64,000 nt of DNA from an uncultured Verrucomicrobiae bacterium (GTDB lineage: Bacteria; Verrucomicrobiota; Verrucomicrobiia; Limisphaerales; Palsa-1400), in assembly GCA_963702845.1 (NCBI GenBank), contig OY969763.1, forward strand, positions 534,719-598,718. Reading direction: 5' to 3'. The position numbers and the translations under genes are program-made. This document shows positions 1-64,000 of the stretch, piece after piece (within the stretch, counting starts at the first letter, position 1; the number at the start of each line of letters is the position of its first letter). Under the pieces are notes generated by a model that did no database searches, was not told the DNA's origin, and saw only the letters and a list, made by a program, of their open reading frames with translations.

Positions 1-864
1 GATGTGTTTCATTTTGAGCGCAGCTTTCGGCGCGTATGCACCGCGGTTGTTGTTGAAAACCAAGTGCATCTCATCGAGAGATTCGGAGAGCCGAATCGCG
101 CGTTCGCCAATTTCTTCCAGTTCCTCGTCGGAATAATCGTAATCGAAACGTTCTGCCACTGTCTTGCCGGTGAGATATCCGCGCGCATTTCGTCCATGGG
201 CACGCAAGTAGCCGACGCGTGGATGGGTCGTGATATCAATGTTCGGCATGAGCTTGAAATGTTCGACGGCAGGCGTGTCGACGGCCACAAAAATGAGATG
301 GCGCTGCTGGAAGAAATCGGTTGTCGCTTCGAGTTGCATGCCCTCGACCCAATCGCGATTGCGCAATTCAACCGCCAGTTTGTAATCTTGCAGCAGCGAG
401 AGAAGATGTTCGAGTTCGTGAAGTTGATGTCGTCTTGGCCCGAACGACGGCGGCAACTGTAACAACAAAACCCCAAGTTTGCCTGAGCGTTCGAACGGCT
501 CCAACGCTTCCAACGAACGGGTCACGACGGAATTCTCCATCGTAGGCGTGACTAGAACGCGGCCCTGAGAATCCAGTTCCGCATCGTAACGCAAATCAGG
601 CGGGAGAAAATCAGGACCGGTGCTATGCCGAGAAAGCAATCGATGCAGTTTTACGTTGAATGTGAAGTTGTCCGGCGTTTGGTCACACCAATGTTGGGTC
701 GTGCGCCGATCCGGGATCGAATAGAAGGTTGAGTTGACCTCAACCATTTCAAAATGTTGAGCGTACCAGGGCAGTCGTTGAGACGCAGGCAGGGTGGGCG
801 GATACCACTCCGCGATATAACCCAAGTCCGACCAACTGGCCGTGCCCACCAGGATCTTCGACAT
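1..864 (-). CDS. DUF72 (UPF0759) family protein, C-terminus runs off the window edge
   Basis: Minus-strand ORF starts at ATG 864..862 behind a GGAGGA ribosome-binding site and translates to MSKILVGTASWSDLGYIAEWYPP...FYSIP, typical of DUF72. No stop is reached before position 1. It is missing from the ORF track only because it is edge-truncated. Confidence 0.75.
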   Translation of the reverse strand, partial: MSKILVGTASWSDLGYIAEWYPPTLPASQRLPWYAQHFEMVEVNSTFYSIPDRRTTQHWCDQTPDNFTFNVKLHRLLSRHSTGPDFLPPDLRYDAELDSQGRVLVTPTMENSVVTRSLEALEPFERSGKLGVLLLQLPPSFGPRRHQLHELEHLLSLLQDYKLAVELRNRDWVEGMQLEATTDFFQQRHLIFVAVDTPAVEHFKLMPNIDITTHPRVGYLRAHGRNARGYLTGKTVAERFDYDYSDEELEEIGERAIRLSESLDEMHLVFNNNRGAYAPKAALKMKHI

Positions 865-1130
865 AGTTCCTCCTAACGTGGAAACTCTCACGCTGCTTTA
901 CTTGTTACGCAACTGATTTCCCGCGTTAACCATCCGCTTCCTTCGGAACTACCCTCGCTCTCAATCCGTATTTCAAAAGTGGTGAGGCGATTGAAAGGGG
1001 CTTCAGCGAAGAGCAGATAGTCCCGTCATATATTCCGGCTCGGTCGACTGATGTCTTTGTGACTTTTTTACTCAGCCTTTCCGAACTGCGTCCTTTCGCC
1101 AGCAGGTGAATTGCTGTTTACTGTTCGGTG

Positions 1131-2235
1131 ATGCAGTTAGGTCCGCTTCAGCTTAAATCGAATCTTTTTCTGTCGCCTTTGGCCGGTTATACCAACCTGC
1201 CATTCCGGCTGACTTTGCGGGAAGTTGGCGGCCTGGACCTTTGTCACGACGGACCTCGTTAACGCGCGATCTTTGTTGGAAAAGAATCCGAAAGCTTTGA
1301 AGCTGATCGAAACGTCTCCAGCCGACCGTCCGCTTGCAGTGCAATTGTTCGGGTCCGTTCCAGAAGAAATGCGTGACGCCGCCGCTTACCTCGAGTCCAT
1401 CGGCATCTCCTCTGTCGACATCAACATGGGTTGTCCCGTTCGCAAAGTCTGCAAAGTCGGCGGCGGTTCGGCGATGATGACCGAGATGGATAAGACGGCG
1501 GCGCTGGTCAGGGGAATGGTTGATGTCGTTAAAATCCCAGTTACAGCAAAGATGCGACTTGGTTGGGACGACCAAAACCTGACTGCGCCCGATCTGGCGC
1601 GCGTCCTGGAGGATGCTGGTGTCTCCGCCATTTTTGTTCATGGCCGAACGCGTGAACAAGGGTTCGGTGGCCGCGTCAATCTCGCGGGAATCCGCGCAGT
1701 TGTTAAGGCCGTGAAACGCATTCCAGTGATCGGCAATGGCGACGTGACGACTCCGCAGGCGGCGAAGATGATGTTCGATGAAACCGGCTGTGCTGCGGTG
1801 AGCATCGGCCGTGGCGCTTTCTACAATCCTTGGATTTTTCTTCACGCAGCTCACTACGTCAGCACCGGTGAGTTGTTACCAGAACCGAGCTTTAACGAAC
1901 GCGTGCGCGTCATGTGCCGGCATTTGGATTTGATGATCGAAGTGTTCGGTGAAACGCATGGTTGCCGGATGTTTCGCAAAGTGGGGCCGTGGTATTCGAA
2001 GCGATTTGGGCCCGCGAACGATTTCAACAAACGCATCGTTCAGCTTTCGACGAAAGCCGAATTTTACGAACTGCTGGAAAACTACCGACGTTGGCGCGCG
2101 CAGTTTGTTGACGAGAACGGCGACCTCCAAGCGCGCTACCAGCCGCCACCCATGGTTGCGTCTTTCATGCAGGAAGCCGGCGTGGCTCACAGGCAGGTCA
2201 TTCCCGTGCCGAAAGGTCCAGTCGAAGTTTGGTGA
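1131..2235 (+). CDS. dus: tRNA-dihydrouridine synthase (DusB-like), disrupted by an apparent +1 frameshift at a T-run near 1238-1241
   Basis: Frame 0 from ATG 1131 reads MQLGPLQLKSNLFLSPLAGYTNLPFRLTLREVGGLDL, the Dus N-terminal LAPMAG.TD..FR motif, then hits a stop. Frame +1 (track ORF 1225..2235) continues VTTDLVNA...PLAVQLFGS...NMGCP...IPVIGNGDV. Deleting one T in cttt-gtc restores LDLVTTDLV. Confidence 0.8.
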
Positions 2236-2244
2236 TGTGGCCCT

Positions 2245-2267
2245 ACGCGCGATTGAAGAGCGCGCGT
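2245..2267. terminator. GC-rich hairpin (ACGCGCG-N9-CGCGCGT) between convergent dus and rpsT; possible bidirectional terminator
   Basis: An inverted repeat sits in the 120-bp gap between the 3' ends of two convergent genes. There is no clear U-tract, so this is weak. Confidence 0.3.
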
Positions 2268-2354
2268 GTACGTAGCAATTCCGTGAGTTGGAATTGCGGT
2301 GAAAACTGCTGGCGCCGAGGGCGCGCTTCCGAAGATTTCCCTGCTGCCGAAAAC

Positions 2355-2624
2355 TTAGGCTGCTTTGACTTTATTCAAACGAATCGTCAGGCGCGATTTC
2401 TTGCGGCTGGCGTTCGAGGCATGGACGACACCGCGCTTAGCCGCTTTGTCCAACGCAGCAGTCAAAATGCGAAGGGCCTTGGTGGCGTCGTCCTTTTTCC
2501 CGGCGGTCACGAAAGCCGCGTAGTTCGTTTCCAAAGTGTGCAAGCGCGCTTTTTCGCTGTGATTGCGCGTTTGTTTACGCGCGCTGTTGCGCATGCGCCG
2601 CTCGGCTGATTTCGTATTAGGCAT
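2355..2624 (-). CDS. rpsT: 30S ribosomal protein S20
   Basis: 89-aa basic protein MPNTKSAERRMRNSARKQTRN...ALDKAAKRGVVHASNASRKKSRL with the length and composition of S20. Confidence 0.9.
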   Translation of the reverse strand: MPNTKSAERRMRNSARKQTRNHSEKARLHTLETNYAAFVTAGKKDDATKALRILTAALDKAAKRGVVHASNASRKKSRLTIRLNKVKAA

Positions 2625-2684
2625 AACTTAAATTTAAGGAACGGTTACGGTAACCAAAGGGTTTGATTTGTCAACGCCGGGCTA

Positions 2685-5510
2685 GTGGGTAGAATGACCC
2701 TCGCCCCTAAAGCCGTGATGCCAAGACAAACCATCGAGAAACAGCAGGATAAGGCACAACGGCATCCGGCGGTTCCGCTGTTTATCGCAGTTTTGGCTTC
2801 AATTCTGTTTGGCCCTTGGATGATTTGGGCCGATTCGGCCAGCACCAATCAGATCGGCCAAGGCGTTGTTTACATGCGTTTTACGTATAAAAACCTCTAC
2901 ACGTCGACCCAACAGGTTTATGTCGTTGACGTTAATCTGAACGATTCTTCTCCGTCGGTCCGCACTCCTTTTCGCACCGGCGGCGCAACGCGCACTGTCA
3001 GTCAACATGCCGCAACCGTTCCCGGAGCGGTCGCATGTGTTAATGGCGATTTTTTCTCCGGCACAGGTGGGACGCAATTTCTCAAAGTTAACGGCGTGAT
3101 CGTCAACGGAACACAATCGGGCGCGCAAGATCAGCAGGCACTTATTAATGACGGACTCGGCCCAAATAGTGCCAGTATCGTGAGCCGTCCGCCCATTACG
3201 GGCACATGGTCGAACCTGAACGTTTCCAATATCATTGCTTGCGGGCCGGGCTTGATTCAGGACGGAGTTCCGGTAACGCAGTGCGATGACGGAGGCAGTT
3301 TTTGTGGTCGTAATCCCCGCACCGCTGGCGCGTGGACATTTAATAATCACCTACTTCTGTTTGTCATTGATGGACGTTCTTCAGTTGCAGCCGGAATGAG
3401 CCTAGTTGAGTTGCGGGATTATATTGCTGCATTCGCGCCCGTCCGCCAGGCGGTTAACTTCGATGGCGGCGGATCGAGCACGATGTGGATTTCCAGTGGT
3501 GTGCAAAACGTTCCGTCCGATGGAATTCAGCGAGGGGTGGCGAACGCCATCGCGATCGCTGCGGCAGCGCCAGCGGTTCCGGCAACGCCAATTAACTTGG
3601 TCGCCGTTCTTAGGGGCGAAAACATTTTATTGGAATGGCCGGTTTCCTCGGGTGCGATGAGTTACACGATAAAACGCTCAACTACTAACGGCGGTCCTTA
3701 CGGCGTTATCGGTTCGTCAATTGATGCTCGGTTTACCGACACAAATATAGTTATCGGCAAAACTTACTACTACGTTGTTCGAGCCGTGAACCAACTCGGT
3801 CAAAGCGTTGATTCGACTTCCGTTAAAGTCGATACGTCGCAAGTCGCAGCGGCGCCAAATTATCCATACGCGGATACAGTGATTGGGTTGGGAGCTGTTG
3901 GCTATTGGCCTCTACAGGAAACGAATGTTCCGGCAAGTTTTGCGATGGAGACGAACCTTGGGACGTTGGGATTTGCGGGCGATGCCATTTACGCCGCGAC
4001 AAATTCCAGCGCCGTCACGTTCGGCATGGACAGCGCGCTCGCATCTGACAACGCCAACCGATCGGTGCTTTTTAATTCCGCAAGGATAGACAGCTACGCC
4101 TTTGTTCCGCGCACGACTCCGGCATTGACGATCAAGCCGCCGTTCTCGCTGGAATGTTGGGTTAACCCCTCGGCAACGGCTTCCACGCAAGACCTCATTT
4201 CGTTGGGCGGCTCGGGCAAAAACAGCCCGGCGGGTTCTGGCAATTATGCCGGGTTCAGATTGTCGTTTGGCGGCGGCGCATCGGACGGCCACACGTTGCA
4301 ATTCTTCGCTTATACCGGTAACGGCGTTGTGTACAATGTTGGGAGTACTAACATCCAAACCCCGGCTGAATCCGTTTCCGTTGGACAATGGCATCACTGT
4401 GTCGCGACCTACGACGGCACCACCGTCCTTTTGTATGTTGACGGCCAATTGCAGATGACCGGAAAAACTTCGATGGCGATCGACACGTGGTCGCCTCTGA
4501 CAATCGGCACGGGTCGCTGGCAAGGAAAACCGACCCGCGGTTATTGCGGCATGTTGGACGAAGTCGCCATTTATACAAACGTGCTCGGGTCGTCGGCCAT
4601 CATTGCTCATTACAACATCGCAACTAATGCCGGCGCATCTTATCGGGACACCATCTTAAGTCAGCATCCGCTGCTCTATTACCGAATGGATTGCGCGGGC
4701 TATGTCGCTCCTGACCTTGTCCTGAATCCGATTGCGCGCAACCTCGGCTCGTCCCAAATCAATGGATTTTATCAGCAAGGCTCTGAGGCCAGTGCGACGT
4801 CGGGGCCAGCATTGGTCGGATTTGGAACAAGCAGTTTATCCGTGGCTCTCAATGGCGTCTTCAGCTGTGTTAATGCAGGTTTTCATCCCGATTCCAATCC
4901 GACCGGCACTCAATCCTTCTCAATCGCCGCATGGTTCCAAACCTATCCCTCCGACGGCTCGGTGCAGACCATAATGAGCCATGGCACAAATTCGTGGAGT
5001 TTGAACCTCGATGGCACGACCGGCAAATTGGTGTGGAACTCCGGTGCTGGAAACGTCACATCGTCTTCCGTTTTGAACGACGGCGTTTGGCATCAGGTTG
5101 TCGCTGTCCATAATGCCTCGGTGAACATTCTTTATATAGATGGAACGCTTCGAAATTCAGCAGCGGCATCGGGCGCGGTTGTGGGCAATGTGGTTGACGA
5201 CGTTTTTATTGGCGGGGATCCAGAATTCCTCAACGTCACCGGTGGGGAGCGATTTTTCGCGGGCGCTGTCGCACAAGCTGCTTTTTTCACAAATGCGCTA
5301 ACCACTGCGCAGGTGCAACAGCTCTACGTTGCTGCCACGGTTCCAATGATCAGCAGCCAATTCTCCGGCGGCCAGTTCATTATCAATTATTCCGGCACGC
5401 TTCTTTCCTCGACAAATCTGACCGGCCCATACACCTCGGTCTCTGCCGCCACATCACCCTACGCGACAACTCCAACGGGCGCGCAGATGTTCTACCGAAC
5501 AAGCAACTGA
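2685..5510 (+). CDS. secreted multidomain protein: phosphodiester glycosidase (NAGPA-like, DUF2233) + fibronectin type III + two LamG/concanavalin-A-like lectin domains, ending in the FYR-type C-terminal tail
   Basis: N-terminal signal-anchor (FIAVLASILFGPWMIWA). VNGDFFSGTGG...GGGSSTMW is the phosphodiester glycosidase signature. An FN3 block follows (YTIKRSTTNGGPYGVIG...YYYVVRAVN). Two LamG-like blocks follow (CWVNPSA...WHHCVATYDGTTVLLYVDGQ and AAWFQT...WHQVVAVHNASVNILYIDG). The C-terminus is ...STNLTGPYTSV...MFYRTSN. Confidence 0.7.
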   Translation: MGRMTLAPKAVMPRQTIEKQQDKAQRHPAVPLFIAVLASILFGPWMIWADSASTNQIGQGVVYMRFTYKNLYTSTQQVYVVDVNLNDSSPSVRTPFRTGGATRTVSQHAATVPGAVACVNGDFFSGTGGTQFLKVNGVIVNGTQSGAQDQQALINDGLGPNSASIVSRPPITGTWSNLNVSNIIACGPGLIQDGVPVTQCDDGGSFCGRNPRTAGAWTFNNHLLLFVIDGRSSVAAGMSLVELRDYIAAFAPVRQAVNFDGGGSSTMWISSGVQNVPSDGIQRGVANAIAIAAAAPAVPATPINLVAVLRGENILLEWPVSSGAMSYTIKRSTTNGGPYGVIGSSIDARFTDTNIVIGKTYYYVVRAVNQLGQSVDSTSVKVDTSQVAAAPNYPYADTVIGLGAVGYWPLQETNVPASFAMETNLGTLGFAGDAIYAATNSSAVTFGMDSALASDNANRSVLFNSARIDSYAFVPRTTPALTIKPPFSLECWVNPSATASTQDLISLGGSGKNSPAGSGNYAGFRLSFGGGASDGHTLQFFAYTGNGVVYNVGSTNIQTPAESVSVGQWHHCVATYDGTTVLLYVDGQLQMTGKTSMAIDTWSPLTIGTGRWQGKPTRGYCGMLDEVAIYTNVLGSSAIIAHYNIATNAGASYRDTILSQHPLLYYRMDCAGYVAPDLVLNPIARNLGSSQINGFYQQGSEASATSGPALVGFGTSSLSVALNGVFSCVNAGFHPDSNPTGTQSFSIAAWFQTYPSDGSVQTIMSHGTNSWSLNLDGTTGKLVWNSGAGNVTSSSVLNDGVWHQVVAVHNASVNILYIDGTLRNSAAASGAVVGNVVDDVFIGGDPEFLNVTGGERFFAGAVAQAAFFTNALTTAQVQQLYVAATVPMISSQFSGGQFIINYSGTLLSSTNLTGPYTSVSAATSPYATTPTGAQMFYRTSN

Positions 5511-5513
5511 AAA

Positions 5514-6662
5514 TCAGAGTAGTTTGCGAGGGGCCCCGAGAAGTTTGCGGGTATCCCCACCAACAGCGGTCTCCCAGTGGCCAAACCTGTCCGCGGGCAG
5601 TGGGGTGCCTTCAGCATAAACCAGGTAAACGGTATGGTGCGACGTTGACCAGGCGCGTTCTACGTCTGAGCGCTTATATATGTGGCGAACGTGTTGACCT
5701 TTTTGCAGGTTTGTCGCGGGGTCGTTGATCACGACGTCGCCGTTTTCGGTGAATCCGATGCAAACGACCAGGTGACCGTTGCCAGTGGCGTTGCGATCGG
5801 GCGCGAGCAGGTTGTATGGCGCTGAGATGATGACCGGTAGCCCCGCAACGATCCAATCCTCCAATTCGGAGATGCCGCTGAATCGGCTGACATAGGCGCG
5901 CATGCCGGGGAATTTTCCAGCCAATGCAGTGTTGAACGGCCAATTGCCGGTACCGCCAAAATTCGGATCGTAAATAGATGCGGCGACTTCAGGCACGTCG
6001 AGCGCCAACTCGGGCTGATCCAGGCGTTGGCTCCAGTGACCCAGCACCATGCTCAACGACGTCGGACTGCACCAACCTTTTTCTTGTGGATACGAGTTCT
6101 GCGATTTTTCCGGGACCGTTAAGATTTTGCCCCAAGCGGCGCGATTCGGCGGCAACGTGGCGACTTTTACGGTGGTGTCCAGAAACGAGAGCCCAATCGA
6201 CTTCAACTGAGGGGCCGCCTGGTTTGCCGCACCGTGGAGCGTGATGCGCACTTGCACTGCACCGGCCTTTTGGTTGAGTACCAACGTGTCAGATTTCACC
6301 TTCGCGTCGGCGTCGTTCTGTCCGGTGAGACTGGTGCGCTCGTGCTTCGCAGTGTCTTCGGACCAGATGCCCATGGTGTAGAATTTTGTTTTGTGACCTG
6401 GTTGCAGCGCTTGCACCTCCAGTTGAATCCAGGTGCCTGACGGCGTGACCGAGTTCCACGAGAGCACAAATTCGTTCCACGAAATCGGTGATTTGATGAT
6501 GGGCGACGTCAGCGTCGTTGCCTCGCCGGTTGTCGTCTGCGTAAAGTTGTTAAAATTTGTGAGGCCGAGAAACCGCGCCTGCTCTTCCGGACTTCCGCAA
6601 AAAGCGGACGTGATGAACGAGAGCAGACACGACAAGATGAGAACCGCCGGACGCAAATTCAT
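5514..6662 (-). CDS. secreted protein with C-terminal peptidase C39-like (papain-fold) domain
   Basis: Signal peptide MNLRPAVLILSCLLSFITSAFC. The C-terminal half (GWCSPTSLSMVLGHW...GNGHLVVCIGF...) resembles the Peptidase_C39_2 family. It sits 64 bp downstream of the giant gene on the same strand. Confidence 0.5.
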   Translation of the reverse strand: MNLRPAVLILSCLLSFITSAFCGSPEEQARFLGLTNFNNFTQTTTGEATTLTSPIIKSPISWNEFVLSWNSVTPSGTWIQLEVQALQPGHKTKFYTMGIWSEDTAKHERTSLTGQNDADAKVKSDTLVLNQKAGAVQVRITLHGAANQAAPQLKSIGLSFLDTTVKVATLPPNRAAWGKILTVPEKSQNSYPQEKGWCSPTSLSMVLGHWSQRLDQPELALDVPEVAASIYDPNFGGTGNWPFNTALAGKFPGMRAYVSRFSGISELEDWIVAGLPVIISAPYNLLAPDRNATGNGHLVVCIGFTENGDVVINDPATNLQKGQHVRHIYKRSDVERAWSTSHHTVYLVYAEGTPLPADRFGHWETAVGGDTRKLLGAPRKLL

Positions 6663-6726
6663 GGCGTATTGTAAACGGGAATTGCAGCAGAAGTGCGATA
6701 CTTTTTTGTGGTGCCGAATGGCGTGG

Positions 6727-9700
6727 CTATTTCGCGCTCAGATAGGCGATTAAATCGGCCATCGCCTGATGGCTTAAAGCTTTTTCCAATCCTTCTGGCA
6801 TCAGGGATAATCCAGAGCTGGTCAGCGATACGAGGTCGGTGCGAAGGACGGCTTCTTCGGTCCCGCCGGAGCTTTTAATTGTAATGCTGGTTGGGGTTTC
6901 GGCGGCGATGACGCCGGTCAGTTCGCGATCATTTTTCGTAACAGCCGTGTAGCTGAGATACCGTGACTCGATCGCCTGATTGGGATCCAGAATCGCCACG
7001 AGCAATGTCTGCACGGATTTGTTGCCGAGTGCGCCGAGGTCAGGACCAACCGCTTTGCCTTGCCCTTTGAAAAAATGGCAGGTGATGCAGTTTTGTTTAA
7101 ACAAGTTAGCACCACGCTTTGCGTCACCTTTCAGAGACGCGACGTCCTGATAGTCCTCCACCAATTTTTTGCGGTTCGGATTTGCAGAGGCAAAGATTTT
7201 TTTCGCCCGTGAAATTACTGTAGGTTGAACGTGCGTAAGCAATTTCTGTTGGAAGGCCGGCGCGATCTGGCCGGGAGGAATCGAACCCTTCTCAAGTCGA
7301 TCGAGCAATTGCTTGGTCCATCCGAGTCGCGACAGAATTGCGTTCATGATTTCGACACGTGTTTCGGGCAGATAACTTTTCCACCCATCCAACATAACGT
7401 CGGCGGTGAGAGGGATGCGACTGCGTCGGAGTGTAGCGAGTGCAATTTTTCGGGAGCCAGGAGCGCTCGTGCCGCTTAGAAATGAGCCAAGCAGTTTGAC
7501 ATCATCGCTCTGCGCCGAGAGCCCGCGGCCGAAGAGACGCAAGGCTGCCGTTTGATCCGCTTTATGTGAGGCCGGATTGCTGGCGATCAACCGCGCCTCG
7601 GCAAATAACGGCTCCAAACGCTCTGTCGTCATCTTGAGACTTGCTGGCGCGGACTCGTGAAACTTCTTCAACGAAATATTGCGGCGATCCAATGCATCGA
7701 GAAAACCCGCCAGCGCGGAAATCTGCCACGTTTCGATTTTGCCATTCACTGGTTGTGCGATTTTCACCAGCGCGGTTTCGAATGCTTTCGAATCGTCCAT
7801 GGCCGTGGCGAGGCCAACAAGTTGTTCGACGACGTTGCCTGGCGGTTTCGGCGCAGATAAAACCGTCGCCAGCATCTCTCCGACGTGATTGGTCGCTGAA
7901 CTCATCACTGCGATTTGGATTGGCTCGGATTTCGCATTGCGCAGGGCGATTTTTGCCAGGGCTTCTCCAGCGCGCGGGTTACTTGAGTAGCCGAGCGCAA
8001 ACGCAACCTGGTAGCGAACGCGTATGCTGGGATCATCGGCCAAGGCTAGCAGCGCCGTTTCCAATTCCTTGTTCGGCGCACCCGCGTTTTCGATTAGAAA
8101 CGAATCACACATGTGTGCAGCATGTTCGCGTATCGATGCGTACGGGTCTTTTAACGCGGCGGTCACAATCGTTGGGCTTAGCGCATGGAGTGCGCGCAAT
8201 GTGTAGAGCGTGTGAACGCGACCGCGCGTCGGCGCTTTTCCCACTCGACGCGTGATGCCGTTCCAGAACTCAGCTTGCTGACTTTGGATAAACTGCTTTT
8301 CGAGCAACTTAACGACGTTCGTATTCGCGCGCTCGGTCAACAAACGTTGCGCCGTGTCGCGCTGCCAGCCGTTCGGCGACTCCAGTTCGGCGCACAATTC
8401 AGCGTCCATCATTTTCTCCATGTTTGGAATGGGACGCAGTTTCGCTTTCACGGGATAGACGCGGTAAATGCGGCCTTTGTCGGCGCCAGCCCGCAAATCG
8501 TACTGCTTCTGAATTACGGACGGAATCCATTCCGGATGTTCGATGACGAGCCGATACATGTCGGCGACGTAGAGCGCGCCGTCGGGACCGGTCTTTATTT
8601 GCGTGGGTCGAAACCAATTGTCGCGCGACGTTAAAAATTCGCGATGAAGTTCGGTTTTCGCGCGGTGACTTTTGAACGTAACGCCATCGGCTTCGAGTTC
8701 CTCGCGGTGAACGAGATTATGAACCGGTTCGCTGATAAATACGCTATGTGGGAAGTCTGGCCCGAACAGTTCATCGCGGTACGGCGTCGGACTATTGCCT
8801 GACGTGAGATGATTCGCGCCGTTCGGATCGTTGAAGCGTTGCAGCGTTTTGCTCGTTGGATAAACGCGTGTGCCGTTGGTGTATTTCGCCAGTAGTTGAT
8901 ACGTCTGGCTGACGGATAAGTGCGGATTGCGCGTGAGATATTCGATCGGCAGGAAATAGTGCCACAGCATTGTCGCGTTGTTGTTGCCAAACCAATTGCC
9001 CCAGTCATCGCGGTGGCGTCCGAATTGTGTTTCGCCTGCTTGCGTTTCGAACTCGCCCATATCCGGATTTAAACGAAAATCGCGGCCGCCGATGTCGACT
9101 CCCTTTGGTAAATCATCAACTGATTTTTGAAGTCCGCCAATACTGCTAATGGATCCACCGCTGTCGCCGTTTGCCCCATAGAGCCAGCCATCCAAACCGT
9201 AATCGAAACCATTGGCGCGATGTTGTTGATTACCTTCGTTGAAACCAGTGAAGAGCGTCTTGCGAACGTCAGCTTCGCCGTCGCCGTCCGTGTCTTCCGC
9301 GTAAAAAATTTCCGGCGCGGCACTGACAATCACGCCTTTGCGCCATGGATAGATGCCATTCGGAAAATTCACGCCTTCGAGGAACACCGTGGATTTGTCG
9401 TAAATTCCATCGCCGTTCGTGTCCTCAAGGAATCGGATGATGCCGCCGGGTTTTCCTTTGCCGTCGATGCCGAGCGGGTAATCGCCCATTTCAACAACCC
9501 ACAGTTTTCCATCGGCACCCCACTCGAACGCGACTGGGCTTTTCGTCAGCGGTTCGCTCGCGACCAGTTCCACTTTGAAACCAGGGACGGGGCTCATGCA
9601 CGCGAGCGAGGCTTTTGGTGATTTTGGCTTTGGTTGGCCAAAGGTTATCAGGTCGTGAAACGAGTAACGACTGACGACCTGGTGAAGACCGGCGGAATCG

Positions 9701-11583
9701 CGAATCGGTTCCACTGGGACGTCTTCGTTCTGTATCCACATTTGGCCGTATTTGAACCACACGCCATTGTTTTGTCCGTTGCGCATGATCGGCGGGAGTT
9801 CATCATTTGCAGCTGCTGCCGGTGGCGGTGCGGGCTTTTTGGAATTACCATTTGCCGGTGCAACTTCGGTAGCTGGGGGGCGGCGGCGCGCCTGGACAAT
9901 TTCGCGCGTCCAGCCCACATCAAAACCAAGCGGGTCCTTCGCTGGGAAAAATGTGTAGATGGCGAAAGACTTTTCGTTCGAGAAAACGATGTCATCGTAG
10001 CCATCACCGTTGATGTCAACGAACCGCAATCCGGCATCCCGCGCCGTCTCATTAGCGATAGTGACACTTTGAGGGAGTGCGAATTTTCGCGGCGTCCACT
10101 GTTTTTGTTCCGGTGACCACGAGAAGATAACGTTTTGCTTTGGGTTGCTAATGATCAAGGAACAACGGCCGCTCCGATCGATATCGCGCAGTCGTGCGCC
10201 ACGGCCCATTCCATCTTTGCCCGTGTAGACAAGCTCATCCTTGATGCGTAGACCTTTCAGCAAGGATTCGTTTTTTACCCACGCCTTACCGTCGAAATCC
10301 CATCCGCCAGAGTCTCGGTCGTTTCGTACGATTGCGGAAGCGAAGCCGTTCGACTGCAACACTCCGAAGCGCACCGCCATATCCCGGTTACTGCCGAGAG
10401 GGTCTTTGGCGACGAGTGGGACCGGGAAAGTCGTTTCGGTCCACTTGCGTTCATCGTTATTCCAAATGCGAGTAATCCGCCTTTGCTCGTCGGCAATCAC
10501 CACATCCATGTAGCCATCGTTATTGACGTCGAGCACACGCACGCCGCTCTTCTGGCCGTTCGTCGCACGCAAAGGATGATTGGCCAACAAATTGCGGTTC
10601 AATCGTTGCAGCGCTTCGCGAAAGTTGAGGAACTTCACGCGTCGGCCGTATTTCTTGTCCGCGTAATCGATGAACTCAACCATCTGGGTGTTATCGATCC
10701 AGCCGTGCGGATGGAAAATGAAGTTGAACACGCCTTGTTTGAGGACGGTTGCGTCCAGCAGTGCTTCCCAATCGCGCACGGTATCAGGGTTCTTCGCGCC
10801 GTGGTAGTTCTGCGCTTCCCAGTCGCTCGGGACCGCGCCGGGAAATTCCCAGCACGACGTGCCGATCACGTATGGGTAAGGATAGTCCTCGACTGTGATG
10901 CCAAAATTGTCGAACGGAACGTATTTGCGGAATCGTTCGTTACCTTGCTCGTCAATCGTCAGTGAGCGCGGCAGGCTGGTGTCGTTCGTGGTCGTGATGT
11001 TCATGACCGACGAGTCGATGGCGAGGAAATTTCCGCCGGGCGTGTTGCGATTGAAAATTTCCGCATAAAACCGCGGACTCGAGCTATTCATCGAATCGCA
11101 ACACGGCATCCGAAACGCCACCGGTTTAACTCCCGGAATTTTGTTGAGCAGATCGGTGCAGCCATGAACGGTTTTTTCGGCGGCGGTGAAATTGCTGTGG
11201 CTTAGAAGCGGGCAGGGGTGGGCGAGCGTATGAACTTCGATGGAGAGCCCTTCTTTGAGCCACGCCTGTAGCTGCGGATCTTTCGCGCTGGCGTTGCAAG
11301 TCATGATGCTGACCGGTGCGCGCCCATCGATTTGTTTCAAGCGGTTAAGGATGGGACGCAGAAACGTTTCATAACCGGCTGTTTCCTTCATGTCGTCGAT
11401 GGCGAGGACAACGACCGCGTCAATGTTGGAATCACCAACCCATTGCGGGGTGGTTAGTTTTGGGAAATTGACGTGCGGATAGAACGGGTCGGTCGTGTCC
11501 ATGTAGGCAAGCCGATTGGCATCCGTTGCGAATAAACGCACACAGCTTGCGACCAGCAGGAGCGCGGCAAAAACCCGGTTCAT
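6727..11583 (-). CDS. giant (1618 aa) secreted mosaic protein: polysaccharide deacetylase-like + FG-GAP/VCBS repeats + PVC-type membrane-bound dehydrogenase beta-propeller domain + HEAT repeats + C-terminal CxxCH heme-binding domain
   Basis: Single intact 4857-nt ORF with a signal peptide. AVVVLAIDDM and IEVHTLAHP resemble the NodB deacetylase motifs. DVNNDGYMDVVIA and VDINGDGYDDIVFSN are FG-GAP-like, followed by a Pro/Ala linker. PVAFEWGADGKLWVVEMGDYP matches the Pirellula/Verrucomicrobium dehydrogenase domain family. A long HEAT-like alpha-solenoid follows. The C-terminus is CITCH...GPDLG...LMP, a cytochrome c-type heme-binding domain. Domain calls are from motif recognition only. Confidence 0.8.
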   Translation of the reverse strand: MNRVFAALLLVASCVRLFATDANRLAYMDTTDPFYPHVNFPKLTTPQWVGDSNIDAVVVLAIDDMKETAGYETFLRPILNRLKQIDGRAPVSIMTCNASAKDPQLQAWLKEGLSIEVHTLAHPCPLLSHSNFTAAEKTVHGCTDLLNKIPGVKPVAFRMPCCDSMNSSSPRFYAEIFNRNTPGGNFLAIDSSVMNITTTNDTSLPRSLTIDEQGNERFRKYVPFDNFGITVEDYPYPYVIGTSCWEFPGAVPSDWEAQNYHGAKNPDTVRDWEALLDATVLKQGVFNFIFHPHGWIDNTQMVEFIDYADKKYGRRVKFLNFREALQRLNRNLLANHPLRATNGQKSGVRVLDVNNDGYMDVVIADEQRRITRIWNNDERKWTETTFPVPLVAKDPLGSNRDMAVRFGVLQSNGFASAIVRNDRDSGGWDFDGKAWVKNESLLKGLRIKDELVYTGKDGMGRGARLRDIDRSGRCSLIISNPKQNVIFSWSPEQKQWTPRKFALPQSVTIANETARDAGLRFVDINGDGYDDIVFSNEKSFAIYTFFPAKDPLGFDVGWTREIVQARRRPPATEVAPANGNSKKPAPPPAAAANDELPPIMRNGQNNGVWFKYGQMWIQNEDVPVEPIRDSAGLHQVVSRYSFHDLITFGQPKPKSPKASLACMSPVPGFKVELVASEPLTKSPVAFEWGADGKLWVVEMGDYPLGIDGKGKPGGIIRFLEDTNGDGIYDKSTVFLEGVNFPNGIYPWRKGVIVSAAPEIFYAEDTDGDGEADVRKTLFTGFNEGNQQHRANGFDYGLDGWLYGANGDSGGSISSIGGLQKSVDDLPKGVDIGGRDFRLNPDMGEFETQAGETQFGRHRDDWGNWFGNNNATMLWHYFLPIEYLTRNPHLSVSQTYQLLAKYTNGTRVYPTSKTLQRFNDPNGANHLTSGNSPTPYRDELFGPDFPHSVFISEPVHNLVHREELEADGVTFKSHRAKTELHREFLTSRDNWFRPTQIKTGPDGALYVADMYRLVIEHPEWIPSVIQKQYDLRAGADKGRIYRVYPVKAKLRPIPNMEKMMDAELCAELESPNGWQRDTAQRLLTERANTNVVKLLEKQFIQSQQAEFWNGITRRVGKAPTRGRVHTLYTLRALHALSPTIVTAALKDPYASIREHAAHMCDSFLIENAGAPNKELETALLALADDPSIRVRYQVAFALGYSSNPRAGEALAKIALRNAKSEPIQIAVMSSATNHVGEMLATVLSAPKPPGNVVEQLVGLATAMDDSKAFETALVKIAQPVNGKIETWQISALAGFLDALDRRNISLKKFHESAPASLKMTTERLEPLFAEARLIASNPASHKADQTAALRLFGRGLSAQSDDVKLLGSFLSGTSAPGSRKIALATLRRSRIPLTADVMLDGWKSYLPETRVEIMNAILSRLGWTKQLLDRLEKGSIPPGQIAPAFQQKLLTHVQPTVISRAKKIFASANPNRKKLVEDYQDVASLKGDAKRGANLFKQNCITCHFFKGQGKAVGPDLGALGNKSVQTLLVAILDPNQAIESRYLSYTAVTKNDRELTGVIAAETPTSITIKSSGGTEEAVLRTDLVSLTSSGLSLMPEGLEKALSHQAMADLIAYLSAK

Positions 11584-12120
11584 TGAATAGGACGAGTGAA
11601 GCGACGCGGGGCAGGGAATGCAAATGTTTTCGCCTTAACAAAAACGGAGCAATTACGCCGTCCATCGCAACAAAATACAGCTTCAAACGTTGGCCTTGCA
11701 ACCCGCACTCCGGAAAAGTTCCCGGAATGTTGCTACAACCAGCTACTAGTCACTACAACTTGCAACCCGTAGTAACTTTCAACCAGCTACTTTGCAACTG
11801 AGGGAGTTTAAAACTTGAGAATTTTTCATCGAATTTTCGCAGGATTTGATGCGGGTCTGGATTTGGAAACCGTTGATGTGCGCTGATTTGTGTTAATCAG
11901 AGGGCGTTCGAGGGGGGTGGTTGTTTAAACCGCAACTACCCGAAACTCTCCGCAACACTGAATTTTGACCTCGTAGCAAATCCCGCTCGGACAACGACTT
12001 AGTGCGAATTACGAAATTGGGCGAAATTCGGACAATTTAGGGGAATTCCGCACGATTCCGTACCTTTTCGCATCATTTTTCCTTTTCTGATGCACTTTTG
12101 ATTTTCAAAGACCAAACGAA

Positions 12121-12248
12121 GTTTGGATCCAATTCCAAGCTCTGGGCCAGCCAACGGGGGCTGATTGCTTATCAATGTATAGTAACGTTACTACTTGTCA
12201 ACGCTGTCGGTTTTGCTGTTTGGGTTTGTGGCAAAACGATAAATGGAA
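12121..12248 (+). repeat. copy 1 of a ~130-bp intergenic direct repeat (about 85 % identical to 16533..16657)
   Basis: Aligns to the second copy with a few substitutions/indels, both in the same orientation: accaaacgaagttYggatccaattcMaag...ggggctgattgcttat...aacgttactacttgtc...gttttgg/ctgtttgggtttgtgg. Confidence 0.7.
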
Positions 12249-12318
12249 ATGTAAAGGACTGACCCTGCGAGCGTAGGGACAAAGAATTGAGGGTGGGGGG
12301 TGCAGTTGCTGCCAGAAA

Positions 12319-15300
12319 TTATGGCAGGCGTATTCGGTAGAAGCGTGTCGAATAGTTTGTCCACTGCGGGTCGGTGTAAAAGGAGATGTTTCCGGAAAGT
12401 GTGTTGGTAGAGACAGGTGTCCAATCGGTCAGGTTGGTGGTGGCTTCGACCACTGCGACAAGATTGCTGCTGCCGATCATGTTAAATCCAAATTGGTTGG
12501 CTTGTAGGCCGAAGGTGCTGTCGGCGAGTTGAATCATTAAACCGTTCCATAACACGACGGGAAGGCCGTCGAGAGTTGAGCCCCATCCTGTGGTCCCCGA
12601 GAAGTAATAGACCGTTGCCGGCTGGGTTTGGGCAAATGCGTTTGGATCCACTCCAGGTGCGTTGCCTTGAAAAATGACGTTGCGGAGGTTGGGGCACAAT
12701 TCGAAGACGTCGTTGGAGATGCCGGTGATTTTTGGGCCGAGGATTATGGTATTGAGATCCGAACAGGAAGCAAAGGCATAGCTGGCCAGGGTAGTGACGT
12801 TTGCGCCGAGAATAATGCTGGTCACGTGTGTGCCGGCGAATGAGTAGGTGGCGATGGTGTTGACGGTGTCTGGAACTCTGTAGCTACCCCTAAGACCTGT
12901 TGGGGAACTGGATCAGGGTGGTTTGGTTTTTGTTGAACAGAACGCCGCCCAGACTGCTGAACGTTAAATTTTGGGGCGACACCGAGATAGAGGTAAGGGT
13001 GTCGCATCCGGCAAGGGCTTGTGAGCCGATTGTATTTACATTGGTCCCGATATTAATGCTCGTGAGGTTTGGAGAATCGTAGAAAGCATCGAGCAAAATG
13101 CTGGTGACTGTGGCGGGAACGGTGTAACTGCCGGCGAGGCCGGGAGGATATTCGACGAGAGTCGTTTGGCTTTTGTTGAAGAGGACGCCGTTGAGGCTGC
13201 TGTAATTGGGGTTGAGTGAGTTGACGGTTATCGCCGTGAGATTGGTGCAGCCGAAAAACACGGGATTGAGGATGCTGGTTACGTTTTGGGGGAGGCTGAT
13301 ATTTGTAAGGCTTGTGCATTGGTCAAATGCGCCGGTCTTGATGGTGGTCAGCCCCGTGCCAAGGGCGACACTGGCGAGGTTGGAGCATGAATTAAAAGCG
13401 TAGTTGCCGATCGTTGCGATGCTGTTTGGAAGGGTGATGGAAGTCAGGGCCGTGCAATGATCGAAGCTGCCGCCAGTGCTGGTAAGCCCCGGGGTAAAGG
13501 TGACGTTGATCAGGTTGGAACAATAACCAAATGATTCGTCGCCGAAGGTGGTTATTTTGGGTGGGATAATGACGTTAGTGAGGCCGCCGCAACGGTAAAA
13601 TGCATTCATTCCCATGGTAGTCACGTTGGTGCTGAGGACGAGATTGGTCATGGCGAAGCACTGGTCGAAGGCGTAGTTGCCAATGCTGGTGATGGAATTG
13701 GGCATAACTACACTGGTGAGATTGGTGCAATTTTCAAAAGCGTTATCGCCAATCGACGTTATGCCGTTCGAGAGAGTGACGCTGACCAGAGCAGGACAAT
13801 TGTTAAAGGCGGATGCTCCGATTGAAGTGATTTTGCCGGGAATGACAATATTGGTCAGACTTTGGCATTGCGTGAAGCTGCTAGCGGCGATTGAGGTGAC
13901 GTTGGTTCCAATGGTGACGTTGGCGAGGCTGATGCAATTTGCAAACGCAGCACCGAGGGTCGTGACTGTATTCGGGATCGTGATAGCTGTCAGGTTGCTG
14001 CAACTCGAAAAGGCGGACGCGCCAATGTTCAGAATGCCATCCGCCAAGGCAACGGAATTCAAGGAACCGCACCCCTGGAAGGCAGAGGCTCCAATGACTT
14101 TGACGCTTCCAGGGATTGCAACGCCAGTCAACTGATAGCAGTTCATAAACGCCTGGGTTCCAATATTGGTAACACTGCCCGGAATGCTGACGGACGTTAA
14201 GCTCGTGCAATTGCGAAAGGCACTGTTACCGATATTGGTGACGCTATTCGGGAGAACGATGCTGCTGAGGCTCGAACAACCGGAGAAAGCGGAGGTGTTG
14301 ATAACGGGAACTTTGTTGCCGATCGTGACACTTGAAAGACTGGTGCAGTTGAGGAATGCGCTGCTGCCGAGATTGGTGACGGTGTTTGGGATGCTGACGG
14401 CCAGACTTGAGCAATTCTGAAATGCGGCAACTCCGATGCTCGCGACCGTTGCCGGGAGCGTCATATTGGTCAAGTCGGTGCAGCCTTCGAACGCTGTCGC
14501 GGCGATATTAGTAAGGCCAATTGGCAAAGAGATGCTTCCGAGGCTTGAGCAATTTTGAAACGTGGAGGTCGCGATGTTTTTGACGTTCGCAGGAAGAGTG
14601 AGGCTGGCGAGTGTTGCGCAACCTTGAAAGGCGGTGGTGCCGATGGTGGTGACGGTGACGGGAATGCTCACGTTATTAAGGTCAGTGCAATCTTGAAATG
14701 CGGTGTTTCCGATGTTGGTAGCAATTGAAGGAAGAATGACGTTGGTGAGGCTAGTGCAACCATAACAGAGAAAGTTGCCAACGTTCTTCATCGAGCCGGG
14801 CAATTTATCGAGGCGAGGCTGGAACAATCCTGAAATGTTCTGTCGCCGATTGAAACGACAGTGGTCGGGATGCTGATCGAGATCAGGTTTGCGCACCCGT
14901 CAAAGGCGGCAGTGGCGATATTGGTGACATGCGCTGGAATAAAAACGGAAACGAGATTGGAACAGTTGCCGAACAGGCTGGATCCGATGCTGGCCAGGTT
15001 GGTGCTGAGAGACGCGTTTGTCAGACTGAGCAACTTAGGAACACACTGACACCAAGGTTGGTGACAGCATCGGGAAGAATGATGCTTGGAAGGTTCGTGC
15101 AGTCGGCAAAGGTGTCGTCACCGATTGAGGTAACATTGGGCGGAATAGTGATGTTGGTGAGGTCGAGCAACCAGAGAATGCGTAGTAACCAATCGATTTG
15201 ACGCCGAGAGGAATGTTGACGGTGCTGAGACTGACGCACCCTTGAAAGGAGTAGTTCGGAAGAGTGGTGATGGCAGTTCCCAGATAAGCGTTTGTTAAAG

Positions 15301-15717
15301 AATTACATCCGTTAAAAACTCCGACGCCGAAATTGGTGACAGTATCGGGCACGGAAACAGCACTCAAGTAGAAGCAGCCATAAAAAGCGCTATCACCTAT
15401 AGTCTTTAACCCAGATCCCAGATTTATATTGGTCAGGTAAATATTTTGGTCGAACGCTCCCGCGCCGAGGTTTGTGACGCTGTTCGGGATGGTGACATCG
15501 TTGAAGGAGTTGTTGTGCTGAAATGCACTGTCCGCGATGCTGGTGACGGAAGGGCCGTGATGGTGTCCGGGATGTTGACCGTCCCGCCTGGACCAGAATA
15601 GCCCGTAATGGTAATCGTTCCGTTGTTTGTGGTGTAGTTGAATTGCGCCTGACCGGACGATGGCATTATCGCGACAAATACAAAAGATAACCGCAATAAG
15701 GTGAGGATGGTTTTCAT
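12319..15717 (-). pseudogene. BspA-type leucine-rich-repeat (LRR_5) surface protein, broken into at least 6 frames; carries the FYR-type C-terminal tail
   Basis: Consecutive minus-strand ORFs (15433..15801, 15035..15367, 15021..15239, 14788..15033, 12890..14896, 12319..12825) all encode the ~23-aa BspA-like unit (IPNSVTSIGNYAF..C.SLTSV.L). The N-terminus is MKTILTLLRLSFVFVAIMP, a signal peptide. The C-terminus is ...EATTNLTDWTPVSTNTL...RFYRIRLP. Frame breaks may be sequencing or assembly errors in this highly repetitive gene. Confidence 0.7.
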
Positions 15718-15811
15718 CAATTGCGCTGCGCGCCTAGGTTCACAAGTCACCTGGGCCTGCCTCGATTTGGTAGACAGGTTGTGTCTGAGTGCGCATGACA
15801 CATTGGGATTA

Positions 15812-15925
15812 TTAGTTTAGTTGCGTTTCAAAGTCTACAGGCGATTGGTAACCGAGGGCGCTGTGGAGCCGCCTGCGGTTATAAAAAATCTCCAATCCAT
15901 TCCTGTCCCCCAATTCGAGGCAAGT
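15812..15925 (-). mobile_element. short C-terminal remnant of an IS3-family transposase (integrase-core tail)
   Basis: The ORF 15812..16057 ends ...LEIFYNRRRLHSALGYQSPVDFETQLN*, the characteristic IS3 OrfB C-terminus (..FYNxxRxHSxLGYxSPxxFE). The upstream part of the ORF is not transposase-like, so only a ~35-aa relic remains. Confidence 0.45.
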
Positions 15926-16109
15926 CCAAGGCAAATTCTTATCAGTGCAGCCGAGCAGAACGACAGTGTAATGGTGAAACCATGTCGAGGCGGCGAACCA
16001 CTGGATGGCGCGGGCAGCTTCCTTCTTTGCTGAGAGAAATTTCAGGGCACTCCGCATTGCGGGCGTTGTATCTCCGTCGTTATGTATACAACGTAAACCG
16101 AAGGAAATT

Positions 16110-16394
16110 ATGAAGATTCAAATGATGATTGTTACGGTGGCTCTTGGGCTGATGGTTGGTTGCGCTTCCAACAACGTTAATGAACCTGCAGGAGCGCAGG
16201 CCATGGGGACACGTTTCAGCGAGCTTCCGCTGGCAGTGCAACACACAATCCGGACACAAAATCCCACGGGCCAAATTGCTGACATCGACAAGGAGAGGCG
16301 TTCAGGCCGCGTCATTTATGAAGTTCAATTCGCTGAACCAGGGCTAAATCCAAGACTGCATATCGCGGAGGATGGCACTTTGTTGATGAAATAA
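16110..16394 (+). CDS. small lipoprotein (PepSY-like?)
   Basis: MKIQMMIVTVALGLMVGC has a lipobox, followed by an ~75-aa domain (RFSELPLAVQHTIRTQ...GRVIYEVQF...). A GC hairpin ATTGGCCGCT-N7-AGCGGCCAAT lies downstream at 16430..16456. Confidence 0.45.
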   Translation: MKIQMMIVTVALGLMVGCASNNVNEPAGAQAMGTRFSELPLAVQHTIRTQNPTGQIADIDKERRSGRVIYEVQFAEPGLNPRLHIAEDGTLLMK

Positions 16395-16532
16395 AGTGCT
16401 CAAATTTTAACAGCACATGCGACGACTAGATTGGCCGCTTATTAAGAGCGGCCAATCCGGGGGTAGTTTTCAAACCGAAAGCGGAACGTCTGGCCCGCAT
16501 CCCAAACTCTTCGTAACACCGAACTTCGGCCG

Positions 16533-16657
16533 CACAACAATACCAAACGAAGTTCGGATCCAATTCAAAGTCCCGGTCCCAAAGGGGGCTGATTGCTTAT
16601 TATTGTATTCTAACGTTACTACTTGTCTTCGTCATCGTTTTGGTTTTGGGTTTGTGG
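16533..16657 (+). repeat. copy 2 of the ~130-bp direct repeat (see 12121..12248)
   Basis: Same alignment as copy 1. It lies between the lipoprotein gene and the transglutaminase-like gene. Confidence 0.7.
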
Positions 16658-16760
16658 AAAAAGTTGGGATTGACACCAAGATTTTCTATTCTTTTCGGAC
16701 GGATGATTGATTGAACATGCTGGATTCTAAATTCCAGATTGATACGTTTGTCGCGATAAA

Positions 16761-18762
16761 ATGTTAAGAGATCGCCACTTAGTCCAAGTTGTAAGGATCG
16801 GCTTATTTTGCTTCGCGGCAACATGTGCTAATGCGGTTGGCCCTTCTATTTCAGAACCGCGTGTTTTGGAATCCCTTTCAAATCAAGTTGTAAGCGCACA
16901 GGATGTATTGCGAGTAGATCCAATGCCCAAATGGGTGTTGCCTTTGCAATTCGAATGGCCGTCCCAAGCGGCATTAAATGCACCTGGCGAGGATCATCGC
17001 CTCTTGCTTTGGGACGAACAGATCAATGCTGAAACACTGCAACGATTCTTCCACTCCAGCGGCCGGATTTTGTCCAGCGCCGGGTGCAAAATGGCTCTCA
17101 TATCTCGGTTGATTTCGATCCCGCATTTCAGAATTTGACCTTTCATTGGGTAAAAGGTCTTGCGCGGCAATAAGTGGATCGATCGCCTTGACATCAGCAA
17201 AGTTAAAATCATTCAGCGGGAAACCGGCATGGAGGAATATTTATTTAATGGCGAAAAATCAGCCGTGCTGCTGTTGGATGATGTCCGCGTTGGCGACGTC
17301 GTTGATTACGCGTACACACTCAGCGGGGACAATTCAGTTTTTGCCAGCAAGTTCGCCGATTCTGTAACAGTCCAATTGTCGGAACCTGTGGAACGAATAT
17401 CCACCAGACTGTTGTGGCCCACACAGCGTCACCTTTATATTAAGAACCACGGCACGATTGCTCCGCCGGTTGTTGTTCGACGTGGGAATGCTTTTGAATA
17501 CAAATGGGACTTCAAAGAAATTTCCCGGACAGCCCTCAGACGGTTCTCTGCCGACCTGGTATGACCCGCGACCATGGGTGCAACTTAGCGAATACAAAAC
17601 ATGGGCCGAAGTTAATCAATGGGCATTATGGCTGTTCCGGGATACCAACGGCTTTTCGCCTGAACTTGTGGAAAGGGTGCGTGAATGGGGAAAGATCGCA
17701 AACAAAGAGGAACGCGTTCTGACAATATTGCGCTTTGTCCAAGAAGAGGTGCGATATCTCGGTCTCGAAATGGGAGCCGGTTCATTTAAGCCTTGCGGCG
17801 CATCAGAAGTTTTTGCGCGTCGGTTTGGCGATTGCAAGGACAAGTCCATGCTTTTCGTTTCCATACTAAAGGCATTGCAGATTGAGGCATATCCCGTGCT
17901 CGTAAACACCAGACAGCGCCACGCGCTGGATCACTGGCAACCGACCGGCCCCGCGTTCGATTACGTTGTTTCACTAGTGAAAATTGATGACCGGATATTT
18001 TTGGCTCGACCCCACCAGAACCTATCAGCGCGGGCCATTAACTTCTCGTGCGGTCGGCGATTACGAAAGAGGACTGGTTGTAAAGACGGGAACGGCGAGC
18101 TTGTCCGTTATTCCACATCCGTCAGCAGAATCCCAAACTTCAATTGCAGAGTACTTTCAAATAAGGGCGACCGACGAGCCAAGCGAACTCCGAGTCATAA
18201 CTGTTGCAAATGGCAAGGATGCCGAGGGTTTTCGACGAGAATTTGCGACCACACCGCGCGCTCAAATCGAAAAGGCATATTTGAACTACTACGCGGCAAC
18301 ATACCCTGAGATCAGGCAAACTGCTCCAATTTCGTTCACTGATGACGAATCAGAGAACCGAATTGAGATTACAGAAACGTAAACTCGCTTAACAGAATTT
18401 GGACGCGGCCTTCTGAAGATCACCCGTTCCGTTGCGAGTTTTCTCCTCACACGTTGACGCACTTATTGAAAGCACCCGTTGTATCGTTACGGACAATGCC
18501 GTTGGGTTTAGAATTTCCACAGCACGTGGTTTTCAAAATTGAGGCAAGCCTGCCTCGAACATGGTTCATACAAAATGAACAAAAGAAAATCGAAGGCGAC
18601 GCTTTTTACTTCCGCAGTAACGTTGCGGGCGGCCTAAACAAGCTGACTCTCGAATACGAATACAAGACTTTGTCGGATTCAGTGCCGGTTGAAAGTATGC
18701 CGGATTATTTGCGCCATTTGGATGATGCGTGGCAGAATCTTGGTTATTCCATTCGCCTGTGA
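16761..18762 (+). pseudogene. DUF3857 / transglutaminase-like cysteine protease family protein, fragmented into at least 5 frames
   Basis: Track ORFs 16761..17138, 17160..17564, 17458..18309, 17984..18382 and 18454..18762 read in series. They give a signal peptide, a DUF3857-like block (LLLDDVRVGDVVDYAYTLSGDN), a transglutaminase core (FGDCKDKSMLFVSILKALQIEAYPVLVNT) and a DUF3858-like C-terminus. Together they make up about 650 aa. Confidence 0.65.
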
Positions 18763-18767
18763 ATTGG

Positions 18768-18801
18768 AACCCGCAAACGAGGGCACCTGCGGGTTTGTTT
18801 G
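18768..18801 (+). terminator. rho-independent terminator candidate after the transglutaminase-like gene
   Basis: AACCCGCA-N12-TGCGGGTT forms an 8-bp stem followed by TGTTTG, starting 6 nt after the stop codon. Confidence 0.45.
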
Positions 18802-18853
18802 AGACACTAAACCGCTTGCTCACGCGCGCGGCTCTGATGTTAAGTTACAGCGC

Positions 18854-19270
18854 ATGAACTACTGGATCGTCAAACAGGAACCGGAAGATTATTCATTTGC
18901 GGATTTTGTGAGGATGGGAAAACGGCGTGGACCGGCGTGCGCAATTATCAGGCTCGAAATAATCTTCGCGCCATGAAAACCGGCGATAAGGTGTTTTCTA
19001 TCATTCGGGCGAAGAGAAGGCGATTGTCGGTACGGCTCGAGTGGACAAAGCCGGCTACCTGACCCGACGGCGAAGGAAGGCGATTGGGTGGCAGTTGACC
19101 TTAGAGCAGAAAAACCTTGGCAAAACCAGTCTCTCTGCCGCTATCAAGGGCGACAATCTCCTGAAAGATATCACTCTCGCGCGCAATTCGCGATTGTCAG
19201 TTTCTCCGCTTCAAGGAGCAGGAATTCTGAGCAGTATTTTGGAATTGGCCGAGCTGATTAAGTGGTTAAA
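18854..19270 (+). pseudogene. EVE (PUA-like) domain protein with about 3 single-base homopolymer deletions
   Basis: MNYWIVKQEPEDYSFADFVR-GKTAWTGVRNYQARNNLRAMKTGDKVF-YHSGEEKAIVGTARVDKAGY-DPTAKEGDWVAVDL matches the EVE domain. Restoring one base in each of the agg(g), ttt(t) and cc(c) runs gives a continuous frame. The 3' end is approximate. Confidence 0.6.
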
Positions 19271-19469
19271 TGACGAAAATCGTAAAAAGGCCAAAACGCT
19301 GAATTTGCACAAGGTGTTGAATGTTTCGTTTGCCACGCATCCCTTATATTGTATTGTGCGAACGGAAAATTGGGCATGGCAAATGGGAAGCGTGACTGCT
19401 CGTTTTACAAAAGTGGCGAGTTTGTCACAAAAGAACGTTACGTTGTGAAATAGAAAACCGTGAAACTGA

Positions 19470-22169
19470 AACAACCGAAAGTTAAATCGTCCTCCAGTTC
19501 GGAACCATGCTGCTTCGCGCCAGTGGAGGCGCGCACTGAACGTCTCGTCAATCGCTCGAAAACGTGCTCGAATATACGCTGAAAAGCCAAGGCGCGGATC
19601 AGGTGAATATTTTCCTGGAGAACCTCGTCGAACGCCTTCAGGCCGAAGGGTTGAAAGTCGCTCCGCCGGTTAACACGCCTTACGTCAATACGATCCCGGC
19701 CGAGAAAGAACCACAGTATCCCGGCAACCGCGAAATCGAGCGGCGAATAAAGAGTCTCGCGCGTTGGAATGCGATGGCGATGGTGGTAAATGCAAATCGC
19801 AATGACAGCGGCGTCGGTGGTCATATTTCCAGCTATGCTTCGATGGCGACGCTTTACGAAGTCGCCTATAACCATTTTTTCCGCGGCGGCGACAAAGGGC
19901 CCGCTGACTTGATTTATTTCCAAGGCCACACGACTCCCGGTAATTACGCGCGTGCATTTCTCGAATATCGTCTCGATGAAGGGCATCTGCACAATTTCCG
20001 CCATGGAACTGGCTGAAGGCGGCGGTTTGCCATCTTACCCGCATCCGTATTTGATGCCGGATTTCTGGCAATTCCCCACGGTATCGATGGGCTTGGGGCC
20101 GACTTTGCTCGATTTATCAGGCGCGATTTATCCGTTATCTCAAAGCTCGTGGTTTGCTCAAACCGAACAAGAACCGCGCGTTTGGGCGTTCATCGGCGAT
20201 GGCGAAACGGATGAACCGGAAACGCTCGGGTTCGATCAGTTTGGCCGCGCGCGAAAATCTGGACAATTTGACGTGGGTCGTGAACTGCAACCTGCAACGT
20301 CTCGACGGTCCGGTTCGCGGGAATAGCAAGATTATCCAGGAACTCGAAGGCATGTTCCGTGGGGCTGGTTGGAATGTCATCAAAGTGATTTGGGGTTCGA
20401 ACTGGGATGAATTGTTCGCTGCGGATAAATCCGGCTTGCTCCTGAAGCGGCTTGATGAGGCGGTGGACGGTGACTTCCAAAAATATACCGTCGAACCCGG
20501 TAGTTATATTCGTCGCCATTTCTTCGGCAAATATCCCGAGTTGCTGCGAATGGTGGATCATCTCAGCGACGAGCAATTCACGAAGCTCGTCCGTGGTGGT
20601 CATGACCCGAAGCAAGGTTTACGCGGCTTACAAAGCTGCTATGGAACACAAAGGACAGCCGACCGTGATTCTGGCCAAGACCGTCAAAGGCTACGGCCTC
20701 GGTGAAGCGGGCGAAGGTCGCAATATTTCGCATCAGCAGAAAAAGATGAACGAAAAGGAACTGCGCGAGTTCCGCCTTCGTTTTGACATTCCGATCGGTG
20801 ACGAAGACGTTGTTGATACGCCGTTCTATCGTCCGCCCAAAGATTCGCCGGAAACAACTTATTTGCTCGAACGCCGGAAAAAGCTCGGTGGTTTCGTTCC
20901 GAAGCGCATCGTTAAAGCCGGAGCCACTGCAGACGCCGCGCAGCTGACTTCGTTCCCAGATTTGCTTAAAGGCAGTGGCGCGCGTGAAGTCTCCACCACG
21001 ATCGCATTCGTCGCGATGTTGAATCACCTCGTGCGCGATCCTCACATTGGCCGTCGTGTCGTGCCGATTATTCCCGATGAAGCCCGCACGTTCGGTATCG
21101 ACCCGATGTTTGCGCAGATTGGTATTTATTCGTCGAAGGGGCAGCTTTACGAGCCGGTCGATAAAAAAGGCTTGAGCTTCTATCACGAGTGCAAAGACGG
21201 ACAGATTTTGGAAGAAGGCATCACCGAATGCCGGTTCGATGTCCTCGTTTGTCGTCGGCCGGGACTGCTTACGCGAATCACGGTGTGAACATGATTCCGT
21301 TCTTTATTTACTATTCGATGTTCGGTTTCCAACGCGTTGGTGACGAAATCTGGCTGGCTGGCGATTCGCGCTCGAAAGGTTTCATGCTCGGCGCGACTGC
21401 TGGACGGACGACGTTGAACGGCGAAGGATTTACAACACCAAGACGGTCATAGCTTGATGATGGCCAGCACCGTGCCGAATCTTTTCGCCTACGATCCTGC
21501 TTTTGCTTACGAGGTCACCACGATCATCTGCGACGGGATGAAGCGCATGTTTCAGGACGGCGAAGAAAGTTTCTATTATCTGTGCCTCTACAACGAGAAC
21601 TACCCGATGCCGCCGATGCCGGCGGTTGCCAGGAAGGCATTCTCAAGGGCCTTTATAAATTCCAGGAAGGCGCACCAGGCAAGAAGCACAAGGCGCAGAT
21701 TTTCGGCAGTGGTCCCGATCATCGTTCGGCTTTGAAGGCTCAGCAGATTTTGGCTGAACGTTACGATGTTTCCGCCGATGTCTGGAGCGCGACCAGCTAC
21801 AAGAATCTCCGCAACGACGCGTTGCTCTGCGAACGTTGGAACATGTTGCATCCGACCGAAACGGCGAAGAAACCTTACGTTCAACAGTTGCTCGAAAAAG
21901 AAAAAGGGCCGTTCGTTGCCGTGTCGGATTCCATGAAGATCGTTCCCGATCAGATTTCGAAATGGGTTCCCGGTGGTCTCACCACGTTGGGCACAGACGG
22001 CTTTGGCCGCAGCGAAACGCGCGGTGCATTGCGTCGGTTTTTCGAAATCGATGCTGAGAGCGTGGTGCGTCGCGACCTTGCGCCAGATCGATCCGAAACT
22101 TGCCGCGCAAGCTATCAAAGATTTGAATATTAATCCTGAAAAAGCTTCCCGCAGCTTGCTACCCATTAA
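19470..22169 (+). CDS. aceE: pyruvate dehydrogenase E1 component, read across at least 6 frame breaks (5' end approximate)
   Basis: Successive frames give [20 protein letters not shown]..., [98 protein letters not shown], ...[13 protein letters not shown]..., ...[19 protein letters not shown]. The stop taa is at 22167..22169. An (a)5 run at the last break suggests a homopolymer deletion. Confidence 0.8.
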
Positions 22170-22172
22170 AAT

Positions 22173-23477
22173 ATGGACGTTAAATTACCTACATCTCGGC
22201 GAAGGCGCCGACTCCGGCACAGTCGTTAACATTTACGTCAAAGAAGGCGACCAGATTGCAAAAGGCCAGAGCATCATTGAACTGGAAACTGGCAAAGCCG
22301 TCGCGCCTGTGCCGTCTTCTGCAGCTGGCAAGGTGACGAAAGTTCTCGTCGCGGTCGGTGACAAAATTTCTGTCGGTGCGCCGTTGATTTCTGTCGGCGA
22401 AGGGGCGCTGGGGCACCGCTCCCGCTGCGGCAAACCCGCTGCTCCCGCTAAGGCCGCTTCGGTTCGTGCAACAGTTGCTCCCGCAGCTGCACCAGTAGCG
22501 GAAATGGACGAACCATGGAAGTCGAGGCTGACGAAGCCGATGCCGGGCGCTACCGCCAGCCGCTTCGCCTACGATTCGCCGCATCGCGCGCGAACTCGGC
22601 ATCGACCTGCGCAAAATTCGCGGCAGCGAATCCGGCGGCCGTATCGTCATGGCCGACGTCCGCGCTTACGTCCAACGCTTGCAACGAGTCGCTGCTCAGC
22701 CTCGCGCCGCCGCCGCCGTGCACCTGCAGCGCCGGCGAAGAAAATTGAATCGATTGATTTCTCGAAGTGGGGCCCGGTCGCTGAAGAAGCCGATGACGCC
22801 ACTGCGCAAGGTCATCAGCCAACGCATGGCCGAAAGTTGGAACGCAGTTCCGCGCGTCACGCAGTTCGACGAAGCCGATCTCACTGTTGTCACCGATCTT
22901 CGCAAAAAATACGCCGAGGTTTACGACAAGAAGGGCGCGAAACTCACGCTGACTAGCTTTGCGATCAAAGTTGTCGTCGATGCGTTGAAGAAGCATCCGA
23001 TTTTCAACACCAGCCTCGACGAAGCCGCTGGCGACATCATTTACAAGGAATACGTTCACGTCGGTGTTGCCGTGGATACCGACCAAGGGTCTAATCGTTC
23101 CGGTGATTCGCGATGCGGACACCAAAGACATGGTTCGCCTTTCCAAAGAACTGAACGACCTCGCGACCAAAACTCGCGAGCGCAAAATCGGCATCGAAGA
23201 ATTGCAAGGCGGTTCGTTTACGATTTCAAACCAGGGCGGCATCGGCGGCGCTCATTTCACGCCGATCATTAACAAGCCTGAAGTCGCCATTCTCGGTATC
23301 GGCCGTGGTTCTTTGAAGCCAGTCGTTCGCGAAGGCAAAATCGAGCCGCGCCTGATGTTACCGTTGACTCTCGCTTACGATCATCGCGTCATCGACGGCG
23401 GCAACGCTGTGCGTTTCATGCTCGAGATCGTTAAGGGCTTTGAAAAATTCAGCGAAGCTGCAGTAAAGATTTCCTAA
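22173..23477 (+). CDS. aceF: dihydrolipoamide acetyltransferase (PDH E2), frameshifted
   Basis: Lipoyl domain MDVKLP(H)LGEGADSGTVVNIYVKEGDQIAKGQSIIELETGKA, with an extra a at cctAcat breaking the frame. A peripheral-subunit-binding domain follows (RIARELGIDLRKIRGSESGGRIVMADV). The catalytic domain ends ...LTLAYDHRVIDGGNAVRFMLEIVKGFE. Confidence 0.8.
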
Positions 23478-23480
23478 CAC

Positions 23481-24908
23481 ATGGATCCGATCAAAACAGA
23501 TATCGTTGTCCTCGGCGCTGGTCCCGGCGGATATGCCGCGGCATTTTATGCCGCTGACATGGGCAAAAAAGTTCTGCTCGTCGAACAAGATAAACGCCTC
23601 GGCGGCGTGTGCCTCAATCGCGGTTGCATTCCGTCGAAAGCATTGCTCCACGCCACGCATTTGTTCGGCGACGCCCGCGAATCCGCTCATCGCGGCATCG
23701 TGTTCAGTGAACCGCAAATCGATTTGGAAAAACTTCGCGCGTGGAAAAATTCCGTGGTTGAAAAACTTTCTGGCGGTATCGGTTTCCTGGCGAAAAAGCG
23801 CGGCGTGCAAGTGCTCTACGGACGCGGCTACTTCGAAGATTCGAAAACATTGCGCGTTGAAACCGCTGAAGGCCAGCAATTCGTAAATTACGAAAAGTGT
23901 ATTGTTGCCGTTGGTTCCAAGGCCGCGTTGCCTAAAGTGTTTGATCTCGGCAATCCGCGCATCATGACTTCGACCGAGAGCTTTGGAAGTCGAAGAAATT
24001 CCCGAAGACCTGCTCGTCGTTGGCGGCGGTTATATTGGCATGGAACTCGGCACCGTCTACGCGAATCTCGGCAGCAAAGTGGTTGTCGTTGAAATGCTCG
24101 ACACCATTCTGGCCGGCGCAGATTCCGACCTCGCCCGCCCAGTGCATGAAATACGCGGAGAAGAATTTTCGCGAACTTCGTTTCAAAACGAAAGTCGTTG
24201 AAATGTCGACCAAGGGCAAAAAAGTGCGCGTCGTTACCGAAGGTCCCGATAAAGTTAAAAAAGAAGAACTTTACGATCGCGTGCTTGTGTCGATTGGTCG
24301 CACGCCAAATTGCCGCGATCTCGGCTTGGAAAACACCAAGGTCGAGCAGGATGAAAAAGGCTTTATCAAAGTTAACGAGAAGCAGGAGACAACTGACCCT
24401 TACATCATGGCCATCGGCGACATCGCTGGCGGCGTCATGCTGGCGCATAAGGCTTCCAAAGAAGCGCGCGTCGCCATCGAGGCGATTTTCGGTGAAGAAA
24501 GCACCTCGGAAGGTGTCGTAATTCCCGCGGTTGTTTTCACTCATCCCGAAGTCGCCTGGTGCGGTTTGACCGAATCCGAAGCGAAGGCAAAAGGCATCCA
24601 TGTCGAGGTCGCGAAATTTCCTTGGGGCGCTTCCGGTCGCGCGTATGACCTTTGATAAACCGGAAGGTTTAACGAAGCTGATCATTGACCCTGAAACCGA
24701 ACGCGTTCTCGGAGTTGGAATTGTCGGTCACGGGGCAGGGGAACTCATCGCCGAAGGCGTGCTCGCCGTCGAAATGGGTGCCACCGCGCAAGACCTCGCT
24801 GAGACAGTGCACCCGCATCCGACCCTTTCGGAGACGATGATGGAGTCCGCGGAAGTTTTCTACGGTCACCCGACTCACACGCTCGCGCCCAAAAAACGCG
24901 AGGAGTAA
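23481..24908 (+). CDS. lpdA: dihydrolipoamide dehydrogenase (PDH E3), frameshifted at least 3 times
   Basis: [52 protein letters not shown], then [28 protein letters not shown], then [17 protein letters not shown], ending ...[17 protein letters not shown]. These are read across the track ORFs 23481..24092, 23983..24201, 24020..24655 and 24600..24908. Confidence 0.8.
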
Positions 24909-24909
24909 T

Positions 24910-25818
24910 TTATTTCTGTCCCAGATAACGCACTGCGTTCTCCACAATTTTGCGGGGAATCGGTTGTGTGAGGATGGGATATGTTTCGTGTCCTGGGCGG
25001 AAATAGAAAATTTTACCTTTTCCTAATGTCCAAAGACAGCCGGCAGGAAAGGTTTCGTTCGTATCCCATTTTTCGTCGAAGATTTGTGCATCTGGTTTAG
25101 GCACGTGAAACGGGCCAGCGTAAACTTCTGTCTGGGGAATATCAAACGTCTTCGGAACACCGCGCGCAATCGGATGGTCGGGCAACAACGTAGTGATGTG
25201 ACTCGGTTTGCCATCGTTGTGAACGCCGGGAAACACGCAACTAGGCAACTTCACTTCTAAAACATCCTCACCGTTTGGACCGTTGATGCGTTTAGTCCAC
25301 GGGGTTAAAGGCCCGTTCGCCGGTGCCAATCCGCCGAGGTCAGGCGGGTTAATTTGCAGCTTAACTTTCGACCGTTCATCCGCCGGAACAGAAGCAATCG
25401 CATCAGCAATCGCCTTTTGCCCATCGAATCAATAAAAACCTTCGACCAATGCGCCGAGTGCAGCGCGATCAAATTTAATTTCCCGGCGATGATCCGTTTC
25501 ACGATGTCGTGCACGTGCTCGTCTTTTACCTCGCCATGCCGCTGGTGCCCCCACCAGATGAGGACATCGCAATTGTCGAGGGTCGCCGCCGAAAGCCCTT
25601 GGTCCGGATCATCCAGGCGCACGGACTTCACTGTGACTCCGGGCTCTTTCGACAAATAATCCGCAATGGCATTGCCCAAGAAAGTTTGTATAGGCCTTCT
25701 TTTGCGCCGGCTGCGCTTCGTCCCAGACGACGACTCGAATTGGTCGCGCCGCCATCGTGCCAAGGACGACTAAAAAGAAAGCGACAATCGCGACGAATCT
25801 GCGGCAGGTAGAAATCAT
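24910..25818 (-). CDS. ThuA-like (trehalose-utilisation / GATase1-like) secreted protein, frameshifted
   Basis: Three minus-strand fragments: MISTCRRFVAIVAFFLVVLG...RVVVWDE, then ...CDVLIWWGHQRHGEV...LIALHSAHW, then ...GKGKIFYFRPGHETYP. Confidence 0.55.
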
Positions 25819-25876
25819 ATTTGCATCTTATTCGTCGGGCTTTGCGCGTCGATAAAATAGTGGTATCAGTGCTTTC

Positions 25877-26434
25877 ATGATCAGACCGTGGCCAAAAAAA
25901 TCTTCCAAATTCCTCGGCGACTTCCGCGTCTTCAAAGTGCGCTCTGACGAAAAAATTTCACCGCGCACAAATGAGGTGCATGAAATGTTCGTCCTCGAAT
26001 CGCCCGACTGGGTGAACGTCATCCCGATTACCACCGATGGCCAAATGGTGCTGGTCGAACAATACCGCCAAGGCTCGGACACAGTCGAACTCGAAGTCCC
26101 CGGCGGCGTGATGGACAAAACCGACAAATCTCCCGTTGAAACTGCCTGCCGCGAATTGAAGGAAGAAACCGGCTACGAAGGTGACAACGCGCGCGTCATC
26201 GGCAAAGTGTTTCCAAACCCCGCCATCATGAGCAACTCGTCCTACACCGTGCTCGTGGAGAATTGCCGATGCGTTTGTGAGGTGAATTTTGACAGCGGAG
26301 AGGACATAATCACCCGACTTGTTGATCCGGCGAGCATTCCTAAGTTAGTCGCAGAGAACAAGATACGTCATTCCATCGTCATCGCTGCCCTCTATCATTA
26401 CGAGCTCTACAGAGATTTAAAAAATTTTAAATAA
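25877..26434 (+). CDS. NUDIX hydrolase (ADP-ribose pyrophosphatase-like)
   Basis: The NUDIX box GGVMDKTDKSPVETACRELKEETGY is present in an intact 185-aa ORF. Confidence 0.8.
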   Translation: MIRPWPKKSSKFLGDFRVFKVRSDEKISPRTNEVHEMFVLESPDWVNVIPITTDGQMVLVEQYRQGSDTVELEVPGGVMDKTDKSPVETACRELKEETGYEGDNARVIGKVFPNPAIMSNSSYTVLVENCRCVCEVNFDSGEDIITRLVDPASIPKLVAENKIRHSIVIAALYHYELYRDLKNFK

Positions 26435-26439
26435 TTTTT

Positions 26440-26473
26440 CACTTGGACAGCCTTTGTCCAAGTGAGGTTTGTA
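26440..26473 (+). terminator. terminator hairpin after the NUDIX gene
   Basis: CACTTGGACA-gcctt-TGTCCAAGTG is a perfect 10-bp stem 6 nt after the stop, followed by aggtttg. The track ORF 26443..26691 begins inside this hairpin and is probably spurious. Confidence 0.45.
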
Positions 26474-26700
26474 GAGTTGTTGGCATGATTACTACAAATC
26501 AGATGGAATTAGGTTTCGAGCAACAGCAACTTTCCGCCAACGGCCGCGCGCGCCACAGCAGCCGCCAGACTCGCGCCGATTGGTGGTTCAGGCAGATGCG
26601 CCGCGTAGTTGACCTCGCGATGGAATGGCGTCCGGCACCTCGCGCGCGCCATCAACAATCCTACATGGTCCTCTCCGCTCGCCAGTCCTGAGCACACAAA

Positions 26701-26737
26701 GGGCGATGGTTGGACGTGCATTGTCCAACCATCGCCC
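26701..26737. terminator. perfect 15-bp stem hairpin (GGGCGATGGTTGGAC-N7-GTCCAACCATCGCCC) just downstream of minus-strand xylA
   Basis: A long perfect inverted repeat 22 nt beyond the xylA stop. A T-run (cttttg) follows on the plus strand. Confidence 0.4.
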
Positions 26738-26758
26738 GGAACTTTTGAAACGTTGCGA

Positions 26759-27793
26759 CTATTTCCCCAACAGATGCTCAATGACCATCTGGTCGAGATT
26801 CTGATAATCGCGATTCACGATGAGCTTCTTGGCTGCGGCGTCGTCGAACGACCGCGCCTTCTCGACCAATCGCAAAAATGTTTTGCGGCTGTTATCGAGG
26901 TGAGCGAGCCAATGCTCCGGCTTCGTCGTGCGGAACGGATGCACGTCGAAACAAACGTATTCGCCGTTTTTGCCGTATCCATTTCGTTCAAGAGCGCGCA
27001 CTTGGTTGAACGCTGAACGGAGATTGGTGCTGCCGAATGGCTTGTCCTGGTCGAACTTCAAACCGTTCTGATCGTTCAGGTGCAACGACCACAATTTCCC
27101 AAACGCCATCGCAAAATCGATTTCATCTGCGGGGTCCAAACCAGCCAAAATCGCATGCGCCGATTCGATCAAACAACCAACGCGTTTTGGGTCGCGAGTG
27201 AGCTGCGCGATCGCGAGAGCGTGACCAATCGTTGGAATGTAAGCGTGATCCATCGGCTCATTCGGTTTCGGTTCGATCGACAACCGAACCTTTTTATCGG
27301 CAGCCAACATCTTGTCGAACGCCTCAACCAACAAATCAACGCTGCGACGGCCGTTCTTGGCTTCACGCAGGTATGTGCCTTCCCGTGCCAGCCAAAGAAC
27401 CAGCAAGTCGGTCCCGAGAATTTTTCCGATTTCGATACAGCGCAGAGAACGATCGATTGCGTATTGGCGATGCTTCGGATCATTGCTGGTGTAAGCACCG
27501 TCGATGGTGTTCGGCGAAAACCAAAGTCTCGGCGCGGTCATTTCCGCCGCGACGCCCGCGTCGTCCAATTTCTTCTTTAGCTCCTTCGCTTCCTTGCGAA
27601 TCTGCGCGTCCGACTTTCCATCGATATCCGGTACCGCGTCATCGTCGTGAAACATCATCGCGTCGAACCCGAGCTTCTTCAGCGCACCAAGCTTCCAATC
27701 AAAATCCTGCGCGGGACGCGTGGTCGGCCCGTAAGGATCCTGACCTTCGCTGATGTTCCACGGGCCGAAACAAAATTTATAACGTGTGGGCAT
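26759..27793 (-). CDS. xylA: xylose isomerase (class I-like, 344 aa)
   Basis: FGPWNI...MFHDDDAVP...LSIEPKPNEP...HLNDQNG.KFDQD...MVIEHLLG mirrors the class I XylA motifs (FTFGLWTV / FHDDDL / IEPKPNEP / DLNGQ). It is about 40 aa shorter than typical, so the assignment is good but not certain. Confidence 0.7.
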   Translation of the reverse strand: MPTRYKFCFGPWNISEGQDPYGPTTRPAQDFDWKLGALKKLGFDAMMFHDDDAVPDIDGKSDAQIRKEAKELKKKLDDAGVAAEMTAPRLWFSPNTIDGAYTSNDPKHRQYAIDRSLRCIEIGKILGTDLLVLWLAREGTYLREAKNGRRSVDLLVEAFDKMLAADKKVRLSIEPKPNEPMDHAYIPTIGHALAIAQLTRDPKRVGCLIESAHAILAGLDPADEIDFAMAFGKLWSLHLNDQNGLKFDQDKPFGSTNLRSAFNQVRALERNGYGKNGEYVCFDVHPFRTTKPEHWLAHLDNSRKTFLRLVEKARSFDDAAAKKLIVNRDYQNLDQMVIEHLLGK

Positions 27794-27850
27794 AATTCAA
27801 TTCCAAATTAATTGTTCAAAGTTCAAGGTCGACGCGCTAATCTCCGCGCA

Positions 27851-29217
27851 ATGACCAACAGACTGACGACGCTGCTTATTTTGCTTTTCGCCGTGCTTGC
27901 GGCAAGCGCCAAATCGCCAAACATCATTATCATTCTCGACGATGACCTTGGCTTCGGCGACCTCGGCTGCTACGGCAATCCAAGTATCAACACTCCAAAT
28001 CTCGACCGCATGGCAGCCGAAGGCCTGCGCTTCACCGAATATTACGCGCCGCACAATCTCTGCACCCCCAGCCGCGCCGCGCTGCTCACCGGACGGCTCG
28101 CGTTGCGTAGCGGCATGCAAGGCAGCGAAAAACATCACGTCCTTTATCCGAACAATACCGGGCGGCCTTCCCGAAAGCGAAATCACCATCGCCCGCGCGC
28201 TCAAGACCGCCGGTTACAGCCACTTGTGCAATCGGCAAATGGCACCTTGGCTGTTTGCCGCAATACCTGCCGACCAGTCACGGCTTCGATTACTTCTTCG
28301 GCCTCCCATATTCCAACGACATGGACACGTCCAGCGCGAAAGTCCGCAACCAGGACAGCGACGGTCAACATCCCGACTGGCATCATTTCAACGTCCCATT
28401 GATGCGCGGCACCAACATAATCGAACGCCCTGCCAATCAGGAAACCCTCACTCAACGCTACACGGACGAAGCGGTTAAGTTCGTGCGCGACCATCGCAAA
28501 AAACCGTTCTTCATGTATTTCGCGCATACTTTCCCGCACGTGCCGCTTTTTGCCTCCGACAAATTCAAAGGCAAAAGCAAGCGCGGTCTCTTCGGCGACA
28601 CTGTTGAAGAAATGGACTGGAGCGTCGGTGAACTCTTGCGCACGTTGCGCGAAGAAAAAATCGCTGATAACACATTTGTCTTCTTCACCAGCGACAATGG
28701 TCCTTGGCTAATCCGAAAACTCAATGGCGGTAGCGCCGGCCTGTTGCGCGACGGCAAAGGCGGCACTTGGGACGGAGGCCATCACGTGCCAGCAATCGCA
28801 TGGTGGCCTGGCAAAATCAAACCCGGTGTCACGAGCGAAGTTGCTTCGGGACTGGACCTCTTCACCACATCGCTCGCCTTAGCTGGCGTTCAGCAACCGA
28901 CTGATCGCGTCATTGACGGCCTCGACATGCGCCCGCTGCTCTTCGACGGAAAATCGCAACGCGATACCATCTTCTTCTACGCCGGGCCAGACCTTCGAGC
29001 CGTCCGGCACAATAACTACAAGGCGCACTATATTACTCAGGATGGCTACAGCAAAGACCCACCGGTGATACACAATCCTCCTTTGCTAATGGAAGTCGAC
29101 CAGGACCCGAGCGAAAAGTTCGACATGACCAAAGACCATCCCGAAGAACTCAAAGCCATCGAGCGCATCGTCAATATGCACAAAGCCGTGATGGTTCCGG
29201 GGAAACCACAATACTAA
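27851..29217 (+). CDS. arylsulfatase-family enzyme (formylglycine CxPSR motif), frameshifted at least twice
   Basis: Signal peptide [20 protein letters not shown], then [19 protein letters not shown] and [17 protein letters not shown]. After a frame break comes [19 protein letters not shown]...FFTSDNGPW...[20 protein letters not shown]. It reads across the track ORFs 27812, 27897 and 28255. Confidence 0.75.
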
Positions 29218-29218
29218 C

Positions 29219-30085
29219 ATGAGTCTGGAAATTCCTGGTCGCGTAAAACTCTCCACCGGCAACGGCGATCTGCCAAAGGTCGCCATCACATCGGACTGGA
29301 GCACTGCAGAAATTTATCTACACGGCGCGCACGTCACTCACTTCCAAAAGAACGGCGAACCCCCGGTTCTTTTCATGAGCCAGAAGAGCCGCTTCCAACA
29401 CGACTCACCTATTCGTGGCGGCATCCCGATCATTCTGCCGTGGTTCGGTTCGCGCGAGGGCCATCTCGCTCACGGGTTCGCTCGTTTGCAGGAATGGGAA
29501 ATATCCGACACCTCCGAAAATAAAGGTGCCGTAAAAACCCATTTCACGATGCCGAACTGTCAGGCTGCCGCAGAATTCCCACCATTCGCCATCGAGTTCG
29601 TCGTGACCGTCGCCCAGTCGCTAACCTGTGAACTCCTCATTACCAATAAATCTCAGCAAAACTTCACCTTCGAAGACTGTCTCCACACCTATTTTCAAAT
29701 CGGCGATGTCAGCCAGATTTCCGTCACCGGTCTGAAAGGCGCAGCTTATCTCGACCAAATGGAAAACTTCGCCCGCAAAACCGAAACCAACGACCAAATC
29801 AAAATTACCGGCGAAACCGACCGCATCTATCTCAACACCGAATCCACCGTTGAAATCCACGACGCAGAACTAAAGCGCCGCATTCGCATCGCAAAGTCCG
29901 GCTCCCACTCCACGGTCCTTTGGAACCCCTGGATCGACAAATCCAAACGCATGCCCGATTTCGGCGACGAAGAATTTCACCACATGGTCTGCGTCGAATC
30001 CTGCAACGTCTCCGAAAACAAACGCACGCTCGCCCCCGGCCAAACGTCGTCTCTCAAAATCGACTTAAGCACCATTCTGTTGTAA
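29219..30085 (+). CDS. aldose 1-epimerase family protein (glucose-6-phosphate 1-epimerase, YeaD-like)
   Basis: GGIPIILPWFG..HGFAR...W and ...H.YF motifs. The start codon is 1 nt after the sulfatase stop. Confidence 0.6.
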   Translation: MSLEIPGRVKLSTGNGDLPKVAITSDWSTAEIYLHGAHVTHFQKNGEPPVLFMSQKSRFQHDSPIRGGIPIILPWFGSREGHLAHGFARLQEWEISDTSENKGAVKTHFTMPNCQAAAEFPPFAIEFVVTVAQSLTCELLITNKSQQNFTFEDCLHTYFQIGDVSQISVTGLKGAAYLDQMENFARKTETNDQIKITGETDRIYLNTESTVEIHDAELKRRIRIAKSGSHSTVLWNPWIDKSKRMPDFGDEEFHHMVCVESCNVSENKRTLAPGQTSSLKIDLSTILL

Positions 30086-30136
30086 GAAATAGTTCATCTT
30101 GTTCGAGATCGCCGCTAAAACACGCCCACACCGCTC

Positions 30137-30457
30137 ATGAAAAGCATCGCCCAGCTCAATCCCGATTCGGCCGCCAATCTGACGGAGTGGTTGAAACAGG
30201 AGCAAATCCCTTGCGAAACCAAAACCGCTATCGACGAAGGAGGACTTGAAGTAGTAGACGTTCTCGTTGCAGACGAAGATTTCGACCGCGCGTGCGACGC
30301 CGCCGAAAAATGGGACGCCGCGATGCAGGCCGAGCGAGAAAAAAAATCGACCCGCAAATGCGACCAATGCGGCTCTAACCAACTCGAAACCGTTCCTCAC
30401 GACACCCTGGAAATGGTCCTCCGTTGCAAAGCCTGTGGAACCCTCATGCCGCTCTGA
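30137..30457 (+). CDS. hypothetical small protein with C-terminal CxxC...CxxC zinc ribbon (DUF2007-like)
   Basis: 106-aa ORF with CDQCGSN...CKACG at its C-terminus. Confidence 0.35.
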   Translation: MKSIAQLNPDSAANLTEWLKQEQIPCETKTAIDEGGLEVVDVLVADEDFDRACDAAEKWDAAMQAEREKKSTRKCDQCGSNQLETVPHDTLEMVLRCKACGTLMPL

Positions 30458-30652
30458 TTTCGGCAAATTATCAACTCGGTCTGCGCATCTCCGCCTCTTT
30501 GCTTCTTTGCGGCTTTGTGTTGAACTCCGACTCACCGACTTACCCACTTACCGTTCCCTTGCTGCCTTGGCAGTAAGATCCGACTATAAATCTGCGACCA
30601 TTTTATAACTGACATCCCCCTGAACCTCCCTCAACATACTGATGTAAAGCAT

Positions 30653-31216
30653 ATGGTATTTTTCATTTATCTGGGATGCCTCGGCTTTGGACTGCTTTTC
30701 ACTATTCTGACTGCCGTCCTTGGCCACCTCTTCGGCGGCTTGGATCATCATGTCGATGTTGGCACCCACGGCCATGTTGACGCCGGCTTCAGCGATACCG
30801 GTATGCCCGGAGTTTCGATTTTCAGTCCGGTAGTAATCTGTTCGTTTGTCACTGCTTTCGGCGCGTTTGGAATGGTTTTCTATAATATTGAAAGCACCAA
30901 AAGCGTTTGGCTCAACGCTCCGCTCGCGGCTGCTTGCGGACTGATTGTAGCGGCTGGCGCATTTTTCATGTTCAACGCCATCTTCGAGAGAACCCAGGCT
31001 TCGAGCGAAGTTCGCATCGGTTCACTTGTGGGCAAAAACGCCACCGTCATCAGTCCGATCCCCGCCAATGGCTTCGGCGAAATCGCATACGTCAGTGGCG
31101 GCACACGCTGCACCGCTCCCGCCCGCGAACAAAACGGCGTGCCTGTTGCCAATGGGCAGACCGTCAAAATTACACGCGTCGGCGAATCCCAGTTTTTTGT
31201 CTCCTTAGTTTCGTAA
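30653..31216 (+). CDS. NfeD-family membrane protein (flotillin partner, OB-fold C-terminus)
   Basis: Several transmembrane segments followed by a short beta-rich C-terminal domain (GKNATVISPIPANGFGEIAYVSGGTRCTAP...GQTVKITRVGESQFFV). It lies immediately upstream of the flotillin gene. Confidence 0.6.
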   Translation: MVFFIYLGCLGFGLLFTILTAVLGHLFGGLDHHVDVGTHGHVDAGFSDTGMPGVSIFSPVVICSFVTAFGAFGMVFYNIESTKSVWLNAPLAAACGLIVAAGAFFMFNAIFERTQASSEVRIGSLVGKNATVISPIPANGFGEIAYVSGGTRCTAPAREQNGVPVANGQTVKITRVGESQFFVSLVS

Positions 31217-31231
31217 TCCAACAACAACGAT

Positions 31232-32770
31232 ATGACTCCTCATCTACTTGCAGAACTTAATCTTGGTTCCATCGGCGGCATCGTTGTCGCCGTGGTCGCA
31301 ATTGTCTTTGTCATCTTCCTCTTCCTCGCCATTTTTGCGAGCCGCTACACAAAGGTCGGCCCCAACCAGGTGCTCGTCCTTTCCGGACGTAAACACAGGT
31401 TTCCTGATGCTGAGGGCAACATGCAGGTGCGCGGCTTCCGCATCGTTAAAGGCGGCGGCACGTTCGTTCTGCCCGTCTTGGAAAAAGTCGATGTCCTCTC
31501 GCTCGAACTTCTTACCATCGACGTCCAAACACCCGAAGTTTACACCGTCAAAGGCGTGCCCGTTCGTGTCGACGGCGTCGCGCAAATCAAAATCAAAGGC
31601 GACGACATCTCCATCGCAACCGCTGCCGAACAAGTCTTGAGCAAAAGCATCGACGACATTAAAAACGTCGCCACTCAAACACTCGAAGGTCACCTCCGCG
31701 CTATTCTCGGCACAATGACCGTTGAAGACATCTACCAGAACCGCGATGCCTTTGCCTCGAAAGTCCAGGAAGTCGCCGCCGGTGACATGGCCAACATGGG
31801 CATGGGCATTGTCAGCTTCACCATTCGCGATATTCGCGACGGCCAGGGCTACCTCGACGCCCTCGGCAAACCGCGAATCGCCCAGGTCAAACGCGATGCC
31901 GTCATCGCCCAGGCCGAAGCCGACCGTGACGCGATGATTCGTTCCTCTCAGGCAACCCAGGCCGGGCAGGAAGCCAAATTCGCTGCGGACAGCAAAATCG
32001 CCGAAGCCCAGCGCGATTACTCGATGAACGTTGCCGCCTATCAGGCATCGGTGAATCAAAAGAAGGCCGAATCTGACCTCGCCTACGATTTGCAAAAATA
32101 CAAGACTGGTCAGTTGGTCAAAGCCGAAGAAATCCAGGTCACCATCATTGAGAAGCAAAAACAAATCGAGTTGCAGCAACAGGAAATCCAGCGCAAACAA
32201 CGCGAACTCGAAGCCAACGTCCAAAAGCCTGCTGACGCTGAACGTTATCGCGTCGAAACATTGGCCAACGCGACAAAGTTCCAACTGGAAACCGAAGCTG
32301 CCGGTGCCGCCTCGGCCGCAAAAGCCAAAGGCTTTGCCTCCGCCGACGTCGCAAAAGCCACCGGTATCGCCGAAGCCGAAGCGAACAAAGCGCGCGGTTT
32401 GGCTGAAGCCGCCGTCATTCAGGCGCAGGGCTCCGCGACTGCCGAAGCAATGAAGCTCAAAGCCGAATCCTTCAAGCAATATAACGAAGCCGCCGTCATC
32501 GAAATGATCGTCCGCATCCTGCCTGAAGTAGCTGGCAAAATCAGCGAGCCGCTTTCCAAGACCGAGAAGATGGTCATCATCAACAGCGGCAACGGCCCCG
32601 GCGGCGGCGCGAGCAAGTTAACTGGCGACGTCACCCAAATCATGGCGCAATTGCCACCAGTTATCGAAAGCCTCACCGGCATCAAATTCGAGAAGCTCTT
32701 GGAACAAGTCCCAGCCTTGCGAAACGCAATGGAGAACAACAAAAAGACTCCGCCGGCGGGCGAAGCATAA
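31232..32770 (+). CDS. floT: flotillin (SPFH/band-7 family, FloT-like)
   Basis: N-terminal transmembrane helix, an SPFH domain (VKGVPVRVDGVAQIKIKGDD...) and a long Ala/Glu-rich coiled-coil, in an intact 512-aa ORF. Confidence 0.85.
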   Translation: MTPHLLAELNLGSIGGIVVAVVAIVFVIFLFLAIFASRYTKVGPNQVLVLSGRKHRFPDAEGNMQVRGFRIVKGGGTFVLPVLEKVDVLSLELLTIDVQTPEVYTVKGVPVRVDGVAQIKIKGDDISIATAAEQVLSKSIDDIKNVATQTLEGHLRAILGTMTVEDIYQNRDAFASKVQEVAAGDMANMGMGIVSFTIRDIRDGQGYLDALGKPRIAQVKRDAVIAQAEADRDAMIRSSQATQAGQEAKFAADSKIAEAQRDYSMNVAAYQASVNQKKAESDLAYDLQKYKTGQLVKAEEIQVTIIEKQKQIELQQQEIQRKQRELEANVQKPADAERYRVETLANATKFQLETEAAGAASAAKAKGFASADVAKATGIAEAEANKARGLAEAAVIQAQGSATAEAMKLKAESFKQYNEAAVIEMIVRILPEVAGKISEPLSKTEKMVIINSGNGPGGGASKLTGDVTQIMAQLPPVIESLTGIKFEKLLEQVPALRNAMENNKKTPPAGEA

Positions 32771-32816
32771 AACATTTGTAGTAGCCGACGTCAGGAGGCT
32801 CTAGGATAAACGGGCG

Positions 32817-33402
32817 ATGTCCCCTCTAACACATCTCCTCGCCAGTTGGGTAGTTGCGGTTCAAACAACCGACAACCCGCGCGACACCAGGCTTGTCGCT
32901 TTGGCAGGTGTTGCGCCGGACTTGGATGGGTTGGGAATCCTGGTTGATTGGACGAATCAATTACTCGGTCGTCCTGAAACCGATTACTATCATATCTATC
33001 ATCATTGGTACGGTCACGGATTACTCGCGGCGTTAATAGTTTCAGCCGTTTTCGCCGGCTTCGCAAAGCAACGCTGGCGCGTATTCGCCCTGGCTCTTGC
33101 AATGTTTCATTTGCACCTGCTGTTTGATTTAGCGGGATGGCGTGGTCCGAGCCCAAAAGACTTGTGGCCGATCTACTATTTCGGCCCTTTTCGATACCGA
33201 CCTATGTGGGTGTGGCCGCACCAATGGCCACTCGACGGCTGGCAGAACCACACCATCACTTGGGTCCTGTTGATTTGGGCAACTTGCATTGCCCTCAAAA
33301 AAGGAAAGTCGTTTTTTGGAGTATTCAGCCACCGCTTCGACGACATCTTCGTGACCGTTATCCGCAAATGGAAAACGCAAATCGCCGCCCGCGTCGCCGG
33401 CG

Positions 33403-33410
<8 letters not shown>
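32817..33410 (+). CDS. membrane-bound metal-dependent hydrolase (YdjM/DUF457-like)
   Basis: 197-aa polytopic membrane protein with His-rich motifs (HIYHHWYGHG, HLHLLFD). Confidence 0.45.
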
Positions 33411-34824
<1,414 letters not shown>

Positions 34825-35037
34825 TTTGACCGAGCAGATTAAAGTCAGCGCAAGGAATGAAAAGAGCAAATTGTGGATCTCCTATGTTGCAGCCGACGTG
34901 AGAAGGCTCTGACTTTCGTCGGTTATAATTTGAACCTCGTGACGTCGGCTGCTACGAAATGGAGATAATACGTGTAGGTATTATTTATTTGCCAAAGCAT
35001 TGGGCGCAAACGATGCTGAGCGAAGCCGAAACCGTTC

Positions 35038-36156
35038 ATGAAACTGCGCAACTCCAGCATTGTAATCGTGTGCAGTTGTGCCGTTTTTTGCGCTAATGCG
35101 GCATCGTCGGAATGGCCGATGTATCGAGGTGATCCTGCGTTGACTGGTATTTCAACTTCGACTCTCCCAACAAAGCCCGCACTGCTTTGGTCGTTTAAAA
35201 CTGGTGGTCCGGTCCGGTCCTCGCCGGTAATTGCGACGGGCAAGGTTTTCGTTGGTTCGGATGATTCCAAGGTTTACGCGCTCGACTTCACGACCGGGAG
35301 CAAGGTCTGGGAGTTCAAAGCGGATGGTCCCGTCCAGGCGCCGCCTTTATTTTACAGCAACAGAGTTTTTGTTGGTTCTACCGAAGGCGCATTTTTTGCG
35401 CTGGACGCTGCGACAGGCAAACAACTTTGGAAGTACAGCACCGAAGGGAAAATTGCCGGTTCAGCGAATTTTTTTATCAACGCCGGCAAACCAAATCTCC
35501 TGATCGGCAGTTACGATTTCAAGCTGCACTGTTTGGACGCCACGACCGGTAAATCCAATTGGACTTACGAAACCGGCAACTACGTCAACGGCACCCCAGC
35601 CATTGCGAACGGCCAAACTATTTTCGGCGGCTGCGACGCGATTATCCACATCATCTCGCTGGCAAACGGGACCAAAGTAAAAGAAATCCCTGCCGGCGCG
35701 TACATTGCTGCGTCGGTCGCATTGGCTGATAATCGCGCTTACTTCGGCCATTACGAAAACGAGTTTCTTTGTGTCGACTTAGGGGAGGGCAAAGTCACCT
35801 GGCGTTTCCGTGATCGCGAGTTTCCATTTTTCGCGGCAGCTGCAGTGACGAAGGATCGTGTCGTTTTCGGCGGCGATGACAAGGCCGTTCACTGTGTGAA
35901 CCGCGCCGATGGCAAATCACAATGGACCTTCAACACCCGCGGAAAGGTGGACAGTTCACCCGTCGTGGCTGGCGACAAAGTCGTCTTCGGCTCTTACGAC
36001 GGACGGGTGTATATTGTCGGGTTGGCAGATGGTAAAGAGCATTGGTCGTATGAACTGGGGCAGCCCGTGGTGAGCTCACCGGCGGTTGCCGATGAAAAAA
36101 TAGTGATAGGTTGTGACGATGGCACCGTCAATTGTTTTGGCATTAGCAAAAAATGA
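35038..36156 (+). CDS. secreted PQQ-repeat beta-propeller protein (BamB-like fold)
   Basis: Signal peptide, then repeated ...G.V.SSP.......vyvGs.DG.lyAlDa.TGk..W... units. Its stop overlaps the next gene's start (ATGA). Confidence 0.6.
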   Translation: MKLRNSSIVIVCSCAVFCANAASSEWPMYRGDPALTGISTSTLPTKPALLWSFKTGGPVRSSPVIATGKVFVGSDDSKVYALDFTTGSKVWEFKADGPVQAPPLFYSNRVFVGSTEGAFFALDAATGKQLWKYSTEGKIAGSANFFINAGKPNLLIGSYDFKLHCLDATTGKSNWTYETGNYVNGTPAIANGQTIFGGCDAIIHIISLANGTKVKEIPAGAYIAASVALADNRAYFGHYENEFLCVDLGEGKVTWRFRDREFPFFAAAAVTKDRVVFGGDDKAVHCVNRADGKSQWTFNTRGKVDSSPVVAGDKVVFGSYDGRVYIVGLADGKEHWSYELGQPVVSSPAVADEKIVIGCDDGTVNCFGISKK

Positions 36157-37490
36157 GCGCAACGACTGAACAGACCGTGCAAGCGCCACCGTTGGAAAAG
36201 AAAACAACGGCTGGCAATTATTTCGTCTCCAATTATCCGCCGTTCTCGTTTTGGAAACCTGAGTTGGTGCCGGATGTGATCCAATCACTGGACCGCCCGC
36301 CAAAACCTGCTCCTCTTGGAGTTTACCTACACATTCCGTTTTGCCGCAAACGTTGCCATTTCTGCTACTTCAAGGTTTATACCGACAAAGACTCCGCGGC
36401 CATTCGTGGTTACATCGATGCCGCTCTCCAAGAGCTCGAAATCTATGCCGCCAAACCTGTAATCGGTGGACGCTCGGCGAGCTTCGTCTATTTCGGAGGC
36501 GGCACACCATCGTACCTTTCCGTCGATCAACTGAAACATCTCACTGATGGGATGAAGCGATTGATTCCGTGGACTGGGGTTGAAGAGGTCACATTCGAGT
36601 GCGAGCCGGGAACGTTAACCACTCACAAACTTGCCGCCATTCGCGAAATGGGCGTGACTCGTCTCAGCCTCGGCGTGGAAAACTTCGACGATCACATTCT
36701 CGAAATTAACGGTCGTGCTCACCACAGCAAAGAAATCGCGCGCGCCTATTCATTCGCTCGCGAGCTCGGGTTCCCGCAGATCAATGTCGATTTAATCGCG
36801 GGCATGGTGGAGGAAACTGACGCCAACTGGAAAGAGTGCGTGCGCAAGGTAATCGAGATGTCGCCGGACAGTGTCACGATTTACCAGATGGAAATTCCCT
36901 ATAACACGACGATTTACCAGCAAATGAAAACGGCCGGCAAACTGGTCGCGCCGGTCGCGGATTGGGAAGTAAAACGCGCCTGGGTTGCCTATGCGTTCGG
37001 CGAATTGGAAAAAGCGGGCTACACCGTTGGCAGCGCCTACACGGCGGTGAAGGACAAATCGAAGACGAAATTCGTCTACCGAGATCGCTTGTGGGCGGGC
37101 GCAGATTTGCTCGGCCTGGGCGTGGCGTCGTTTGGCCATCTGCAAGGCACGCACTATCAAAACCAGCACGATTTCGAACCTTATGTGAAGGCGGTGCAAT
37201 CCGGCCAATTGCCGATTTTCCGTGCGCTCACCCCGACGGCCGAAGAACGTTTTATTCGCGAGTTCGTATTGCAACTGAAACTCGGCAGCGTCAGCGCAAA
37301 TTATTTCAAAAACAAATTCGGCGTAGATGTGAAGCAGCGTTTTGCGGAGCCGCTACAACGATTGTCCGATTGGGGCTTTGCTTCAATGAACGGAGATATG
37401 ATCCAACTCAATCGCGATGGCCTTCTGCAAGTCGATCGGCTACTCCACGAATTCTTTTTACCCGAACACAGAAATGCGAGGTATGCATGA
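36153..37490 (+). CDS. HemN-family radical SAM enzyme (oxygen-independent coproporphyrinogen-III oxidase-like)
   Basis: CRKRCHFCYF (CxxxCxxC), the SNYPPFSFW N-terminal motif analogous to HemN YTSYPT, and GGGTPS. The 445-aa ORF has a layout collinear with HemN. Confidence 0.75.
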   Translation: MSATTEQTVQAPPLEKKTTAGNYFVSNYPPFSFWKPELVPDVIQSLDRPPKPAPLGVYLHIPFCRKRCHFCYFKVYTDKDSAAIRGYIDAALQELEIYAAKPVIGGRSASFVYFGGGTPSYLSVDQLKHLTDGMKRLIPWTGVEEVTFECEPGTLTTHKLAAIREMGVTRLSLGVENFDDHILEINGRAHHSKEIARAYSFARELGFPQINVDLIAGMVEETDANWKECVRKVIEMSPDSVTIYQMEIPYNTTIYQQMKTAGKLVAPVADWEVKRAWVAYAFGELEKAGYTVGSAYTAVKDKSKTKFVYRDRLWAGADLLGLGVASFGHLQGTHYQNQHDFEPYVKAVQSGQLPIFRALTPTAEERFIREFVLQLKLGSVSANYFKNKFGVDVKQRFAEPLQRLSDWGFASMNGDMIQLNRDGLLQVDRLLHEFFLPEHRNARYA

Positions 37491-38071
37491 TCCGAAGTGA
37501 GCAAAATGTTGCACGTCCCGACGCGCCGTTCGGTCCGCGGGCGGTTTTCTCGGATGTTTATCCGCTGAACGAATTTTACGCCGCCCGCAACACGCCGGTG
37601 CCGACGATCAGTCACGTTCAAGCAACCGAAATCCCTGAGCCGTACAAATCGCTGCTCGTCCACAAGACGGACATGACGTCAAAGCTCGAGGCGTTTCATA
37701 ACGGCAAAATCCACATTCAGCCGCTCGCCCGGCACACGACCGACAACGAATATTTCCGCGAAGTAGTTTTAGTGTTGGAACACGCGCTTAAGCCGGTCGA
37801 ATTCGGAGCCATTAAAATCGTTCTCGATTTGTTCTCGAACGAAGCGCAGCAGGAAATTCTGGAAGAGCGCAGGCCGTTGGGCCAGATCCTGACGCAGCAC
37901 AAGATCGCATTTTCCAGCAAGCCGCGCGCTTACCTGCGCGTTATGACCGATAGTTTTATTCAGGCAGCTCTAAACCTCGATGCCGATGCATTCCTCTATG
38001 GCCGTCGCAATACCCTCGTCGACGCCTGGGATCGGCCGCTGGCTGAAATAGTTGAGATACTACCACCATGA
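37487..38071 (+). CDS. chorismate lyase (UbiC)-fold protein
   Basis: 195 aa. The block pattern MTSKLEAFHNGKIHIQPL / REVVLVLE..KPVEFGAIKIV / RPLGQIL / FLYGRRNTL...LAEIVEILP parallels E. coli UbiC (MTKRFEQQGKTVSV / REILLCADGEPWLAGRTVV / TPLGRYL / LWGRRSRL...LTELFLP). The start overlaps the hemN-like stop (ATGA). Confidence 0.5.
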   Translation: MIRSEQNVARPDAPFGPRAVFSDVYPLNEFYAARNTPVPTISHVQATEIPEPYKSLLVHKTDMTSKLEAFHNGKIHIQPLARHTTDNEYFREVVLVLEHALKPVEFGAIKIVLDLFSNEAQQEILEERRPLGQILTQHKIAFSSKPRAYLRVMTDSFIQAALNLDADAFLYGRRNTLVDAWDRPLAEIVEILPP

Positions 38072-39321
38072 GTGAACAGTTTGATGTCATTGTCATAGGT
38101 GCCGGCCCCGCTGGCACATCTGCGTCTGCAATCCTTGCCGAAAAAGGCCGACGAGTCCTTGTGTTGGAACGCGAAAAATTTCCGCGTTACCACATCGGCG
38201 AATCGATGCTGCCATTTTCATTTCAGCCGCTGCAACGGCTTGGGCTCATCGATAAGATGAGGCAGTCGATGCACACGAAGAAATACAGTGTGCAATTTGT
38301 ATCTAAATCGGGCAAAGCCTCCCAACCATTTTATTTTTTCACCCGTTACGATCGCGACACTGTCGCTCAAACGTGGCAGGTGTACCGTGCCGAGTTCGAT
38401 TTGATGCTCATGAACAACGCGCGCGAACGCGGCGCAACCATCAAAGAAGAAATGACAGTGTTGGAACTTTTGAAAGAAGGCTCGCGTGTAGTCGGCGTTC
38501 GCGCCAAAGACAAAGCCGGCGTTATACAGGAATATCGCGCACCAATCACGTTGGACTGCTCCGGCAAAGAAGCCTTCGCCGCCTCGCGAAATAACTGGCG
38601 CACACGTGATCCTTATCTGAACAAAGTCGCCGTGTGGACATATTACAAAGGTGCAAAACGTGACGAAGGGATTGAAGAGGGCGCCACGACCGTTGCCTAC
38701 GTTCCGGAAAAAGGTTGGTTCTGGTACATCCCGCTACACAGCGACATCGTCAGTGTTGGCGTTGTTGCCGAAGGAAAGTATTTAACGCGCGATGGCGTAC
38801 GCGATACCAAAGGAATCTTCAATCGCGAGGTCGAACAAAACGCGTGGATCAAGGAACACCTGTCTGTCGGCCAATCCACCGGCCAATATTATCTCACGAA
38901 CGAATACACGCACCACGCGCGGCATTGCGGCACGGAAGGACTGCTCCTTGTTGGCGACGCGTTTTGCTTTTTGGACCCGGTATTTTCTTCCGGTGCGATG
39001 CTTGCATTGAAAAGCGGAATCATGGCGGCAGACGCGGTCGACGAAGGGTTGCGCGCCAATGATCTATCGCCTTGTCGGTTTGAGGACTATTCCAAAACCT
39101 TGCGCGAAGGTGTCGAAAACATGCGTAAGTTGATTTACGCCTTTTACAATCCGAAGTTTAGTTTTCGTGCCGTGACCGACAAATATCCTGATGCAGCCGG
39201 CTGGATTACCGACTGCCTGTCCGGTGACGTGAACAAAGACTTCTCGCAACTGTGGAAGTGTATTGAGGAATACGTGCCGCTGCCGGAAGCTTTGCCCGTT
39301 GGCGCGCCGTTGGTCAATTAA
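38068..39321 (+). CDS. FAD-dependent oxidoreductase of the flavin-dependent halogenase family (WxWxIP motif)
   Basis: GxGxxG (VIVIGAGPAGTSA), HIGESMLP, and the halogenase-signature GWFWYIPL. The start overlaps the previous stop (ATGA). Confidence 0.7.
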   Translation: MSEQFDVIVIGAGPAGTSASAILAEKGRRVLVLEREKFPRYHIGESMLPFSFQPLQRLGLIDKMRQSMHTKKYSVQFVSKSGKASQPFYFFTRYDRDTVAQTWQVYRAEFDLMLMNNARERGATIKEEMTVLELLKEGSRVVGVRAKDKAGVIQEYRAPITLDCSGKEAFAASRNNWRTRDPYLNKVAVWTYYKGAKRDEGIEEGATTVAYVPEKGWFWYIPLHSDIVSVGVVAEGKYLTRDGVRDTKGIFNREVEQNAWIKEHLSVGQSTGQYYLTNEYTHHARHCGTEGLLLVGDAFCFLDPVFSSGAMLALKSGIMAADAVDEGLRANDLSPCRFEDYSKTLREGVENMRKLIYAFYNPKFSFRAVTDKYPDAAGWITDCLSGDVNKDFSQLWKCIEEYVPLPEALPVGAPLVN

Positions 39322-39335
39322 CGCAAACACCAGAC

Positions 39336-42300
39336 TTGGCTCGGGTGCGACGCGCTTCTACAATCGAAGCGGTGAATTCGCGCGTCTTCAAAATTTCTAT
39401 TTTGCGGGTTCACCTTGCCCTCGCGCTTCTTCTTTTCGCGCCGGTCGCCCTTTTGGCTCAACGCAGTTCTAATTGGCGCATCTACCGTGCTTCGGACGGT
39501 ATGCAGGAATCGATTTGCGTTGGTCTCAGCGTGAGTGCCCGTGGCGGTCTTTGGGTCCATCATCCAGACCGCACCCGCGTGAGTTGGCTGGACGGTTATG
39601 AAGTTCGCAAAGTTTCTTTTCCGGGTCTCGCGGCGTCGCACGTCTACGAGGGCCGCGTCGGGCAAATTTGGGCGTCGTATGCCGGTGGCGTGCAGGAATT
39701 CAAAGACGGCAGTTGGGTGCGCTATCCGATTGAAGCGCTCGCTGGAAAAGGCGAAAGCGTTCTGCTGCCATTGCGGCAAGGACAAGTCGTGGCTCTCTCG
39801 CCAGAGCGGCTTATTTCGTTTACCAGCGAACCGGCTCCCGAAGCCACGACGATTCGGCAATCGAGTGCGACCACGCTAGGCCATTTCACCGACATCATTC
39901 GCAGTCGCGATGGCGGCGCGTGGATCGCGGGCGAAAACGGCATCGGCAAATTCGCCTCTGTTCGCCCCCTTGATGCAACCACGCCGCTCAGCGAACACGT
40001 CCCGGAAGCTGCCTTGGACCTCACCAGATTTACTGCGCTCGTGGAAGACGAAGACGGCAACATCACCGCAGTCGCTCAAACCGGCGATGGAAAAAAAGCC
40101 GTGGTTTATTGGGATCAACGTCAATGGACGAAGTTGCCGGTGCCCACGGCGGATGTCGTCCAGGCCTGGCACTCGGGTGATGGCACTTTCTGGGAGTTGG
40201 CTCCCAATGCCTTGGTGCACCTGCGCAAAGTCGGTTCGCATTGGCAGGCCGAGGATGAAGTCGTTGCTGCTCATTACTATGAGGCTGCGTGTGATATTAA
40301 TGGCGCGTTTTGGGTAGCGACGTCCGAAGGCCTCTATCGCTACGCACCAATGCTTTGGCAAACGGCCGCGAACCTTGAAAACTCCGTTTCGTTGAACATC
40401 GCGTCCGGCAATGACCAACGGCTTTGGTGCCTCAGTTCTGCAACGTTGTTCGGGTTCAATGGCGCGACGTGGTCGTCCGTTCAATTGCCAGACGAATTGA
40501 AAAACTCGAGCGCTCCTGCAGAAGTCACACAGGAACTCTCCAGTTCGAAAGTTTTAGTCGGGGCCGTTGATCGGCTTTTTATTTTTGATTCCGCCACGAG
40601 CCGCTTTTCACCGTTGATTCACCCGGCCCATCTCCGGCTGAAACTTGTCGGCACGACGAAGGAAGGGACAGCATGCCTTCAGGCTTTGTCCAGCAACAAC
40701 GAGGTTCACCTGGAGACGTTCGATGGCCAGCAATTCAAGCCCTTGTTGACGATTTCGACGAATGTCGTTGGCGACGACATACGTTTTATGTTCACTGCGC
40801 AGAACGGAAACGTGTGGGTTTCTGGCGATAAAGAATTGGCTTATCTGGAGGACGGTAAATGGCAAAAGACCGAAATCGGCAGCGCGGCGTCAGGACCGGT
40901 GATCGCGATGCTCGAAGTCGGCCCGAACAAATTATGGGCAGCATTGCGCGATCGCATCACGCAATTTAACGGCAAGGAGTGGACGGTCGTTCGTTCGGGT
41001 TTTGACCGCGTCAACGGAATGATCAAAGGCCGCGACGGCAGCGTCTGGGTGGCGAGTAACAATGGGGTGCATCGCTTTTACAAGGGAGATTGGGTCGCAA
41101 ACGGCTTCGAGGAAGGCTTGAGCAGTCTCGCCGTGCAGCAGGTCGTGGAAGATTCGTTGGGACATGTGTGGGCGGCGACCGCTCGAGGTCTAAACACGTT
41201 CCACCCCGAAGCTGACACTGATCCTCCAGAAGCCATGATTCAACCGGTCGCCGCCGAATCGATTTCTACCGAAGGCAATCTCTCGCTCGACTTCGCTGCG
41301 CGCGATCGTTGGAAACAAACACCACCTGATCGATTACTATTTTCGTATCGCATCGACGAACAAGATTGGTCTCCGTTCCAGTCCGATCGCGCGGTCCACT
41401 TCAACGAGCTTGGAGGCGGAAAACATTTCTTCCAGGTTCGCGCCATGGATCGCAATTGGAACATTCACGTCAAACCCGCGTTGTTCGAATTCATCGTGCC
41501 GGTTCCATGGTTTCGCGAGACAAGACTCGTGCTCATTGGCGGAGCTGCGGGGTTGGCCGTGCTGTTTTTCGCTGCGCTGGCTTTTAATCGCCATCGACAA
41601 CTTGTCCGCAGCTATGCGCAAGTTGAAAAGATCGTTGATCAACGCACGCACGAACTTGAAAAGGCCAATCGCGAACTGTTTCAGAGTCAAAAGATGAACG
41701 CGCTCGGCACTCTCGCCGCTGGAATTGCGCACGATTTCAACAGCATTCTGTCGATTATCAAGGGCTCGGCGCAAATCATTGAAACCAGCGTCGACAATCC
41801 GGAAAAAATTCGCACACGCGTCTCGCGCATCAATACGGCTGTCGACCAGGGCGCGGGCATAGTCAAAGCGATGCTCGGCTTCAGTCGCTCATCGGATCAT
41901 CAGGTCTCTCAATGCGATTTGAACCCGCTCGTTCAAGACACTATCCGTTTGCTCGGCGACCGCTTTCAGCGCGAGGTTGAAGTGCAATTCCAACCGGGAG
42001 AAAACCTATCTGCTATTTGTGTTGTGCCGGATTTCATGCAGCAGATCATTTTGAATTTCATCCTGAACGCCGCCGAGTCGATGCTGGGTAGCGGCAAAAT
42101 CAGTGTGAGAACTGGGAGACTGACAGAGCTTCCGACCGAGATGGCTTTAACGCCCGAACCAGCCGCAGCCTACGCGTTCGTTGAAGTGGTCGATTTCGGT
42201 TCCGGCATTGCGCCTGAAATTATGCCGCGCATTTTTGAACCATTCTTTACCACCAAATCCCTGTCGACAAAACGCGGCACCGGTCTGGGTCTATCGATGG

Positions 42301-42398
42301 TTTACGAATTGGCGAAGGAAATGAAATGCGGCTTGAGCGTGCGTTCGAAAGTAGGGGAGGGCAGCATTTTCACTCTGATAGTGCCCGTGGCGCTGTAG
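39336..42398 (+). CDS. sensor histidine kinase with large periplasmic two-component-regulator propeller (Reg_prop / Y_Y_Y-like) region; no receiver domain
   Basis: Signal peptide, about 700 aa of beta-propeller-type repeats, and a transmembrane segment (LVLIGGAAGLAVLFFAALAF). HisKA follows (LGTLAAGIAHDFNSIL), then HATPase_c (GTGLGLSMVYELAKEM...GEGSIFTL). Confidence 0.8.
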   Translation: MARVRRASTIEAVNSRVFKISILRVHLALALLLFAPVALLAQRSSNWRIYRASDGMQESICVGLSVSARGGLWVHHPDRTRVSWLDGYEVRKVSFPGLAASHVYEGRVGQIWASYAGGVQEFKDGSWVRYPIEALAGKGESVLLPLRQGQVVALSPERLISFTSEPAPEATTIRQSSATTLGHFTDIIRSRDGGAWIAGENGIGKFASVRPLDATTPLSEHVPEAALDLTRFTALVEDEDGNITAVAQTGDGKKAVVYWDQRQWTKLPVPTADVVQAWHSGDGTFWELAPNALVHLRKVGSHWQAEDEVVAAHYYEAACDINGAFWVATSEGLYRYAPMLWQTAANLENSVSLNIASGNDQRLWCLSSATLFGFNGATWSSVQLPDELKNSSAPAEVTQELSSSKVLVGAVDRLFIFDSATSRFSPLIHPAHLRLKLVGTTKEGTACLQALSSNNEVHLETFDGQQFKPLLTISTNVVGDDIRFMFTAQNGNVWVSGDKELAYLEDGKWQKTEIGSAASGPVIAMLEVGPNKLWAALRDRITQFNGKEWTVVRSGFDRVNGMIKGRDGSVWVASNNGVHRFYKGDWVANGFEEGLSSLAVQQVVEDSLGHVWAATARGLNTFHPEADTDPPEAMIQPVAAESISTEGNLSLDFAARDRWKQTPPDRLLFSYRIDEQDWSPFQSDRAVHFNELGGGKHFFQVRAMDRNWNIHVKPALFEFIVPVPWFRETRLVLIGGAAGLAVLFFAALAFNRHRQLVRSYAQVEKIVDQRTHELEKANRELFQSQKMNALGTLAAGIAHDFNSILSIIKGSAQIIETSVDNPEKIRTRVSRINTAVDQGAGIVKAMLGFSRSSDHQVSQCDLNPLVQDTIRLLGDRFQREVEVQFQPGENLSAICVVPDFMQQIILNFILNAAESMLGSGKISVRTGRLTELPTEMALTPEPAAAYAFVEVVDFGSGIAPEIMPRIFEPFFTTKSLSTKRGTGLGLSMVYELAKEMKCGLSVRSKVGEGSIFTLIVPVAL

Positions 42399-42457
42399 TG
42401 AAATGATTTTGCAAGTAACCTTGAACTTTGAACATTACCCTTTAGACTCTTGGGAAT

Positions 42458-42535
42458 CGGAGCGTAGCTCAGCCTGGCTAGAGCACTTGGTTTGGGACCA
42501 AGACGTCGCAGGTTCGAATCCTGTCGCTCCGACCA
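42458..42535 (+). tRNA. tRNA-Pro (anticodon UGG), CCA encoded
   Basis: Hand-folded cloverleaf with a CGGAGCG/CGCTCCG acceptor stem. It has the TAGCTCAGCCTGG D-region, a CTTGG-TTTGGGA-CCAAG anticodon arm (anticodon TGG), a GCAGG-TTCGAAT-CCTGT T-arm and discriminator A plus CCA. It is close to E. coli tRNA-Pro. Confidence 0.85.
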
Positions 42536-42578
42536 TTTTCCTTTTGCAGTGCGGACGTCCTGTCCGCATTTTCTTCGG

Positions 42579-43401
42579 ATGAAACTCGGCATCATCAACA
42601 GCGCCTTTCATCAAGCGGGCGTCGACACCGCCACTGGACTGAAGCACATCGCCCGCATCGGTTTCGATTGCGTCGACGTTTTCACAGAAACCGTTGGCAT
42701 TTCGAAATCGGAAGTAAAACTCGTCGCCGCCACTTGCGCAAAAGCCAATCTGCCGATCGTTTCCTTACCGGTTGTCGCAGTGGGTCTTATCGACATGAGC
42801 GAGCCAGTTCGCGAGTTTCATCTCGAACGTTGTAAGCGTTACGTCGACCTCGCGCGCGCGTGGGACGCGAAGAATATCCTGCTCGTGCTCGGCGAATACA
42901 TTTGGCAGCGCGAAGTCATTCCTCCGCAAGTGCAATGGGATTGGGCGCTCGAGATGTGCCGCAAACTCGGTGATTACGCGGACAAAAAGAACGTCGATAT
43001 TGCTCTTGAATTGGAGCCTTTCCGGTTGAGCCTTCTCAACAGCGTTCCGTCGATGCGCAAGTTCGTCGACGAATGCAAACACCCCCGTGTGCGCGCCAAC
43101 ATCGATATCAGCCACCTCGTTTTATCCGACACTAGCCCGGCCGACCTCAAGCAACTCAAGGGCAAAGCCATTCACGTTCACATTAGCGATTGCGACGGCA
43201 AAGTTCATGGCGATCTTCCGCCGGGACGTGGGGTCGTGAAGTTCGAGCCATACCTGCAAGCGATCAAGGAACTGAAAATCGATGGTGTTGTCTCAATCGA
43301 ACTGGAATTCGCGCCCGATCCTCAAGAAGATTGTCGAGTGGGTAGAAGAAGCGTATCGCGAAACGGCAAAGCTGATGGACTTGGTTGACTTGCGAGGTTA
43401 A
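42579..43401 (+). CDS. sugar phosphate isomerase/epimerase (xylose-isomerase-like TIM barrel), apparent frameshift near the 3' end
   Basis: MKLGIINSAF...ALELEP...HISD matches the AP-endonuclease 2/XylA-like TIM-barrel family. The natural-looking C-terminus (KIVEWVEEAYRETAKLMDLVDLRG*) is in the +1 frame from about 43325. Confidence 0.55.
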
Positions 43402-45128
43402 CGCGCGAGCCATTTGGCGAATTTATCCAAGTCCGTCATGTCGATTCGGCTCAACGCACCGTGTGGACAAGCCCGCTGGCAAGCAGGCCCGCCTATTTGT
43501 TCCACGCACAAATCACACTTCGTTGCTTTGACGATCGGTTTCGATTCGTTGTCCATCATCAGCACGCCGGCCTTATCGCGCACTTCGACCATGCGAATCG
43601 CTTCGTAAGGACAATTATTGGCGCACGTGTTGCACCCGATGCACGTGCTTTGATTGATGACGACCTGGCCGCCAAAGTTGTCGCGGTGGATGGCTCCCGT
43701 TGGACAGCCAATCATGCAAACCGGATCCGCGCAGTGCATGCACGCGTTCGCCACCATGATGTTTCCGTTGACCGGACCGTGCCGCAGGAAGCGCGGATTG
43801 TTATCGTGCGCACTCGCGCAGGCGCGCACGCAATCGTCACACCGCGTGCAACGATCCAGATTAATCATCATGGTCGCGCGCCCGTTGAAGAAGCGATTCT
43901 CCGTCAGGAACTCCATCACGTCTGGACCGATTTTTGCGCCTGCATCCAATTCATCGGCGCTGACGCGATCGTGTGATTCCTCTTCAACTTGTTTGATGGG
44001 CGCAGGAAGATCGCGCTCTGGAACCGTCGGCAAAACGATCTGTTCCATCACCGCAGTGGGAATCAGCAGCACGTGCGTGTAACCGATGACGCGCAAGCTG
44101 TGTTGCAGCATCACTGGATCCGATTTCGATCGCCAATTATGCGCAATTTCGCGCAGCCCATAGCATTGGCCGTTGCCGAGATAATTCAAGGTGCGATGCC
44201 CATGCCCAAACTTCTGGCTCAGTCGCGCGAATCCAGCGCGAATCAGGATAACGCCGTTAGGGTAATGACCTTCCTCAGCAATCGCCGGCTCTTCGCGTTT
44301 GCCAGCGAGCCCGGCTTGCGCGAGGCGCTTGTAATCACCCGACCAATCATAATCGCCGTAAGTCCCGAACTGCGTTTGAGCCATCACCTTGTCCAACTGT
44401 TCGCTGGTCAGGTTTTGGAAAATTGGAATCTCGCGTAAGTGTGCCGCCAGCGCGCGTTCGCGATAGATGCGGTCGATGTGCTGTCGCAAATTGTCATCAT
44501 AACGCATTAAGTCGCGCAGCCCTTGCCAACGAATCTCAAGCAACTCCGTCCCCGCAGACTGCGCAAATACTGTCGCCGTTCGCGGCATGCGGCTTAACGC
44601 GGCAATTTCGCCAAAAAATTCACCAGGTTCAATCGTCGCGGTGCGATGCTCATCCAACACGCGGGGCACGTCCTGCAAAAAGACGCGTACTTCATCCCGA
44701 TCCTGTCGCGAGCGCACGCGACTGTCCTGCTTCAGTTCGGAAATGTCGCGCGTCTCCGGTTCGCTCGGATTGGTCCAAAGCTGTGCAATGATGCGCAACA
44801 GACCTTTGCGTTTCGGCGTGCGCCGGCCGAGCGTGGATTCCGGCAATTCCGGCGTGATCACCACTTGCGCCGCACCACTCAAAATCATGAAGGCCGACGT
44901 GCCATAATCGCCCGCGCGCACGATAATTTCACCCTCCTCATAACGACGGATGCGCGTGTCATTGCGCAAAATGTCGCGCAACGAAACTCGTTTTGGAAAC
45001 CGCTCCGAATTCATGTCTTTGAACGGAGCGAGCGAGAGCAGGCGTTCGACCTGCGCCTCCGTCATGTCGGGGTCAAACGAAGCGTCCCAGCGTTGTGGAC
45101 GTTGAAATGTCGTGACGGGTTCCGGCAT
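43398..45128 (-). CDS. cyclic-nucleotide-binding domain(s) fused to a 4Fe-4S dicluster ferredoxin domain
   Basis: A cNMP-binding-like block (EPGEFFGEIAALSRMPRTATVFA). The C-terminus carries four Cys clusters (CTRCDDCVRAC, CMHCADPVCMIGCP, CIGCNTCANNCP, CDLC...CQRACP). Confidence 0.7.
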   Translation of the reverse strand: MPEPVTTFQRPQRWDASFDPDMTEAQVERLLSLAPFKDMNSERFPKRVSLRDILRNDTRIRRYEEGEIIVRAGDYGTSAFMILSGAAQVVITPELPESTLGRRTPKRKGLLRIIAQLWTNPSEPETRDISELKQDSRVRSRQDRDEVRVFLQDVPRVLDEHRTATIEPGEFFGEIAALSRMPRTATVFAQSAGTELLEIRWQGLRDLMRYDDNLRQHIDRIYRERALAAHLREIPIFQNLTSEQLDKVMAQTQFGTYGDYDWSGDYKRLAQAGLAGKREEPAIAEEGHYPNGVILIRAGFARLSQKFGHGHRTLNYLGNGQCYGLREIAHNWRSKSDPVMLQHSLRVIGYTHVLLIPTAVMEQIVLPTVPERDLPAPIKQVEEESHDRVSADELDAGAKIGPDVMEFLTENRFFNGRATMMINLDRCTRCDDCVRACASAHDNNPRFLRHGPVNGNIMVANACMHCADPVCMIGCPTGAIHRDNFGGQVVINQSTCIGCNTCANNCPYEAIRMVEVRDKAGVLMMDNESKPIVKATKCDLCVEQIGGPACQRACPHGALSRIDMTDLDKFAKWLAR

Positions 45129-45239
45129 ATGAGGCTCGCCTTATTAGAGTGAAGAAACGGCTAAACCTCAAGCAGCAACGCCATTACCTTGCGCGATAAA
45201 GTGCAGCTAAACGACTGACTACGGACTACTAACCATTGA

Positions 45240-45683
45240 CTAAATCCCGATATCCTCATTCCAAAGCTGCGGACTCTTTGCAATAAAATCACGCATCATC
45301 TGGATGCATTCCTCATCCTGCAGCACTTGGACTTCCACGCCGTTTTTACGAAGATGCTCTTCCGCACCCATAAAAGTTTTGTTTTCGCCGACGATCACTT
45401 TTGGAATCCCGTAAAGGAGAATGGCTCCCGTGCACATAGGGCAGGGGGACAGCGTCGTGTAAATCGTGCAATCCTTGTAAACCGCGCCTTTTTGTCGACC
45501 GGCATTCTCCAAGGCGTTCATCTCGCCGTGATGTATCACCGACCCATGCTGCACGCGTTGGTTGTGTCCGCGACCGATGATCTTTCCGTCGTGAACTAGA
45601 ACCGACCCGATCGGAATACCGCCGCTGGCCAAACCTTTTTTCGCTTCATCAATCGCCGCTCTAAGAAATGGATCCATGAACAA
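45240..45683 (-). CDS. CDA-fold nucleoside deaminase (cytosine/guanine deaminase-like, Fcy1/GuaD type)
   Basis: HGEMNAL...PCPMCTGAI zinc-binding motifs in a 147-aa ORF. Confidence 0.75.
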   Translation of the reverse strand: MFMDPFLRAAIDEAKKGLASGGIPIGSVLVHDGKIIGRGHNQRVQHGSVIHHGEMNALENAGRQKGAVYKDCTIYTTLSPCPMCTGAILLYGIPKVIVGENKTFMGAEEHLRKNGVEVQVLQDEECIQMMRDFIAKSPQLWNEDIGI

Positions 45684-45714
45684 AGTATTGAACGTTCATG
45701 GGAGAGTATCAAAT

Positions 45715-46128
45715 TCAAACCAAGGGCTTCGACGCCGGAAGAATCCAAGCCGAGTGGTGGGCGTTGAATCCAATTCGCGGATAATAGCGTTCAGCATCTG
45801 GCGCGGACAACAGGATATTCTTGGCGTTCCGCCCGAGTTTAGACTGCGTCAGGCGAATCAATTCCCGTCCGATTCCCTTGTGCTGATATGCTTCGTCTAC
45901 AGCTAAATCCGACAAGTAACAACAAAACTCGAAATCAGTCAGCGACCGCGCGACGCCAACGAGTTTGTCGTCCGCCCAGGCTGTGCACAACAGTTTAGCA
46001 TGATCGAGCATCGCTTTGATGGCCGCTGGATCATTCACCGGCCGGCGCTCGGCCAGCGTCGAACGTTTCAACAAATCGACAAATTCGGCTTCGTTGATCT
46101 TGTGGTTGTCTTCATATCGAATCTTCAT
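45715..46128 (-). CDS. GNAT family N-acetyltransferase
   Basis: 137 aa with the acetyl-CoA motif QHKGIGRELI. Confidence 0.7.
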   Translation of the reverse strand: MKIRYEDNHKINEAEFVDLLKRSTLAERRPVNDPAAIKAMLDHAKLLCTAWADDKLVGVARSLTDFEFCCYLSDLAVDEAYQHKGIGRELIRLTQSKLGRNAKNILLSAPDAERYYPRIGFNAHHSAWILPASKPLV

Positions 46129-46487
46129 GGTTCATTCGCTATTGCACTTCTTTCACCGCCCTCTGGACCGTAAAACGCAACCCACACGGCGAAATCAGAC
46201 GAAAAGGATTCAAACCGGTGCACGCGTCCTGCCGGGACAAATAGGAATGATCCGGCCGCCAAATCGTGATGGCGGGAACCGTCAAAAAATTTACCGGTTC
46301 CTCGAACGACAAAATAAATCTCGTCACGAGTGTGCGGTTTTTGCGGATCATGACCAACCGGGGTGTAGAGTTCGATCGCTAGCGTGCCGTGTAAAAAAAT
46401 GGGAACGGCAAGGTTCCCGGCAGGCGGTGGACCTTTCGCCAAAGCTTCAGCAAAACTAACATGGGCGATCTGGGCTTCTGCGTTCAT
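46125..46487 (-). CDS. cupin domain protein
   Basis: 120 aa with a two-His cupin-like motif (HTRDEIYFVVRGTG...VPAGRVHRF). Confidence 0.5.
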   Translation of the reverse strand: MNAEAQIAHVSFAEALAKGPPPAGNLAVPIFLHGTLAIELYTPVGHDPQKPHTRDEIYFVVRGTGKFFDGSRHHDLAAGSFLFVPAGRVHRFESFSSDFAVWVAFYGPEGGERSAIANEP

Positions 46488-46491
46488 ATGA

Positions 46492-47037
46492 TCAAGTTTT
46501 TCGGGAGAAATCTTCCGCGATCAACGCCCATCGTTCATGGTCGCGCCATTGCCCGCAAACTTTTAGAAGACGCCGTGACAGACCTTCGCGAACAAAGCCG
46601 CATTTTTTTACAAGCGCAATGGAACGTCGATTCTTAGGTTCAATATTTGCCTCAAGGCGGTGAAGTTTCAATTTAGTGAAAACGTGACGGACAACCTGTT
46701 TCAACCCTTCGAACATGAGACCCTGTCCAGCGTAGGGATGAAAGGCGTAATAACCGAGAGAAGCACTTTGAAACGCGCCGCGAATGATATCGTTGATATT
46801 GATGACGCCGACGATGCTGCCTGAATTTTGCTCAATGACGAGGAACCCGCAGTGATGGCCGTCTTTGAAACGTTCCAGGTAAGCGGAAAATTCTTTTGCT
46901 GTTGTTGCTTTCCGATTGATCCACGTCCGATGAAGATCTCGACTTCGTTTCACTGCCGAAATAAAAGCCGCCGCGTCCTCAGGTTTAGGAGGCCGGATCA
47001 ATATTGGTGTTACTTTAGAGCAAGTTTTTGCAGTCAT
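46492..47037 (-). CDS. GNAT family N-acetyltransferase (RimJ/RimL-like)
   Basis: 181 aa with a Gnat motif (GKGLM..). Confidence 0.65.
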   Translation of the reverse strand: MTAKTCSKVTPILIRPPKPEDAAAFISAVKRSRDLHRTWINRKATTAKEFSAYLERFKDGHHCGFLVIEQNSGSIVGVININDIIRGAFQSASLGYYAFHPYAGQGLMFEGLKQVVRHVFTKLKLHRLEANIEPKNRRSIALVKKCGFVREGLSRRLLKVCGQWRDHERWALIAEDFSRKT

Positions 47038-47040
47038 TGT

Positions 47041-47817
47041 TTAATCGCCACTCCATTTGTAATCGTAACCCGCCGGCGGGTCGTAAAAGGCGGTTGCCAT
47101 GAATTCATTGGTGTACGAATACATTCTTGTATACCGCACGTGACCATCCGCAAAGCTGACCATGTTTTTTGAATTGTTCACGCCAGAGAACCCCAACGGT
47201 ATTCGTTGTGATTCGTGCCAGGAAAACGGATATAGAGCCGCGTTTTCAGCGACCAACACCGTTCTCGCCGGGTCGTGGATTGCAGCCAGTTTCCAGCCGA
47301 ATAGACCGGGGGAATTTGTCTGGCCCGATAAAAAAGGCGGCGTGTTAACCGTTCCGCCAAGTCCATTGAAGCCGTAACTGGAATAGTCGGAAATATACTG
47401 TTCGTGCCAACCTGCCGCGACGAATGTCCAATTGTTGTAAAAATACGTATCGGCTGGGCACGCAAACACCCGGTCGCGTTCCGACGAGAGCCCTCGCAGG
47501 CCCAGGTAGGATTTCACCAATGCTTTGTAAACGACTTGAAAAGAGTTGGTCATCATACCATCGGCATTGGTATCGGGAATCGATGGCAGCTCGTCGTGAT
47601 TGTCTGCCGCATACAAATGCACTGCAAAATTGATCTGTCGCAGATTGTTCAGACAGTTTGCCTGGCACGCTTTTTCTTTGGCGCGGCTGAGCGTCGGAAG
47701 CGGTAAGGCAGCGAGAAAGGCAATGATCGAGATAACAACCAGAAGTTCAATCAATGTGAAGCCTTCCTTCGCGTTGCTGTCACGCCACTGTCCTTGCCTC
47801 TGGAATCCTTTAAACAT
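47041..47817 (-). CDS. prepilin-type N-terminal cleavage/methylation domain protein with DUF1559 (PVC-typical pseudopilin-like)
   Basis: GFTLIELLVVISIIAFLAALPLPTLSRAKE at the N-terminus and ...NMVSFADGHV near the C-terminus. Confidence 0.75.
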   Translation of the reverse strand: MFKGFQRQGQWRDSNAKEGFTLIELLVVISIIAFLAALPLPTLSRAKEKACQANCLNNLRQINFAVHLYAADNHDELPSIPDTNADGMMTNSFQVVYKALVKSYLGLRGLSSERDRVFACPADTYFYNNWTFVAAGWHEQYISDYSSYGFNGLGGTVNTPPFLSGQTNSPGLFGWKLAAIHDPARTVLVAENAALYPFSWHESQRIPLGFSGVNNSKNMVSFADGHVRYTRMYSYTNEFMATAFYDPPAGYDYKWSGD

Positions 47818-48096
47818 TTTGACTCTATCAAATAGACGTTCTCACACCTCATTATTGTCTAACCAGATTGGCTCGTTAAACCTCTTACGTCTGCGAAGCC
47901 TCAACGCGGATGACAATTAGGTGCTTCACTAATATAATATGCCGCTAGGAAACAGTCGAATCGAAAACCAACGTTCGCCGCCAGGTCCGTCCCAGTCACG
48001 GCCAAGGGTGATTGACGAGTAGGGTTTTCTCTTTCTCTGTCGACATCATCGGCTTGGTGGTTCAGTTTGCGTCGATTGGCTGCTCGGCACATAACT

Positions 48097-48306
48097 ATGA
48101 AATATATTGCGATGGTTGGATTGATGGCGGCTCCGCTTGTTGGCTGCGGTCAGAAAGGCGGGAATACGGAACAGGAGCGCCGTCAGATTGAGGACCAACG
48201 CCGTCAAGTCGAAGATCAGCATCGTCGAGTTGAGGATGAGCGCAGGCGTGCTGTGGATTCCGCTTCTGAGGCAACCGGGACAAATAGCGGAGCAGGAAAA
48301 CCATGA
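48097..48306 (+). CDS. small lipoprotein with charged EDQRRQ/EDERRR repeats
   Basis: MKYIAMVGLMAAPLVGC has a lipobox. It is followed by ...ERRQIEDQRRQVEDQHRRVEDERRR. Confidence 0.35.
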   Translation: MKYIAMVGLMAAPLVGCGQKGGNTEQERRQIEDQRRQVEDQHRRVEDERRRAVDSASEATGTNSGAGKP

Positions 48307-48384
48307 AAAGGTGCTGGCCTCGTACGGCGCTGGAGCCAATGCGCCGAGCGCCTGACTGTTGTAATCAGAGGGAATCTTACGCAC

Positions 48385-48719
48385 ATGACGAAGAATATCT
48401 CAATTGATGCGAACGGAATTACAGACTGGGATTCATTCCACGACGTGTTCGCTAAAAATTTTGGATTTCCTGACTTCTACGGCCGCAATATGAACGCTTG
48501 GAATGATTGCATGACCTACCTGGATGACTCGGAGGCGAATCTGACGTCTGTGCAGGTTGCTCCGGGGGATGTTGTTGTGCTTGTATTTCCGCAGTTGGCG
48601 ATTTCAGGAAGAGGTGTCCCGAGATCTACGACGCGCTCGTCGAGTGCTCATCCTTCGTCAATTACCGACGGATTGAGAGCGGGGATCCAGCGATTCTTGC
48701 ACTGTCGTTTAATGCATGA
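48385..48719 (+). CDS. barstar-like (barnase-inhibitor family) immunity protein, with a +1 frameshift around 48590
   Basis: ISIDANGITDWDSFHDVFAKNFGFPDFYGRNMNAWNDCMTYL matches the barstar-family N-terminal signature (I.G..I.....FH..L...L.FP.YYG.N.DA..D.L). The plausible C-terminus (FRKRCPEIYDALVECSSFVNYRRIESGDPAILALSFNA*) is in the +1 frame. No RNase partner is adjacent. Confidence 0.5.
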
Positions 48720-48731
48720 CAATGTCGGCAG

Positions 48732-49289
48732 ATGCGATACGTGCTCCTACTCTTGTTGTGCAACCTCTTGTTCGGATGTGGGCGGGATGCTTCTGTTGCG
48801 CCGCTGGGGCAGCTTTCGCGCGCTATGGGCGAATTAGCGGCAGCCAAGAATCCGGAGGAGAGGTTTTATGCTCTGGGCCACGCGGCGAAGGAAAGTTTTG
48901 TCGCGGGCAAAACTGAGGATGCGAAGAAGTATGCCGAGGAGTTGTTGACGGTGCTTCCGAAGTTTCAGGGAAATTGGAATTATGGGAATGCTGTGCAGGA
49001 CGCCAATCTCGTTCTTGGGTGTATCGCGGTTCGCGAGGGGCGCATTGACGATGCAAAGAAATATTTGGCTGAGTCTGGCAAGAGTCCGGGTTCGCCGCAG
49101 ATGGATAGTTTTGGGCCGAATATGACTTTGGCGAAGGACCTACTTGAGAAGGGAGAGCGACAGGTTGTTTTGGAGTATTTTGAGGCGTGTCGAAAATTTT
49201 GGAAGATGCACGAGAATCGGTTAGATGAATGGAGTCAGCAGGTCAAAGACGGGAAGGTTCCGGACTTTGGCGGGAATCTGCTCTACTGA
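48732..49289 (+). CDS. lipoprotein of unknown function (alpha-helical/TPR-like)
   Basis: MRYVLLLLLCNLLFGCG has a lipobox, in a 185-aa ORF. Confidence 0.4.
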   Translation: MRYVLLLLLCNLLFGCGRDASVAPLGQLSRAMGELAAAKNPEERFYALGHAAKESFVAGKTEDAKKYAEELLTVLPKFQGNWNYGNAVQDANLVLGCIAVREGRIDDAKKYLAESGKSPGSPQMDSFGPNMTLAKDLLEKGERQVVLEYFEACRKFWKMHENRLDEWSQQVKDGKVPDFGGNLLY

Positions 49290-49305
49290 TAAGCGTTATT
49301 CGCTG

Positions 49306-50973
49306 TCAGTGGTCCAGTTTGGTGATTGTTCCTGTTTGAGCATTGAGCATGAGGCTAGAGCCGTCTTCGAAATAGGTGCGATATATTTTATCGGGCTTTC
49401 CGTCGCGTAGAAGTTCGGGACTGGCCGCGGCGACGCGTAGGAGGAATGCGTCGAGCGGTTCGTTGTTTGGGTCGGTCAATTTCAGGCGGGTGGCCCAGGC
49501 TTTACCGTCAATCGCGCGCGGATGTACCCGGGCAAGAAGTTTGCCGCCGTGCTCAACCCAGGACGCGATTGTTTCGAGTGTTGCATTGTCTGTTGTTGGG
49601 CCGTCCAGCCAGACCAGTGCTTTGTAGCGGTTGAGAAAGCCTTTTCCGATAAGCGATTCGTCGAGGAAATCGTAATCGGAATAATCACGGAATTTGGCGG
49701 CATCACCGTATTGTCTTCCCCATTGTCCGAGCGCCTGAGCCGTTTTGGAAAGCATGACGGCAACCCGGACATCTGGTTTTCGCTTCACCAGCAATTGACG
49801 ATAGCTGGCATAGACCGCGCCGCGTGCGCCGCCCGGTGGGCAGTCGTATGCGAATAATTCATCGGCGCCTGAGGAGACGGCGTTGTAGATACGTACGACG
49901 ATTCCTTTTTCTGTAACGTCGCCGGCTGGTTCGTATCCAAAGTAGGTGCCGAGATTGCGGCACGATGAACCGATCCAGCGGGTCATGATGAAGTTTTGTT
50001 CGTAATCGCTGCCTTCATTGGTGATGCGCATGCCCGCGCCGTATTTCGCGGCCGTGATGGCCTGTTCGGAAAAATCCGACCCTTGCCGCAGGCTCATGTC
50101 GCCGCCCGTGCAGAGAACAATCTGCACATCCGGTAAATGTTTCTTGCAGGCTTTCAACCACACCTCGGCATAGCGCGTCATGCTGCCGCGATACCAACCG
50201 ATCATGTCGAGCCTGGACTGGTTGGATTGAGTCTTGGTGGGAATGAAGGGTTTGATTTCGTCAAAAGAAACGACGTGCGTTTTCCATGCGATGTTGAGCG
50301 CCGCGACGGTTTGGTATTTCTCGCGCATGTCACGGCGAAAATCAGCGATGGCGGAGTCGTCGCCGCACCAATATCCGGCGTGGGTATGATAATTCCCATC
50401 GGGCTCCGGGCAGCGGGTGTAGGTCCATTCGTTACCGCTCACAGGAAAAATGGATTCGCCGAAATCGCCGGAGATTCCGAGCAATAACGTTTGCATCTGT
50501 TTATGATCGAAATGGCCGGCAAACGCGGCGACGAGGCGTTCGATTTGCGCTGGCAGGTTTGGGTTCCAAATTGATTGCGTGCGGGTCGGTTGATTGTGTT
50601 CGAGGCAGACTGCGAATTTTGATTCGGTGCTTTCCTTGAACCAGCGCGGCGTGGCGTAGGCGGGACCGGCAATGAGAAACGGCACCCACTTCATTCCCTT
50701 TGCACTCAGCGCGGCGACCTGCATGTCGTAGAGGGAGAAATCCCACGTGCCGCGTTGGTGCTCGAGCATCGACCATTTCACGTAAGGCTCGAATGCGGTC
50801 ACGCGCGCGGCCATTGCACCAGCCGCGATTGCTTGCATTTGTTGCTGCGCCTCTTTTTGCGGGACAACCTGCATAGCGACATCGTTGCCGATCGTAAAAT
50901 GCATCGCGCTATCCACGGCGGATGCAGCGTCGCAAAACAAGAAGATCATTGCGACAGTGAGTGCTTTGATCAT
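49306..50973 (-). CDS. secreted glycoside hydrolase, GH42-like (beta-galactosidase family) with trimerisation-type C-domain
   Basis: Signal peptide, a TIM-barrel-like region, and a C-terminal ...KALVWLDGPTTDNATLETIASWVEHGGKLLA resembling GH42 domain B. The family call is tentative. Confidence 0.5.
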   Translation of the reverse strand: MIKALTVAMIFLFCDAASAVDSAMHFTIGNDVAMQVVPQKEAQQQMQAIAAGAMAARVTAFEPYVKWSMLEHQRGTWDFSLYDMQVAALSAKGMKWVPFLIAGPAYATPRWFKESTESKFAVCLEHNQPTRTQSIWNPNLPAQIERLVAAFAGHFDHKQMQTLLLGISGDFGESIFPVSGNEWTYTRCPEPDGNYHTHAGYWCGDDSAIADFRRDMREKYQTVAALNIAWKTHVVSFDEIKPFIPTKTQSNQSRLDMIGWYRGSMTRYAEVWLKACKKHLPDVQIVLCTGGDMSLRQGSDFSEQAITAAKYGAGMRITNEGSDYEQNFIMTRWIGSSCRNLGTYFGYEPAGDVTEKGIVVRIYNAVSSGADELFAYDCPPGGARGAVYASYRQLLVKRKPDVRVAVMLSKTAQALGQWGRQYGDAAKFRDYSDYDFLDESLIGKGFLNRYKALVWLDGPTTDNATLETIASWVEHGGKLLARVHPRAIDGKAWATRLKLTDPNNEPLDAFLLRVAAASPELLRDGKPDKIYRTYFEDGSSLMLNAQTGTITKLDH

Positions 50974-51017
50974 CGAAACAGTGTCCGCAATGGATCCCGC
51001 GGAGAAAAGGCCTTTTA

Positions 51018-52433
51018 TTGTCGGGGCTGTTGTCGTATTGGGAAATGATGCTTTTCCGACTGTTCCTTATTGTTTTTCTGGCGCATCGGCTTTGTGCCGA
51101 ATCGGTCCCTGCTCAAGCTGGTTGGGCTGAAATTAATATCACTCCGCCGCTGGGAGTGGAGATGGGTGGGCGCGGGCCGACGGAAACGGTTGGGAAGAGG
51201 GTGCTCGATCCGTTGATGTCGCAGGTGCTGTTTTTGAAAGACGGCAAAGGGCAGGGGTTCGCGCTCGTTTCGTTTGATCTCGTCGGAATGCCGCATGAGT
51301 TGAGCGATCGCATTCGCACGATGCTTGTTCATGAGCTTGGGGTGGATTGGAATCTGACGGTGTTAAACACATCGCACACGCACAGTGGGCCGCAAATGAA
51401 TTTGGGAGTGATGGCGATTCTGAATCCGATTCCACAGAACCAACTGGATTATCAGAACACAGTTTTCGAAAAGGTTTTGCAGGCGACGCGGACCGCCGCC
51501 AAATCGATGCATCCGGTCAAGGCGGAGGTGTTCGAAGGGAAGTCGGAGATCGCGATCAATCGGCGTGGTCATGACAAGAGCGGCGCGCCTTCGATGCGGC
51601 CGAATGCGGACGGGCCGATTGCGGATAAGCTTTGGGTTTTGAAATTGACGCCGCTGGACGGGACGGCCCCGGCGGTGATTTTTTCGTATGCGTGTCATCC
51701 AGTGATTGTTTACTCGTATGCGGGCAACGCGATTTCGGCGGACTTCCCGGGACAGGCGCGCGAGGCGTTGCGCAAAGAGCTCGGCGAAAAAACGCATCTG
51801 CAATTTGTGCAAGGACTGGCCGGTGACGTTCGTCCGCGTGCGTTAGCCAATCTGGAAAAGAACAGTTTTCGCGCGGCGAAACCGGATGACGCACCGAATG
51901 TGGGTATGCAGTTGGCGAAAGACGTTTTGGCGAGTTTGCAATCGACGCCGAAAGTTTTGAATTTGAATCTCGCCGCGGATCTGGAGCGGCCGTTTTTGCC
52001 GCGCGATAATCCGCCGCCGCGCGCGCAATACGAGAAGCTTCTTGCTGACGGCAAAGGTGAGCGCCAACGCAATATCGCGAAATATTGGCTGCAACGTTAC
52101 GACAGCGGCGTCGGTTTTTCGAAAGGTGACGCGTGGCCGACTGGTTTGATTCGGTTGGCGGATAATCAGTGGGTTTGTTATTTCGCCGGAGAACCGTGCG
52201 TGGAGTGGGGACCGAAGGTGTCGCAGTGGCTAGCGCCGCGAGATATTGTGTTTTGGGGCTACAGCCAGGAAACGATTACCTACCTGCCAACGGCTGAGAT
52301 GTTGCCGGCTGGTGGCTATGAAGTGTTGGAATGCAATCGTGCGCGCGGGAGTTCGCCTGCGCAATTCGCGCCGGGAATCGATGAGTCGATGCACCGGAGT
52401 TTGTTGCGACAATTGCGCGCGATTGGGGAGTAA
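51018..52433 (+). CDS. neutral/alkaline ceramidase-like (N-terminal ceramidase domain family) secreted hydrolase
   Basis: GWAEINITPPLGVEMGGRG...VSFDLVGMPHELSDRIR...NTSHTHSGP resembles the ceramidase N-domain motif pattern. The probable start is 51045 (MMLFRLFLIV signal peptide). Confidence 0.45.
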   Translation: MSGLLSYWEMMLFRLFLIVFLAHRLCAESVPAQAGWAEINITPPLGVEMGGRGPTETVGKRVLDPLMSQVLFLKDGKGQGFALVSFDLVGMPHELSDRIRTMLVHELGVDWNLTVLNTSHTHSGPQMNLGVMAILNPIPQNQLDYQNTVFEKVLQATRTAAKSMHPVKAEVFEGKSEIAINRRGHDKSGAPSMRPNADGPIADKLWVLKLTPLDGTAPAVIFSYACHPVIVYSYAGNAISADFPGQAREALRKELGEKTHLQFVQGLAGDVRPRALANLEKNSFRAAKPDDAPNVGMQLAKDVLASLQSTPKVLNLNLAADLERPFLPRDNPPPRAQYEKLLADGKGERQRNIAKYWLQRYDSGVGFSKGDAWPTGLIRLADNQWVCYFAGEPCVEWGPKVSQWLAPRDIVFWGYSQETITYLPTAEMLPAGGYEVLECNRARGSSPAQFAPGIDESMHRSLLRQLRAIGE

Positions 52434-52444
52434 GGGTAATCTTC

Positions 52445-54382
52445 ATGCCTGTGCGTCGTCTGACTGCAAAACTGTCGCGGATTTCGTTGTTGCTGGTGCT
52501 GCTCGCAACGGCAGTTCACTGCTTTGCACAAACGATGACGTCATCGGGTTTGCGCGCGACGTTTGTTGCCGCCGACGGCAAAACGACGGATACGAAAATG
52601 ACGCCGACGCTGGCGATCTACGTGCCGGAAGGGGAGTCGCCGACGAGTTTTTTGCCGCGTGGCAAATTTCGCGTGACGTGGTCTGGGTTTATTCGCGCGG
52701 ATTTGCGGGACGAGATCAGTTTTCAGGCTGAAGTGAATGGGACGTTTAAACTGGAGATCGGCGGCGTCACGGTGTTGGAAGCTGCAGACACCAAAGGGCC
52801 GACGGCGTTTAGTGAGCCGGTGCGGTTGAAAAAAGGCCTGAACATTTTGCGTGCGACATTCAGTTCGCCGATGACGGGCGACGCGTTTGTGCGACTGAAA
52901 GTAAAGACTTCGGAGGGGTTGGTTCAGCCGCTGGATCCAACACATTTGGATTGTGCCGATTCCTCTGAATCTCGTCGCGGGGATGCGATGCGCGACGGGC
53001 TTGCGTCGTTTCTCGAACATTGCTGCGCGAGGTGTCATGAAACCGGAATTTCAAACGGCACTCCCGATTTGAACATGGATGCGCCGGCGCTCGATGGGAT
53101 CGGTGCACGTCTGCGTGGAGATTGGATGGCGCGGTGGGTGGCGGATCCGCGGTTGATCCGGGCTGATGCGCACATGCCGCAAATCCGCATCGCGAGCCGT
53201 CCTGAAAACGCGCGTGCGATCGCGGTGTTTCTCGCCAGCACAGGCACCAATTTCAACGAGCCTGCTCAACCGAGACTGACGTCCACCGAAATCAAAAAGG
53301 GGCAGGCACTGTTTGAGAGCCAACACTGCGACGTCTGTCACTATACCGAAGGTGCGGGCACGCCGGATTCGACGAAGGTGTCGTTGTCGAATGTTGCGTC
53401 GAAATTTTATCCAGACGCTTTACGGGCCTACATTGAAAAGCCGGATGCGTTTTATAAATGGACGGCGATGCCGCGGTTTCGCTTCGGTCCCGGCGACGCG
53501 GATTTGCTGGCGCGTTGGCTGATTACGCGCAGCCTCGCGTTTTCGTCAAACAACACGCCTGCCACGAGGGAAGAAGTCGAGCACGGGAAAGAGTTGGTGC
53601 AAACGCTGGGTTGCCTGAATTGTCACGCGATGAATCTGCCGAATAAATTTTCGACGATGCCGCTGGCGCGCGCGGAGGTGACGCATGGCGGTTGTATTGG
53701 TTCACAGCCGACGATTGATTTTGGTTTTGCTCCAGTTGAGCGAAGCGCGATTCACCTGTGGCTTTCGAACGAACGCACTTCGCTGACGCGCAACGTGCCG
53801 ATGGAATTTGCGGAACGGCATTACGTGCGGTTGCTTTGTGCGGAGTGCCACCAAAAGGTCGAAGGCGTGGCGGGGCTAAATAGAATTGGTGAGAAACTAA
53901 AACCGGAATGGATGGGACGGTTCATCGACGGAGACATCGCGCAAAAACCGCGGCCATGGCTGTCGTCACAAATGCCGGCGTTCCCGCAATATGGCGTTGG
54001 CATCGCGCAGGGATTGGCCGAACAAAATGGTTTTGCGCCACATTCGCCGACGAACAAGCCGGTCGCCGAGCTTGCCAAAATCGGCAGTCAGTTGGTGCAG
54101 GCTCCGCCGATAGGTTTGGCGTGTGTGCAATGTCATGCGAATGGCGCGACGATGCCGTCGATTTCAGATGCGCCGGGGATCAATTTCGCGTTCATCGCGC
54201 AGCGCCTGCAGCCGTCGTATTTTCAGCGATGGGTCCGCAAACCATCCGCGATTGATCCGCAGACGAAAATGCCTTCGTTCTTTACCGCCGAAGGCACGAG
54301 CCCGCTGAAACAATATTTCGAGGGCAATGCCGATATGCAAATCGCGGCGATTTGGGAATATCTACAAACGCGACACGAGTAG
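52445..54382 (+). CDS. secreted pentaheme c-type cytochrome (Planctomycete-cytochrome-type domains)
   Basis: Signal peptide plus five CxxCH motifs: CARCH, CDVCH, CLNCH, CAECH, CVQCH. Its 3' end overlaps convergent pckG by 21 nt. Confidence 0.75.
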
Positions 54383-56143
54383 CTCGCGCTGGAACGTCAG
54401 TTCTTTCGGTAAATCGGCGTAGAGTTTCAGGAACAGTTCGTCGTGCGACAGAACTTCGCGCCGCCATTCCTCGGTGTCGATCGCCTGGGCTTTGGCGAGA
54501 CGCGTGCTGTCGAAATTTTTCATTCCTTCGAGGTCGAAATCGTTGGCGTTCGGAACCCAACCGAGGGGCGCTTCCCAGGCTTGCGCATGGCCACGACAGC
54601 GTTGAGCAATCCATTTTAAAACGCGCATGTTTTCGCCAAAACCGGGCCAGAGGAATTTACCATTTTCATCTTTGCGGAACCAGTTCACGTGAAAAATGCG
54701 CGGCAGCGTCGGAATGTGCGAGCGCATGCGAAGCCAATGCTGAAAGTAAGTGCCCATGTTGTAACCGCAGAACGGGAGCATGGCCATCGGGTCGCGGCGC
54801 ACCTGGCCGACGGCGCCGGTCGCGGCAGCGGTGGTTTCGGAACTCATGGTTGCGCCGACGTAAACGCCGTGGATCCAGTTGAAGGCCTGGTAAACCAAAG
54901 GCATGGTGGTGGCGCGGCGGCCGCCGAAAATAATTGCGTTGATCGGCACGCCGTCTGGGTCGTCGACTTCTTTTGCAAGCGCAGGGTTGTTGCGCATGGG
55001 CGCGGCAAAACGGCTGTTCGCGTGTGCGGCGGGTTCTTTGGAGTCGGGAGTCCAACGTTGGCCTTTCCAATCGATAAGTTCTTTTGGCGGCGCTTCGGTT
55101 TTTCCTTCCCACCAGACATCAAGATCTGGCGTGAGCGCGACGTTGGTGAAAATCGTATCGCGCGCGATTGTCGCCATCGCGTTTGGATTCGTCTTTTCGT
55201 TGGTTCCCGGGGCGACTCCGAAATAACCGGCTTCGGGATTGATTGCATGGAGGTGGCCGGTTTTGCCGGGCTTCATCCATGCGATGTCGTCGCCCACGGT
55301 GGTCACTTTCCAACCGGCAAAATGGGGCGGCGGGATGAGCATGGAAAAATTTGTTTTACCGCAAGCACTCGGAAACGCGCCGGTAACAAATGTCTTTTCG
55401 CCGGTTGGCGATTCGACGCCGAGAATCAACATGTGCTCGGCCAGCCAGCCTTCTTTTTGCGCGAGGTAAGAGCCGATGCGCAGGGCTAAACATTTTTTGC
55501 CGAGCAGGGCATTGCCGCCGTAATTAGAGCCGACGGAGATGATGGCGTTCTCTTGTGGGAAATGCGCGATGTAACGGCGATCGGGCTCGACATCGAGCAT
55601 GCAATGCAAACCGCGATTGAAATCTTCACTGTTGCCGAGGTGCTCGTAAGCAAGTTGGCCCATGCGCGTCATAATGCGCATGCTCAAGGCGACGTAAATT
55701 GAGTCGGTCACTTCGACACCGACCTTTGCCATAGGTGAACCGGCCGGACCCATGAGATACGGGACGACATACATCGTTCGACCGCGCATTGCGCCAGTGC
55801 AATAGCCGCGAAGCTTATTATGCATGTCGCGCGGCGCCATCCAATTGTTGGTCGGGCCAGCTTCGTGTTTTGCTTCGGTGCAGATGAAGGTGGATTGTTC
55901 GGTGCGCGCGACGTCGTTTTGTTTCGAGCGATGATAATAACAGCCGGGTAATTTTTTTTGGTTGAGCTCGATAAGTACTCCGGAAGCGATCGCTTGTTCG
56001 GTCAGGCGTTGCTTTTCTTCTTCCGAACCGTCACACCAAACGACCTCGTCGGGCTGGCAGAGCGTGGCCACGTCTTTAACCCAGCGAATGACACCGCTGT
56101 TGGCTGTGCTGGGTTTGCTCCCGGTTTTTGAATTCATTCGCAA
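54362..56143 (-). CDS. pckG: phosphoenolpyruvate carboxykinase (GTP)
   Basis: 593 aa with extensive collinear similarity to GTP-PEPCK ([11 protein letters not shown] kinase-1a motif, ...FGGRR...). Confidence 0.9.
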
Positions 56144-56224
56144 TCAAGCATAAACCAAGTCAGGTGTGTGCGAAAGAGAGGGACGGTTAAAAACAGGTTG
56201 GCTTCTCAGGCCGTTAAGGTGGGT

Positions 56225-57817
56225 TTAATCACCGGCGCGCGATGAGGAAGTGGAATCGCTCGATTGCTGTTTCATTTCGAAGGAATCACCGATGTGATCG
56301 CGACCTTCGAACGCGCCGGTTTTTGGGTCACGACGAACCGCGCTGACGAGTGGGCCGGCGCCGGTCAACACTTTGAAACCGACGTCGTGCAGATAGTCGC
56401 GTTGCTTCGGCGGGAATGATTTCTCGAGACGTAATTCGAGGCTGCCGGTCGTGTTCAGTCGCGGCGCGTCGATGGAGCCGGTGAACGATTTGCCTTCGCC
56501 AAGGTAATTGCAGAAAAATTCGTAGATTGCGTTGGGGATTTTTGTTCCGCCAGCAGCGCCGATGGCGAGGGTTGTATTGCCGTTACGCGCCATGAGACTC
56601 GGACACATGTTGTGCAACGGACGTTTGCCGGGGGCGACGGAATTGGGATGACCGGGTTCGGGATCGAAGCGCGCCATGCCGTGCCCGAGCACCATACCGA
56701 CGCTTTCCACTGTGACTTGCGCGCCGTATCCGTTGCCCATCGTTAAGGTGATCGCGACGAAATTCCCGGACCGGTCGGCGGCGCTGAGGTTGCAAGTGCC
56801 GGTTTGTTGGATACGCGGGACGTCAATGGACATCGCTTTGCGCGATTGGACCGCCGCCTCAACTTGCGATGCGAGTTCTTTCGCATAATCGACAGATAAA
56901 AGTTTTTCCACTGGCACTTCGACGAAGTCGGGATCGCCGAGGAATTTTGCGCGATCGCGCCAGGCGAGGCGGAGGGCTTCGACTTGTGCGTGGGTGCGTT
57001 CGACGCTGCCGGGCTGCGTTGCGTAAGATGTTGCTTTGAAAATGTTCAGCGCTTCCAATGTGGTCAGGCCGCCGGAGCAGAGGGGCGCGGTGTAGATCGT
57101 CGCGTCGTCCCACTCCAGTTTGTAGGGAGTGACCAAACGGGCCTGATAATTGGCGAGATCTTTTGTTGTGACCAGTCCACCGTTTTTGGCAAAGGCGTCG
57201 GCGATTTCTTGCGCGATGTCGCCGCGGTAAAACGAATCAACGGAGTTGCGTTCGGCGAAAGTGGTCAACGTCTGACGTAGCGCTTGATAGCTGAAGCGCG
57301 GGTTCTTCGGTTTTTTTGCGGCAAGCGCAATGGCAGGCTGCAGAACTTCGCGAAGCGATTTCGTGCCGAATTTGCGGAGCGCCATTTCCAAACCGGCAGG
57401 CACGCCCGGCACACCAGCGGCGAGCCAGCCGTGGAAATTAACTTTGCCAATGACGGCGCCTTTGGCATCGAGCGGATACATGTCCGGACGGGCGGCGGCT
57501 GGAGCGACGGAATTGAAATCAATGCAATAAATCGCATCACCTTGCCCGATCATGATGCTGCCGCCGTAACCGCCGATGCCGCATTTGCTCGGCGAACTGA
57601 TGCCAGCGACAAATGCCGCGGCTATGGCGGCGTCAATTGCATTACCGCCTTCGGTAAAAATTTGGTTCGCGGCCTTAACACCTTCGACGTCGCCGAGAAT
57701 AATTCCTCGCGGTGGTGGCGTGGTGTGACGTGTCACACATGACGGAGCAACCATCGCCGTCGCGGCGGCTTGCGCGGTCGCGATTAACATTTTGCGGCGT
57801 GTGATGCGTTTGTTCAT
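56225..57817 (-). CDS. ggt: gamma-glutamyltransferase
   Basis: 530 aa with a twin-arginine-like signal. It has the GGT-family layout and a catalytic Thr region (TGTCNLSAADRSGNFVAITLTMGNGYG). Confidence 0.8.
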   Translation of the reverse strand: MNKRITRRKMLIATAQAAATAMVAPSCVTRHTTPPPRGIILGDVEGVKAANQIFTEGGNAIDAAIAAAFVAGISSPSKCGIGGYGGSIMIGQGDAIYCIDFNSVAPAAARPDMYPLDAKGAVIGKVNFHGWLAAGVPGVPAGLEMALRKFGTKSLREVLQPAIALAAKKPKNPRFSYQALRQTLTTFAERNSVDSFYRGDIAQEIADAFAKNGGLVTTKDLANYQARLVTPYKLEWDDATIYTAPLCSGGLTTLEALNIFKATSYATQPGSVERTHAQVEALRLAWRDRAKFLGDPDFVEVPVEKLLSVDYAKELASQVEAAVQSRKAMSIDVPRIQQTGTCNLSAADRSGNFVAITLTMGNGYGAQVTVESVGMVLGHGMARFDPEPGHPNSVAPGKRPLHNMCPSLMARNGNTTLAIGAAGGTKIPNAIYEFFCNYLGEGKSFTGSIDAPRLNTTGSLELRLEKSFPPKQRDYLHDVGFKVLTGAGPLVSAVRRDPKTGAFEGRDHIGDSFEMKQQSSDSTSSSRAGD

Positions 57818-57832
57818 TGCAGCAATCGAAAG

Positions 57833-58606
57833 CTAGTTGCCGTAACGCGCAATCAGGCGCGCCAAAGCTTTTTCGTTTAGATAAAACGGCATGCCTTCGA
57901 AGCGAACGACGCCGTCAGGGTCGATGAGCATGGCGTGCGGAATTCCTTGCACTCCGACTGCGCTGATCGTGCGACGCTCAGCGTCGATGGCCTCCCAATA
58001 CTCGATCTTGGGCGATTTCAGCTTGTGCACGTCTTCTTCCGATTCGTCGCTCAAACCCATGATGATCACTTTATCTTTGAATTTCTGGTGCAGCGCGTTC
58101 AAACCCGGGATGGCCTGGCGACAAGGCGGGCACCAGGTCGCCCAGAAATCGATGAGAACGAATTTGCCCTTCGTGTCCGGAATTCCGTTGAGCCACTTTG
58201 CGACGATGAGCGGTGGAGCGGCTTTGTGCAGGAAAGATTTCGCGTAGAGCTTTGGCACGGAAACGTTGTCGTCGTGGGCTCCGGGAGCAGAAGATTTCGC
58301 CAACGCTTGTTTGGTGGGAGTGAACTTTGCGGTGAGGTCGCGAAAACGGATGTCACCTACGGCTGGTTTTGGTTTTAGGGCGGCGGCCGCGTTGTAATTG
58401 AAATGTTTTTGTAGGTCGGGCGAGAGGTCGTGTAATTGCGCGTTGGCGACGCCGCGCGTGTGCATGAAATAGATTTGTGACGCGGTCACCGAAGTGACAG
58501 TGACATTCGTGTAAGTTCGGTTTCCGACCTGGAGTGTCGGGAACTTGTCCTCAGCGCGCGCAGACAATAACGAAAGCGTGACGAGAGTTAACGCAAGGAA
58601 TCGCAT
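57833..58606 (-). CDS. TlpA/ResA-like periplasmic thiol-disulfide oxidoreductase (thioredoxin fold)
   Basis: WATWCPPC active site and a signal peptide. Confidence 0.8.
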   Translation of the reverse strand: MRFLALTLVTLSLLSARAEDKFPTLQVGNRTYTNVTVTSVTASQIYFMHTRGVANAQLHDLSPDLQKHFNYNAAAALKPKPAVGDIRFRDLTAKFTPTKQALAKSSAPGAHDDNVSVPKLYAKSFLHKAAPPLIVAKWLNGIPDTKGKFVLIDFWATWCPPCRQAIPGLNALHQKFKDKVIIMGLSDESEEDVHKLKSPKIEYWEAIDAERRTISAVGVQGIPHAMLIDPDGVVRFEGMPFYLNEKALARLIARYGN

Positions 58607-58653
58607 GCCACGGGTATGGCATGCGATTTCGTAACGAGCAAGATTTTTGGTGA

Positions 58654-59643
58654 TTAGCCGGCGCGTGGGATCGGGACGTCGGTCATCAGGAGCAGACCGG
58701 GTTGGGCGCGCAGGACGGTTGGGATGGCGTTGACCAGGGCGGCAACGGTCGCGCGGTCGCCATGAACGCCGCCGCGCAGGACGGCGTCGATCGGCGGGTC
58801 GCCGATGATTTTCACGGCATCGCGCGGGTCTTCGGCATCGAGATACATCTTGAGGTCGAGCGTCAGCTTGTGCTTGCCGGCTTTCGCTTCGGCACGATGA
58901 TGAATGCCGCAGGTCAGGCCTTTCGGGACTTCAAGAAATTGGGTTTTGATGTTCTTAGGCGCGATCATCGGTTCGCAGGATTCGCTGATCTTGCCAATTT
59001 TCCAGCCGAGCGCGTGCGCGACCAGGGCGAGTGATTCGACGAGGCCAACGTGGCCCATTTTGCCTTCGCGGAACAAACGGCGGAATTCCGCGGGTTCCAT
59101 GCCGCTGCCGATTTTCATTTGCAGAGGCAGGCGGCGGAGCGAGGCATTGACGACGCGTTCGATCTCGATGGACTCAACGTTGCGGCAAACGCCGGTCAGG
59201 CAGATGGCCAGGGTGTCCATAACGAACCCAGGATTGACGCCGGTGCCGAGGACGCGAGATTTATGTTTGCGGCAAAGGGCGTCGAGCTTTTTGGCGATAG
59301 CGGGCGCGCGCAGTTGTGGAAAGAGGAGTTCTTCGCACGAGGAAACGACGCTGACACCGGCTTTGATGATTGGTTCGAGTTGTGGCGCAGCTTGCGGCAT
59401 GCGTGAAACGGAGGTGTGCAGGACGCAATCCGGTTTAGTTTTTTTCAGCAGTTCGGCGAACGAGGAATAAACTTTGGCTTTGTTCAGCGATTTGATGCCG
59501 GTGAGTTCGCTGAGCGGTTTGCCGATCTTGGCCGGGTCGATGTCAACGCCGCCGACGATTTGCAGCCAAGGCTTGGTAGCGGCGAGTTTGACGGTTTCGA
59601 TTCCGATAGGTCCCAGTCCGAATTGTGCGACTTTAATTTTCAC
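58654..59643 (-). CDS. DapB-like NAD(P)-dependent oxidoreductase (dihydrodipicolinate reductase / amine dehydrogenase family)
   Basis: An N-terminal Rossmann fold (KIKVAQFGLGPIGIE) and an overall DapB_N/C-like architecture in a 329-aa ORF. Confidence 0.55.
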   Translation of the reverse strand: MKIKVAQFGLGPIGIETVKLAATKPWLQIVGGVDIDPAKIGKPLSELTGIKSLNKAKVYSSFAELLKKTKPDCVLHTSVSRMPQAAPQLEPIIKAGVSVVSSCEELLFPQLRAPAIAKKLDALCRKHKSRVLGTGVNPGFVMDTLAICLTGVCRNVESIEIERVVNASLRRLPLQMKIGSGMEPAEFRRLFREGKMGHVGLVESLALVAHALGWKIGKISESCEPMIAPKNIKTQFLEVPKGLTCGIHHRAEAKAGKHKLTLDLKMYLDAEDPRDAVKIIGDPPIDAVLRGGVHGDRATVAALVNAIPTVLRAQPGLLLMTDVPIPRAG

Positions 59644-59778
59644 TTTGTCCGATACTTAAAAGGCATCGGGTCTCGTAAATCAAAGGAAAACGGAGATAGT
59701 CTTGGCGTGCGTCAAAACTTCCAAGCTGTCTTGCTTTGAGACGTCAAGCGGCCTGAACGGCTTGCTGCCATTCTCAAC

Positions 59779-60540
59779 TTACCAGCTGGTGATGTTGTCT
59801 CTGTTGACGTTGACGCCAGTGTTCGGATCGGCGTTGGCATCGATCGCTTTGTCCGGACCGGCAGTCCAGATCATGACTTCGACGGGCATGTTCGTTTGTG
59901 CCTGATTGAACTTCTGATACAACGGGGCGTAGAAGGCGTCGCTGGTGTAGTTGTCGTAATTCATGTCCAGCGAGATCATGTAGGGATTGCCAAATGGATC
60001 ACGCAGGACGCCGTTGGCGTCGAGGCCAGGGGCGTCGCTGACCAAGGCAGTATTATTTGCAACTTTGGCGTTGAAGAAGGCGAGTTTGCGCGGGTTCAAC
60101 GCGTTATTGTAGTTGGGATTCATCCCCGGGTAGGTCAGGTTGGGAGCTGCATTCGCTGTGAGAATGTTGAGCACTTCGGCGTTGCAATTCTCGTAGATCC
60201 CACCGCTGGGGGGGATATTAAAGACCTTGTAGGTGGAACTGATCGAGTAGGTGCCTGACTTGGATTTGCCTTCTGTGCCAAAGGTGAAGTCGCCCCCAGC
60301 GTTAGCGCTGCCAAGGACCGATGAGGAAGCTGGGAAACGGCTGTAGTCGGCTTTGTACTGAGTGATAGCCGTGGTGAGGTTTGCCATTTCGGTCCGGGCA
60401 ACTTTGACCTTGGCGGCAATTTTCGCTCTTGAAAGCGCAGGCAGGAGCAGCGAGGCCAGGATCGCAATAATGGCAATGACGACGAGCAATTCAATCAGGG
60501 TAAATGCGAGCGAACGCTGACCCCCTCCTTGTGTTCTCAT
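59779..60540 (-). CDS. prepilin-type N-terminal cleavage/methylation domain protein (T2SS pseudopilin / type IV pilin-like)
   Basis: SLAFTLIELLVVIAIIAILASLLLPAL at the N-terminus. The start codon overlaps the stop of the upstream giant gene (ATGA). Confidence 0.75.
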   Translation of the reverse strand: MRTQGGGQRSLAFTLIELLVVIAIIAILASLLLPALSRAKIAAKVKVARTEMANLTTAITQYKADYSRFPASSSVLGSANAGGDFTFGTEGKSKSGTYSISSTYKVFNIPPSGGIYENCNAEVLNILTANAAPNLTYPGMNPNYNNALNPRKLAFFNAKVANNTALVSDAPGLDANGVLRDPFGNPYMISLDMNYDNYTSDAFYAPLYQKFNQAQTNMPVEVMIWTAGPDKAIDANADPNTGVNVNRDNITSW

Positions 60541-63500
60541 GGTTCTATATTATGCAATCGAACGGCCCTGTAAAAGAGTAAAATTGATGGCTCGCCGTTT
60601 GTGAACACGAAACTGCCATCAGGCAAATTGTTAGTGGCGACGGGTGTCCAGTTGGCGAGGTCGGTTGAAGCTTCGATCACGTGAACGCAATTGGCGTCGC
60701 CGACGAGCGTGGTGCAGAACCCGCCCGAGTCCGTGCAATGCGGCGCGACGAAGTGGGGCGGGTGTGGCTGTGTAACAAAGAGCGTTAGTGTCCAACCGTT
60801 CGCGATTAGTCCTGAATCAATGATACGGTCATCGAAGACATAAAGGTTCCAATCGCCATAGGTGCTTTCATGGGCGAATTGGGCAAGACCGATGTTGGTG
60901 TAGCCGGGCGCTGGAGTGGGAAAATCGATATTGTCGTAGGCGCTCGGGTGATACGTGCCGCTGGTCAACGGCGCATTGAATGGAAGGTCGGCGCCAAGGT
61001 CGTCAAATAGCAGATCGACGTTTTGGAGTGGGAAATCGCGACCGCCGCCTGCGTTGATCATGAGTGGTGTTGTTTTTCCAGAAGGACTTTGGAGGAGAAT
61101 GCAAATATCGCTCGGATAGGTATGGCCCAAGCCCAACAAGCCGACCTGAACGCGGTTGACGTCTTCCGGATAGATGCAGCTAACGTGAATTGCGGATGGG
61201 TAAGGTGACCCGGGTTGATTGTCGACAATCCCGATCGGAGCGGAGTTGGCAAAGGTCACTGAATTGGTGACGGCGATGTAGTCATCCACGCGCAACGTCG
61301 CGCTGTTTGTCACGCTGCTGCACGGGCCATGAACTTCTACCGTGATGCTCGTCGGTGGCGTTCCGGCGGCAAGGTTTGGAATCGCTAAACTGTTATTGGT
61401 TTCGCCGTCGAGGAGTTGGCCATCGCGCCGCCAATCGAATGTGAACGGACCGGCTCCAGTTGGAGTGGTAGTGAAGATGGCTGTTTCGGTCGGGCAATGA
61501 GTTTGATCGCCCATCGACGTTGTTGTTGTCGGAACACCGACCAGAAGCAGGCCTGTGTTCGTTGCGGAATTACACGACGCGGTGACTTCGACGGTGTAGG
61601 TGCCGGCGTCGTTTGATGTCACTGCGTTGAGCAGGAGGTTGCTGGTCGATTGGCCGGACATGAGAATGCCGTTCTTGCGCCAACGATAGCTGAATGGACT
61701 CGTGCCCGTTGGCGTGGCTTTGAAGGCGGCACTTTGGCTCGCACAGCGAATCAACGTGCCGAGCGACGCGACGGTGACGTTCGTGCGGATGGTGAGAGTT
61801 GCAGTGTTGGTGACCGTGTTGCACGCGCTGCTTACTTCCACGGAATAGAGGCCGGCGTTGCTGGTGGAAAGGCTGCTGAACGTGAGGGAACTGTTGGTTT
61901 GGCCGGGGATCTGGATTCCGTTTTGCCGCCAAACGAAAGAGAAAGGACCATCACCCGACGCGACGGTGCTAAAGGTAGCCGTTTGGCCGGCGCAACGCGT
62001 TAACGAGAACATCGTGCTTGCGGAAATGCTGGGAAGAGAAAGCGTGGCGGAGTTTGTCAGGGTGATGCACCAATTGTTGATCTCGACGGAATACGTTCCG
62101 GCGTCTTGTGGATTTGCGACCTGAACAGTCAGGGACGAATTCGTCGCGCCTGCGACGGCGGTTCCGTTTTTGCGCCAGAGGTAGGTTGCAATCGGATAGT
62201 TCGAAATCGTTGTGGTGAACACAGCGGTTTGGTTGGGACATGCGCTGACGTTTGCTAAAGCCGTCGCTGTCATGTAGTCGCCAATTAACAGAGCAGCGGT
62301 GTTAGTGGCGGAACTGCATGCACCGGTTGCCTCAACGGTGTAAGTGCCAGCGTCGGTTGCGGTGACGTTTGCTATTGCGAGGATGCTGCCAGTGCTCGCC
62401 AATGTGACGCCGTTCTTTTTCCAAACATATTGAAATGGCCCGGTGCCAGATGGTGTTGCAGTGAACGACCCGGTGCCGCCGAGGCACGCCAAGGCATCGT
62501 GGATGGCGACCGTGTTTGCGATATTGTCGATATGGATTGAAAGATTGTCAGCCGTGTTGGCGTCGAGAACTGAAGCCGGTGGCGAGATTATGGCGATGTT
62601 TGTCAGTGTGCAGTCGACGGGTGTCGCCAGTATTCCGGTCGCGGTGAAAACGACGGCTTGATGAATTGGGATGTCCAGCGCCGCGTTAATGTTGCCGTTG
62701 CCGTTGGTGACGTCGCCGCTGGAGTTGCCGAGGAACGCGGCTGACCAGGTCACGTTGCTCAGTGTTGTGGGGAAGGCGTCCGAAAACGGGGCGCCGATCA
62801 CCGGCGCGGCGCCATGGTTTGTCACGGTGATTGTGTAAGTCACGAGTTGGCCGTTGGTGTAGGAGCGAGCGGTGTTATCCTGCATGACGGCGAGGTCGGT
62901 TTGGAAATTTACGCCGCATTCACCGGGCCGTTCGGCGGGGACAAAGATCGCATTGAGCATCATGCGCCGACCGTTATAACACTCGAGCGACGATTGAATG
63001 CCGTAGTCGTGGCCGCCGAGGTAGAAGATGCAGGTGCCGGTTTGGCCGGGGCGCAGTTTTGCGACAGCGGCATAAGGTTGGTTCGCCGTTTGGCCAGAGA
63101 TGTAAACGGCAGTGTAAGCGCTGTTCGTGAAACCAGAGTTGGCGCGAAATCCCCAGTTGGCGACGGAGCTGGTCAACGTCAAATTGGTCAGGCCGCCGTC
63201 GAATTGGCCGAAAGCGCAATCGGCGTTGGTAAACGCGCAGGTGCCGGTGGCGTTGAGCACGGTTATGCCACCCGTGGTGTGAAACTCGCCGTAGAGCGGG
63301 TTGTTTTCGTAGGTGGTGACGGCCGCGCATTGGCACAAGACGTTGCCGCCGCTGGCCAGAAAACCGCGGATAGCGAGCGTCTGGGCATTGGTGTTCGTGC
63401 CGCCGTCGTAGTGCGGCGCGGTCACGATGGTGAAACAACTGGTGGTTGTGAGCAGCGGGAGATTTGTTGCAAAAAGAACCTGATAATCGTTAGGCGAGAA

Positions 63501-64000
63501 GCCGGCTGCGGCGAGCACATTTGTTTGGATCCCGTGAAAGGCACCATCCGCCATGACCGCGACTTTAGGTTTGTGCGCGAGCGTGTATCGGACATCTATG
63601 ATGGTGTCGGCGGTAAGCCGATAAACGGCGACGTTGTTGCTCCAGTTGGAAATGATGGGCATCGCCACATTTGTGTAGGCGCTCTCGATGACGAACGGGC
63701 CAGCGCGGAAGTTGTAGGTATTGGTAATTGTAACTTTGAACAGAAGTGGAACGGCACTCGCGCTAAAATCGATTGCATCTTTGCTTTTGCCGGCGGCAAT
63801 CGCCCATTTCACCGGAATATTCGAGTGGAGCAGAAAATTGATCAGGCCATATGCCTTAAGGTTGAACGGAGTGCCGCCCAGAGCCTGAAGGCTGTTGTCC
63901 ATCGGGATGACGAGCGAACCGGCGGAAATGGTTTCGAGATTTGGACGTACGCCAGGAAGGTCTGGATCCGTTTGCGCGAAGGCACTCGTGCAAAGAAAAA
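60537..64000 (-). CDS. large secreted protein (>1150 aa, N-terminus beyond window): alpha/beta N-domain + about 6 Ig-like (I-set type) repeats + proprotein-convertase P-domain + FYR-type C-terminal tail
   Basis: The ORF stays open to the window edge, and ...FLCTSAFAQTDPD looks like the end of a signal peptide. Repeated units read ...F.Y.W.KNG..L.G.T...L....V...DAGTY.VEV...C.... The P-domain reads YPSDICILLQSPSGKTTPL...GDWNLYVFD...GWTLTL. The C-terminus is EASTDLANWTPVATNNL...LFYRAVRL. Confidence 0.7.
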   Translation of the reverse strand, partial: FLCTSAFAQTDPDLPGVRPNLETISAGSLVIPMDNSLQALGGTPFNLKAYGLINFLLHSNIPVKWAIAAGKSKDAIDFSASAVPLLFKVTITNTYNFRAGPFVIESAYTNVAMPIISNWSNNVAVYRLTADTIIDVRYTLAHKPKVAVMADGAFHGIQTNVLAAAGFSPNDYQVLFATNLPLLTTTSCFTIVTAPHYDGGTNTNAQTLAIRGFLASGGNVLCQCAAVTTYENNPLYGEFHTTGGITVLNATGTCAFTNADCAFGQFDGGLTNLTLTSSVANWGFRANSGFTNSAYTAVYISGQTANQPYAAVAKLRPGQTGTCIFYLGGHDYGIQSSLECYNGRRMMLNAIFVPAERPGECGVNFQTDLAVMQDNTARSYTNGQLVTYTITVTNHGAAPVIGAPFSDAFPTTLSNVTWSAAFLGNSSGDVTNGNGNINAALDIPIHQAVVFTATGILATPVDCTLTNIAIISPPASVLDANTADNLSIHIDNIANTVAIHDALACLGGTGSFTATPSGTGPFQYVWKKNGVTLASTGSILAIANVTATDAGTYTVEATGACSSATNTAALLIGDYMTATALANVSACPNQTAVFTTTISNYPIATYLWRKNGTAVAGATNSSLTVQVANPQDAGTYSVEINNWCITLTNSATLSLPSISASTMFSLTRCAGQTATFSTVASGDGPFSFVWRQNGIQIPGQTNSSLTFSSLSTSNAGLYSVEVSSACNTVTNTATLTIRTNVTVASLGTLIRCASQSAAFKATPTGTSPFSYRWRKNGILMSGQSTSNLLLNAVTSNDAGTYTVEVTASCNSATNTGLLLVGVPTTTTSMGDQTHCPTETAIFTTTPTGAGPFTFDWRRDGQLLDGETNNSLAIPNLAAGTPPTSITVEVHGPCSSVTNSATLRVDDYIAVTNSVTFANSAPIGIVDNQPGSPYPSAIHVSCIYPEDVNRVQVGLLGLGHTYPSDICILLQSPSGKTTPLMINAGGGRDFPLQNVDLLFDDLGADLPFNAPLTSGTYHPSAYDNIDFPTPAPGYTNIGLAQFAHESTYGDWNLYVFDDRIIDSGLIANGWTLTLFVTQPHPPHFVAPHCTDSGGFCTTLVGDANCVHVIEASTDLANWTPVATNNLPDGSFVFTNGEPSILLFYRAVRLHNIEP

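What the first reader, a model, noticed from the sequence alone, without database searches (positions are those of the whole stretch)
5514..11583. 1618-aa fusion of a carbohydrate-esterase-like domain, FG-GAP repeats and the PVC dehydrogenase/HEAT/CxxCH heme-binding architecture, followed by a C39-like peptidase gene
The dehydrogenase-propeller + HEAT + C-terminal CxxCH arrangement is a recognised, uncharacterised PVC family. Here it is extended N-terminally by a NodB-like polysaccharide-deacetylase domain and FG-GAP/VCBS repeats separated by a Pro/Ala linker, giving a single 4.9-kb ORF with no frameshift. A gene for a secreted papain-fold (C39-like) peptidase follows 64 bp downstream on the same strand. 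This suggests a heme-dependent extracellular glycan-modifying machine, possibly protease-processed. Two exact TTGCAACCCG 10-mers 70 bp apart (11694, 11764) and a third TTGCAAC (11802) lie in its upstream region.
Basis: partly seen in the sequence, partly recalled or inferred. Interest (0 to 1): 0.55.

Follow-up and report, generated by a model that had tools for sequence, protein, structure and literature searches.

The report
Conserved verrucomicrobial deacetylase–propeller–haem giant protein
The 1618-residue gene is real and its domains are as described, but it is one ordinary member of a large, uncharacterised protein family of Verrucomicrobiota, and the peptidase gene next to it is a neighbour only in close relatives, not a conserved partner.

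Summary
Both ORFs exist exactly as stated: 6727-11583 (-), 1618 aa, and 5514-6662 (-), 382 aa, 64 bp apart. Every domain call holds: CE4 deacetylase, FG-GAP repeats, DUF7133/TIGR02604 propeller, HEAT solenoid, TIGR02603 cytochrome c, and a C39-like peptidase.

The "fusion" is not special to this genome. More than 120 protein clusters and at least 503 metagenome stretches encode relatives, and 80 retrieved loci have the same ~1600-aa architecture at 43-84% identity.

The peptidase link fails. A C39 gene follows only in three close relatives (72% identity or more). It is absent from 0 of 80 metagenome loci and 4 of 4 other distant orthologue contexts, and 2 of 2 distant C39 orthologues lie elsewhere. 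No flanking gene family recurs in more than 8 of 85 loci.

Best reading: a self-contained, exported glycan deacetylase plus quinohaemoprotein-like sugar oxidoreductase. This is inferred, not shown. The upstream 10-mers are real but only partly kept in the closest locus compared and absent from two others.

The parts
6727..11583 (-). Gene for the 1618-aa multidomain protein (PVC-type haem-binding CxxCH family with an N-terminal CE4 + FG-GAP module)
   Evidence: ORF. Domains. Full-length orthologues.
11524..11583 (-). Sec signal peptide, about residues 1-20. Cleavage is probably RLFA/TDANRL, just before the conserved mature N-terminus DANRLTYLD
   Evidence: N-termini of 118 orthologues. A lipobox-like motif occurs in only 14 of 118, so a lipoprotein anchor is not a family feature. 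The cleavage site is inferred.
10579..11496 (-). CE4 / NodB-type polysaccharide-deacetylase domain, about residues 30-335. Motifs: D63-D64, H118-T-x-x-H122, R158-x-P160, D271-W272, H291-P-H293
   Evidence: Pfam, 28.9 bits. phmmer alignment to PdaC 6h8l covers motifs 1-3. AF2 model pLDDT 90.3. Foldseek top hits are CE4 deacetylases 3rxz, 3s6o, 5zns, 5jmu, 6h8l and 2c1g. Residues are invariant in 72 metagenome orthologues.
9889..10566 (-). FG-GAP/VCBS beta-propeller-like region, about residues 340-565, with three DxNxDGxxD calcium-loop motifs (D352-D360, D467-G472, D523-D531)
   Evidence: Pfam FG-GAP_3 47 bits and FG-GAP 27.8 bits on the excised region. Foldseek hits to the Tc-toxin propeller 6suf_F and the GlcNAc-binding lectins 4tqj and 2bwm. 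D352, D356, D360, D523 and D531 are 73/73.
9790..9888 (-). Pro/Ala-rich linker, about residues 566-598, longer here than in the orthologue consensus
   Evidence: Sequence. pLDDT below 60. Consensus.
8449..9621 (-). DUF7133 / TIGR02604 six-bladed beta-propeller, residues 655-1045. Invariant H788, R858, R992, E1015, H1016
7144..8421 (-). HEAT/ARM alpha-solenoid, about residues 1055-1480
   Evidence: Pfam HEAT_2 24.6 bits, below cut-off. All-helical repeats in the model. Foldseek hits to importin-alpha, CAND1 and the PP2A-A subunit.
6730..7128 (-). C-terminal mono-haem cytochrome c domain (TIGR02603): C1499-x-x-C1502-H1503 with M1595 as the likely axial ligand
   Evidence: NCBIfam 118.8 bits. phmmer and Foldseek hit the Kuenenia dihaem cytochrome Kustd1711 (7zs0), about 25% identity. 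C, C and H are 73/73 and M is 71/73.
5514..6662 (-). Neighbouring gene for an exported C39-like (papain-fold) protein. C198, H297 and D314 are conserved. Linked to the large gene only in close relatives
   Evidence: Pfam 74.6 bits. Conservation of at least 95% in 118 homologues. Linkage tests.
11594..11633 (-). 40-nt element immediately upstream of the ATG (GCGAAAACATTTGCATTCCCTGCCCCGCGTCGCTTCACTC), largely conserved in all four close loci
   Evidence: Alignment A3. Its function as a promoter or translation-initiation region is not tested.
11695..11798 (+). Cluster of short direct repeats: CTTGCAACCCG x2 (11695, 11759), CAACCAGCTACT x2 (11736, 11780) and a third TTGCAAC (11792)
   Evidence: One CGGGTTGCAA copy is deleted in L003, and the region is not alignable in L002 or L004.
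12174..12201 (-). Sigma-70-like promoter TTGACA-16-TACATT carrying the 14-bp palindrome TAGTAACGTTACTA. It marks the start of a ~640-bp conserved leader
   Evidence: Window versus L003 is 81% identical over 647 nt. It is a consensus match only; function is not shown.

Best explanation
The large gene encodes a self-contained enzyme that is exported across the inner membrane and probably works in the periplasm. It is conserved as a stand-alone gene across Verrucomicrobiota.

Proposed mechanism:
1. The N-terminal module forms one rigid unit: a metal-dependent CE4 deacetylase packed against a calcium-binding, lectin-like FG-GAP domain. It binds an acetylated glycan, most plausibly one rich in amino sugars, and removes acetyl groups.
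2. The C-terminal module works like a quinohaemoprotein sugar dehydrogenase. A six-bladed propeller of the soluble-glucose-dehydrogenase / AA12 type oxidises a sugar.
3. Electrons pass to the covalently bound haem c, which the HEAT solenoid holds in place, and from there to a periplasmic acceptor.

Shown: the domain architecture, the folds, and the conservation of the three putative active centres. Inferred: cofactor, substrate, direction of electron flow and cellular location.

The adjacent C39-like gene is a synteny neighbour within one genus- or family-level clade. It is not part of the system.
For: - Architecture and thresholds.
- Orthology: more than 120 full-length clusters at 51-84% identity; at least 503 metagenome stretches encoding relatives, of which 80 retrieved loci hold full-length orthologues at 43-57% identity.
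- The N-terminal module occurs in 1207 cluster representatives, both fused and as apparently stand-alone proteins of about 580-690 aa. This is the pattern expected of an autonomous unit recruited by fusion.
- CE4: motifs 1-3 align to PdaC; fold hits are CE4 enzymes; D63, D64, H118, R158 and H291 are 73/73 and H122 is 72/73.
- N-terminal model pTM is 0.90, indicating a fixed CE4/FG-GAP arrangement.
- H788 sits in a motif with the same spacing as the catalytic His144 motif of sGDH: H, +8 G, +10 D, +14 Y, +18 G, +19 D. This was read against the 1c9u sequence verified.
- H788, R858, R992, E1015 and H1016 are 73/73.
- Haem: CxxCH is 73/73 and Met is 71/73.
- No conserved neighbour: the most recurrent flanking family is present in 8 of 85 loci.
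Against: - No sequence-level link to PQQ dehydrogenases was found. There is no PF07995 hit, no PDB hit with a propeller profile, and hhalign against sGDH aligns only 20 columns at 5% probability.
- The only biochemical datum for the TIGR02604 family is beta-galactosidase activity of the 109-kDa core-only protein Lac161_ORF7 (PMC5342196), not dehydrogenase activity.
- PQQ supply in the host is unknown.
- Motif 3 of CE4 reads R-M-P-C-C rather than R-x-P-Y.
- No substrate clue comes from gene context.
Confidence: 0.5

Rival explanations
1. The propeller is a glycoside hydrolase, a 'beta-propeller-type GH' like the beta-galactosidase Lac161_ORF7. The protein would then be a deacetylase plus glycosidase, with the haem domain serving a sensing, structural or unrelated redox role.
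For: - Purified Lac161_ORF7 (TIGR02604 + HEAT + cytochrome c, 109 kDa) released glucose from lactose, with Km 1.8 mM (PMC5342196).
- Later genome papers treat TIGR02604 proteins as putative glycoside hydrolases (PMC7397252, PMC5352709).
Against: - The top structural neighbours are PQQ dehydrogenases, not glycosidases.
- A strictly conserved, covalently bound haem c with its Met ligand has no obvious role in hydrolysis.
- The published activity rests on one coupled glucose-oxidase/peroxidase assay of one protein that lacks the N-terminal module.
- I could not compare that sequence directly with this one.
Confidence: 0.2
2. One reading: the large protein and the C39-like peptidase form one system, in which the peptidase processes or matures the secreted multidomain enzyme.
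For: - Same strand, 64-bp gap, and no terminator-like site in the gap.
- The pair is kept in L001, L003 and L004 although the gap grows to about 530-830 bp.
- The peptidase has a signal peptide and a conserved Cys/His/Asp.
Against: - 0 of 80 metagenome loci with full-length orthologues have a C39 homologue in their flanks; 62 of the 85 loci examined have at least 1.5 kb downstream.
- 4 of 4 distant orthologue contexts lack it.
- C39 orthologues at 58-61% identity sit between a thioesterase gene and a HAD-like hydrolase gene, with no PVC protein within 10 kb.
- The pair lies inside a larger syntenic block (PDH-E1 / EVE / big gene / C39 / Dus) shared by the close relatives, so common descent explains the adjacency.
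Confidence: 0.05
3. The propeller is a lactonase or another SMP30/NHL-type hydrolase, or a non-catalytic binding module. The haem domain would then act independently as an electron carrier tethered to a glycan-binding scaffold.
For: - Foldseek's best propeller hit is luciferin-regenerating enzyme.
- No cofactor-binding signature could be established by sequence.
Against: - The His-containing blade motif matches the sGDH spacing.
- Fusion of such a propeller to a cytochrome has a direct functional precedent in quinohaemoprotein pyranose dehydrogenase (PMC4332668, PMC6881789).
Confidence: 0.15

Closest known systems
PVC-type haem-binding CxxCH proteins (NCBIfam TIGR02604 'Piru_Ver_Nterm' + TIGR02603; Pfam DUF7133)
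   Same: Both family models are matched far above their cut-offs. The order is the same: propeller, HEAT, then C-terminal CxxCH. The source is a Limisphaerales/Verrucomicrobiota genome, and NCBI already names cluster mates this way.
   Different: It carries an additional ~650-aa N-terminal CE4 + FG-GAP module that the ~1000-aa core-only members, such as Lac161_ORF7, lack. That extended form is itself common.
Lac161_ORF7 (GenBank AGW45552), a metagenomic beta-galactosidase from a Chthoniobacter-like verrucomicrobium (PMC5342196)
   Same: Same three-domain core, TIGR02604 + HEAT_2 + cytochrome c with CxxCH. It is the only family member with published biochemistry.
   Different: It is 109 kDa and has no CE4 or FG-GAP module. 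Its reported activity is hydrolytic.
PQQ-dependent soluble glucose/pyranose dehydrogenases, including the quinohaemoprotein CcPDH of Coprinopsis cinerea (CAZy AA12 + AA8 cytochrome + CBM1)
   Different: - No detectable sequence-profile similarity.
- The cytochrome is c-type and C-terminal, rather than b-type and N-terminal.
- A ~430-aa HEAT solenoid lies between the propeller and the haem domain.
- The targeting module is an enzyme (CE4) plus FG-GAP, not a CBM.
CE4 carbohydrate esterases (NodB-homology deacetylases such as PdaC, SpPgdA and chitin deacetylases)
   Same: Pfam hit above threshold, matching fold, and the Asp-Asp / His-x-x-x-His / Arg-x-Pro / His motifs.
   Different: - Divergent: 10-18% identity and target-normalised TM 0.45-0.70.
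- Larger, at about 300 aa.
- Motif 3 is R-M-P-C-C, with two invariant cysteines plus C124.
- It is always embedded in the CE4 + FG-GAP module.
Peptidase_C39_2 (PF13529) family, YvpB-like C39-like proteins (the neighbouring gene)
   Same: Pfam 74.6 bits, with the papain-like Cys198/His297/Asp314 conserved. Some sources name its relatives 'YvpB'.
   Different: It is not fused to an ABC transporter as classical bacteriocin-processing C39 domains are. It has a conserved ~160-aa N-terminal domain of unknown fold. It scores far below the PA2778 equivalog (17.5 versus 150 bits).

Membership tests
PVC-type haem-binding CxxCH protein (TIGR02604/TIGR02603) | N-terminal 'membrane-bound dehydrogenase-like' propeller domain matching TIGR02604 / DUF7133 above cut-off | tested here: met
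   TIGR02604 286.6 bits (cut-off 122.2); PF23500 499.6 bits (cut-off 27).
PVC-type haem-binding CxxCH protein (TIGR02604/TIGR02603) | C-terminal putative haem-binding domain TIGR02603 with a CxxCH motif | tested here: met
   118.8 bits (cut-off 68.15). C1499-I-T-C1502-H1503 is invariant and M1595 is 71/73.
PVC-type haem-binding CxxCH protein (TIGR02604/TIGR02603) | HEAT-repeat region between the propeller and the haem domain | tested here: met
   HEAT_2 scores 24.6 bits, just under the cut-off. However, the AF2 model shows a ~430-aa alpha-solenoid with importin/CAND1/PP2A-A fold hits.
PVC-type haem-binding CxxCH protein (TIGR02604/TIGR02603) | Haem actually bound covalently | not testable with these tools
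   Needs haem staining or mass spectrometry of expressed protein.
CE4 carbohydrate esterase (NodB homology domain) | Pfam PF01522 match at or above the gathering score | tested here: met
   28.9 bits versus 23.1. In many orthologues the hit is at or below threshold, so the domain is divergent.
CE4 carbohydrate esterase (NodB homology domain) | Motif 1 (T)FDD: catalytic base plus metal ligand | tested here: met
   A-I-D63-D64 aligns with T-F-D-D of PdaC. 73/73 conserved.
CE4 carbohydrate esterase (NodB homology domain) | Motif 2 H(S/T)xxH: two metal-binding histidines | tested here: met
   H118-T-L-A-H122 aligns with H-S-W-S-H of PdaC. 73/73 and 72/73.
CE4 carbohydrate esterase (NodB homology domain) | Motif 3 RxPY | tested here: inconclusive
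   R158-M-P160-C161-C162. Arg and Pro are invariant, and Tyr is replaced by an invariant Cys-Cys.
CE4 carbohydrate esterase (NodB homology domain) | Motifs 4 and 5: DxxD(W/Y) and the catalytic-acid His in LxH | tested here: inconclusive
   D271-W272 (71/73 and 60/73) and H291 (73/73) are placed as expected, but no residue-level structural superposition was possible.
CE4 carbohydrate esterase (NodB homology domain) | Distorted (beta/alpha) barrel fold | tested here: met
   Foldseek probability 1.00 to 3rxz, 3s6o, 5zns, 5jmu, 6h8l, 2c1g and 2cc0.
CE4 carbohydrate esterase (NodB homology domain) | Deacetylase activity | not testable with these tools
   Needs an enzyme assay.
FG-GAP / VCBS integrin-like propeller | FG-GAP repeat matches with DxDxDG calcium loops | tested here: met
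   FG-GAP_3 47 bits and FG-GAP 27.8 bits on the excised region. There are three loops, with invariant Asp residues.
FG-GAP / VCBS integrin-like propeller | Complete seven-bladed propeller | tested here: inconclusive
   About 225 aa, enough for roughly four blades, plus a short beta segment after the linker. Model coordinates could not be inspected.
Soluble PQQ-dependent sugar dehydrogenases (Pfam GSDH PF07995 / CAZy AA12) | Six-bladed propeller fold closest to sGDH/AA12 | tested here: met
Soluble PQQ-dependent sugar dehydrogenases (Pfam GSDH PF07995 / CAZy AA12) | Sequence-profile membership | tested here: not met
   No PF07995 hit even at E of 10 or less. A propeller profile finds no PDB relative. 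hhalign to sGDH gives 5% probability. It is therefore not filed as a member, only as 'works like'.
Soluble PQQ-dependent sugar dehydrogenases (Pfam GSDH PF07995 / CAZy AA12) | Catalytic His and PQQ-binding Arg residues | tested here: inconclusive
   H788 and R858 lie in motifs spaced like sGDH H144 and H227-R228 and are 73/73. The correspondence is my manual reading, not a significant alignment.
Soluble PQQ-dependent sugar dehydrogenases (Pfam GSDH PF07995 / CAZy AA12) | PQQ and Ca2+ bound | not testable with these tools
   Needs reconstitution or a structure.
Peptidase_C39_2 (neighbouring gene) | PF13529 match with a conserved Cys/His dyad | tested here: met
   74.6 bits (cut-off 24). C198, H297 and D314 are at least 95% conserved in 118 homologues.
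Two-gene system 'PVC protein + C39 peptidase' (as proposed) | Conserved genomic co-occurrence | tested here: not met
   0 of 80 metagenome loci, 4 of 4 distant orthologues and 2 of 2 reciprocal contexts. It is present only in L001, L003 and L004.

The most novel reading that the evidence does not exclude
The family is a bacterial all-in-one counterpart of fungal quinohaemoprotein pyranose dehydrogenase. In this reading a periplasmic enzyme first de-N-acetylates an amino-sugar polymer (chitin, peptidoglycan or host/algal glycan fragments) through its CE4/FG-GAP module. It then oxidises the exposed sugar on an sGDH-like propeller. Electrons pass through its own haem c to the respiratory chain or to an oxidative polysaccharide-cleaving partner. 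That would make it a new CAZy-type auxiliary-activity family, widespread in soil, freshwater and marine Verrucomicrobiota.
Probability: 0.25. Interest if true: 0.6.

Novelty: new member of a known kind. Interest (0 to 1): 0.3.

Why it matters
The gene itself is an ordinary orthologue. It belongs, however, to a very large protein family of about 1600 aa that is strongly conserved, found in hundreds of loci and present across soil, freshwater and marine Verrucomicrobiota. No member with this architecture has been studied.

The only biochemistry on the core module (a beta-galactosidase) conflicts with what its fold and its strictly conserved haem suggest (a dehydrogenase). Resolving that conflict would assign a function to a paralogue-rich family: 18-20 copies are reported in single planctomycete genomes (PMC7397252, PMC5352709). 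It could also define a new carbohydrate-active redox enzyme class.

Showing that the peptidase link is only local synteny prevents a wrong operon annotation.

Tried and rejected
- Genome-collection scan with the single protein. An alignment query would have been better, so I made up for it with the metagenome scan.
- Sequence searches of the propeller against solved structures, with a single sequence and with a 13-sequence profile. No meaningful hit.
- Pfam at E of 10 or less for a GSDH match. None.
- hhalign of the propeller profile against sGDH. Only 20 columns aligned, at 5% probability, so sequence homology to PQQ dehydrogenases is not established.
- Lipoprotein anchoring ('membrane-bound'). 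The V-A-S-C motif in this protein is not conserved (14 of 118). Rejected as a family feature.
- NAGPA/Laminin-G gene at 2685-5510 as a partner. It is absent from all related loci searched (tblastn). Rejected.
- Rfam on the window and on the upstream region. Only one tRNA-Pro, at 42458.
- Exact searches for the upstream repeat motifs in related loci. No matches.
- A 25-codon ORF in the leader. It is frameshifted in L003, so it is probably not coding.
- All-against-all clustering of 953 flanking ORFs from 85 loci. No conserved neighbour emerged.

Full report
**1. What is in the sequence**

The two ORFs are as described: 6727..11583 (-), 1618 aa, and 5514..6662 (-), 382 aa, separated by 64 bp.

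Pfam finds five domains in the large protein:
- Polysacc_deac_1 (56-161; 28.9 bits, cut-off 23.1)
- two FG-GAP_3 repeats (38.2 bits)
- DUF7133 (655-1045; 499.6 bits)
- HEAT_2 (24.6 bits, just below cut-off)
- Cytochrom_C (1488-1616)

NCBIfam places the protein in the "PVC-type heme-binding CxxCH protein" family. TIGR02604 scores 286.6 bits and TIGR02603 scores 118.8 bits, both far above their cut-offs. The small protein is a Peptidase_C39_2 member (74.6 bits).

The window comes from a 6.03-Mb contig. NCBI labels the protein's 90%-identity cluster mates as Limisphaerales or Verrucomicrobiales MAG proteins.

**2. The "fusion" is a widespread orthologous group, not a local event**

- The protein search returned at least 120 clusters covering 99-100% of the query at 51-84% identity. 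All are about 1560-1790 aa, and sources name them "putative membrane-bound dehydrogenase-like", "VCBS repeat-containing" or "PVC-type heme-binding CxxCH protein".
- A metagenome scan found at least 503 stretches encoding relatives. It returned 80 loci with full-length orthologues at 43-57% identity.
- The N-terminal 650 aa alone matches 1207 representatives of 50%-identity clusters. Most are about 1550-1790 aa. Some are apparently complete stand-alone proteins of about 580-690 aa. A few are 2044-2225 aa.
- Several long forms carry a neutral-ceramidase-like domain between FG-GAP and DUF7133.

The CE4 + FG-GAP unit therefore behaves as an autonomous module that was recruited to the PVC core.

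**3. Anatomy and conservation**

*Export.* Orthologue N-termini are ordinary Sec signal peptides followed by a conserved mature start, DANRLTYLD. The lipobox-like V-A-S-C in this protein is not conserved (14 of 118).

*N-terminal model (1-650).* Mean pLDDT is 90.3 and pTM is 0.90. Its best solved-structure matches are CE4 deacetylases: 3rxz, 3s6o, insect chitin deacetylase 5zns, 5jmu, PdaC 6h8l and SpPgdA 2c1g. For the FG-GAP part the matches are a Tc-toxin propeller and the GlcNAc-binding fungal lectins AAL2 and PVL.

*CE4 motifs.* phmmer aligns motifs 1-3 with PdaC: AIDD with TFDD, HTLAH with HSWSH, and FRMPC with VRPPY.

*C-terminal model (639-1618).* Mean pLDDT is 89. It shows a six-bladed propeller, a ~430-aa alpha-solenoid and a cytochrome c domain similar to Kuenenia Kustd1711 (about 25% identity).

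*Conservation in 72 independently retrieved metagenome orthologues, 45-57% identical:*

| Centre | Residues | Conservation (query plus 72) |
|---|---|---|
| CE4 | D63, D64, H118, R158, H291 | 73/73 |
| CE4 | H122 | 72/73 |
| FG-GAP calcium loops | D352, D356, D360, D523, D531 | 73/73 |
| FG-GAP calcium loops | D527 | 72/73 |
| Propeller | H788, R858, R992, E1015, H1016 | 73/73 |
| Haem | C1499, C1502, H1503 | 73/73 |
| Haem | M1595 | 71/73 |

All three putative active centres are therefore under strong constraint.

**4. How far the dehydrogenase reading goes**

I verified a recalled sGDH sequence against PDB 1c9u; it was identical. H788 lies in a blade motif with the same spacing as the catalytic His144 motif (H, +8 G, +10 D, +14 Y, +18 G, +19 D). 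H857-R858-D-D-W-G parallels H227-R228-N-P-Q-G.

This is my manual reading. Objective sequence methods do not establish homology:
- no PF07995 hit
- no PDB hit with a propeller profile
- hhalign probability of 5% over 20 columns

I therefore claim "works like", based on fold and architecture, and not membership.

The architectural precedent is the fungal quinohaemoprotein pyranose dehydrogenase, which combines a cytochrome, a PQQ propeller and a carbohydrate-binding module (PMC4332668, PMC6881789).

Against this stands the only biochemistry on the TIGR02604 family. Lac161_ORF7 is a 109-kDa core-only protein from a Chthoniobacter-like clone. It released glucose from lactose (Km 1.8 mM) in a coupled glucose-oxidase assay (PMC5342196). 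Later genome papers list the family as putative beta-propeller glycoside hydrolases. I keep this as the main rival.

**5. The peptidase link**

A C39 orthologue lies downstream on the same strand in three close relatives:

| Locus | Identity of large protein | C39 orthologue | Gap |
|---|---|---|---|
| L001 | 81% | 82% identical | about 40 bp (ORF coordinates) |
| L003 | 84% | 81% identical | about 530 bp |
| L004 | 72% | 55% identical over residues 6-132, cut by the contig end | about 830 bp |

These loci also share the surrounding block PDH-E1 / EVE / big gene / C39 / Dus, so common descent explains the adjacency.

Beyond this clade the link disappears:
- 4 of 4 orthologue contexts at 53-59% identity lack it.
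- 0 of 80 metagenome loci have a C39 homologue in their flanks; 62 of the 85 loci examined have at least 1.5 kb downstream.
- C39 orthologues at 58-61% identity sit between a 4HBT thioesterase gene and a HAD-like hydrolase gene, with no PVC protein within 10 kb.
- Clustering 953 flanking ORFs from 85 loci found no family present in more than 8 loci.

The peptidase itself looks functional: C198, H297 and D314 are at least 95% conserved. It belongs to a large family of its own, with 2610 hits.

**6. Upstream region**

The 10-mers are at 11696 and 11760, 64 bp apart, and a third TTGCAAC is at 11792. They form a composite direct repeat with CAACCAGCTACT, which occurs twice. One copy is deleted in L003, and the region is not alignable in L002 or L004. 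The repeats are real and partly kept only in the closest locus compared.

Two other features are more notable:
- A 40-nt element directly before the ATG (11594-11633) is largely conserved in all four close loci.
- The whole ~640-bp intergenic leader is 81% identical to L003, as conserved as the coding DNA (79.5%). It starts exactly at a sigma-70-like promoter (12174-12201) whose spacer holds a perfect 14-bp palindrome.

There is no Rfam match. The predicted RNA fold has a z-score of -2.4.

**7. Verdict**

- The domain interpretation is supported.
- The uniqueness of the fusion and the protease coupling are not supported.
- The protein is a new member of a known, annotated but functionally unresolved family.
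- Best mechanism (confidence about 0.5): an exported CE4 deacetylase with an FG-GAP glycan-binding module, joined to a quinohaemoprotein-like sugar oxidoreductase.
- Interest is modest for this locus. The family as a whole deserves biochemical work.

Noticed in passing
window 11584-12318 (- strand); second copy at 16539-16662: The ~640-bp leader upstream of the large gene is 81% identical to the orthologous locus L003, as conserved as the coding DNA. It begins at a sigma-70-like promoter whose spacer holds the perfect palindrome TAGTAACGTTACTA. The promoter plus the first ~100 nt recur, 81% identical over 129 nt, at 16539-16662 upstream of small ORFs and LRR genes. There is no Rfam match, and the fold z-score is -2.4.
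   Followed up: partly
window 1131-2232, 18854-19253, 19549-22166, 22195-23474, 28255-29217: Several housekeeping genes (Dus, EVE-domain protein, pyruvate dehydrogenase E1 and E2) match their orthologues in two or more reading frames, and no single long ORF exists for E1. A sulfatase ORF at 28255-29217 covers only the C-terminal part of its Pfam profile. This suggests indel errors in a long-read assembly, or pseudogenes. The 4.9-kb ORF of the finding is nevertheless intact.
   Followed up: partly
window 51018-52433 (+) and 52445-54382 (+); related loci L006, L065, L070, L079; proteins P0287, P0313, P0337, P0359, P0321: A neutral-ceramidase-like domain is inserted between FG-GAP and DUF7133 in some long family members. 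It is also encoded within 10 kb of the orthologue in 4 of 85 loci. The window has its own weak ceramidase-like ORF (PF04734, E 1.5e-4, below cut-off) followed 12 bp later by a 645-aa cytochrome c protein with several cytochrome c family matches. This hints at a recurrent ceramidase-like/cytochrome association.
   Followed up: partly
window 12319-19400: A block of lower G+C (0.49-0.51) with strong GC skew (up to 0.28) sits between the large gene and the EVE/PDH genes. It carries BspA-type leucine-rich-repeat genes (12890-14896, plus a fragment at 12319-12825) and a transglutaminase-like ORF (17458-18309). In relatives L003 and L004 the EVE and PDH genes lie closer upstream, which suggests an insertion here.
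   Followed up: no
window 2685-5510 (+): A 941-aa protein with a NAGPA phosphodiester-glycosidase domain and two Laminin_G_3 domains converges on the C39 gene; its stop codon lies 4 bp from the C39 stop codon. It has no counterpart in any related locus searched, and in L003 the C39 gene is followed directly by Dus. It is therefore another likely insertion.
   Followed up: partly
L005 14758-17511: In one distant orthologue locus a 917-aa ORF overlaps the stop codon of the large gene by 4 nt. It has only a weak GH20b-like hit and is not found in other loci.
   Followed up: no

Follow-up and report, generated by a model that had tools for sequence, protein, structure and literature searches.

Gene-fragmenting indel errors have been documented in long-read assemblies, where they are worse at low coverage (PMC8103633; PMC12007338), and indels of 1–2 bases split open reading frames and inflate pseudogene counts unless polishing or frameshift-aware correction removes them (PMC8103633; PMC12007338; PMC8011154). 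Here we analysed a stretch of 64 kb (the window) from a Limisphaerales/Pedosphaera-like verrucomicrobium, whose source assembly is a single 6,027,559-bp contig, as is typical of long-read assembly. Between positions 11911 and 28221, the first and last event and therefore the limits of what we call the tract (~16.3 kb), the window carries ~54 indels of 1–2 nt, on average one per 302 nt. At least 44 of them lie in coding sequence (14.1 kb) and together they split ten genes, pyruvate dehydrogenase among them. We consider it very likely that these frameshifts stem from errors in the consensus of the deposited assembly.

The indels are confined to the tract (Table 1). In ~42.6 kb of flanking coding sequence, one candidate frameshift was found against 34 expected under a uniform rate (P = 7e-14), coding-potential Viterbi decoding trained on the flanks found no change of frame inside any gene beyond the tract, and alignment of five flank genes with their orthologues gave no frameshift. 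Within the tract the events are over-dispersed (variance/mean 1.75), being densest at 18.8–23.1 kb with ~1 per 140 nt and absent from 12890–14896 and 25874–27843. Its ends ignore gene and island borders, the left one lying in an intergenic spacer and the right one at codon 123 of the sulfatase gene, and its size is about that of one long read. The initial annotation had described about 30 breaks confined to 12319–29217 between intact flanking reading frames. The regional restriction is borne out by the Viterbi frames, the flank alignments and the deficit of flank events, and many breaks are indeed present, its minimum counts per gene all being valid as lower bounds in frameshift-aware alignments and ORF pieces; its coordinates and its total, on the other hand, are superseded by those given here, and the flanks are intact nearly throughout, the exception being the probable shift in a barstar-like gene.

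Table 1. Features of the tract and its surroundings (window coordinates).
Feature	Position	Strand	Observation
Left flank	4350-11910		100% identity to contig L162
C-run length differences (n=3)	11911, 12144, 12156		Intergenic spacer 11911-12156; comparison with L162
Structural disagreement	12236-12237		L162 continues into sigma-70/DUF3738, prepilin-like gene and probable CDP-alcohol phosphatidyltransferase fragment; window continues into LRR gene
BspA-type LRR gene	12319-15801	-	At least 5 frame switches: ~12826-12900, 14788-14896, 15021-15036, 15180-15239, 15433-15560
Apparent IS3-type transposase C-terminal relic	15812-16057	-	Translation ends in RRRLHSALGYQSPVDFETQLN
DUF3857/transglutaminase-like gene	16761-18762	+	5 frameshifts: ~17085 del, 17153 ins, 17525 ins, 17995 ins, 18378 del
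EVE-domain gene	18837-19254	+	5-7 single-base events, mostly deletions, against intact 140-aa EVE gene of L164
aceE (pyruvate dehydrogenase E1)	19523-22160	+	14 events
aceF (E2)	22173-23477	+	6 frame changes: 22194, ~22516, 22551, 22718, 22780, 23087
lpdA (E3)	23481-24908	+	Three 1-nt insertions: 23979, 24145, 24644
ThuA-like gene	24910-25830	-	Insertion ~25675-25683, deletion ~25412; intact in L001 and L164
NUDIX gene, 68-aa ORF, xylose-isomerase-like (AP_endonuc_2) gene	25877-27793		0 frameshifts; identity 88%, 91%, 97.7%
Sulfatase	27851-29217	+	1-nt insertions ~28163 (+C) and 28221 (+C); synonymous substitution 28057
Right flank	28222-31840		100% identity to contig L163
Barstar-like gene	48385-48712		Candidate -1 shift near 48.59 kb, probable, in T-run; sole flank candidate

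A direct test of the tract edges came from two contigs, L162 and L163, which belong to an independent Logan assembly of run ERR10755946. Because the flanks are identical to these contigs over 11,180 nt with 0 differences, we take both to derive from the same strain. At the tract edges, in contrast, 5 indels and 1 substitution were found in 530 nt (Fisher P = 8e-9 versus the flanks). L162 matches the window over 4350–12236 with no mismatch and three gaps, every one within the last 326 nt, while L163 departs from the window over 28018–31840 at the substitution 28057 and at the inserted C residues at 28163 and 28221, so that its sulfatase reading frame is unbroken and both sulfatase frameshifts of the window are missing. 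All five comparable indels (11911, 12144, 12156, 28163 and 28221) and the substitution are thus missing from the same-strain contigs. This comparison reached 5 of the ~54 indels, at both edges, and the interior was judged by orthologues of ~84% nucleotide identity; the ~49 indels outside the overlap we infer to be artefacts as well. Exact-protein look-ups for same-strain contigs of the tract interior (NUDIX proteins of 185 and 149 aa, the xylose-isomerase-like protein, the 68-aa ORF and a PepSY-like ORF) returned no match, which is uninformative, since two flank genes are likewise not on record.

For the interior, events were called by frameshift-aware alignment to intact orthologues, with the loci L164 and L081 as references, which share ~84% nucleotide identity with the window and are colinear with it over 18.8–34.9 kb. 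EVE, aceE, aceF, lpdA, ThuA and sulfatase genes are intact in both, as are the orthologues in L001, a 3.7-kb locus that was the exception among the 80 loci found in a scan of GTDB genomes with the xylose-isomerase-like protein, where synteny otherwise comprised this gene and an epimerase. A homologue search with aceE yielded short fragments and no full-length close AceE, which L164 supplied. In the left part of the tract, the frame switches of the LRR gene were read from six ORF pieces, each matching Pfam LRR_5 or bearing a signal peptide, together with the Viterbi frames. The transglutaminase-like gene has Pfam matches, and its shifts agree across six homologues of 647–783 aa with no in-frame stop. 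The EVE gene and the spacer up to 19549 carry 11 deletions in succession. The apparent IS3-type relic is probably a real truncated remnant and not an error; its assignment relies mainly on the recognised C-terminal motif, its sole family match being a weak one to rve_2 (E = 0.0057), whose 17.2 bits fall short of the 22-bit gathering cut-off.

Removal of the indels restores full-length EVE, AceE, AceF, LpdA, ThuA, sulfatase and transglutaminase-like proteins, and ~11 kb of repaired coding sequence contain no in-frame stop. Repaired AceE aligns over 877 aa at 93% identity without a stop, repaired LpdA (474 aa) is 95.6% identical to LpdA of L081 and L164, and the seven restored proteins share 84–96% of their amino acids with close orthologues, similar to the unbroken neighbours; overall, identities to orthologues are normal (84–98%). 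The repaired genes look functional. Relative-rate counts for LpdA were even (8 vs 8, 8 vs 10 and similar), with no lengthened branch and no excess of substitutions; LpdA therefore shows no neutral decay. An intact same-strain copy of LpdA was not seen, since a collection of 5.8 billion proteins contained no complete LpdA with an identity of at least 97% and nothing above 96.4%.

The spectrum of the events points in the same direction. Insertions (~28) and deletions (~26) are about equally frequent and, linker length variation apart, all events comprise 1–2 nt; large deletions are absent, as is the deletion-biased, size-varied spectrum of decay. Association with homopolymers is weak: of 41 indels whose position could be fixed exactly, 13 adjoin a copy of the same base and 5 fall within runs of at least 3. 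This does not bear out the earlier emphasis on missing bases in homopolymers, and the base inserted in aceF at 22194 is a T and not, as had been read, an A. The motif search at the indel sites revealed no common slippery motif; the GC-rich, GGGC and CCGG enrichment that it returned was weak and picked post hoc, and such motifs were dropped as a cause. The ratio of insertions to deletions shifts from 6:18 left of 19.55 kb to 22:8 right of it (P = 8e-4), which would fit different underlying reads.

We therefore favour consensus error, in agreement with the initial reading of a poorly supported or poorly polished assembly segment, which the edges of the same-strain contigs, the intact orthologues and the stop-free repair uphold. 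Very few error-prone long reads, perhaps one or two, probably underlie the 16.3-kb consensus, which would have missed correction by the data that rendered the flanks error-free; random indels of 1–2 nt would consequently have persisted, at ~0.3% overall and ~0.7% at 18.8–23.1 kb. Low read support as the cause, like the sequencing platform, is what we infer from this pattern. As the tract starts 326 nt before the path split at 12236/12237, it probably represents a long-read bridge or a minor-variant path, which would probably cross a strain-variable or repeat-bounded junction. The organism itself most likely has an intact EVE–aceE–aceF–lpdA–ThuA–NUDIX–XI–sulfatase block, like its relatives. Some points speak against the error reading: polished nanopore or HiFi consensus seldom leaves random indels outside homopolymers, the search for LpdA turned up no intact copy from this strain, and there is no evident cause for poor coverage of a block that contains an essential operon and whose synteny with the right flank is shared by relatives.

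This path split leads to an alternative that is compatible with consensus error and which we hold as a serious though tentative one, namely that the window follows a structural misassembly or a minor-variant path at 12236/12237, by a chimeric join or a rare population variant. A chimeric join would stem from one long read or be repeat-induced. On either view the dominant arrangement would place the sigma-70/DUF3738 segment beside the 1618-aa gene, and the tract would be badly polished because few reads back the junction path. The window and L162 agree as far as 12236, a point 326 nt into the tract from its left end, so that the tract adjoins a possible misjoin or minor structural variant; the errors begin ahead of this junction by the same distance. 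Past it, L162 carries 2.9 kb of other genes that are missing from the 64-kb window, apart from one match to a paralogous prepilin-like gene at 47041–47817, and that show no synteny with L164; one of them, judged by inspection of the translated sequence, is probably a fragment of a CDP-alcohol phosphatidyltransferase. The window junction moreover truncates a repeat element that is whole in L162, with complete copies also at L162 527–579 and at window 16539–16683, and the adjoining 12.2–18.8 kb are low in GC (0.485–0.51), contain the apparent IS relic with its weak rve_2 match and are not syntenic with L164. ORF 1–507 of L162 and ORF 12319–12825 of the window both encode 168 aa, a coincidence of length without similarity. 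However, the right two-thirds of the tract (18.8–28.2 kb) are colinear with the right flank in relatives and are therefore rightly placed, so that normal coverage would be expected there if the left junction alone were wrong. L163 stops at 28018 and shows no alternative path, and a de Bruijn contig such as L162 may itself turn wrongly at a repeat. The join at 12236/12237 should meanwhile be regarded as unverified.

Genuine and very recent mass pseudogenisation, a local burst of frameshifts that would have inactivated pdh and its neighbours in the sequenced clone, caused for example by error-prone repair synthesis over the 16 kb, with the contigs of ERR10755946 as unmutated siblings, appears very improbable. 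It would account for the presence of the indels in the deposited sequence, for their clustering and over-dispersion and for the failure to find an intact same-strain aceE or lpdA, but every comparable indel is missing from the same-strain contigs, the sulfatase lesions included, and neither nonsense codons nor an excess of substitutions accompany the frameshifts. In bacterial pseudogene decay, insertions are rarer than deletions and larger events occur, whereas here insertions are not rarer and no event exceeds a few nucleotides. Fourteen independent events in one gene without other damage are implausible, and loss of pdh is usually under strong negative selection. A related idea, a mutation shower placing real single-base frameshifts over the 16-kb tract of a subclone, e.g. 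by error-prone break-induced or gap-filling synthesis, is in our view scarcely credible; if true, pdh and nine neighbouring genes would have been inactivated with the flanks spared, again with the independent contigs as unmutated siblings. Programmed recoding, in which ribosomal frameshifting, transcriptional slippage or phase variation restores the frames, can practically be dismissed, since nothing beyond the existence of frame changes speaks for it and it would have to accommodate as many as 14 shifts of either sign in a single gene, at sites that share no slippery motif and belong to runs of at least 3 in 5 of 41 cases, with no shift conserved in orthologues and two missing from the same strain (L163).

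The frameshifts of the tract are thus very likely no real biological feature, and their importance is mainly one of quality control. The ten apparent pseudogenes at 11.9–28.2 kb, among them every component of the pyruvate dehydrogenase complex, are unfit as evidence of gene loss or for metabolic reconstruction. The pseudogene calls, earlier labelled provisional, should now be discarded. More generally, an otherwise exact single-contig genome can conceal a read-length patch of raw-read-like quality, which is recognisable from sequence alone by many indels of 1–2 nt without nonsense codons, by intact orthologues and by ends that ignore gene borders.

In comparison with known systems, the tract shares its ORF-splitting indels of 1–2 bases with the errors of long-read (nanopore/PacBio) assemblies and single-contig MAGs. 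Such errors are, however, usually genome-wide at low coverage and concentrated in homopolymers, while here they occupy one 16.3-kb tract within exact sequence, lie mostly outside homopolymers and comprise about as many insertions as deletions. Pseudogene clusters of reductive evolution in host-restricted bacteria resemble the tract in that many neighbouring genes are broken, central metabolism included, but true decay clusters display nonsense mutations, larger deletions, deletion bias, relaxed substitution and reproducibility between samples, none of which is seen in the tract. A candidate match is offered by unpolished long-read bridges, gap fills or alternative-haplotype paths in hybrid and metagenomic assemblies. 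The tract differs from these in having no structural disagreement at its right end, and resembles them in being a low-quality stretch of read length between accurate flanks, adjoining a junction at which data sets disagree.

In the window (GC about 54%), which belongs to a genome assembled as a single contig of 6,027,559 bp, the contig on record for exact matches to its 150-aa aceE fragment and 149-aa NUDIX protein, short overlapping ORF pieces lie at about 12–29 kb and long ORFs in the remainder. Two independently assembled contigs of run ERR10755946 (Logan assembly), which come from the same strain, were found by exact-protein look-ups with window proteins and could be compared with the window at the two edges of this region. 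L162 (10.8 kb) aligned to 4350–12236 without mismatches, its three gaps being C-run length differences (11911, 12144 and 12156). L163 (3.8 kb) was identical over 28018–31840 except for one synonymous substitution at 28057 and two insertions. The latter are extra C residues in the window at 28163 and 28221 and constitute both sulfatase frameshifts, the L163 sulfatase fragment being uninterrupted over 398 aa. Since the same-strain contigs differ from the window inside these limits and match it exactly outside, we set the indel-rich tract at 11911–28221, with one end in a spacer and the other in mid-gene. Counted over the two edges only, same-strain differences amount to 6 in 530 nt within the tract vs 0 in 11,180 nt outside (P = 8e-9). 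L163 also displays the split of the aldose-epimerase region (29219–30457, + strand), where a stop and a 51-nt spacer divide into ORFs of 288 and 106 aa what is an undivided 399-aa gene in the related contig L164 (13466–14665). As it recurs in an independent same-strain contig, this split, a gene fission or fusion, is real.

To catalogue the breaks over the tract, contigs of relatives were used. L081, recovered when metagenomes were scanned for the NUDIX protein, is colinear with 20860–32920 at about 84% nucleotide identity. L164 represents that organism at greater length (57 kb, assembled from short reads) and is colinear with the window over 18.8–34.9 kb, from the EVE gene to cysS. All orthologues are intact in both, and ThuA is additionally intact in the 3.7-kb contig L001. 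With L164 proteins as queries in a purpose-written frameshift-tolerant protein-to-DNA aligner, we obtained the event counts in the table; no in-frame stop was found in the repaired genes in these alignments, and identity to L164 (84% to 98%) did not differ between broken and unbroken genes. For the transglutaminase-like gene, 5 shifts were agreed by 6 distant homologues from a representative search, and at least 5 frame switches are needed to connect the 6 pieces of the LRR gene, each of which matches Pfam LRR_5 or has a signal peptide.

Features of the broken region and its surroundings, with 1–2-nt events counted against L164 proteins
Feature	Position	Strand	State	Events
Repeat copy (junction)	12110–12236		intergenic, truncated	
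BspA-type LRR gene	12319–15801	-	broken	
Apparent IS3-type transposase relic	15812–16057	-	truncated remnant; weak rve_2 match + motif	
Small secreted protein	16110–16394	+	intact	
Repeat copy	16539–16683		intergenic, complete	
DUF3857/transglutaminase-like gene	16761–18762	+	broken	
EVE gene	18837–19254	+	broken	5–7, mostly deletions
aceE	19523–22160	+	broken	14
aceF	22173–23477	+	broken	6
lpdA	23481–24908	+	broken	3
ThuA-like gene	24910–25830	-	broken	2
NUDIX	25877–26434	+	intact, within tract	0
68-aa ORF	26485–26691	+	intact, within tract	0
Xylose-isomerase-like gene	26759–27793	-	intact, within tract	0
Sulfatase	27851–29217	+	broken	2
Aldose epimerase	29219–30085	+	intact, flank	0
NfeD, flotillin, YdjM, CysS			flank	0
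Barstar-like gene	48385–48712	+	apparent -1 frameshift near 48590, T-run	
Repeat copy, L162	527–579		intergenic	
Repeat copy, L162	2870–3017		intergenic	

In total, about 54 events, including the three edge differences and spacer indels, were counted between 11911 and 28218/28221, an average of 1 per 302 nt. Their spacing is over-dispersed (variance/mean 1.75), with a density peak at 18.8–23.1 kb and two event-free intervals, each roughly 2 kb long. When reading frames were traced by a seven-state Viterbi path whose codon log-odds model had been trained on 20 flank genes, intragenic switches were confined to the tract, and the flanks changed frame at gene boundaries only. Were the rate uniform, the 42.6 kb of coding sequence in the flanks should contain 34 coding frameshifts; 1 candidate was observed (P = 7e-14). 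The regional frameshifts described in the initial annotation are thus borne out and more sharply delimited. The flank candidate is the barstar-like gene, whose Pfam Barstar match covers profile positions 2–52 of 96 and extends to 2–77 upon a one-base repair of the T-run (52.9 to 63.3 bits).

Nucleotide alignment to L164 over 18.8–28.3 kb yielded 41 short indels, 22 insertions and 19 deletions. The emphasis previously placed on homopolymers did not hold up, with only 5 of the 41 in runs of three or more and 13 beside an identical base; neither a slippery nor any other shared motif was present at the indel sites. For the tract as a whole, insertions to deletions stand at 6:18 left of 19.55 kb vs 22:8 right of it (P = 8e-4), and such an abrupt change of error type would fit different underlying reads. 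Eleven deletions follow in succession at 18854–19549, after which insertions prevail (20004–28218). The 15-nt indel contexts at 18.8–28.3 kb are weakly biased towards high GC (0.577 vs 0.535), with GGGC and CCGG, motifs picked post hoc, nominally enriched, which could hint at context-dependent base-calling error.

The junction that adjoins the tract at its left edge represents a misjoin or else a minor structural variant, since L162 departs from the window at 12236, the breakpoint is the edge of a 50–150-nt repeat, and 12.2–18.8 kb has no synteny with L164, with lower GC and an apparent IS relic. Past 12236, L162 lacks the LRR gene and instead carries a different 2.9 kb with genes for a sigma-70/DUF3738 protein and a prepilin-like protein, together with a third, fragmentary gene which, read by eye, we take to be a putative CDP-alcohol phosphatidyltransferase; save for a paralogue of the prepilin-like gene, these genes do not occur in the 64-kb window. 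Both L162 copies of the repeat and the downstream window copy are complete, but the window copy at the junction is truncated. The element, with the core TTGACAAGT(A/G)GTAACG, is located 5' of genes in divergent orientation and might act as a common promoter or regulatory element. The IS3-type relic directly upstream of the LRR gene retains about 30 last residues of an apparent transposase, ending RRRLHSALGYQSPVDFETQLN; family support is one sub-threshold rve_2 match (E = 0.0057), and the relic, within a variable segment of low GC, looks like a trace of former insertion-sequence activity. Such a junction could have left this path with scarce read support. It leaves the poor quality of the conserved 18.8–28.2 kb part unaccounted for.

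In bacterial pseudogenes, substitutions far exceed indels, and indels are biased to deletion. Accordingly, 54 real indels would be expected alongside hundreds of substitutions and several stops. The repaired genes contained neither nonsense codons nor large deletions, and insertions were not under-represented, with up to 14 events in one gene. Relative-rate comparisons against five close homologues, for which three outgroups were used, showed no lengthening of the repaired LpdA branch (8 vs 8, 8 vs 10, 12 vs 9 and similar). An intact lpdA or aceE from this strain was not recovered, the search for LpdA extending over a 5.8-billion-protein collection. Real localised hypermutation of the tract is, in our judgement, very improbable, and the assembly artefact suspected in the initial annotation gains support from same-strain contigs free of the edge indels, the lack of stops and the balanced LpdA rates.

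Most likely, a read-length stretch of long-read consensus was left uncorrected, and the indels remaining in such a patch would fragment the genes. The finding is a quality-control flag rather than biology. Among the AceE homologue hits, many are N-terminal fragments of 200–260 aa from other public assemblies, where they lie on contigs of considerable length, 50 kb to 1.6 Mb (P0002, P0006, P0015, P0047, P0055, P0062, P0098 and P0109), which suggests that frameshift-split aceE is common in long-read MAGs, although a search favouring query-like target length may contribute. Long-read assemblies are well documented to carry gene-fragmenting indel errors, a problem that grows where coverage is low (PMC8103633; PMC12007338).

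Follow-up and report, generated by a model that had tools for sequence, protein, structure and literature searches.

We observed four co-directional genes, encoding an exported beta-propeller, a HemN-like radical SAM enzyme (rSAM), a chorismate-lyase-fold protein and a flavin halogenase-family enzyme, whose order is kept across Verrucomicrobiota, with well over a hundred genomes sharing it. We tentatively propose, with a confidence that stops a little short of even, that they make up one conserved Verrucomicrobiota biosynthetic operon that would lead from chorismate to a tailored aromatic, probably a modified, perhaps halogenated, compound of the hydroxybenzoate type. The operon lies in the window, that is, the whole stretch of 64,000 nucleotides analysed from an uncultured Verrucomicrobiae bacterium, and has the following features:

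34870-35037, no strand: intergenic region between the divergent cysS and gene 1, presumed promoter region
35038-39321, + strand: four-gene operon (ORF calls and reading of the sequence)
35038-36156, + strand: gene 1 (ORF call, 372 aa), Sec-exported eight-bladed BamB/PQQ-repeat beta-propeller (Pfam, NCBIfam, AlphaFold)
35038-35100, + strand: signal peptide, gene 1 residues 1-21, from the translation, with predicted cleavage between ANA and AS
35575-35760, + strand: blade-specific motifs NYING (181-185), GGCDA (197-201) and GHYEN (237-241) of gene 1 (orthologue alignment)
36153-36156, + strand: ATGA stop/start overlap of genes 1 and 2 (sequence read directly)
36153-37490, + strand: gene 2 (ORF call, 445 aa), HemN-family (class C type) rSAM (Pfam, NCBIfam, PDB)
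36324-36365, + strand: Y58, cluster motif C64-x3-C68-x2-C71, and F73 of gene 2 (alignment to 1olt)
37487-37490, + strand: ATGA stop/start overlap of genes 2 and 3 (sequence read directly)
37487-38071, + strand: gene 3 (ORF call, 194 aa), chorismate-lyase/DUF98-fold protein (predicted fold)
37673-38056, + strand: putative ligand residues M63, R91 (37757-37759), L131 and E190 (38054-38056) of gene 3 (UbiC alignment)
38068-38071, + strand: ATGA stop/start overlap of genes 3 and 4 (sequence read directly)
38068-39321, + strand: gene 4 (ORF call, 417 aa), flavin-dependent halogenase-family enzyme, short 'variant B'-like (Pfam, NCBIfam, PDB)
38281-38283, + strand: K72 of gene 4, candidate catalytic lysine, aligned with CndH K76 (HMMER alignment)
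38716-38733, + strand: W217-F-W-Y-I-P222 of gene 4, WxWxIP halogenase signature (translation)

As the first-pass annotation had claimed, ATGA overlaps are present at all three junctions (36153, 37487 and 38068), so that each start codon shares 4 nt with the preceding stop, an arrangement which suggests that the four genes may be co-translated. Outside the operon, the only further 4-nt ATGA overlap in the window, among 35 same-strand neighbouring ORF pairs, is at 60537-60540; in this count the longest-ORF rule masked two of the three operon junctions, which were checked by eye. The exact 4-nt overlap is not kept in relatives (junction gaps of 6/26/32 nt in locus L001 and 15/-4/6 nt in L003), but the tight co-directional packing is. 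The operon is flanked by cysS (33403-34869, - strand) and a sensor kinase gene, and the intergenic region gave no Rfam match at E<=1 and no sigma-70-like match on the + strand.

The order propeller-rSAM-lyase-flavoenzyme recurs in most of ~160 independent loci with unrelated flanks. With the lyase-like gene as the reference point, an rSAM orthologue in the same direction was found within 1.5 kb upstream in 101 of 109 loci, a propeller within 5 kb upstream in 72 of 82, and a flavoenzyme within 1.5 kb downstream in 77 of 103, with 5 more at greater distance; about a quarter of related loci have no flavoenzyme nearby. The window's own flanking genes were found again only in its closest relatives, and L001 and L003 are flanked by genes other than cysS and the sensor kinase. 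Natural fusions, namely rSAM::lyase (P0217) and lyase::flavoenzyme (P0162), each type found on contigs of different samples, tie the three cytoplasmic enzymes together, and could merely stem from the overlap of adjacent genes. As the order recurs while the flanks differ, and as fusions exist, the four genes are a real functional unit and not a chance adjacency.

In many relatives the unit is extended. A GT4 glycosyltransferase gene follows the operon in 35 of 83 loci and a 4HBT-fold (YbgC/4HBT, hotdog) thioesterase gene in 29 of 77; in ~40% of loci both lie downstream, and this six-gene layout is common elsewhere. Both genes are absent from the window. Distant relatives of the lyase-like protein stand amid an aryl-acid theme: an AMP-ligase adjoins the lyase in L090; L092 has an AMP-ligase, two halogenases, a carrier protein, the lyase and an MBOAT; and L093 has an rSAM, the lyase, a halogenase, a 4HBT thioesterase, a PaaK-like ligase and two propellers.

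The lyase-like protein itself (gene 3) gave no Pfam, NCBIfam or PDB sequence match. Its AlphaFold model (pLDDT 89.8) has the chorismate lyase/UTRA fold, which is common also to non-catalytic UTRA ligand-binding domains, and profile comparison with UbiC reached a probability of 67% at most. M63, R91 and L131 align with UbiC Met34, Arg76 and Leu114, which bind 4-hydroxybenzoate (PMC7879144), that is, with three of the four residues that do so in the E. coli enzyme. Two residues, R91 and E190, do not vary among 109 diverse relatives, and E190 may possibly correspond to UbiC Glu155. Hence the earlier UbiC-like assignment of this 194-aa protein holds by fold and aligned ligand residues, and by no sequence-family model. 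Compared with UbiC and the Rv2949c-like (DUF98) lyases, it has ~17% identity, no match to PF04345 or PF01947 and an N-terminus ~30 residues longer; unlike them, its relatives are never beside ubiA (loci inspected), and some lineages have it fused to the rSAM or the halogenase.

The assignment of gene 4 to the flavin halogenase family was borne out by PF04820 (Trp_halogenase, 100 bits), by the GWFWYIP and HIGESMLP segments and by its best PDB matches, 8zop (1e-58), CndH 3e1t (1e-57), CmlS (7e-46), Bmp2 (9e-43) and PltA (1e-41), over ~360 residues. With these short 'variant B' halogenases it shares GxGxxG, WxWxIP and the catalytic Lys whose presence had been in question; K72 is kept in at least 97% of 67 orthologues, and GWFW.IP and FLDPVFSSG are also kept in at least 97%. 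The protein is not a UbiH-type hydroxylase (TIGR01988, UbiH/F type, 27.7 vs a cut-off of 224.65), and it stays far under the CmlS equivalog cut-off (NF033113, 201.7 vs 900). In contrast to variant B halogenases, it lacks a neighbouring carrier protein, NRPS/PKS or flavin reductase, and the identity of its orthologues across the order (64-89%) is atypical for tailoring halogenases. The solved halogenases closest to it act mostly on carrier-bound substrates; genes for a flavin reductase, a CoA ligase or a carrier protein are absent from the window.

For gene 2, the HemN-like radical SAM call also stood: it matches PF04055 (Radical_SAM, 78 bits), weakly HemN_C (19.2, cut-off 24), and in the PDB best HemN 1olt (8e-37), then NocN (3e-25). 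Against the housekeeping HemN model (TIGR00538) it falls short, at 190 bits vs 325, a score tied with that for HutW (190, cut-off 400), and further scores were 175 for HemW (cut-off 205), 168 for STM4012 (cut-off 380) and 162 for HemZ. No other gene of the unit is as well conserved: its identity is 58-92% across loci, and still 59-73% where that of the lyase-like gene is just ~40%. The Y58/CxxxCxxC motif is kept in at least 97% of 80 orthologues; Y58 corresponds to HemN Tyr56, the residue stacked against the second SAM (PMC12871812), and F73 stands at the position of HemN's fourth Cys. The radical SAM core, CxxxCxxC, the Tyr56 equivalent and the weak HemN_C domain are shared with HemN, HemW, ChuW/HutW, NosN/NocN, TbtI and MenK/MqnK. 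Unlike these characterised HemN-like/class C enzymes, gene 2 passes no curated subfamily model and has its own conserved N-terminal motif, NYPPFSFW; lyase, halogenase or propeller partners are not reported for any of them in the literature searched.

Gene 1 was first described as a secreted PQQ-type propeller. PQQ_2-type repeats and secretion were confirmed, but it is not a quinoprotein dehydrogenase; with eight blades and a small size, it resembles BamB. As a PQQ_2/Beta-prop_ACSF4 propeller it matches PF13570 (227.9 bits) and PF13360 (164 bits), scores 86 against a cut-off of 480 for the PQQ dehydrogenase model, and has about half the length of those enzymes. Against BamB (TIGR03300) it scores 148, with a cut-off of 285. 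Its AlphaFold model (pLDDT 94.2) is closest to designed eight-blade propellers, BamB, tetrathionate hydrolase and YxaL, the last three with TM-scores of 0.74-0.83 (normalised to query). It is exported like BamB and other eight-bladed PQQ-repeat propellers, to which it is 19-22% identical, but its leader is of the signal-peptidase-I type, whereas BamB has a lipobox. Among 37 listed orthologue N-termini no conserved lipobox was found; 34 have a basic n-region, a hydrophobic core and a small-residue cleavage site followed by a conserved DWPMFRG, and the other three resemble truncated or variant gene calls. NYING, GGCDA and GHYEN, kept in at least 97% of 60 orthologues and invariant or nearly so in A3, stand in place of the generic repeat motif in two blades next to each other, set the protein apart from BamB/YxaL-type propellers and may form a ligand or active site. 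Orthologues of 51-91% identity adjoin the rSAM gene; L085 has the operon without an adjoining propeller gene, and the neighbouring propellers of L087 and L093 are just 26-28% identical to gene 1.

From these features we propose the following route. Gene 3, as its fold and aligned ligand residues suggest, would act on chorismate, or on a compound closely derived from it, and remove pyruvate by elimination, leaving 4-hydroxybenzoate or a comparable aromatic acid. Gene 4, the halogenase signatures of which are intact, would use reduced flavin, O2 and halide to chlorinate or brominate the ring ortho to the hydroxyl; this step would be optional, since about a quarter of related loci have no flavoenzyme gene nearby. 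Gene 2, with two SAM bound, would modify the same aromatic at an sp2 carbon, by one-carbon transfer of the class C type or by some other radical reaction; class C enzymes work on aromatic sp2 carbons (PMC12871812; PMC10114718). This is the least certain of the steps, though it is assigned to the most conserved gene. The product may act outside the cytoplasm, in the envelope or periplasm, in many relatives perhaps after glycosyl transfer by the GT4 enzyme and thioester hydrolysis by the hotdog protein, and, more speculatively, the co-expressed propeller might bind or process it there. Against this route stand the best family scores of gene 2, which all go to tetrapyrrole enzymes, the modest profile probability and UTRA-shared fold of gene 3, the partners missing from the window, the loci (about a quarter) with no flavoenzyme close by, and a conservation of genes 2 and 4 that is unusually high for secondary metabolism. 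The first-pass annotation had suggested a small module acting on an aromatic and had named as contrary results the absence of synteny elsewhere, and a housekeeping HemN beside a UbiH-type hydroxylase; both tests came out in favour of the module, which is thus supported. It had recognised no described pathway, and in the literature searched we likewise found no description of the four-gene set and no matching pathway.

Among other explanations, we consider it unlikely that the unit is directed at tetrapyrroles, with gene 2 acting on a porphyrinogen, heme or related tetrapyrrole like HemN, HemW or ChuW/HutW, the flavoenzyme and the UTRA-fold protein as accessory redox and ligand-carrying partners, and the propeller receiving or finishing the modified tetrapyrrole in the periplasm, much as NirN/NirF handle heme d1 there. 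The top NCBIfam scores of gene 2 (HutW, HemN, HemW, HemZ) and its best solved relative, HemN, agree with this; a universal substrate would be expected to make the rSAM the most conserved gene, and the chorismate-lyase fold is a generic small-molecule-binding fold too. However, those scores are all far under the curated cut-offs, gene 2 differs (FVYRD....RLW) opposite the RNFQGY segment of E. coli HemN and has F73 for the fourth Cys, and no HNxxYW, the HemW heme-binding motif (PMC10114718), was seen on reading its translation by eye. Moreover, genes 3 and 4 retain the residues aligned with 4-hydroxybenzoate ligands and the halogenase-specific signatures, and distant relatives adjoin aryl-acid ligases and carrier proteins, with no heme genes near at the loci inspected. 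Slightly less likely is a new pathway to a redox cofactor or quinone. Ubiquinone and plastoquinone synthesis begins with chorismate lyase, and the three cytoplasmic enzymes could build a small hydroxybenzoate-derived, quinone-like compound that serves in the membrane or as the propeller's cofactor, the flavoenzyme hydroxylating instead of halogenating and the rSAM replacing a UbiE/MenK-type C-methylase. HemN-like MenK/MqnK do C-methylate quinones (PMC10114718), phylum-wide conservation suits a cofactor, and the propeller fold is that of cofactor-binding quinoproteins. But neither the window nor the recurrent neighbours yielded a prenyltransferase or a UbiD/UbiX-type decarboxylase, WxWxIP and the Lys indicate halogenation, and the UbiH/F and PQQ dehydrogenase scores and the half-size propeller also argue against this.

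We regard as more doubtful still a role in maturing the propeller, which would receive a cross-link or protein-derived cofactor from the rSAM and the flavoenzyme prior to its export, in parallel to QhpD/QhpG (quinohemoprotein amine dehydrogenase) and LodB/GoxB (their oxidases). The flavoenzyme does have secondary matches to QhpG (117 bits), LodB (98) and GoxB (87), but the respective cut-offs are 240, 400 and 400, and its halogenase matches score much higher. The propeller gene comes first and overlaps the rSAM gene, and its blade-specific motifs hold invariant Cys, His, Tyr and Asn; its signal peptide, though, is an ordinary Sec one, L085, L087 and L093 depart as noted above, and a lyase-fold protein fused to both enzymes in some lineages would be left unexplained. 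Least of all do we expect chance neighbours with housekeeping roles, that is, hemN for heme, bamB for assembly of the outer membrane, and ubiC together with a hydroxylase of the ubiH kind for ubiquinone, as read from the public annotations ('coproporphyrinogen III oxidase family', 'chorismate-pyruvate lyase', 'flavin-dependent dehydrogenase', 'BamB'). All curated equivalog cut-offs were missed, the order is kept across ~160 loci with fusion proteins, and the signal peptides of the propeller orthologues are cleavable and show no conserved lipobox. Nor are Verrucomicrobiota known as ubiquinone makers, which also speaks against it.

The proposed route from chorismate has precedents. For baaA/baaB of Planctomycetales strain 10988, a chorismate lyase and a brominase were proposed, on genomic grounds, without genetic confirmation and with Bmp5 as a comparison, to make 3,5-dibromo-p-anisic acid (bioRxiv 10.1101/723874). 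As here, bmp6/bmp5 (Pseudoalteromonas) and baaA/baaB are adjacent co-directional chorismate-lyase-like and flavin halogenase genes (10.1101/723874; see also PMC10579414), with the same proposed logic of chorismate to 4-hydroxybenzoate to ring halogenation, and baaAB also comes from the PVC superphylum. BaaB is described as Bmp5-like, whereas gene 4 is CndH/CmlS/Bmp2-like, and the baa paper has no mention of a radical SAM gene, nor does its description of the locus include a propeller, GT4 or thioesterase (10.1101/723874). The present operon is a variant on this chorismate-lyase plus halogenase theme; the bmp and baa modules are sporadic, whereas it is phylum-wide and highly conserved. The high identities of its rSAM (58-92%) and flavoenzyme (64-89%), with apparently vertical inheritance, are unusual for secondary metabolism and hint that the operon may have a core physiological role.

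The four genes lie in one direction and were placed as follows in the ORF listing.

35038–36156, forward strand: PQQ-type propeller (gene 1, 372 aa)
36153–37490, forward strand: HemN-like radical SAM (rSAM) enzyme (gene 2, 445 aa)
37487–38071, forward strand: lyase-like protein (gene 3, 194 aa)
38068–39321, forward strand: halogenase-family flavoenzyme (gene 4, 417 aa)

When the DNA was read by eye, we observed ATGA at all three junctions, each start overlapping the preceding stop by 4 bases, just as the first-pass annotation had described. The longest-ORF rule of our overlap script masked two of these three junctions, and those were checked by eye. The same annotation had called the genes almost certainly co-translated; the overlaps stand, and it is from them that we infer translational coupling of the four genes. 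Relatives show small gaps or overlaps at these junctions (6/26/32 nt in the locus L001 and 15/−4/6 nt in L003), and therefore the conserved feature is the tight co-directional packing, not ATGA. Among 35 same-strand neighbouring ORF pairs of the window, one other ATGA overlap was found (60537–60540). It lies within 59779–63902 on the reverse strand, between a 1121-aa ORF and a protein of 253 aa with a prepilin-type N-terminal methylation motif; 47041–47817 encodes a second N_methyl protein.

The operon is flanked upstream by a divergent cysS and downstream by a Reg_prop sensor histidine kinase, both unrelated to it and shared with the closest relatives only. A link to a low-molecular-weight thiol pathway through cysS, or to the kinase, was considered and dropped, as neither is a conserved neighbour. 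No Rfam element, riboswitch or other leader RNA was found upstream of the operon, and the promoter and terminator scans gave background level. The operon is intact, in contrast to the pyruvate dehydrogenase complex genes of the same window, which appear fragmented into numerous short ORFs that overlap in different frames (17458–24908, forward strand), including these pieces.

20452–21288, forward strand: E1 middle domain
21973–22956, forward strand: E2 lipoyl domain
22649–23272, forward strand: E2 catalytic domain
23481–24092 and 24020–24655, forward strand: E3

No long ORF is present from ∼14.9 to 25.9 kb of the window, and the broken region points either to a pseudogene cluster in decay or to sequence with many frameshift errors. 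A sulfatase region (27812–29217, forward strand) may hold another frameshifted gene: its ORF at 28255–29217 enters the 301-position Sulfatase profile at position 113 and overlaps the other-frame ORFs 27812–28402 and 27897–28478. At 42458–42532 (forward strand), a tRNA gene (Rfam, 64.7 bits) runs across the start given for the ORF 42492–43388, a xylose isomerase-like TIM barrel, so the true start of this ORF must be further downstream. The 1618-aa ORF at 6727–11583 (reverse strand), with polysaccharide deacetylase, FG-GAP, DUF7133 and C-terminal cytochrome c domains, is unrelated to the operon and has an architecture that we take to be of the PVC-typical multidomain type.

We scanned one genome per species for the lyase-like protein and obtained 171 relatives. 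Nearly all of the best 80 are labelled Verrucomicrobiota (Limisphaerales, Pedosphaera); a minority of these 80 bear other taxon labels, which we attribute to errors of binning or labelling. Distant members served as seeds for an independent metagenome scan, which yielded 80 further loci. Neighbours were counted from the lyase-like gene, and a locus entered a count only if its sequence reached far enough on the side concerned. An rSAM orthologue was present within 1.5 kb upstream in 101/109 loci, a propeller orthologue within 5 kb upstream in 72/82, and the flavoenzyme within 1.5 kb downstream in 77/103, with 5 more further away. The gene order proposed for checking in other genomes was thus recovered. 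Identities to the window proteins are 58–92% (rSAM), 64–89% (flavoenzyme), 50–82% (lyase-like) and 51–91% (propeller), and in distant lineages the rSAM enzymes are still 59–73% identical where the lyase-like protein is ∼40%. The lyase-like family itself comprises 1713 clusters at 90% identity and 1393 representatives at 50% identity. Natural fusions join the rSAM enzyme to the lyase-like protein (P0217) and the lyase-like protein to the flavoenzyme (P0162), each being found on contigs of more than one sample. Together, the four genes make up a conserved, co-directional and often fused unit.

All flanking ORFs of the loci were clustered to find recurrent neighbours. Directly 3′ of the flavoenzyme, we observed a GT4 glycosyltransferase in 35/83 loci and a YbgC/4HBT-fold thioesterase in 29/77; layouts of six genes are therefore common, that of the window being the four-gene version, with no homologue of either gene anywhere in its 64 kb. 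Representative loci are as follows.

L085, 8001–9803, marine metagenome: lyase-like protein fused to a halogenase-family protein (600 aa)
L087, 8001–9842, marine metagenome: HemN-like rSAM enzyme fused to the lyase-like protein (613 aa)
L007, 6121–7921, and L152, 11870–13636, with ∼30 other loci: GT4 and YbgC/4HBT thioesterase after the flavoenzyme
L092, 4327–16416: AMP-ligase, two halogenases, 90-aa acyl carrier protein, distant lyase-like paralogue, MBOAT acyltransferase, three unknowns of 360–380 aa and an ABC transporter (Dlt-like)

In L085, the usual place of the propeller, upstream of the rSAM gene, is taken by a Ser/Thr kinase gene. The fusion of L087 adjoins a propeller and an opposite-strand thioesterase. 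Another locus (L077) lacks the flavoenzyme but has the lyase, GT4 and thioesterase, and a further one (L093) combines rSAM, lyase, flavoenzyme and thioesterase with a PaaK-like ligase and two propellers. The L092 cluster looks like a system for aryl-acid activation, halogenation and transfer, which may attach a halogenated hydroxybenzoyl group to an extracytoplasmic acceptor.

Gene 2 matches PF04055 and, weakly, HemN_C. Aligned to 1olt, it has the conserved cluster motif C64-x3-C68-x2-C71 and a conserved Y58 at the position of HemN Tyr56; these features are shared with HemN but are common to all HemN-like enzymes. The fourth Cys of the HemN motif CxxxCxxCxC and the HemN segment RNFQGY matter for HemN. 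In gene 2, the former is F73 and the stretch aligned with the latter reads FVYRD....RLW. Every curated rSAM model was missed: HemN (TIGR00538, 190.0 versus 324.95 bits), HemW (TIGR00539, 174.9 versus 205.4 bits), ChuW/HutW (TIGR04107, 190.3 versus 400 bits) and STM4012 (168 versus 380). Hence, the HemN-like assignment of the first-pass annotation agrees with the domain matches and motifs, and the enzyme falls below the cut-offs that would place it with housekeeping HemN, HemW or HutW. The HemW motif HNxxYW (PMC10114718) was not seen on reading the translation. HemN-like enzymes conserve Tyr56, which in HemN stacks against the second SAM (PMC12871812), and class C rSAM enzymes methylate or otherwise functionalise sp2 carbons (PMC12871812, PMC10114718). 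A homologue search with gene 2 retrieved close orthologues under generic names only and reached no characterised enzyme.

Gene 3 gave no sequence-family match in Pfam, NCBIfam or PDB phmmer, and lies outside the chorismate pyruvate-lyase models PF04345 and PF01947. Among 109 relatives, three touch PF04345 (UbiC; best E 0.023) and one touches PF01947 (Rv2949c-like/DUF98; E 0.02). Its AlphaFold model has the chorismate-lyase fold. The sole PDB match of the close-relative profile was 2nwi (E 0.66), and hhalign with 36 close relatives aligned just 22 columns, at a probability of 0.9%. A usable alignment was obtained only with the profile of 109 diverse relatives, which matched E. coli UbiC (sequence checked against PDB 1g1b) over 111 columns with a probability of 67% and E 5e-5. 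The 4-hydroxybenzoate ligands of UbiC are Met34, Arg76, Leu114 and Glu155 (PMC7879144). In this alignment, M63, R91 and L131 of gene 3 pair with the first three; it ends 4 residues short of Glu155, and ungapped extension leaves E190 one position off. Both R91 and E190 are invariant across the lyase-like family. The UbiC-like call made from the sequence is favoured by the predicted fold and by the alignment of three of the four ligand residues, while the family models give it no match.

The flavin halogenase-family call for gene 4 was borne out. It scores 100.1 bits against PF04820 (gathering score 21), and its closest solved relatives are 8zop, CndH, CmlS, Bmp2 and PltA (E 1e-41 to 1e-58). We found the GxGxxG FAD motif as GAGPAG (residues 11–16), the WxWxIP motif at W217–P222 (GWFWYIP), and K72, which aligns with CndH K76 and is the candidate catalytic Lys. 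Each of GAGPAG, K72, GWFW.IP and FLDPVFSSG is retained by at least 97% of 67 orthologues. The protein scores 201.7 versus 900 bits for the CmlS equivalog (NF033113), and 27.7 versus 224.65 bits for the UbiH/UbiF/Coq6 hydroxylases (TIGR01988), far under the cut-off for the UbiH-type enzymes, a grouping with which the annotation would have counted as refuting. No flavin reductase gene was recognised within the 64-kb window.

Gene 1 matches the PQQ_2 and Beta-prop_ACSF4 repeat families, and its AlphaFold model (pLDDT 94.2) is an eight-bladed propeller whose closest PDB folds are designed eight-blade proteins, BamB, tetrathionate hydrolase and YxaL. It stays below the BamB equivalog (TIGR03300, 148 bits versus a cut-off of 285.2) and the PQQ-dependent dehydrogenases (TIGR03075, 86.1 versus 480 bits; TIGR03074, 49 versus 833 bits), and its 372 aa compare with model lengths of 530 and 783 for the latter. 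A cleavable AxA-type signal peptide is present in 34 of the 37 propeller N-termini listed, with no conserved lipobox such as a BamB lipoprotein signal would have. As this is an ordinary cleavable signal, the protein is predicted to be exported, in keeping with the secreted PQQ-type propeller proposed earlier. In two neighbouring blades, the generic repeat motif is replaced by invariant NYING, GGCDA and GHYEN, a putative specialised binding or catalytic site. Searches with the propeller returned close orthologues under generic names only, and no characterised relative.

From these data, we suggest the following scheme. The lyase-like protein would free a hydroxybenzoate from chorismate, and the flavoenzyme, in which every halogenase-specific signature is intact, would halogenate it. 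This second step would be optional, because about a quarter of the loci have no flavoenzyme gene in the vicinity. The rSAM enzyme would then carry out a two-SAM, class-C-type reaction at an sp2 carbon of the same aromatic. The product might work outside the cytoplasm, as suggested by the exported propeller and by the company of GT4, thioesterase and MBOAT in relatives. We offer this chain tentatively, judging it as a whole slightly more apt to fail than to hold; the existence of the functional unit is much more certain than the rSAM chemistry or the role of the propeller. In a bolder version, which we think unlikely, the three cytoplasmic enzymes would make a novel halogenated and/or C1-modified hydroxybenzoate or quinone that serves the co-translated periplasmic propeller as its dedicated ligand or organic cofactor.

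Other explanations must be weighed against this scheme. A tetrapyrrole-directed system would account for the families on which the rSAM enzyme scores highest; those scores are all sub-threshold, and we regard this reading as improbable. It is also rather doubtful that the genes belong to a quinone or cofactor pathway, since a prenyltransferase and a decarboxylase were not found nearby and the halogenase signatures of gene 4 speak against it. Maturation of the propeller by the neighbouring enzymes, to which weak QhpG/LodB scores point, would leave the lyase-like protein unexplained and seems very unlikely. That housekeeping genes simply happen to be adjacent is least credible: the synteny, the gene fusions and the missed cut-offs all contradict it.

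The nearest described logic is the pairing of a chorismate lyase with a flavin halogenase in bmp6/bmp5 and baaA/baaB. The latter pair, from a planctomycete producing 3,5-dibromo-p-anisic acid, was assigned by genome mining without genetic confirmation (10.1101/723874). No rSAM enzyme, propeller, GT4 or thioesterase is described for either system, unlike the Verrucomicrobiota unit, and BaaB is Bmp5-like whereas gene 4 is CndH-like, the systems being set apart here by their descriptions. We found no paper on this gene set in the searchable library, in line with the view that it is not a described pathway. Known superfamilies make up the unit; what has not been described previously is its composition and its phylum-wide conservation.

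With 1393 representatives of the lyase-like family at 50% identity, the unit is one of the best conserved orphan operons of Verrucomicrobiota. Vertical conservation of this very high degree is uncommon among tailoring pathways, and the unit may have an unrecognised core function. Public annotations name its proteins 'coproporphyrinogen III oxidase', 'hypothetical protein', 'flavin-dependent dehydrogenase' and 'BamB'; a metabolic reconstruction that trusted such names would wrongly gain heme, ubiquinone and BAM functions. If the rSAM enzyme acts on benzoate, HemN-like chemistry would extend to a new substrate class. If the ligand or cofactor version were true, there would be no earlier case of a HemN-like radical SAM enzyme working on a benzoate derived from chorismate, and the unit would be a new 'quinoprotein-like' cofactor system or a signal-and-receptor pair, Verrucomicrobiota-wide. 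An envelope or extracellular role is indicated by the lasting association with an exported propeller, a glycosyltransferase and a thioesterase. Soil, freshwater and sea all harbour abundant Verrucomicrobiota, and if gene 4 is an active halogenase, the unit would be a widespread, hitherto unrecognised biological source of halogenated aromatics.

Follow-up and report, generated by a model that had tools for sequence, protein, structure and literature searches.

A C-terminal F-Y-R tail domain on exported proteins of Verrucomicrobiota: a candidate sorting or retention tag

Why should three otherwise unrelated exported proteins, encoded within a short stretch of one verrucomicrobial genome, end in much the same way? 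The window analyzed here, the whole 64,000-nucleotide stretch of DNA, holds three copies of such a tail, a high density. Little is understood of how PVC bacteria get their very large repertoires of adhesins and extracellular enzymes onto the outer membrane or across it, and it is plausible that the F-Y-R tail is a label for export or cell-surface attachment. A domain that is uncurated, almost always terminal, and found on unrelated cargo in over 10,000 protein clusters offers something concrete to test: it delimits a set of candidate cargo proteins and permits phylogenetic profiling for the missing machinery. Even a mere binding module of this kind would merit a curated family, and curation would improve the annotation of “hypothetical” Verrucomicrobia surface proteins, which number in the thousands.

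Three tail-bearing proteins in one window

The Ig/P-domain host gene lies at about 60537..63998 on the minus strand (the protein at 60537-63902), as placed by the open reading frame (ORF) list, its translation, and Pfam matches to Ig_3, I-set, DUF11, and P_proprotein. Its product comprises a DUF11 repeat, four to five Ig domains, a proprotein-convertase P-domain, and then the tail (HPPHFVAPHCTDSGGFCTTLVGDANCVHVIEASTDLANWTPVATNNLPDGSFVFTNGEPSILLFYRAVRLHNIEP; 60540..60764, minus strand), which was recognized by translation, an external HMM, and BLASTP. The N terminus is cut off, the ORF running open into the window end. A pseudopilin gene overlaps the stop of this gene; a T2SS or pilus link through that neighbor was rejected, prepilin-gene adjacency being found in only 1 of 109 cases.

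The BspA-type LRR host gene (12319..15801, minus strand; placed by ORFs, Pfam LRR_5 at 7e-152, and a frame map) encodes a signal peptide, LRR_5 repeats, and a tail (...FGLQANQFGFNMIGSSNLVAVVEATTNLTDWTPVSTNTLSGNISFYTDPQWTNYSTRFYRIRLP) at 12322..12540 of the same strand, supported by the translation, the external HMM, and AF2. Its reading frame switches about five times in the frame map. Because the PDH E1, E2, and E3 genes in the window are likewise split across frames, these frameshifts are probably assembly indels. On the plus strand, the NAGPA/LamG host gene (2685..5510; Pfam NAGPA and Laminin_G_3) encodes a signal peptide, a phosphodiester glycosidase (NAGPA), an FN3-like stretch, two LamG domains, and a tail, and its translation has a hydrophobic N-terminal segment (...VPLFIAVLASILFGPWMIWA). 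The tail (...FSGGQFIINYSGTLLSSTNLTGPYTSVSAATSPYATTPTGAQMFYRTSN) spans 5343..5507 on the plus strand, as judged from the translation, a short-class HMM, and jackhmmer, with the HMM-matched core at 5385-5507. A Peptidase_C39_2 gene adjoins the LamG gene. This C39-like peptidase was discarded as a processing enzyme, having no homologue in 80 related loci, and its adjacency is treated as coincidental.

BLASTP aligns the Ig/P-domain and LRR tails over 32 aa at 50% identity (E=5e-11). A long-class HMM built from external proteins only, run against the window translated in all six frames, matched just two places, the Ig/P-domain tail (E=1.5e-9) and, more strongly, the LRR tail (E=1e-30). Judged by their sequences, the two are clearly a homologous module. 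The LamG tail gave no BLASTP alignment to either of them, ranked 123rd among 2372 ORF tails by the long-class HMM with a mere 4.7 bits, and was not drawn into the long class when HMM searches were iterated over 1.2 Mb of related loci. With the window sequence left out of its making, a short-class HMM matches the LamG C terminus at E=0.0022 and nothing else in the window; jackhmmer connects this tail with that of L071:838-2880, and the short-class pattern is roughly L.W...L..S..L.GP(W/Y)..V..SPY......FFR. When the classes were compared by hhalign, short and long were paired with 90 to 94% probability and E of about 1e-6 to 1e-7, for a short-class set that had first been chosen by an F-[FY]-R regular expression. 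At the level of these profiles, the LamG tail is a shorter variant, the short and long classes being joined by profile-profile comparison only. The LRR and Ig/P-domain tails are accordingly listed in the long-class F-Y-R tail family, and the LamG tail in the short class and not in the long one.

A sequence-only reading of the window had seen the same motif in all three proteins. The peptides that it quoted do occur where it placed them, and strict homology extends to the Ig/P-domain and LRR proteins only. “FYR-type” is a motif label; Pfam scans gave no relation to eukaryotic FYRN/FYRC.

A terminal domain on diverse exported cargo

The conserved tail had been put at about 40 aa, which proved too short. 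The unit is a domain of 65 to 75 aa with seven predicted strands in the long class, and of about 45 to 55 aa in the short variant. AF2 models of the LRR-type long tail (pLDDT 78 and 71) have five and seven beta strands, and as modeled the tail is a folded, all-beta, small sandwich of the FN3/Ig-like type, a generic fold. These models have no G strand, the chain stopping straight after the F-like strand. F-[YFW]-R in the last strand is nearly invariant; the usual end is ...F-Y-R-x-x-x-P-stop. F-Y-R is followed by exactly four residues in 317 of 394 database proteins and 92 of 109 locus copies, a “conserved end” statistic that owes part of its strength to common descent within the LRR subfamily, because tails resemble each other most inside one cargo family. 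Pro is the final residue in about 85%, and P, Q, or N is also terminal in divergent subfamilies. A further motif of the tail is E-x-S-T-D-L..W.

A profile search returned 10,277 cluster representatives at E<=1e-3, and tblastn confirmed at least 485 relatives among the 598 pattern matches listed from a species-representative genome collection; both samples are biased, LRR-type tails having served as the seed for profile and loci alike. Named relatives are almost all Verrucomicrobiota of the Limisphaerales/Pedosphaera type, and the loci of the best 80 of these at least 485 relatives come nearly all from Verrucomicrobiota MAGs (Verrucomicrobiae, Limisphaerales, Pedosphaera, subdivision 3). The last copy lies no more than 10 aa from the protein end in 262 of 271 database proteins (about 96%), and 100 of 108 six-frame locus copies are equally close to the end, which bears out the C-terminal location first proposed. 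Two to three tandem copies are present in 50 of the 271 retrieved proteins (about 18%). Internal copies are rare; examples are residues 696-771 of 946 in L046 and residues 42-111 of 315 in L014, the latter upstream of an FGE-sulfatase-like region.

The proposal of a modular tail on unrelated extracellular cargo also holds, with at least 12 unrelated architectures carrying it: LRR_5, Ig/I-set, PKD, alpha-amylase with malectin, NHL propeller, and phosphoesterase; GH88 with cadherin-like domains, CotH with LTD and TSP3, and FG-GAP with UnbV_ASPIC; and PA14, DUF5122, and NAGPA with LamG. One family of 145 aa is hardly more than a signal peptide and a tail. The N termini of tail-bearing proteins resemble Sec signal peptides. 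In the related loci, other C-terminal sorting signals are nearly missing (786 long ORF segments include a single PEP-CTERM-like end), and among the C-terminal features of large exported proteins the tail predominates.

Searches of Pfam and NCBIfam found no family covering the tail in four host proteins (E<=0.1) or 36 diverse tails (E<=10), among which there were scattered single weak matches only. Models for T9SS CTDs, PEP-CTERM, and LPXTG in these libraries were silent on the 36 tails even at E<=10, in agreement with the initial view that the motif lies outside T9SS CTDs and PEP-CTERM. No fn3 or Ig Pfam match was obtained for any of the 36 tails, and PF22633 was weakly touched by one (E=0.0029). 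Against PDB sequences, profile A1 gave no match, and profile A3 gave borderline ones to CBM32/discoidin (E=1.2e-3) and FN3 (E=0.029) in the central strands, spanning L.W...Y.i..S.D...W..V. Neither profile matched an Akkermansia chain among the PDB sequences.

Sorting tag or passive module

The reading that we tentatively favor, at slightly short of an even chance, is that the tails, copies of a lineage-specific domain family, act as a C-terminal sorting or retention tag on exported cargo. Cargo would first be exported through Sec; an envelope component would then recognize the folded tail, and the recognized cargo would be moved across the outer membrane or retained on it. The tail would be functionally analogous to the Bacteroidota T9SS C-terminal domain while standing outside that family. 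Homology, fold class, terminal bias, cargo diversity, signal peptides, lineage, and absence from curated families are what the data show; recognition of the tail by machinery, like any cleavage or attachment, is what we infer here. A more specific form of the idea, which we consider unlikely though worth stating, is that an undescribed Verrucomicrobiota secretion or surface-attachment pathway, possibly PVC-wide, CTD-dependent, and of separate origin from the Bacteroidota T9SS, uses the F-Y-R tail as its recognition domain. In each genome such a pathway would serve cargo proteins numbering from dozens to hundreds, and the exposed final strand (invariant F-x-R, with the end four residues on) would dock.

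Our weighing counted the homology of the two long-class tails, family size, lineage, C-terminal position, the fixed four-residue end, cargo diversity, and signal peptides for the tag, along with the scarcity of other sorting signals, the density of tails in the window, the Amuc0953 precedent, and the like placing of T9SS CTDs on similar cargo in Bacteroidota. Counted against it were the tandem and internal copies, which are atypical of sorting signals, the lack of a partner, the borderline CBM32/FN3 match, which fits a binding module, the kinship of tails within cargo families, and the biased samples. No machinery, cleavage site, or conserved neighboring gene was found for the tail in the window or the related loci.

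Quite possible as well, though we place it distinctly below even, is that the tail is a passive extracellular module (FN3/Ig-like binding, oligomerization, or spacer, e.g., glycan- or matrix-binding) that shuffling would have tended to bring to the C terminus and that has no role in export or localization of its host. The generic sandwich fold, the borderline likeness to CBM32 chitosan-binding modules and to FN3, the covariation of tails with cargo family, and the failure of our searches to turn up machinery or a conserved neighbor all fit such a module, and tandem copies in about 18% of proteins with occasional internal ones are typical of binding modules driven by avidity. However, FN3, Ig, and CBM modules have no positional rule comparable to the roughly 96% terminal placement seen here, and a passive module sits poorly with an end that, divergent subfamilies included, is fixed at four residues and closed by Pro, Gln, or Asn. 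Nor does it readily suit a dozen unrelated cargo types that include the 145-aa signal-peptide-plus-tail family, or a tail that dominates the C termini of large exported proteins where other sorting signals are missing.

Two further explanations concern the origin of the ending. That it is a chance or convergent low-complexity likeness with no common origin would suit the LamG tail, which has no pairwise likeness to the two long-class tails, and the hhalign set of short-class tails, picked at the outset by regular expression; yet the pairwise value of 5e-11 and the independent HMM values of 1e-30 and 1.5e-9 refute it for the two long-class tails, and the thousands of homologues, the confident beta-sandwich models, and the specificity of the short-class HMM for the LamG C terminus make it extremely improbable overall. 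It is also very unlikely that the tail is a true, if divergent, T9SS CTD (type A or B) in an organism with a T9SS. To our knowledge, the T9SS is confined to the Bacteroidota/FCB group and Verrucomicrobiota is a phylum without a known T9SS, whereas the relatives of the tail are Verrucomicrobiota. The motifs differ (E-x-S-T-D-L..W and F-Y-R), and the T9SS CTD profiles Por_Secre_tail (PF18962/TIGR04183) and CHU_C (PF13585/TIGR04131) matched neither the hosts at E<=0.1 nor the 36 tails at E<=10. No T9SS machinery (PorK/L/M/N, Sov/SprA, PorV, PorU) was found among 24 window ORFs scanned with Pfam; Ig_7 (“CHU_C associated”) occurs in one cargo, upstream of the tail and outside the tail itself. In favor of a genuine CTD, position, size, beta-sandwich class, and cargo types are alike, the type A trait of an Ig-like sandwich of about 70 to 100 aa at the extreme C terminus of signal-peptide cargo being present, a generic trait that is insufficient for membership. 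A proposal made for Akkermansia Amuc0953 points the same way (PMC13524802).

Hits at internal positions or in cytoplasmic proteins, or a match to a known structural domain such as a lectin with no positional bias, had been named beforehand as outcomes that would speak against a sorting or anchoring signal. Our searches gave no cytoplasmic hosts, no known lectin match, and a strong positional bias.

Comparison with known systems

Among established binding modules, CBM32/discoidin (F5_F8_type_C; chitosan-binding, PDB 2RV9 and 4ZXE) is matched over only some 42 residues, against a jelly-roll length of about 135 aa; the tail is half that size and is predicted to be a two-sheet, FN3-like sandwich. 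Membership in CBM32/F5_F8_type_C was rejected on the 42-residue borderline match and the shortness of the domain. FN3 and Ig modules differ in that a C-terminal positional rule is foreign to them and in that the tail as modeled is without a G strand.

PEP-CTERM/exosortase, LPXTG/sortase, and “x-CTERM” signals are, like the tail, C-terminal tags on diverse exported cargo, in some cases in PVC bacteria. Each of these signals combines a short motif with a transmembrane helix and a basic cluster, whereas the F-Y-R tail has neither hydrophobic helix nor basic cluster. PEP-CTERM (TIGR02595/PF07589) was rejected, the P-E-P motif, hydrophobic segment, and Arg/Lys cluster being missing from the tails and its profiles giving no match, and an LPXTG/sortase signal was rejected on the absence of the motif from the three window C termini.

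The T9SS CTD of Bacteroidota is alike in more respects: a beta-sandwich of about 70 to 90 aa, at the extreme C terminus of Sec-exported multidomain proteins of the surface or the secretome, with diverse modular cargo (LRR/BspA, PKD/Ig, glycosidases, and proteases), many copies per genome, and the last strands best conserved. Bacteroidota BspA-type LRR proteins and enzyme-PKD/Ig architectures carry a T9SS CTD at the very same position. Known dedicated sorting signals (T9SS CTD, PEP-CTERM, and LPXTG) are single and terminal. The F-Y-R tail differs from the T9SS CTD in its motifs, its Verrucomicrobiota hosts, and its tandem copies.

The only literature that we found on a verrucomicrobial C-terminal sorting domain is a remark on the Akkermansia muciniphila sulfatase Amuc0953, whose final domain is T9SS-CTD-like in an AF3 model (PMC13524802). 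The enzyme is cell bound, and its authors suggest, on the AF3 model alone, a T9SS-like CTD system in this verrucomicrobium (Nat Microbiol 2026, PMC13524802). Compared by description only, Amuc0953 and the tail-bearing proteins share a phylum and a small final beta domain, which in Amuc0953 sits on a multidomain, cell-bound enzyme. The F-Y-R tail may connect with the T9SS-like CTD suggested in Akkermansia (PMC13524802).

Hosts and relationships of the three tails

The three peptides singled out in the sequence-only reading proved to be the true C-termini of three open reading frames (ORFs): the Ig/P-domain protein (60537-63902, minus strand), whose frame stays open as far as the window edge at 63998, so that its N-terminus is missing; the last piece of the BspA-type LRR gene (12319-12825, minus strand); and the NAGPA/LamG protein (2685-5510, plus strand). 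Pfam identified Ig_3, I-set, DUF11, and P_proprotein in the first, LRR_5 in the second, and NAGPA with Laminin_G_3 in the third, so that the hosts are, as had been claimed, otherwise unrelated in their cargo parts. Translations placed Sec-type signal peptides at the starts of the LamG and LRR proteins.

Reading the whole LRR gene (12319-15801, minus strand) requires about five frame switches. The genes for pyruvate dehydrogenase E1, E2, and E3 (19500-24700, plus strand), which are essential, are likewise broken up into overlapping ORFs that lie in different frames and each cover only part of a Pfam profile. The assembly probably contains many indel errors, and the LRR gene is therefore probably not a pseudogene.

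Judged from their sequences, the Ig/P-domain and LRR tails, which make up the long class in the window, are certainly homologous: they share 50% identity over 32 residues (BLASTP, E=5e-11), and a hidden Markov model (HMM) of 314 domain copies, all external to the window, matched them at E=1.5e-9 and E=1e-30, respectively, and matched nothing else when the window was translated in all six frames. The LamG tail gave no BLASTP alignment to either and scored 4.7 bits with this HMM (rank 123 of 2372 ORF tails). It is similar to the shorter tails of related loci L071, L028, L006, L020, L068, and L069; jackhmmer connected it to the L071 tail, and a short-class HMM built without window sequence found the LamG C-terminus (E=0.0022) as its sole match in the window. 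In hhalign comparisons the short class joined the long one with probabilities of 94% and 90% (E=1.7e-7 and E=1.5e-6), with the caveat that the short set had originally been chosen by an F-[FY]-R expression. The proposal that all three proteins end in the same motif thus holds for the Ig/P-domain and LRR pair, whereas the LamG tail is a probable divergent relative.

A predicted beta-sandwich domain at the chain end

What had been described as a motif of about 40 residues is instead a folded domain, the repeat unit of which is set at about 76 aa by proteins with tandem copies. AlphaFold2 (AF2) models of 73 aa (pLDDT 78) and 97 aa (105 sequences; pLDDT 71 overall, 80-90 in the core) were all-beta, and the longer has seven strand segments, which we assign in the model to strands A, A', B, C, C', E, and F of an FN3/Ig-like sandwich with two sheets. 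The modeled chains end directly past the F-like strand, R-F-Y-R-I. Alignment of 36 divergent members yielded the common pattern L.l.W/F...G..Y.l..S.(D/N)L....W..v.....G...f.D.......R-F-Y-R-(V/L/A)-x-x-(P/Q/N), in which F and R are conserved at >90%. Because the last strand carries these residues at positions i and i+2 and is followed by no G strand, an exposed edge patch may result, one that would lend itself to beta-augmentation by a partner.

A 12-sequence profile, which leans to the LRR type and contains the LRR-tail linker, retrieved 10,277 of 1.84 billion cluster representatives at E<=1e-3. Species-representative genomes gave at least 598 pattern matches, at least 485 of them confirmed as relatives by tblastn. 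The best 80 of these loci came nearly all from Verrucomicrobiota MAGs (labeled Verrucomicrobiae, Limisphaerales, Pedosphaera, or subdivision 3), and the few labeled otherwise may be bin mislabels.

The last copy lay within 10 residues of the end in 262 of 271 retrieved proteins, and 50 of the 271 have copies in tandem, two or three each; the nine nonterminal cases mostly look like frameshifted read-through. The related loci, 1.16 Mb in all, contained 108 copies, of which 100 lay no more than 10 aa from the stop, the others being upstream tandem members and a few truly internal copies, namely residues 696-771 of 946 in L046 and residues 42-111 of 315 in L014:14554-15498 (minus strand). The L014 copy, internal or N-terminal, is a true exception to the C-terminal rule: about 200 aa follow the tail-like domain, starting NMVFIPPG and resembling an FGE-sulfatase (SUMF1) domain. 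Exactly four residues follow F-Y-R in 92 of 109 locus copies and 317 of 394 database proteins, and the final residue is Pro in about 85%, counts in which one subfamily dominates; divergent members likewise end in P, Q, or N. On the whole, the family takes the form neither of internal or cytoplasmic matches nor of a known structural domain lacking positional bias, the outcomes that the sequence-only reading had named as refuting a C-terminal signal.

Cargo and neighboring genes

The cargo of divergent members is highly varied, and all identified types are extracellular: PKD; Ig_3; LRR_5 with Big_7; phosphoesterase; alpha-amylase with malectin; NHL propeller; GH88 with cadherin-like domains; DUF5122; CotH with LTD and TSP3; FG-GAP with UnbV_ASPIC; and PA14. 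Full-length members have Sec-type signal peptides at their N-termini, and PEP-CTERM-like ends are nearly missing from the tail loci (1 of 786 long ORF segments). The smallest cargo seen belongs to a family of about 145 aa (P0295-P0391, e.g., P0300, and locus L020:14274-14954), without Pfam annotation, in which a signal peptide and then a short GGFW region (YSIDWYK..GGGTSTGG.Y.V.GTIGQ.DAG..MTGG.Y.LTGGFW) precede a short-class tail ending NLFFRLSNP. Calcium-binding TSP3-like segments (D.DGDGLPDWWE..YFG) often stand directly upstream of the tail (P0291, P0304, P0306, and L032:2176-7581, the last with a TSP3_bac Pfam match) and may be a recurrent linker.

A pseudopilin gene (59779-60540, minus strand; N_methyl and T2SSG matches; AFTLIELLVVIAIIAILA) starts 4 nt ahead of the Ig/P-domain gene stop, and this 4-nt overlap suggests translational coupling. 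Such adjacency occurs in 1 of 109 tail genes, and we rejected the pseudopilin as a general partner. The window has a further prepilin/DUF1559 gene at 47041-47817 (minus strand). The LamG gene faces, with stops 4 nt apart, a converging gene (5514-6662, minus strand) for a Peptidase_C39_2 cysteine peptidase that carries a signal peptide. The 80 related loci yielded no homologue of this gene, so its position there is probably a coincidence, and this candidate was also set aside. The neighborhoods covered, those of the window and the related loci, held no candidate machinery for the tail. The window also encodes a 1618-aa protein with a cytochrome c-like CxxCH region at its end (6727-11583, minus strand) and a 645-aa multi-CxxCH protein (52445-54382, plus strand), both putative haem-binding proteins of a type common in PVC bacteria. 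With the DUF1559 prepilin gene, this pair agrees with an origin of the window in Verrucomicrobiota/PVC.

Possible function and known systems

The host tails had no Pfam or NCBIfam match, and a scan of 36 diverse tails at E<=10 brought up no recurring family, the T9SS CTD, CHU_C, PEP-CTERM, and fn3 models all being silent; the earlier impression that no known C-terminal signal is matched was thereby borne out. Among PDB sequences, tail profile A1 found nothing, and A3 aligned only in part, and at borderline significance, with CBM32 chitosan-binding modules (E=1.2e-3) and a neuroglian FN3 (E=0.029), over their central strands; Foldseek against the PDB returned nothing under E=0.4. The tail is not a known family and is in no curated library, and the searchable literature offered no description of it.

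That unrelated proteins share the tail by chance is effectively excluded, and true membership in the T9SS CTD family is so improbable as to be effectively excluded too. We tentatively regard the tail as a sorting or retention tag, a reading that we put at somewhat under an even chance. It shares extreme positional bias and a fixed chain end with dedicated C-terminal cargo tags, the T9SS CTD foremost, and is further tag-like in its Sec-dependent, unrelated extracellular cargo, its high copy number, and the lack of other sorting signals in its loci. Tandem and rare internal copies, a generic fold, weak CBM/FN3-like profile similarity, and the failure to find machinery count against a dedicated signal and all agree with a passive module that binds or spaces, a somewhat less probable but serious alternative.

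The scale of the family and its positional rule are notable and directly testable; the functional reading is drawn wholly from architecture. A system comparable to the T9SS was put forward in 2026 for the verrucomicrobium Akkermansia, in which the cell-bound sulfatase Amuc0953 was independently noted to have a T9SS-CTD-like final domain (PMC13524802), a possible counterpart of the F-Y-R tail. As a concept, a C-terminal beta-sandwich cargo tag would be of an already known kind.
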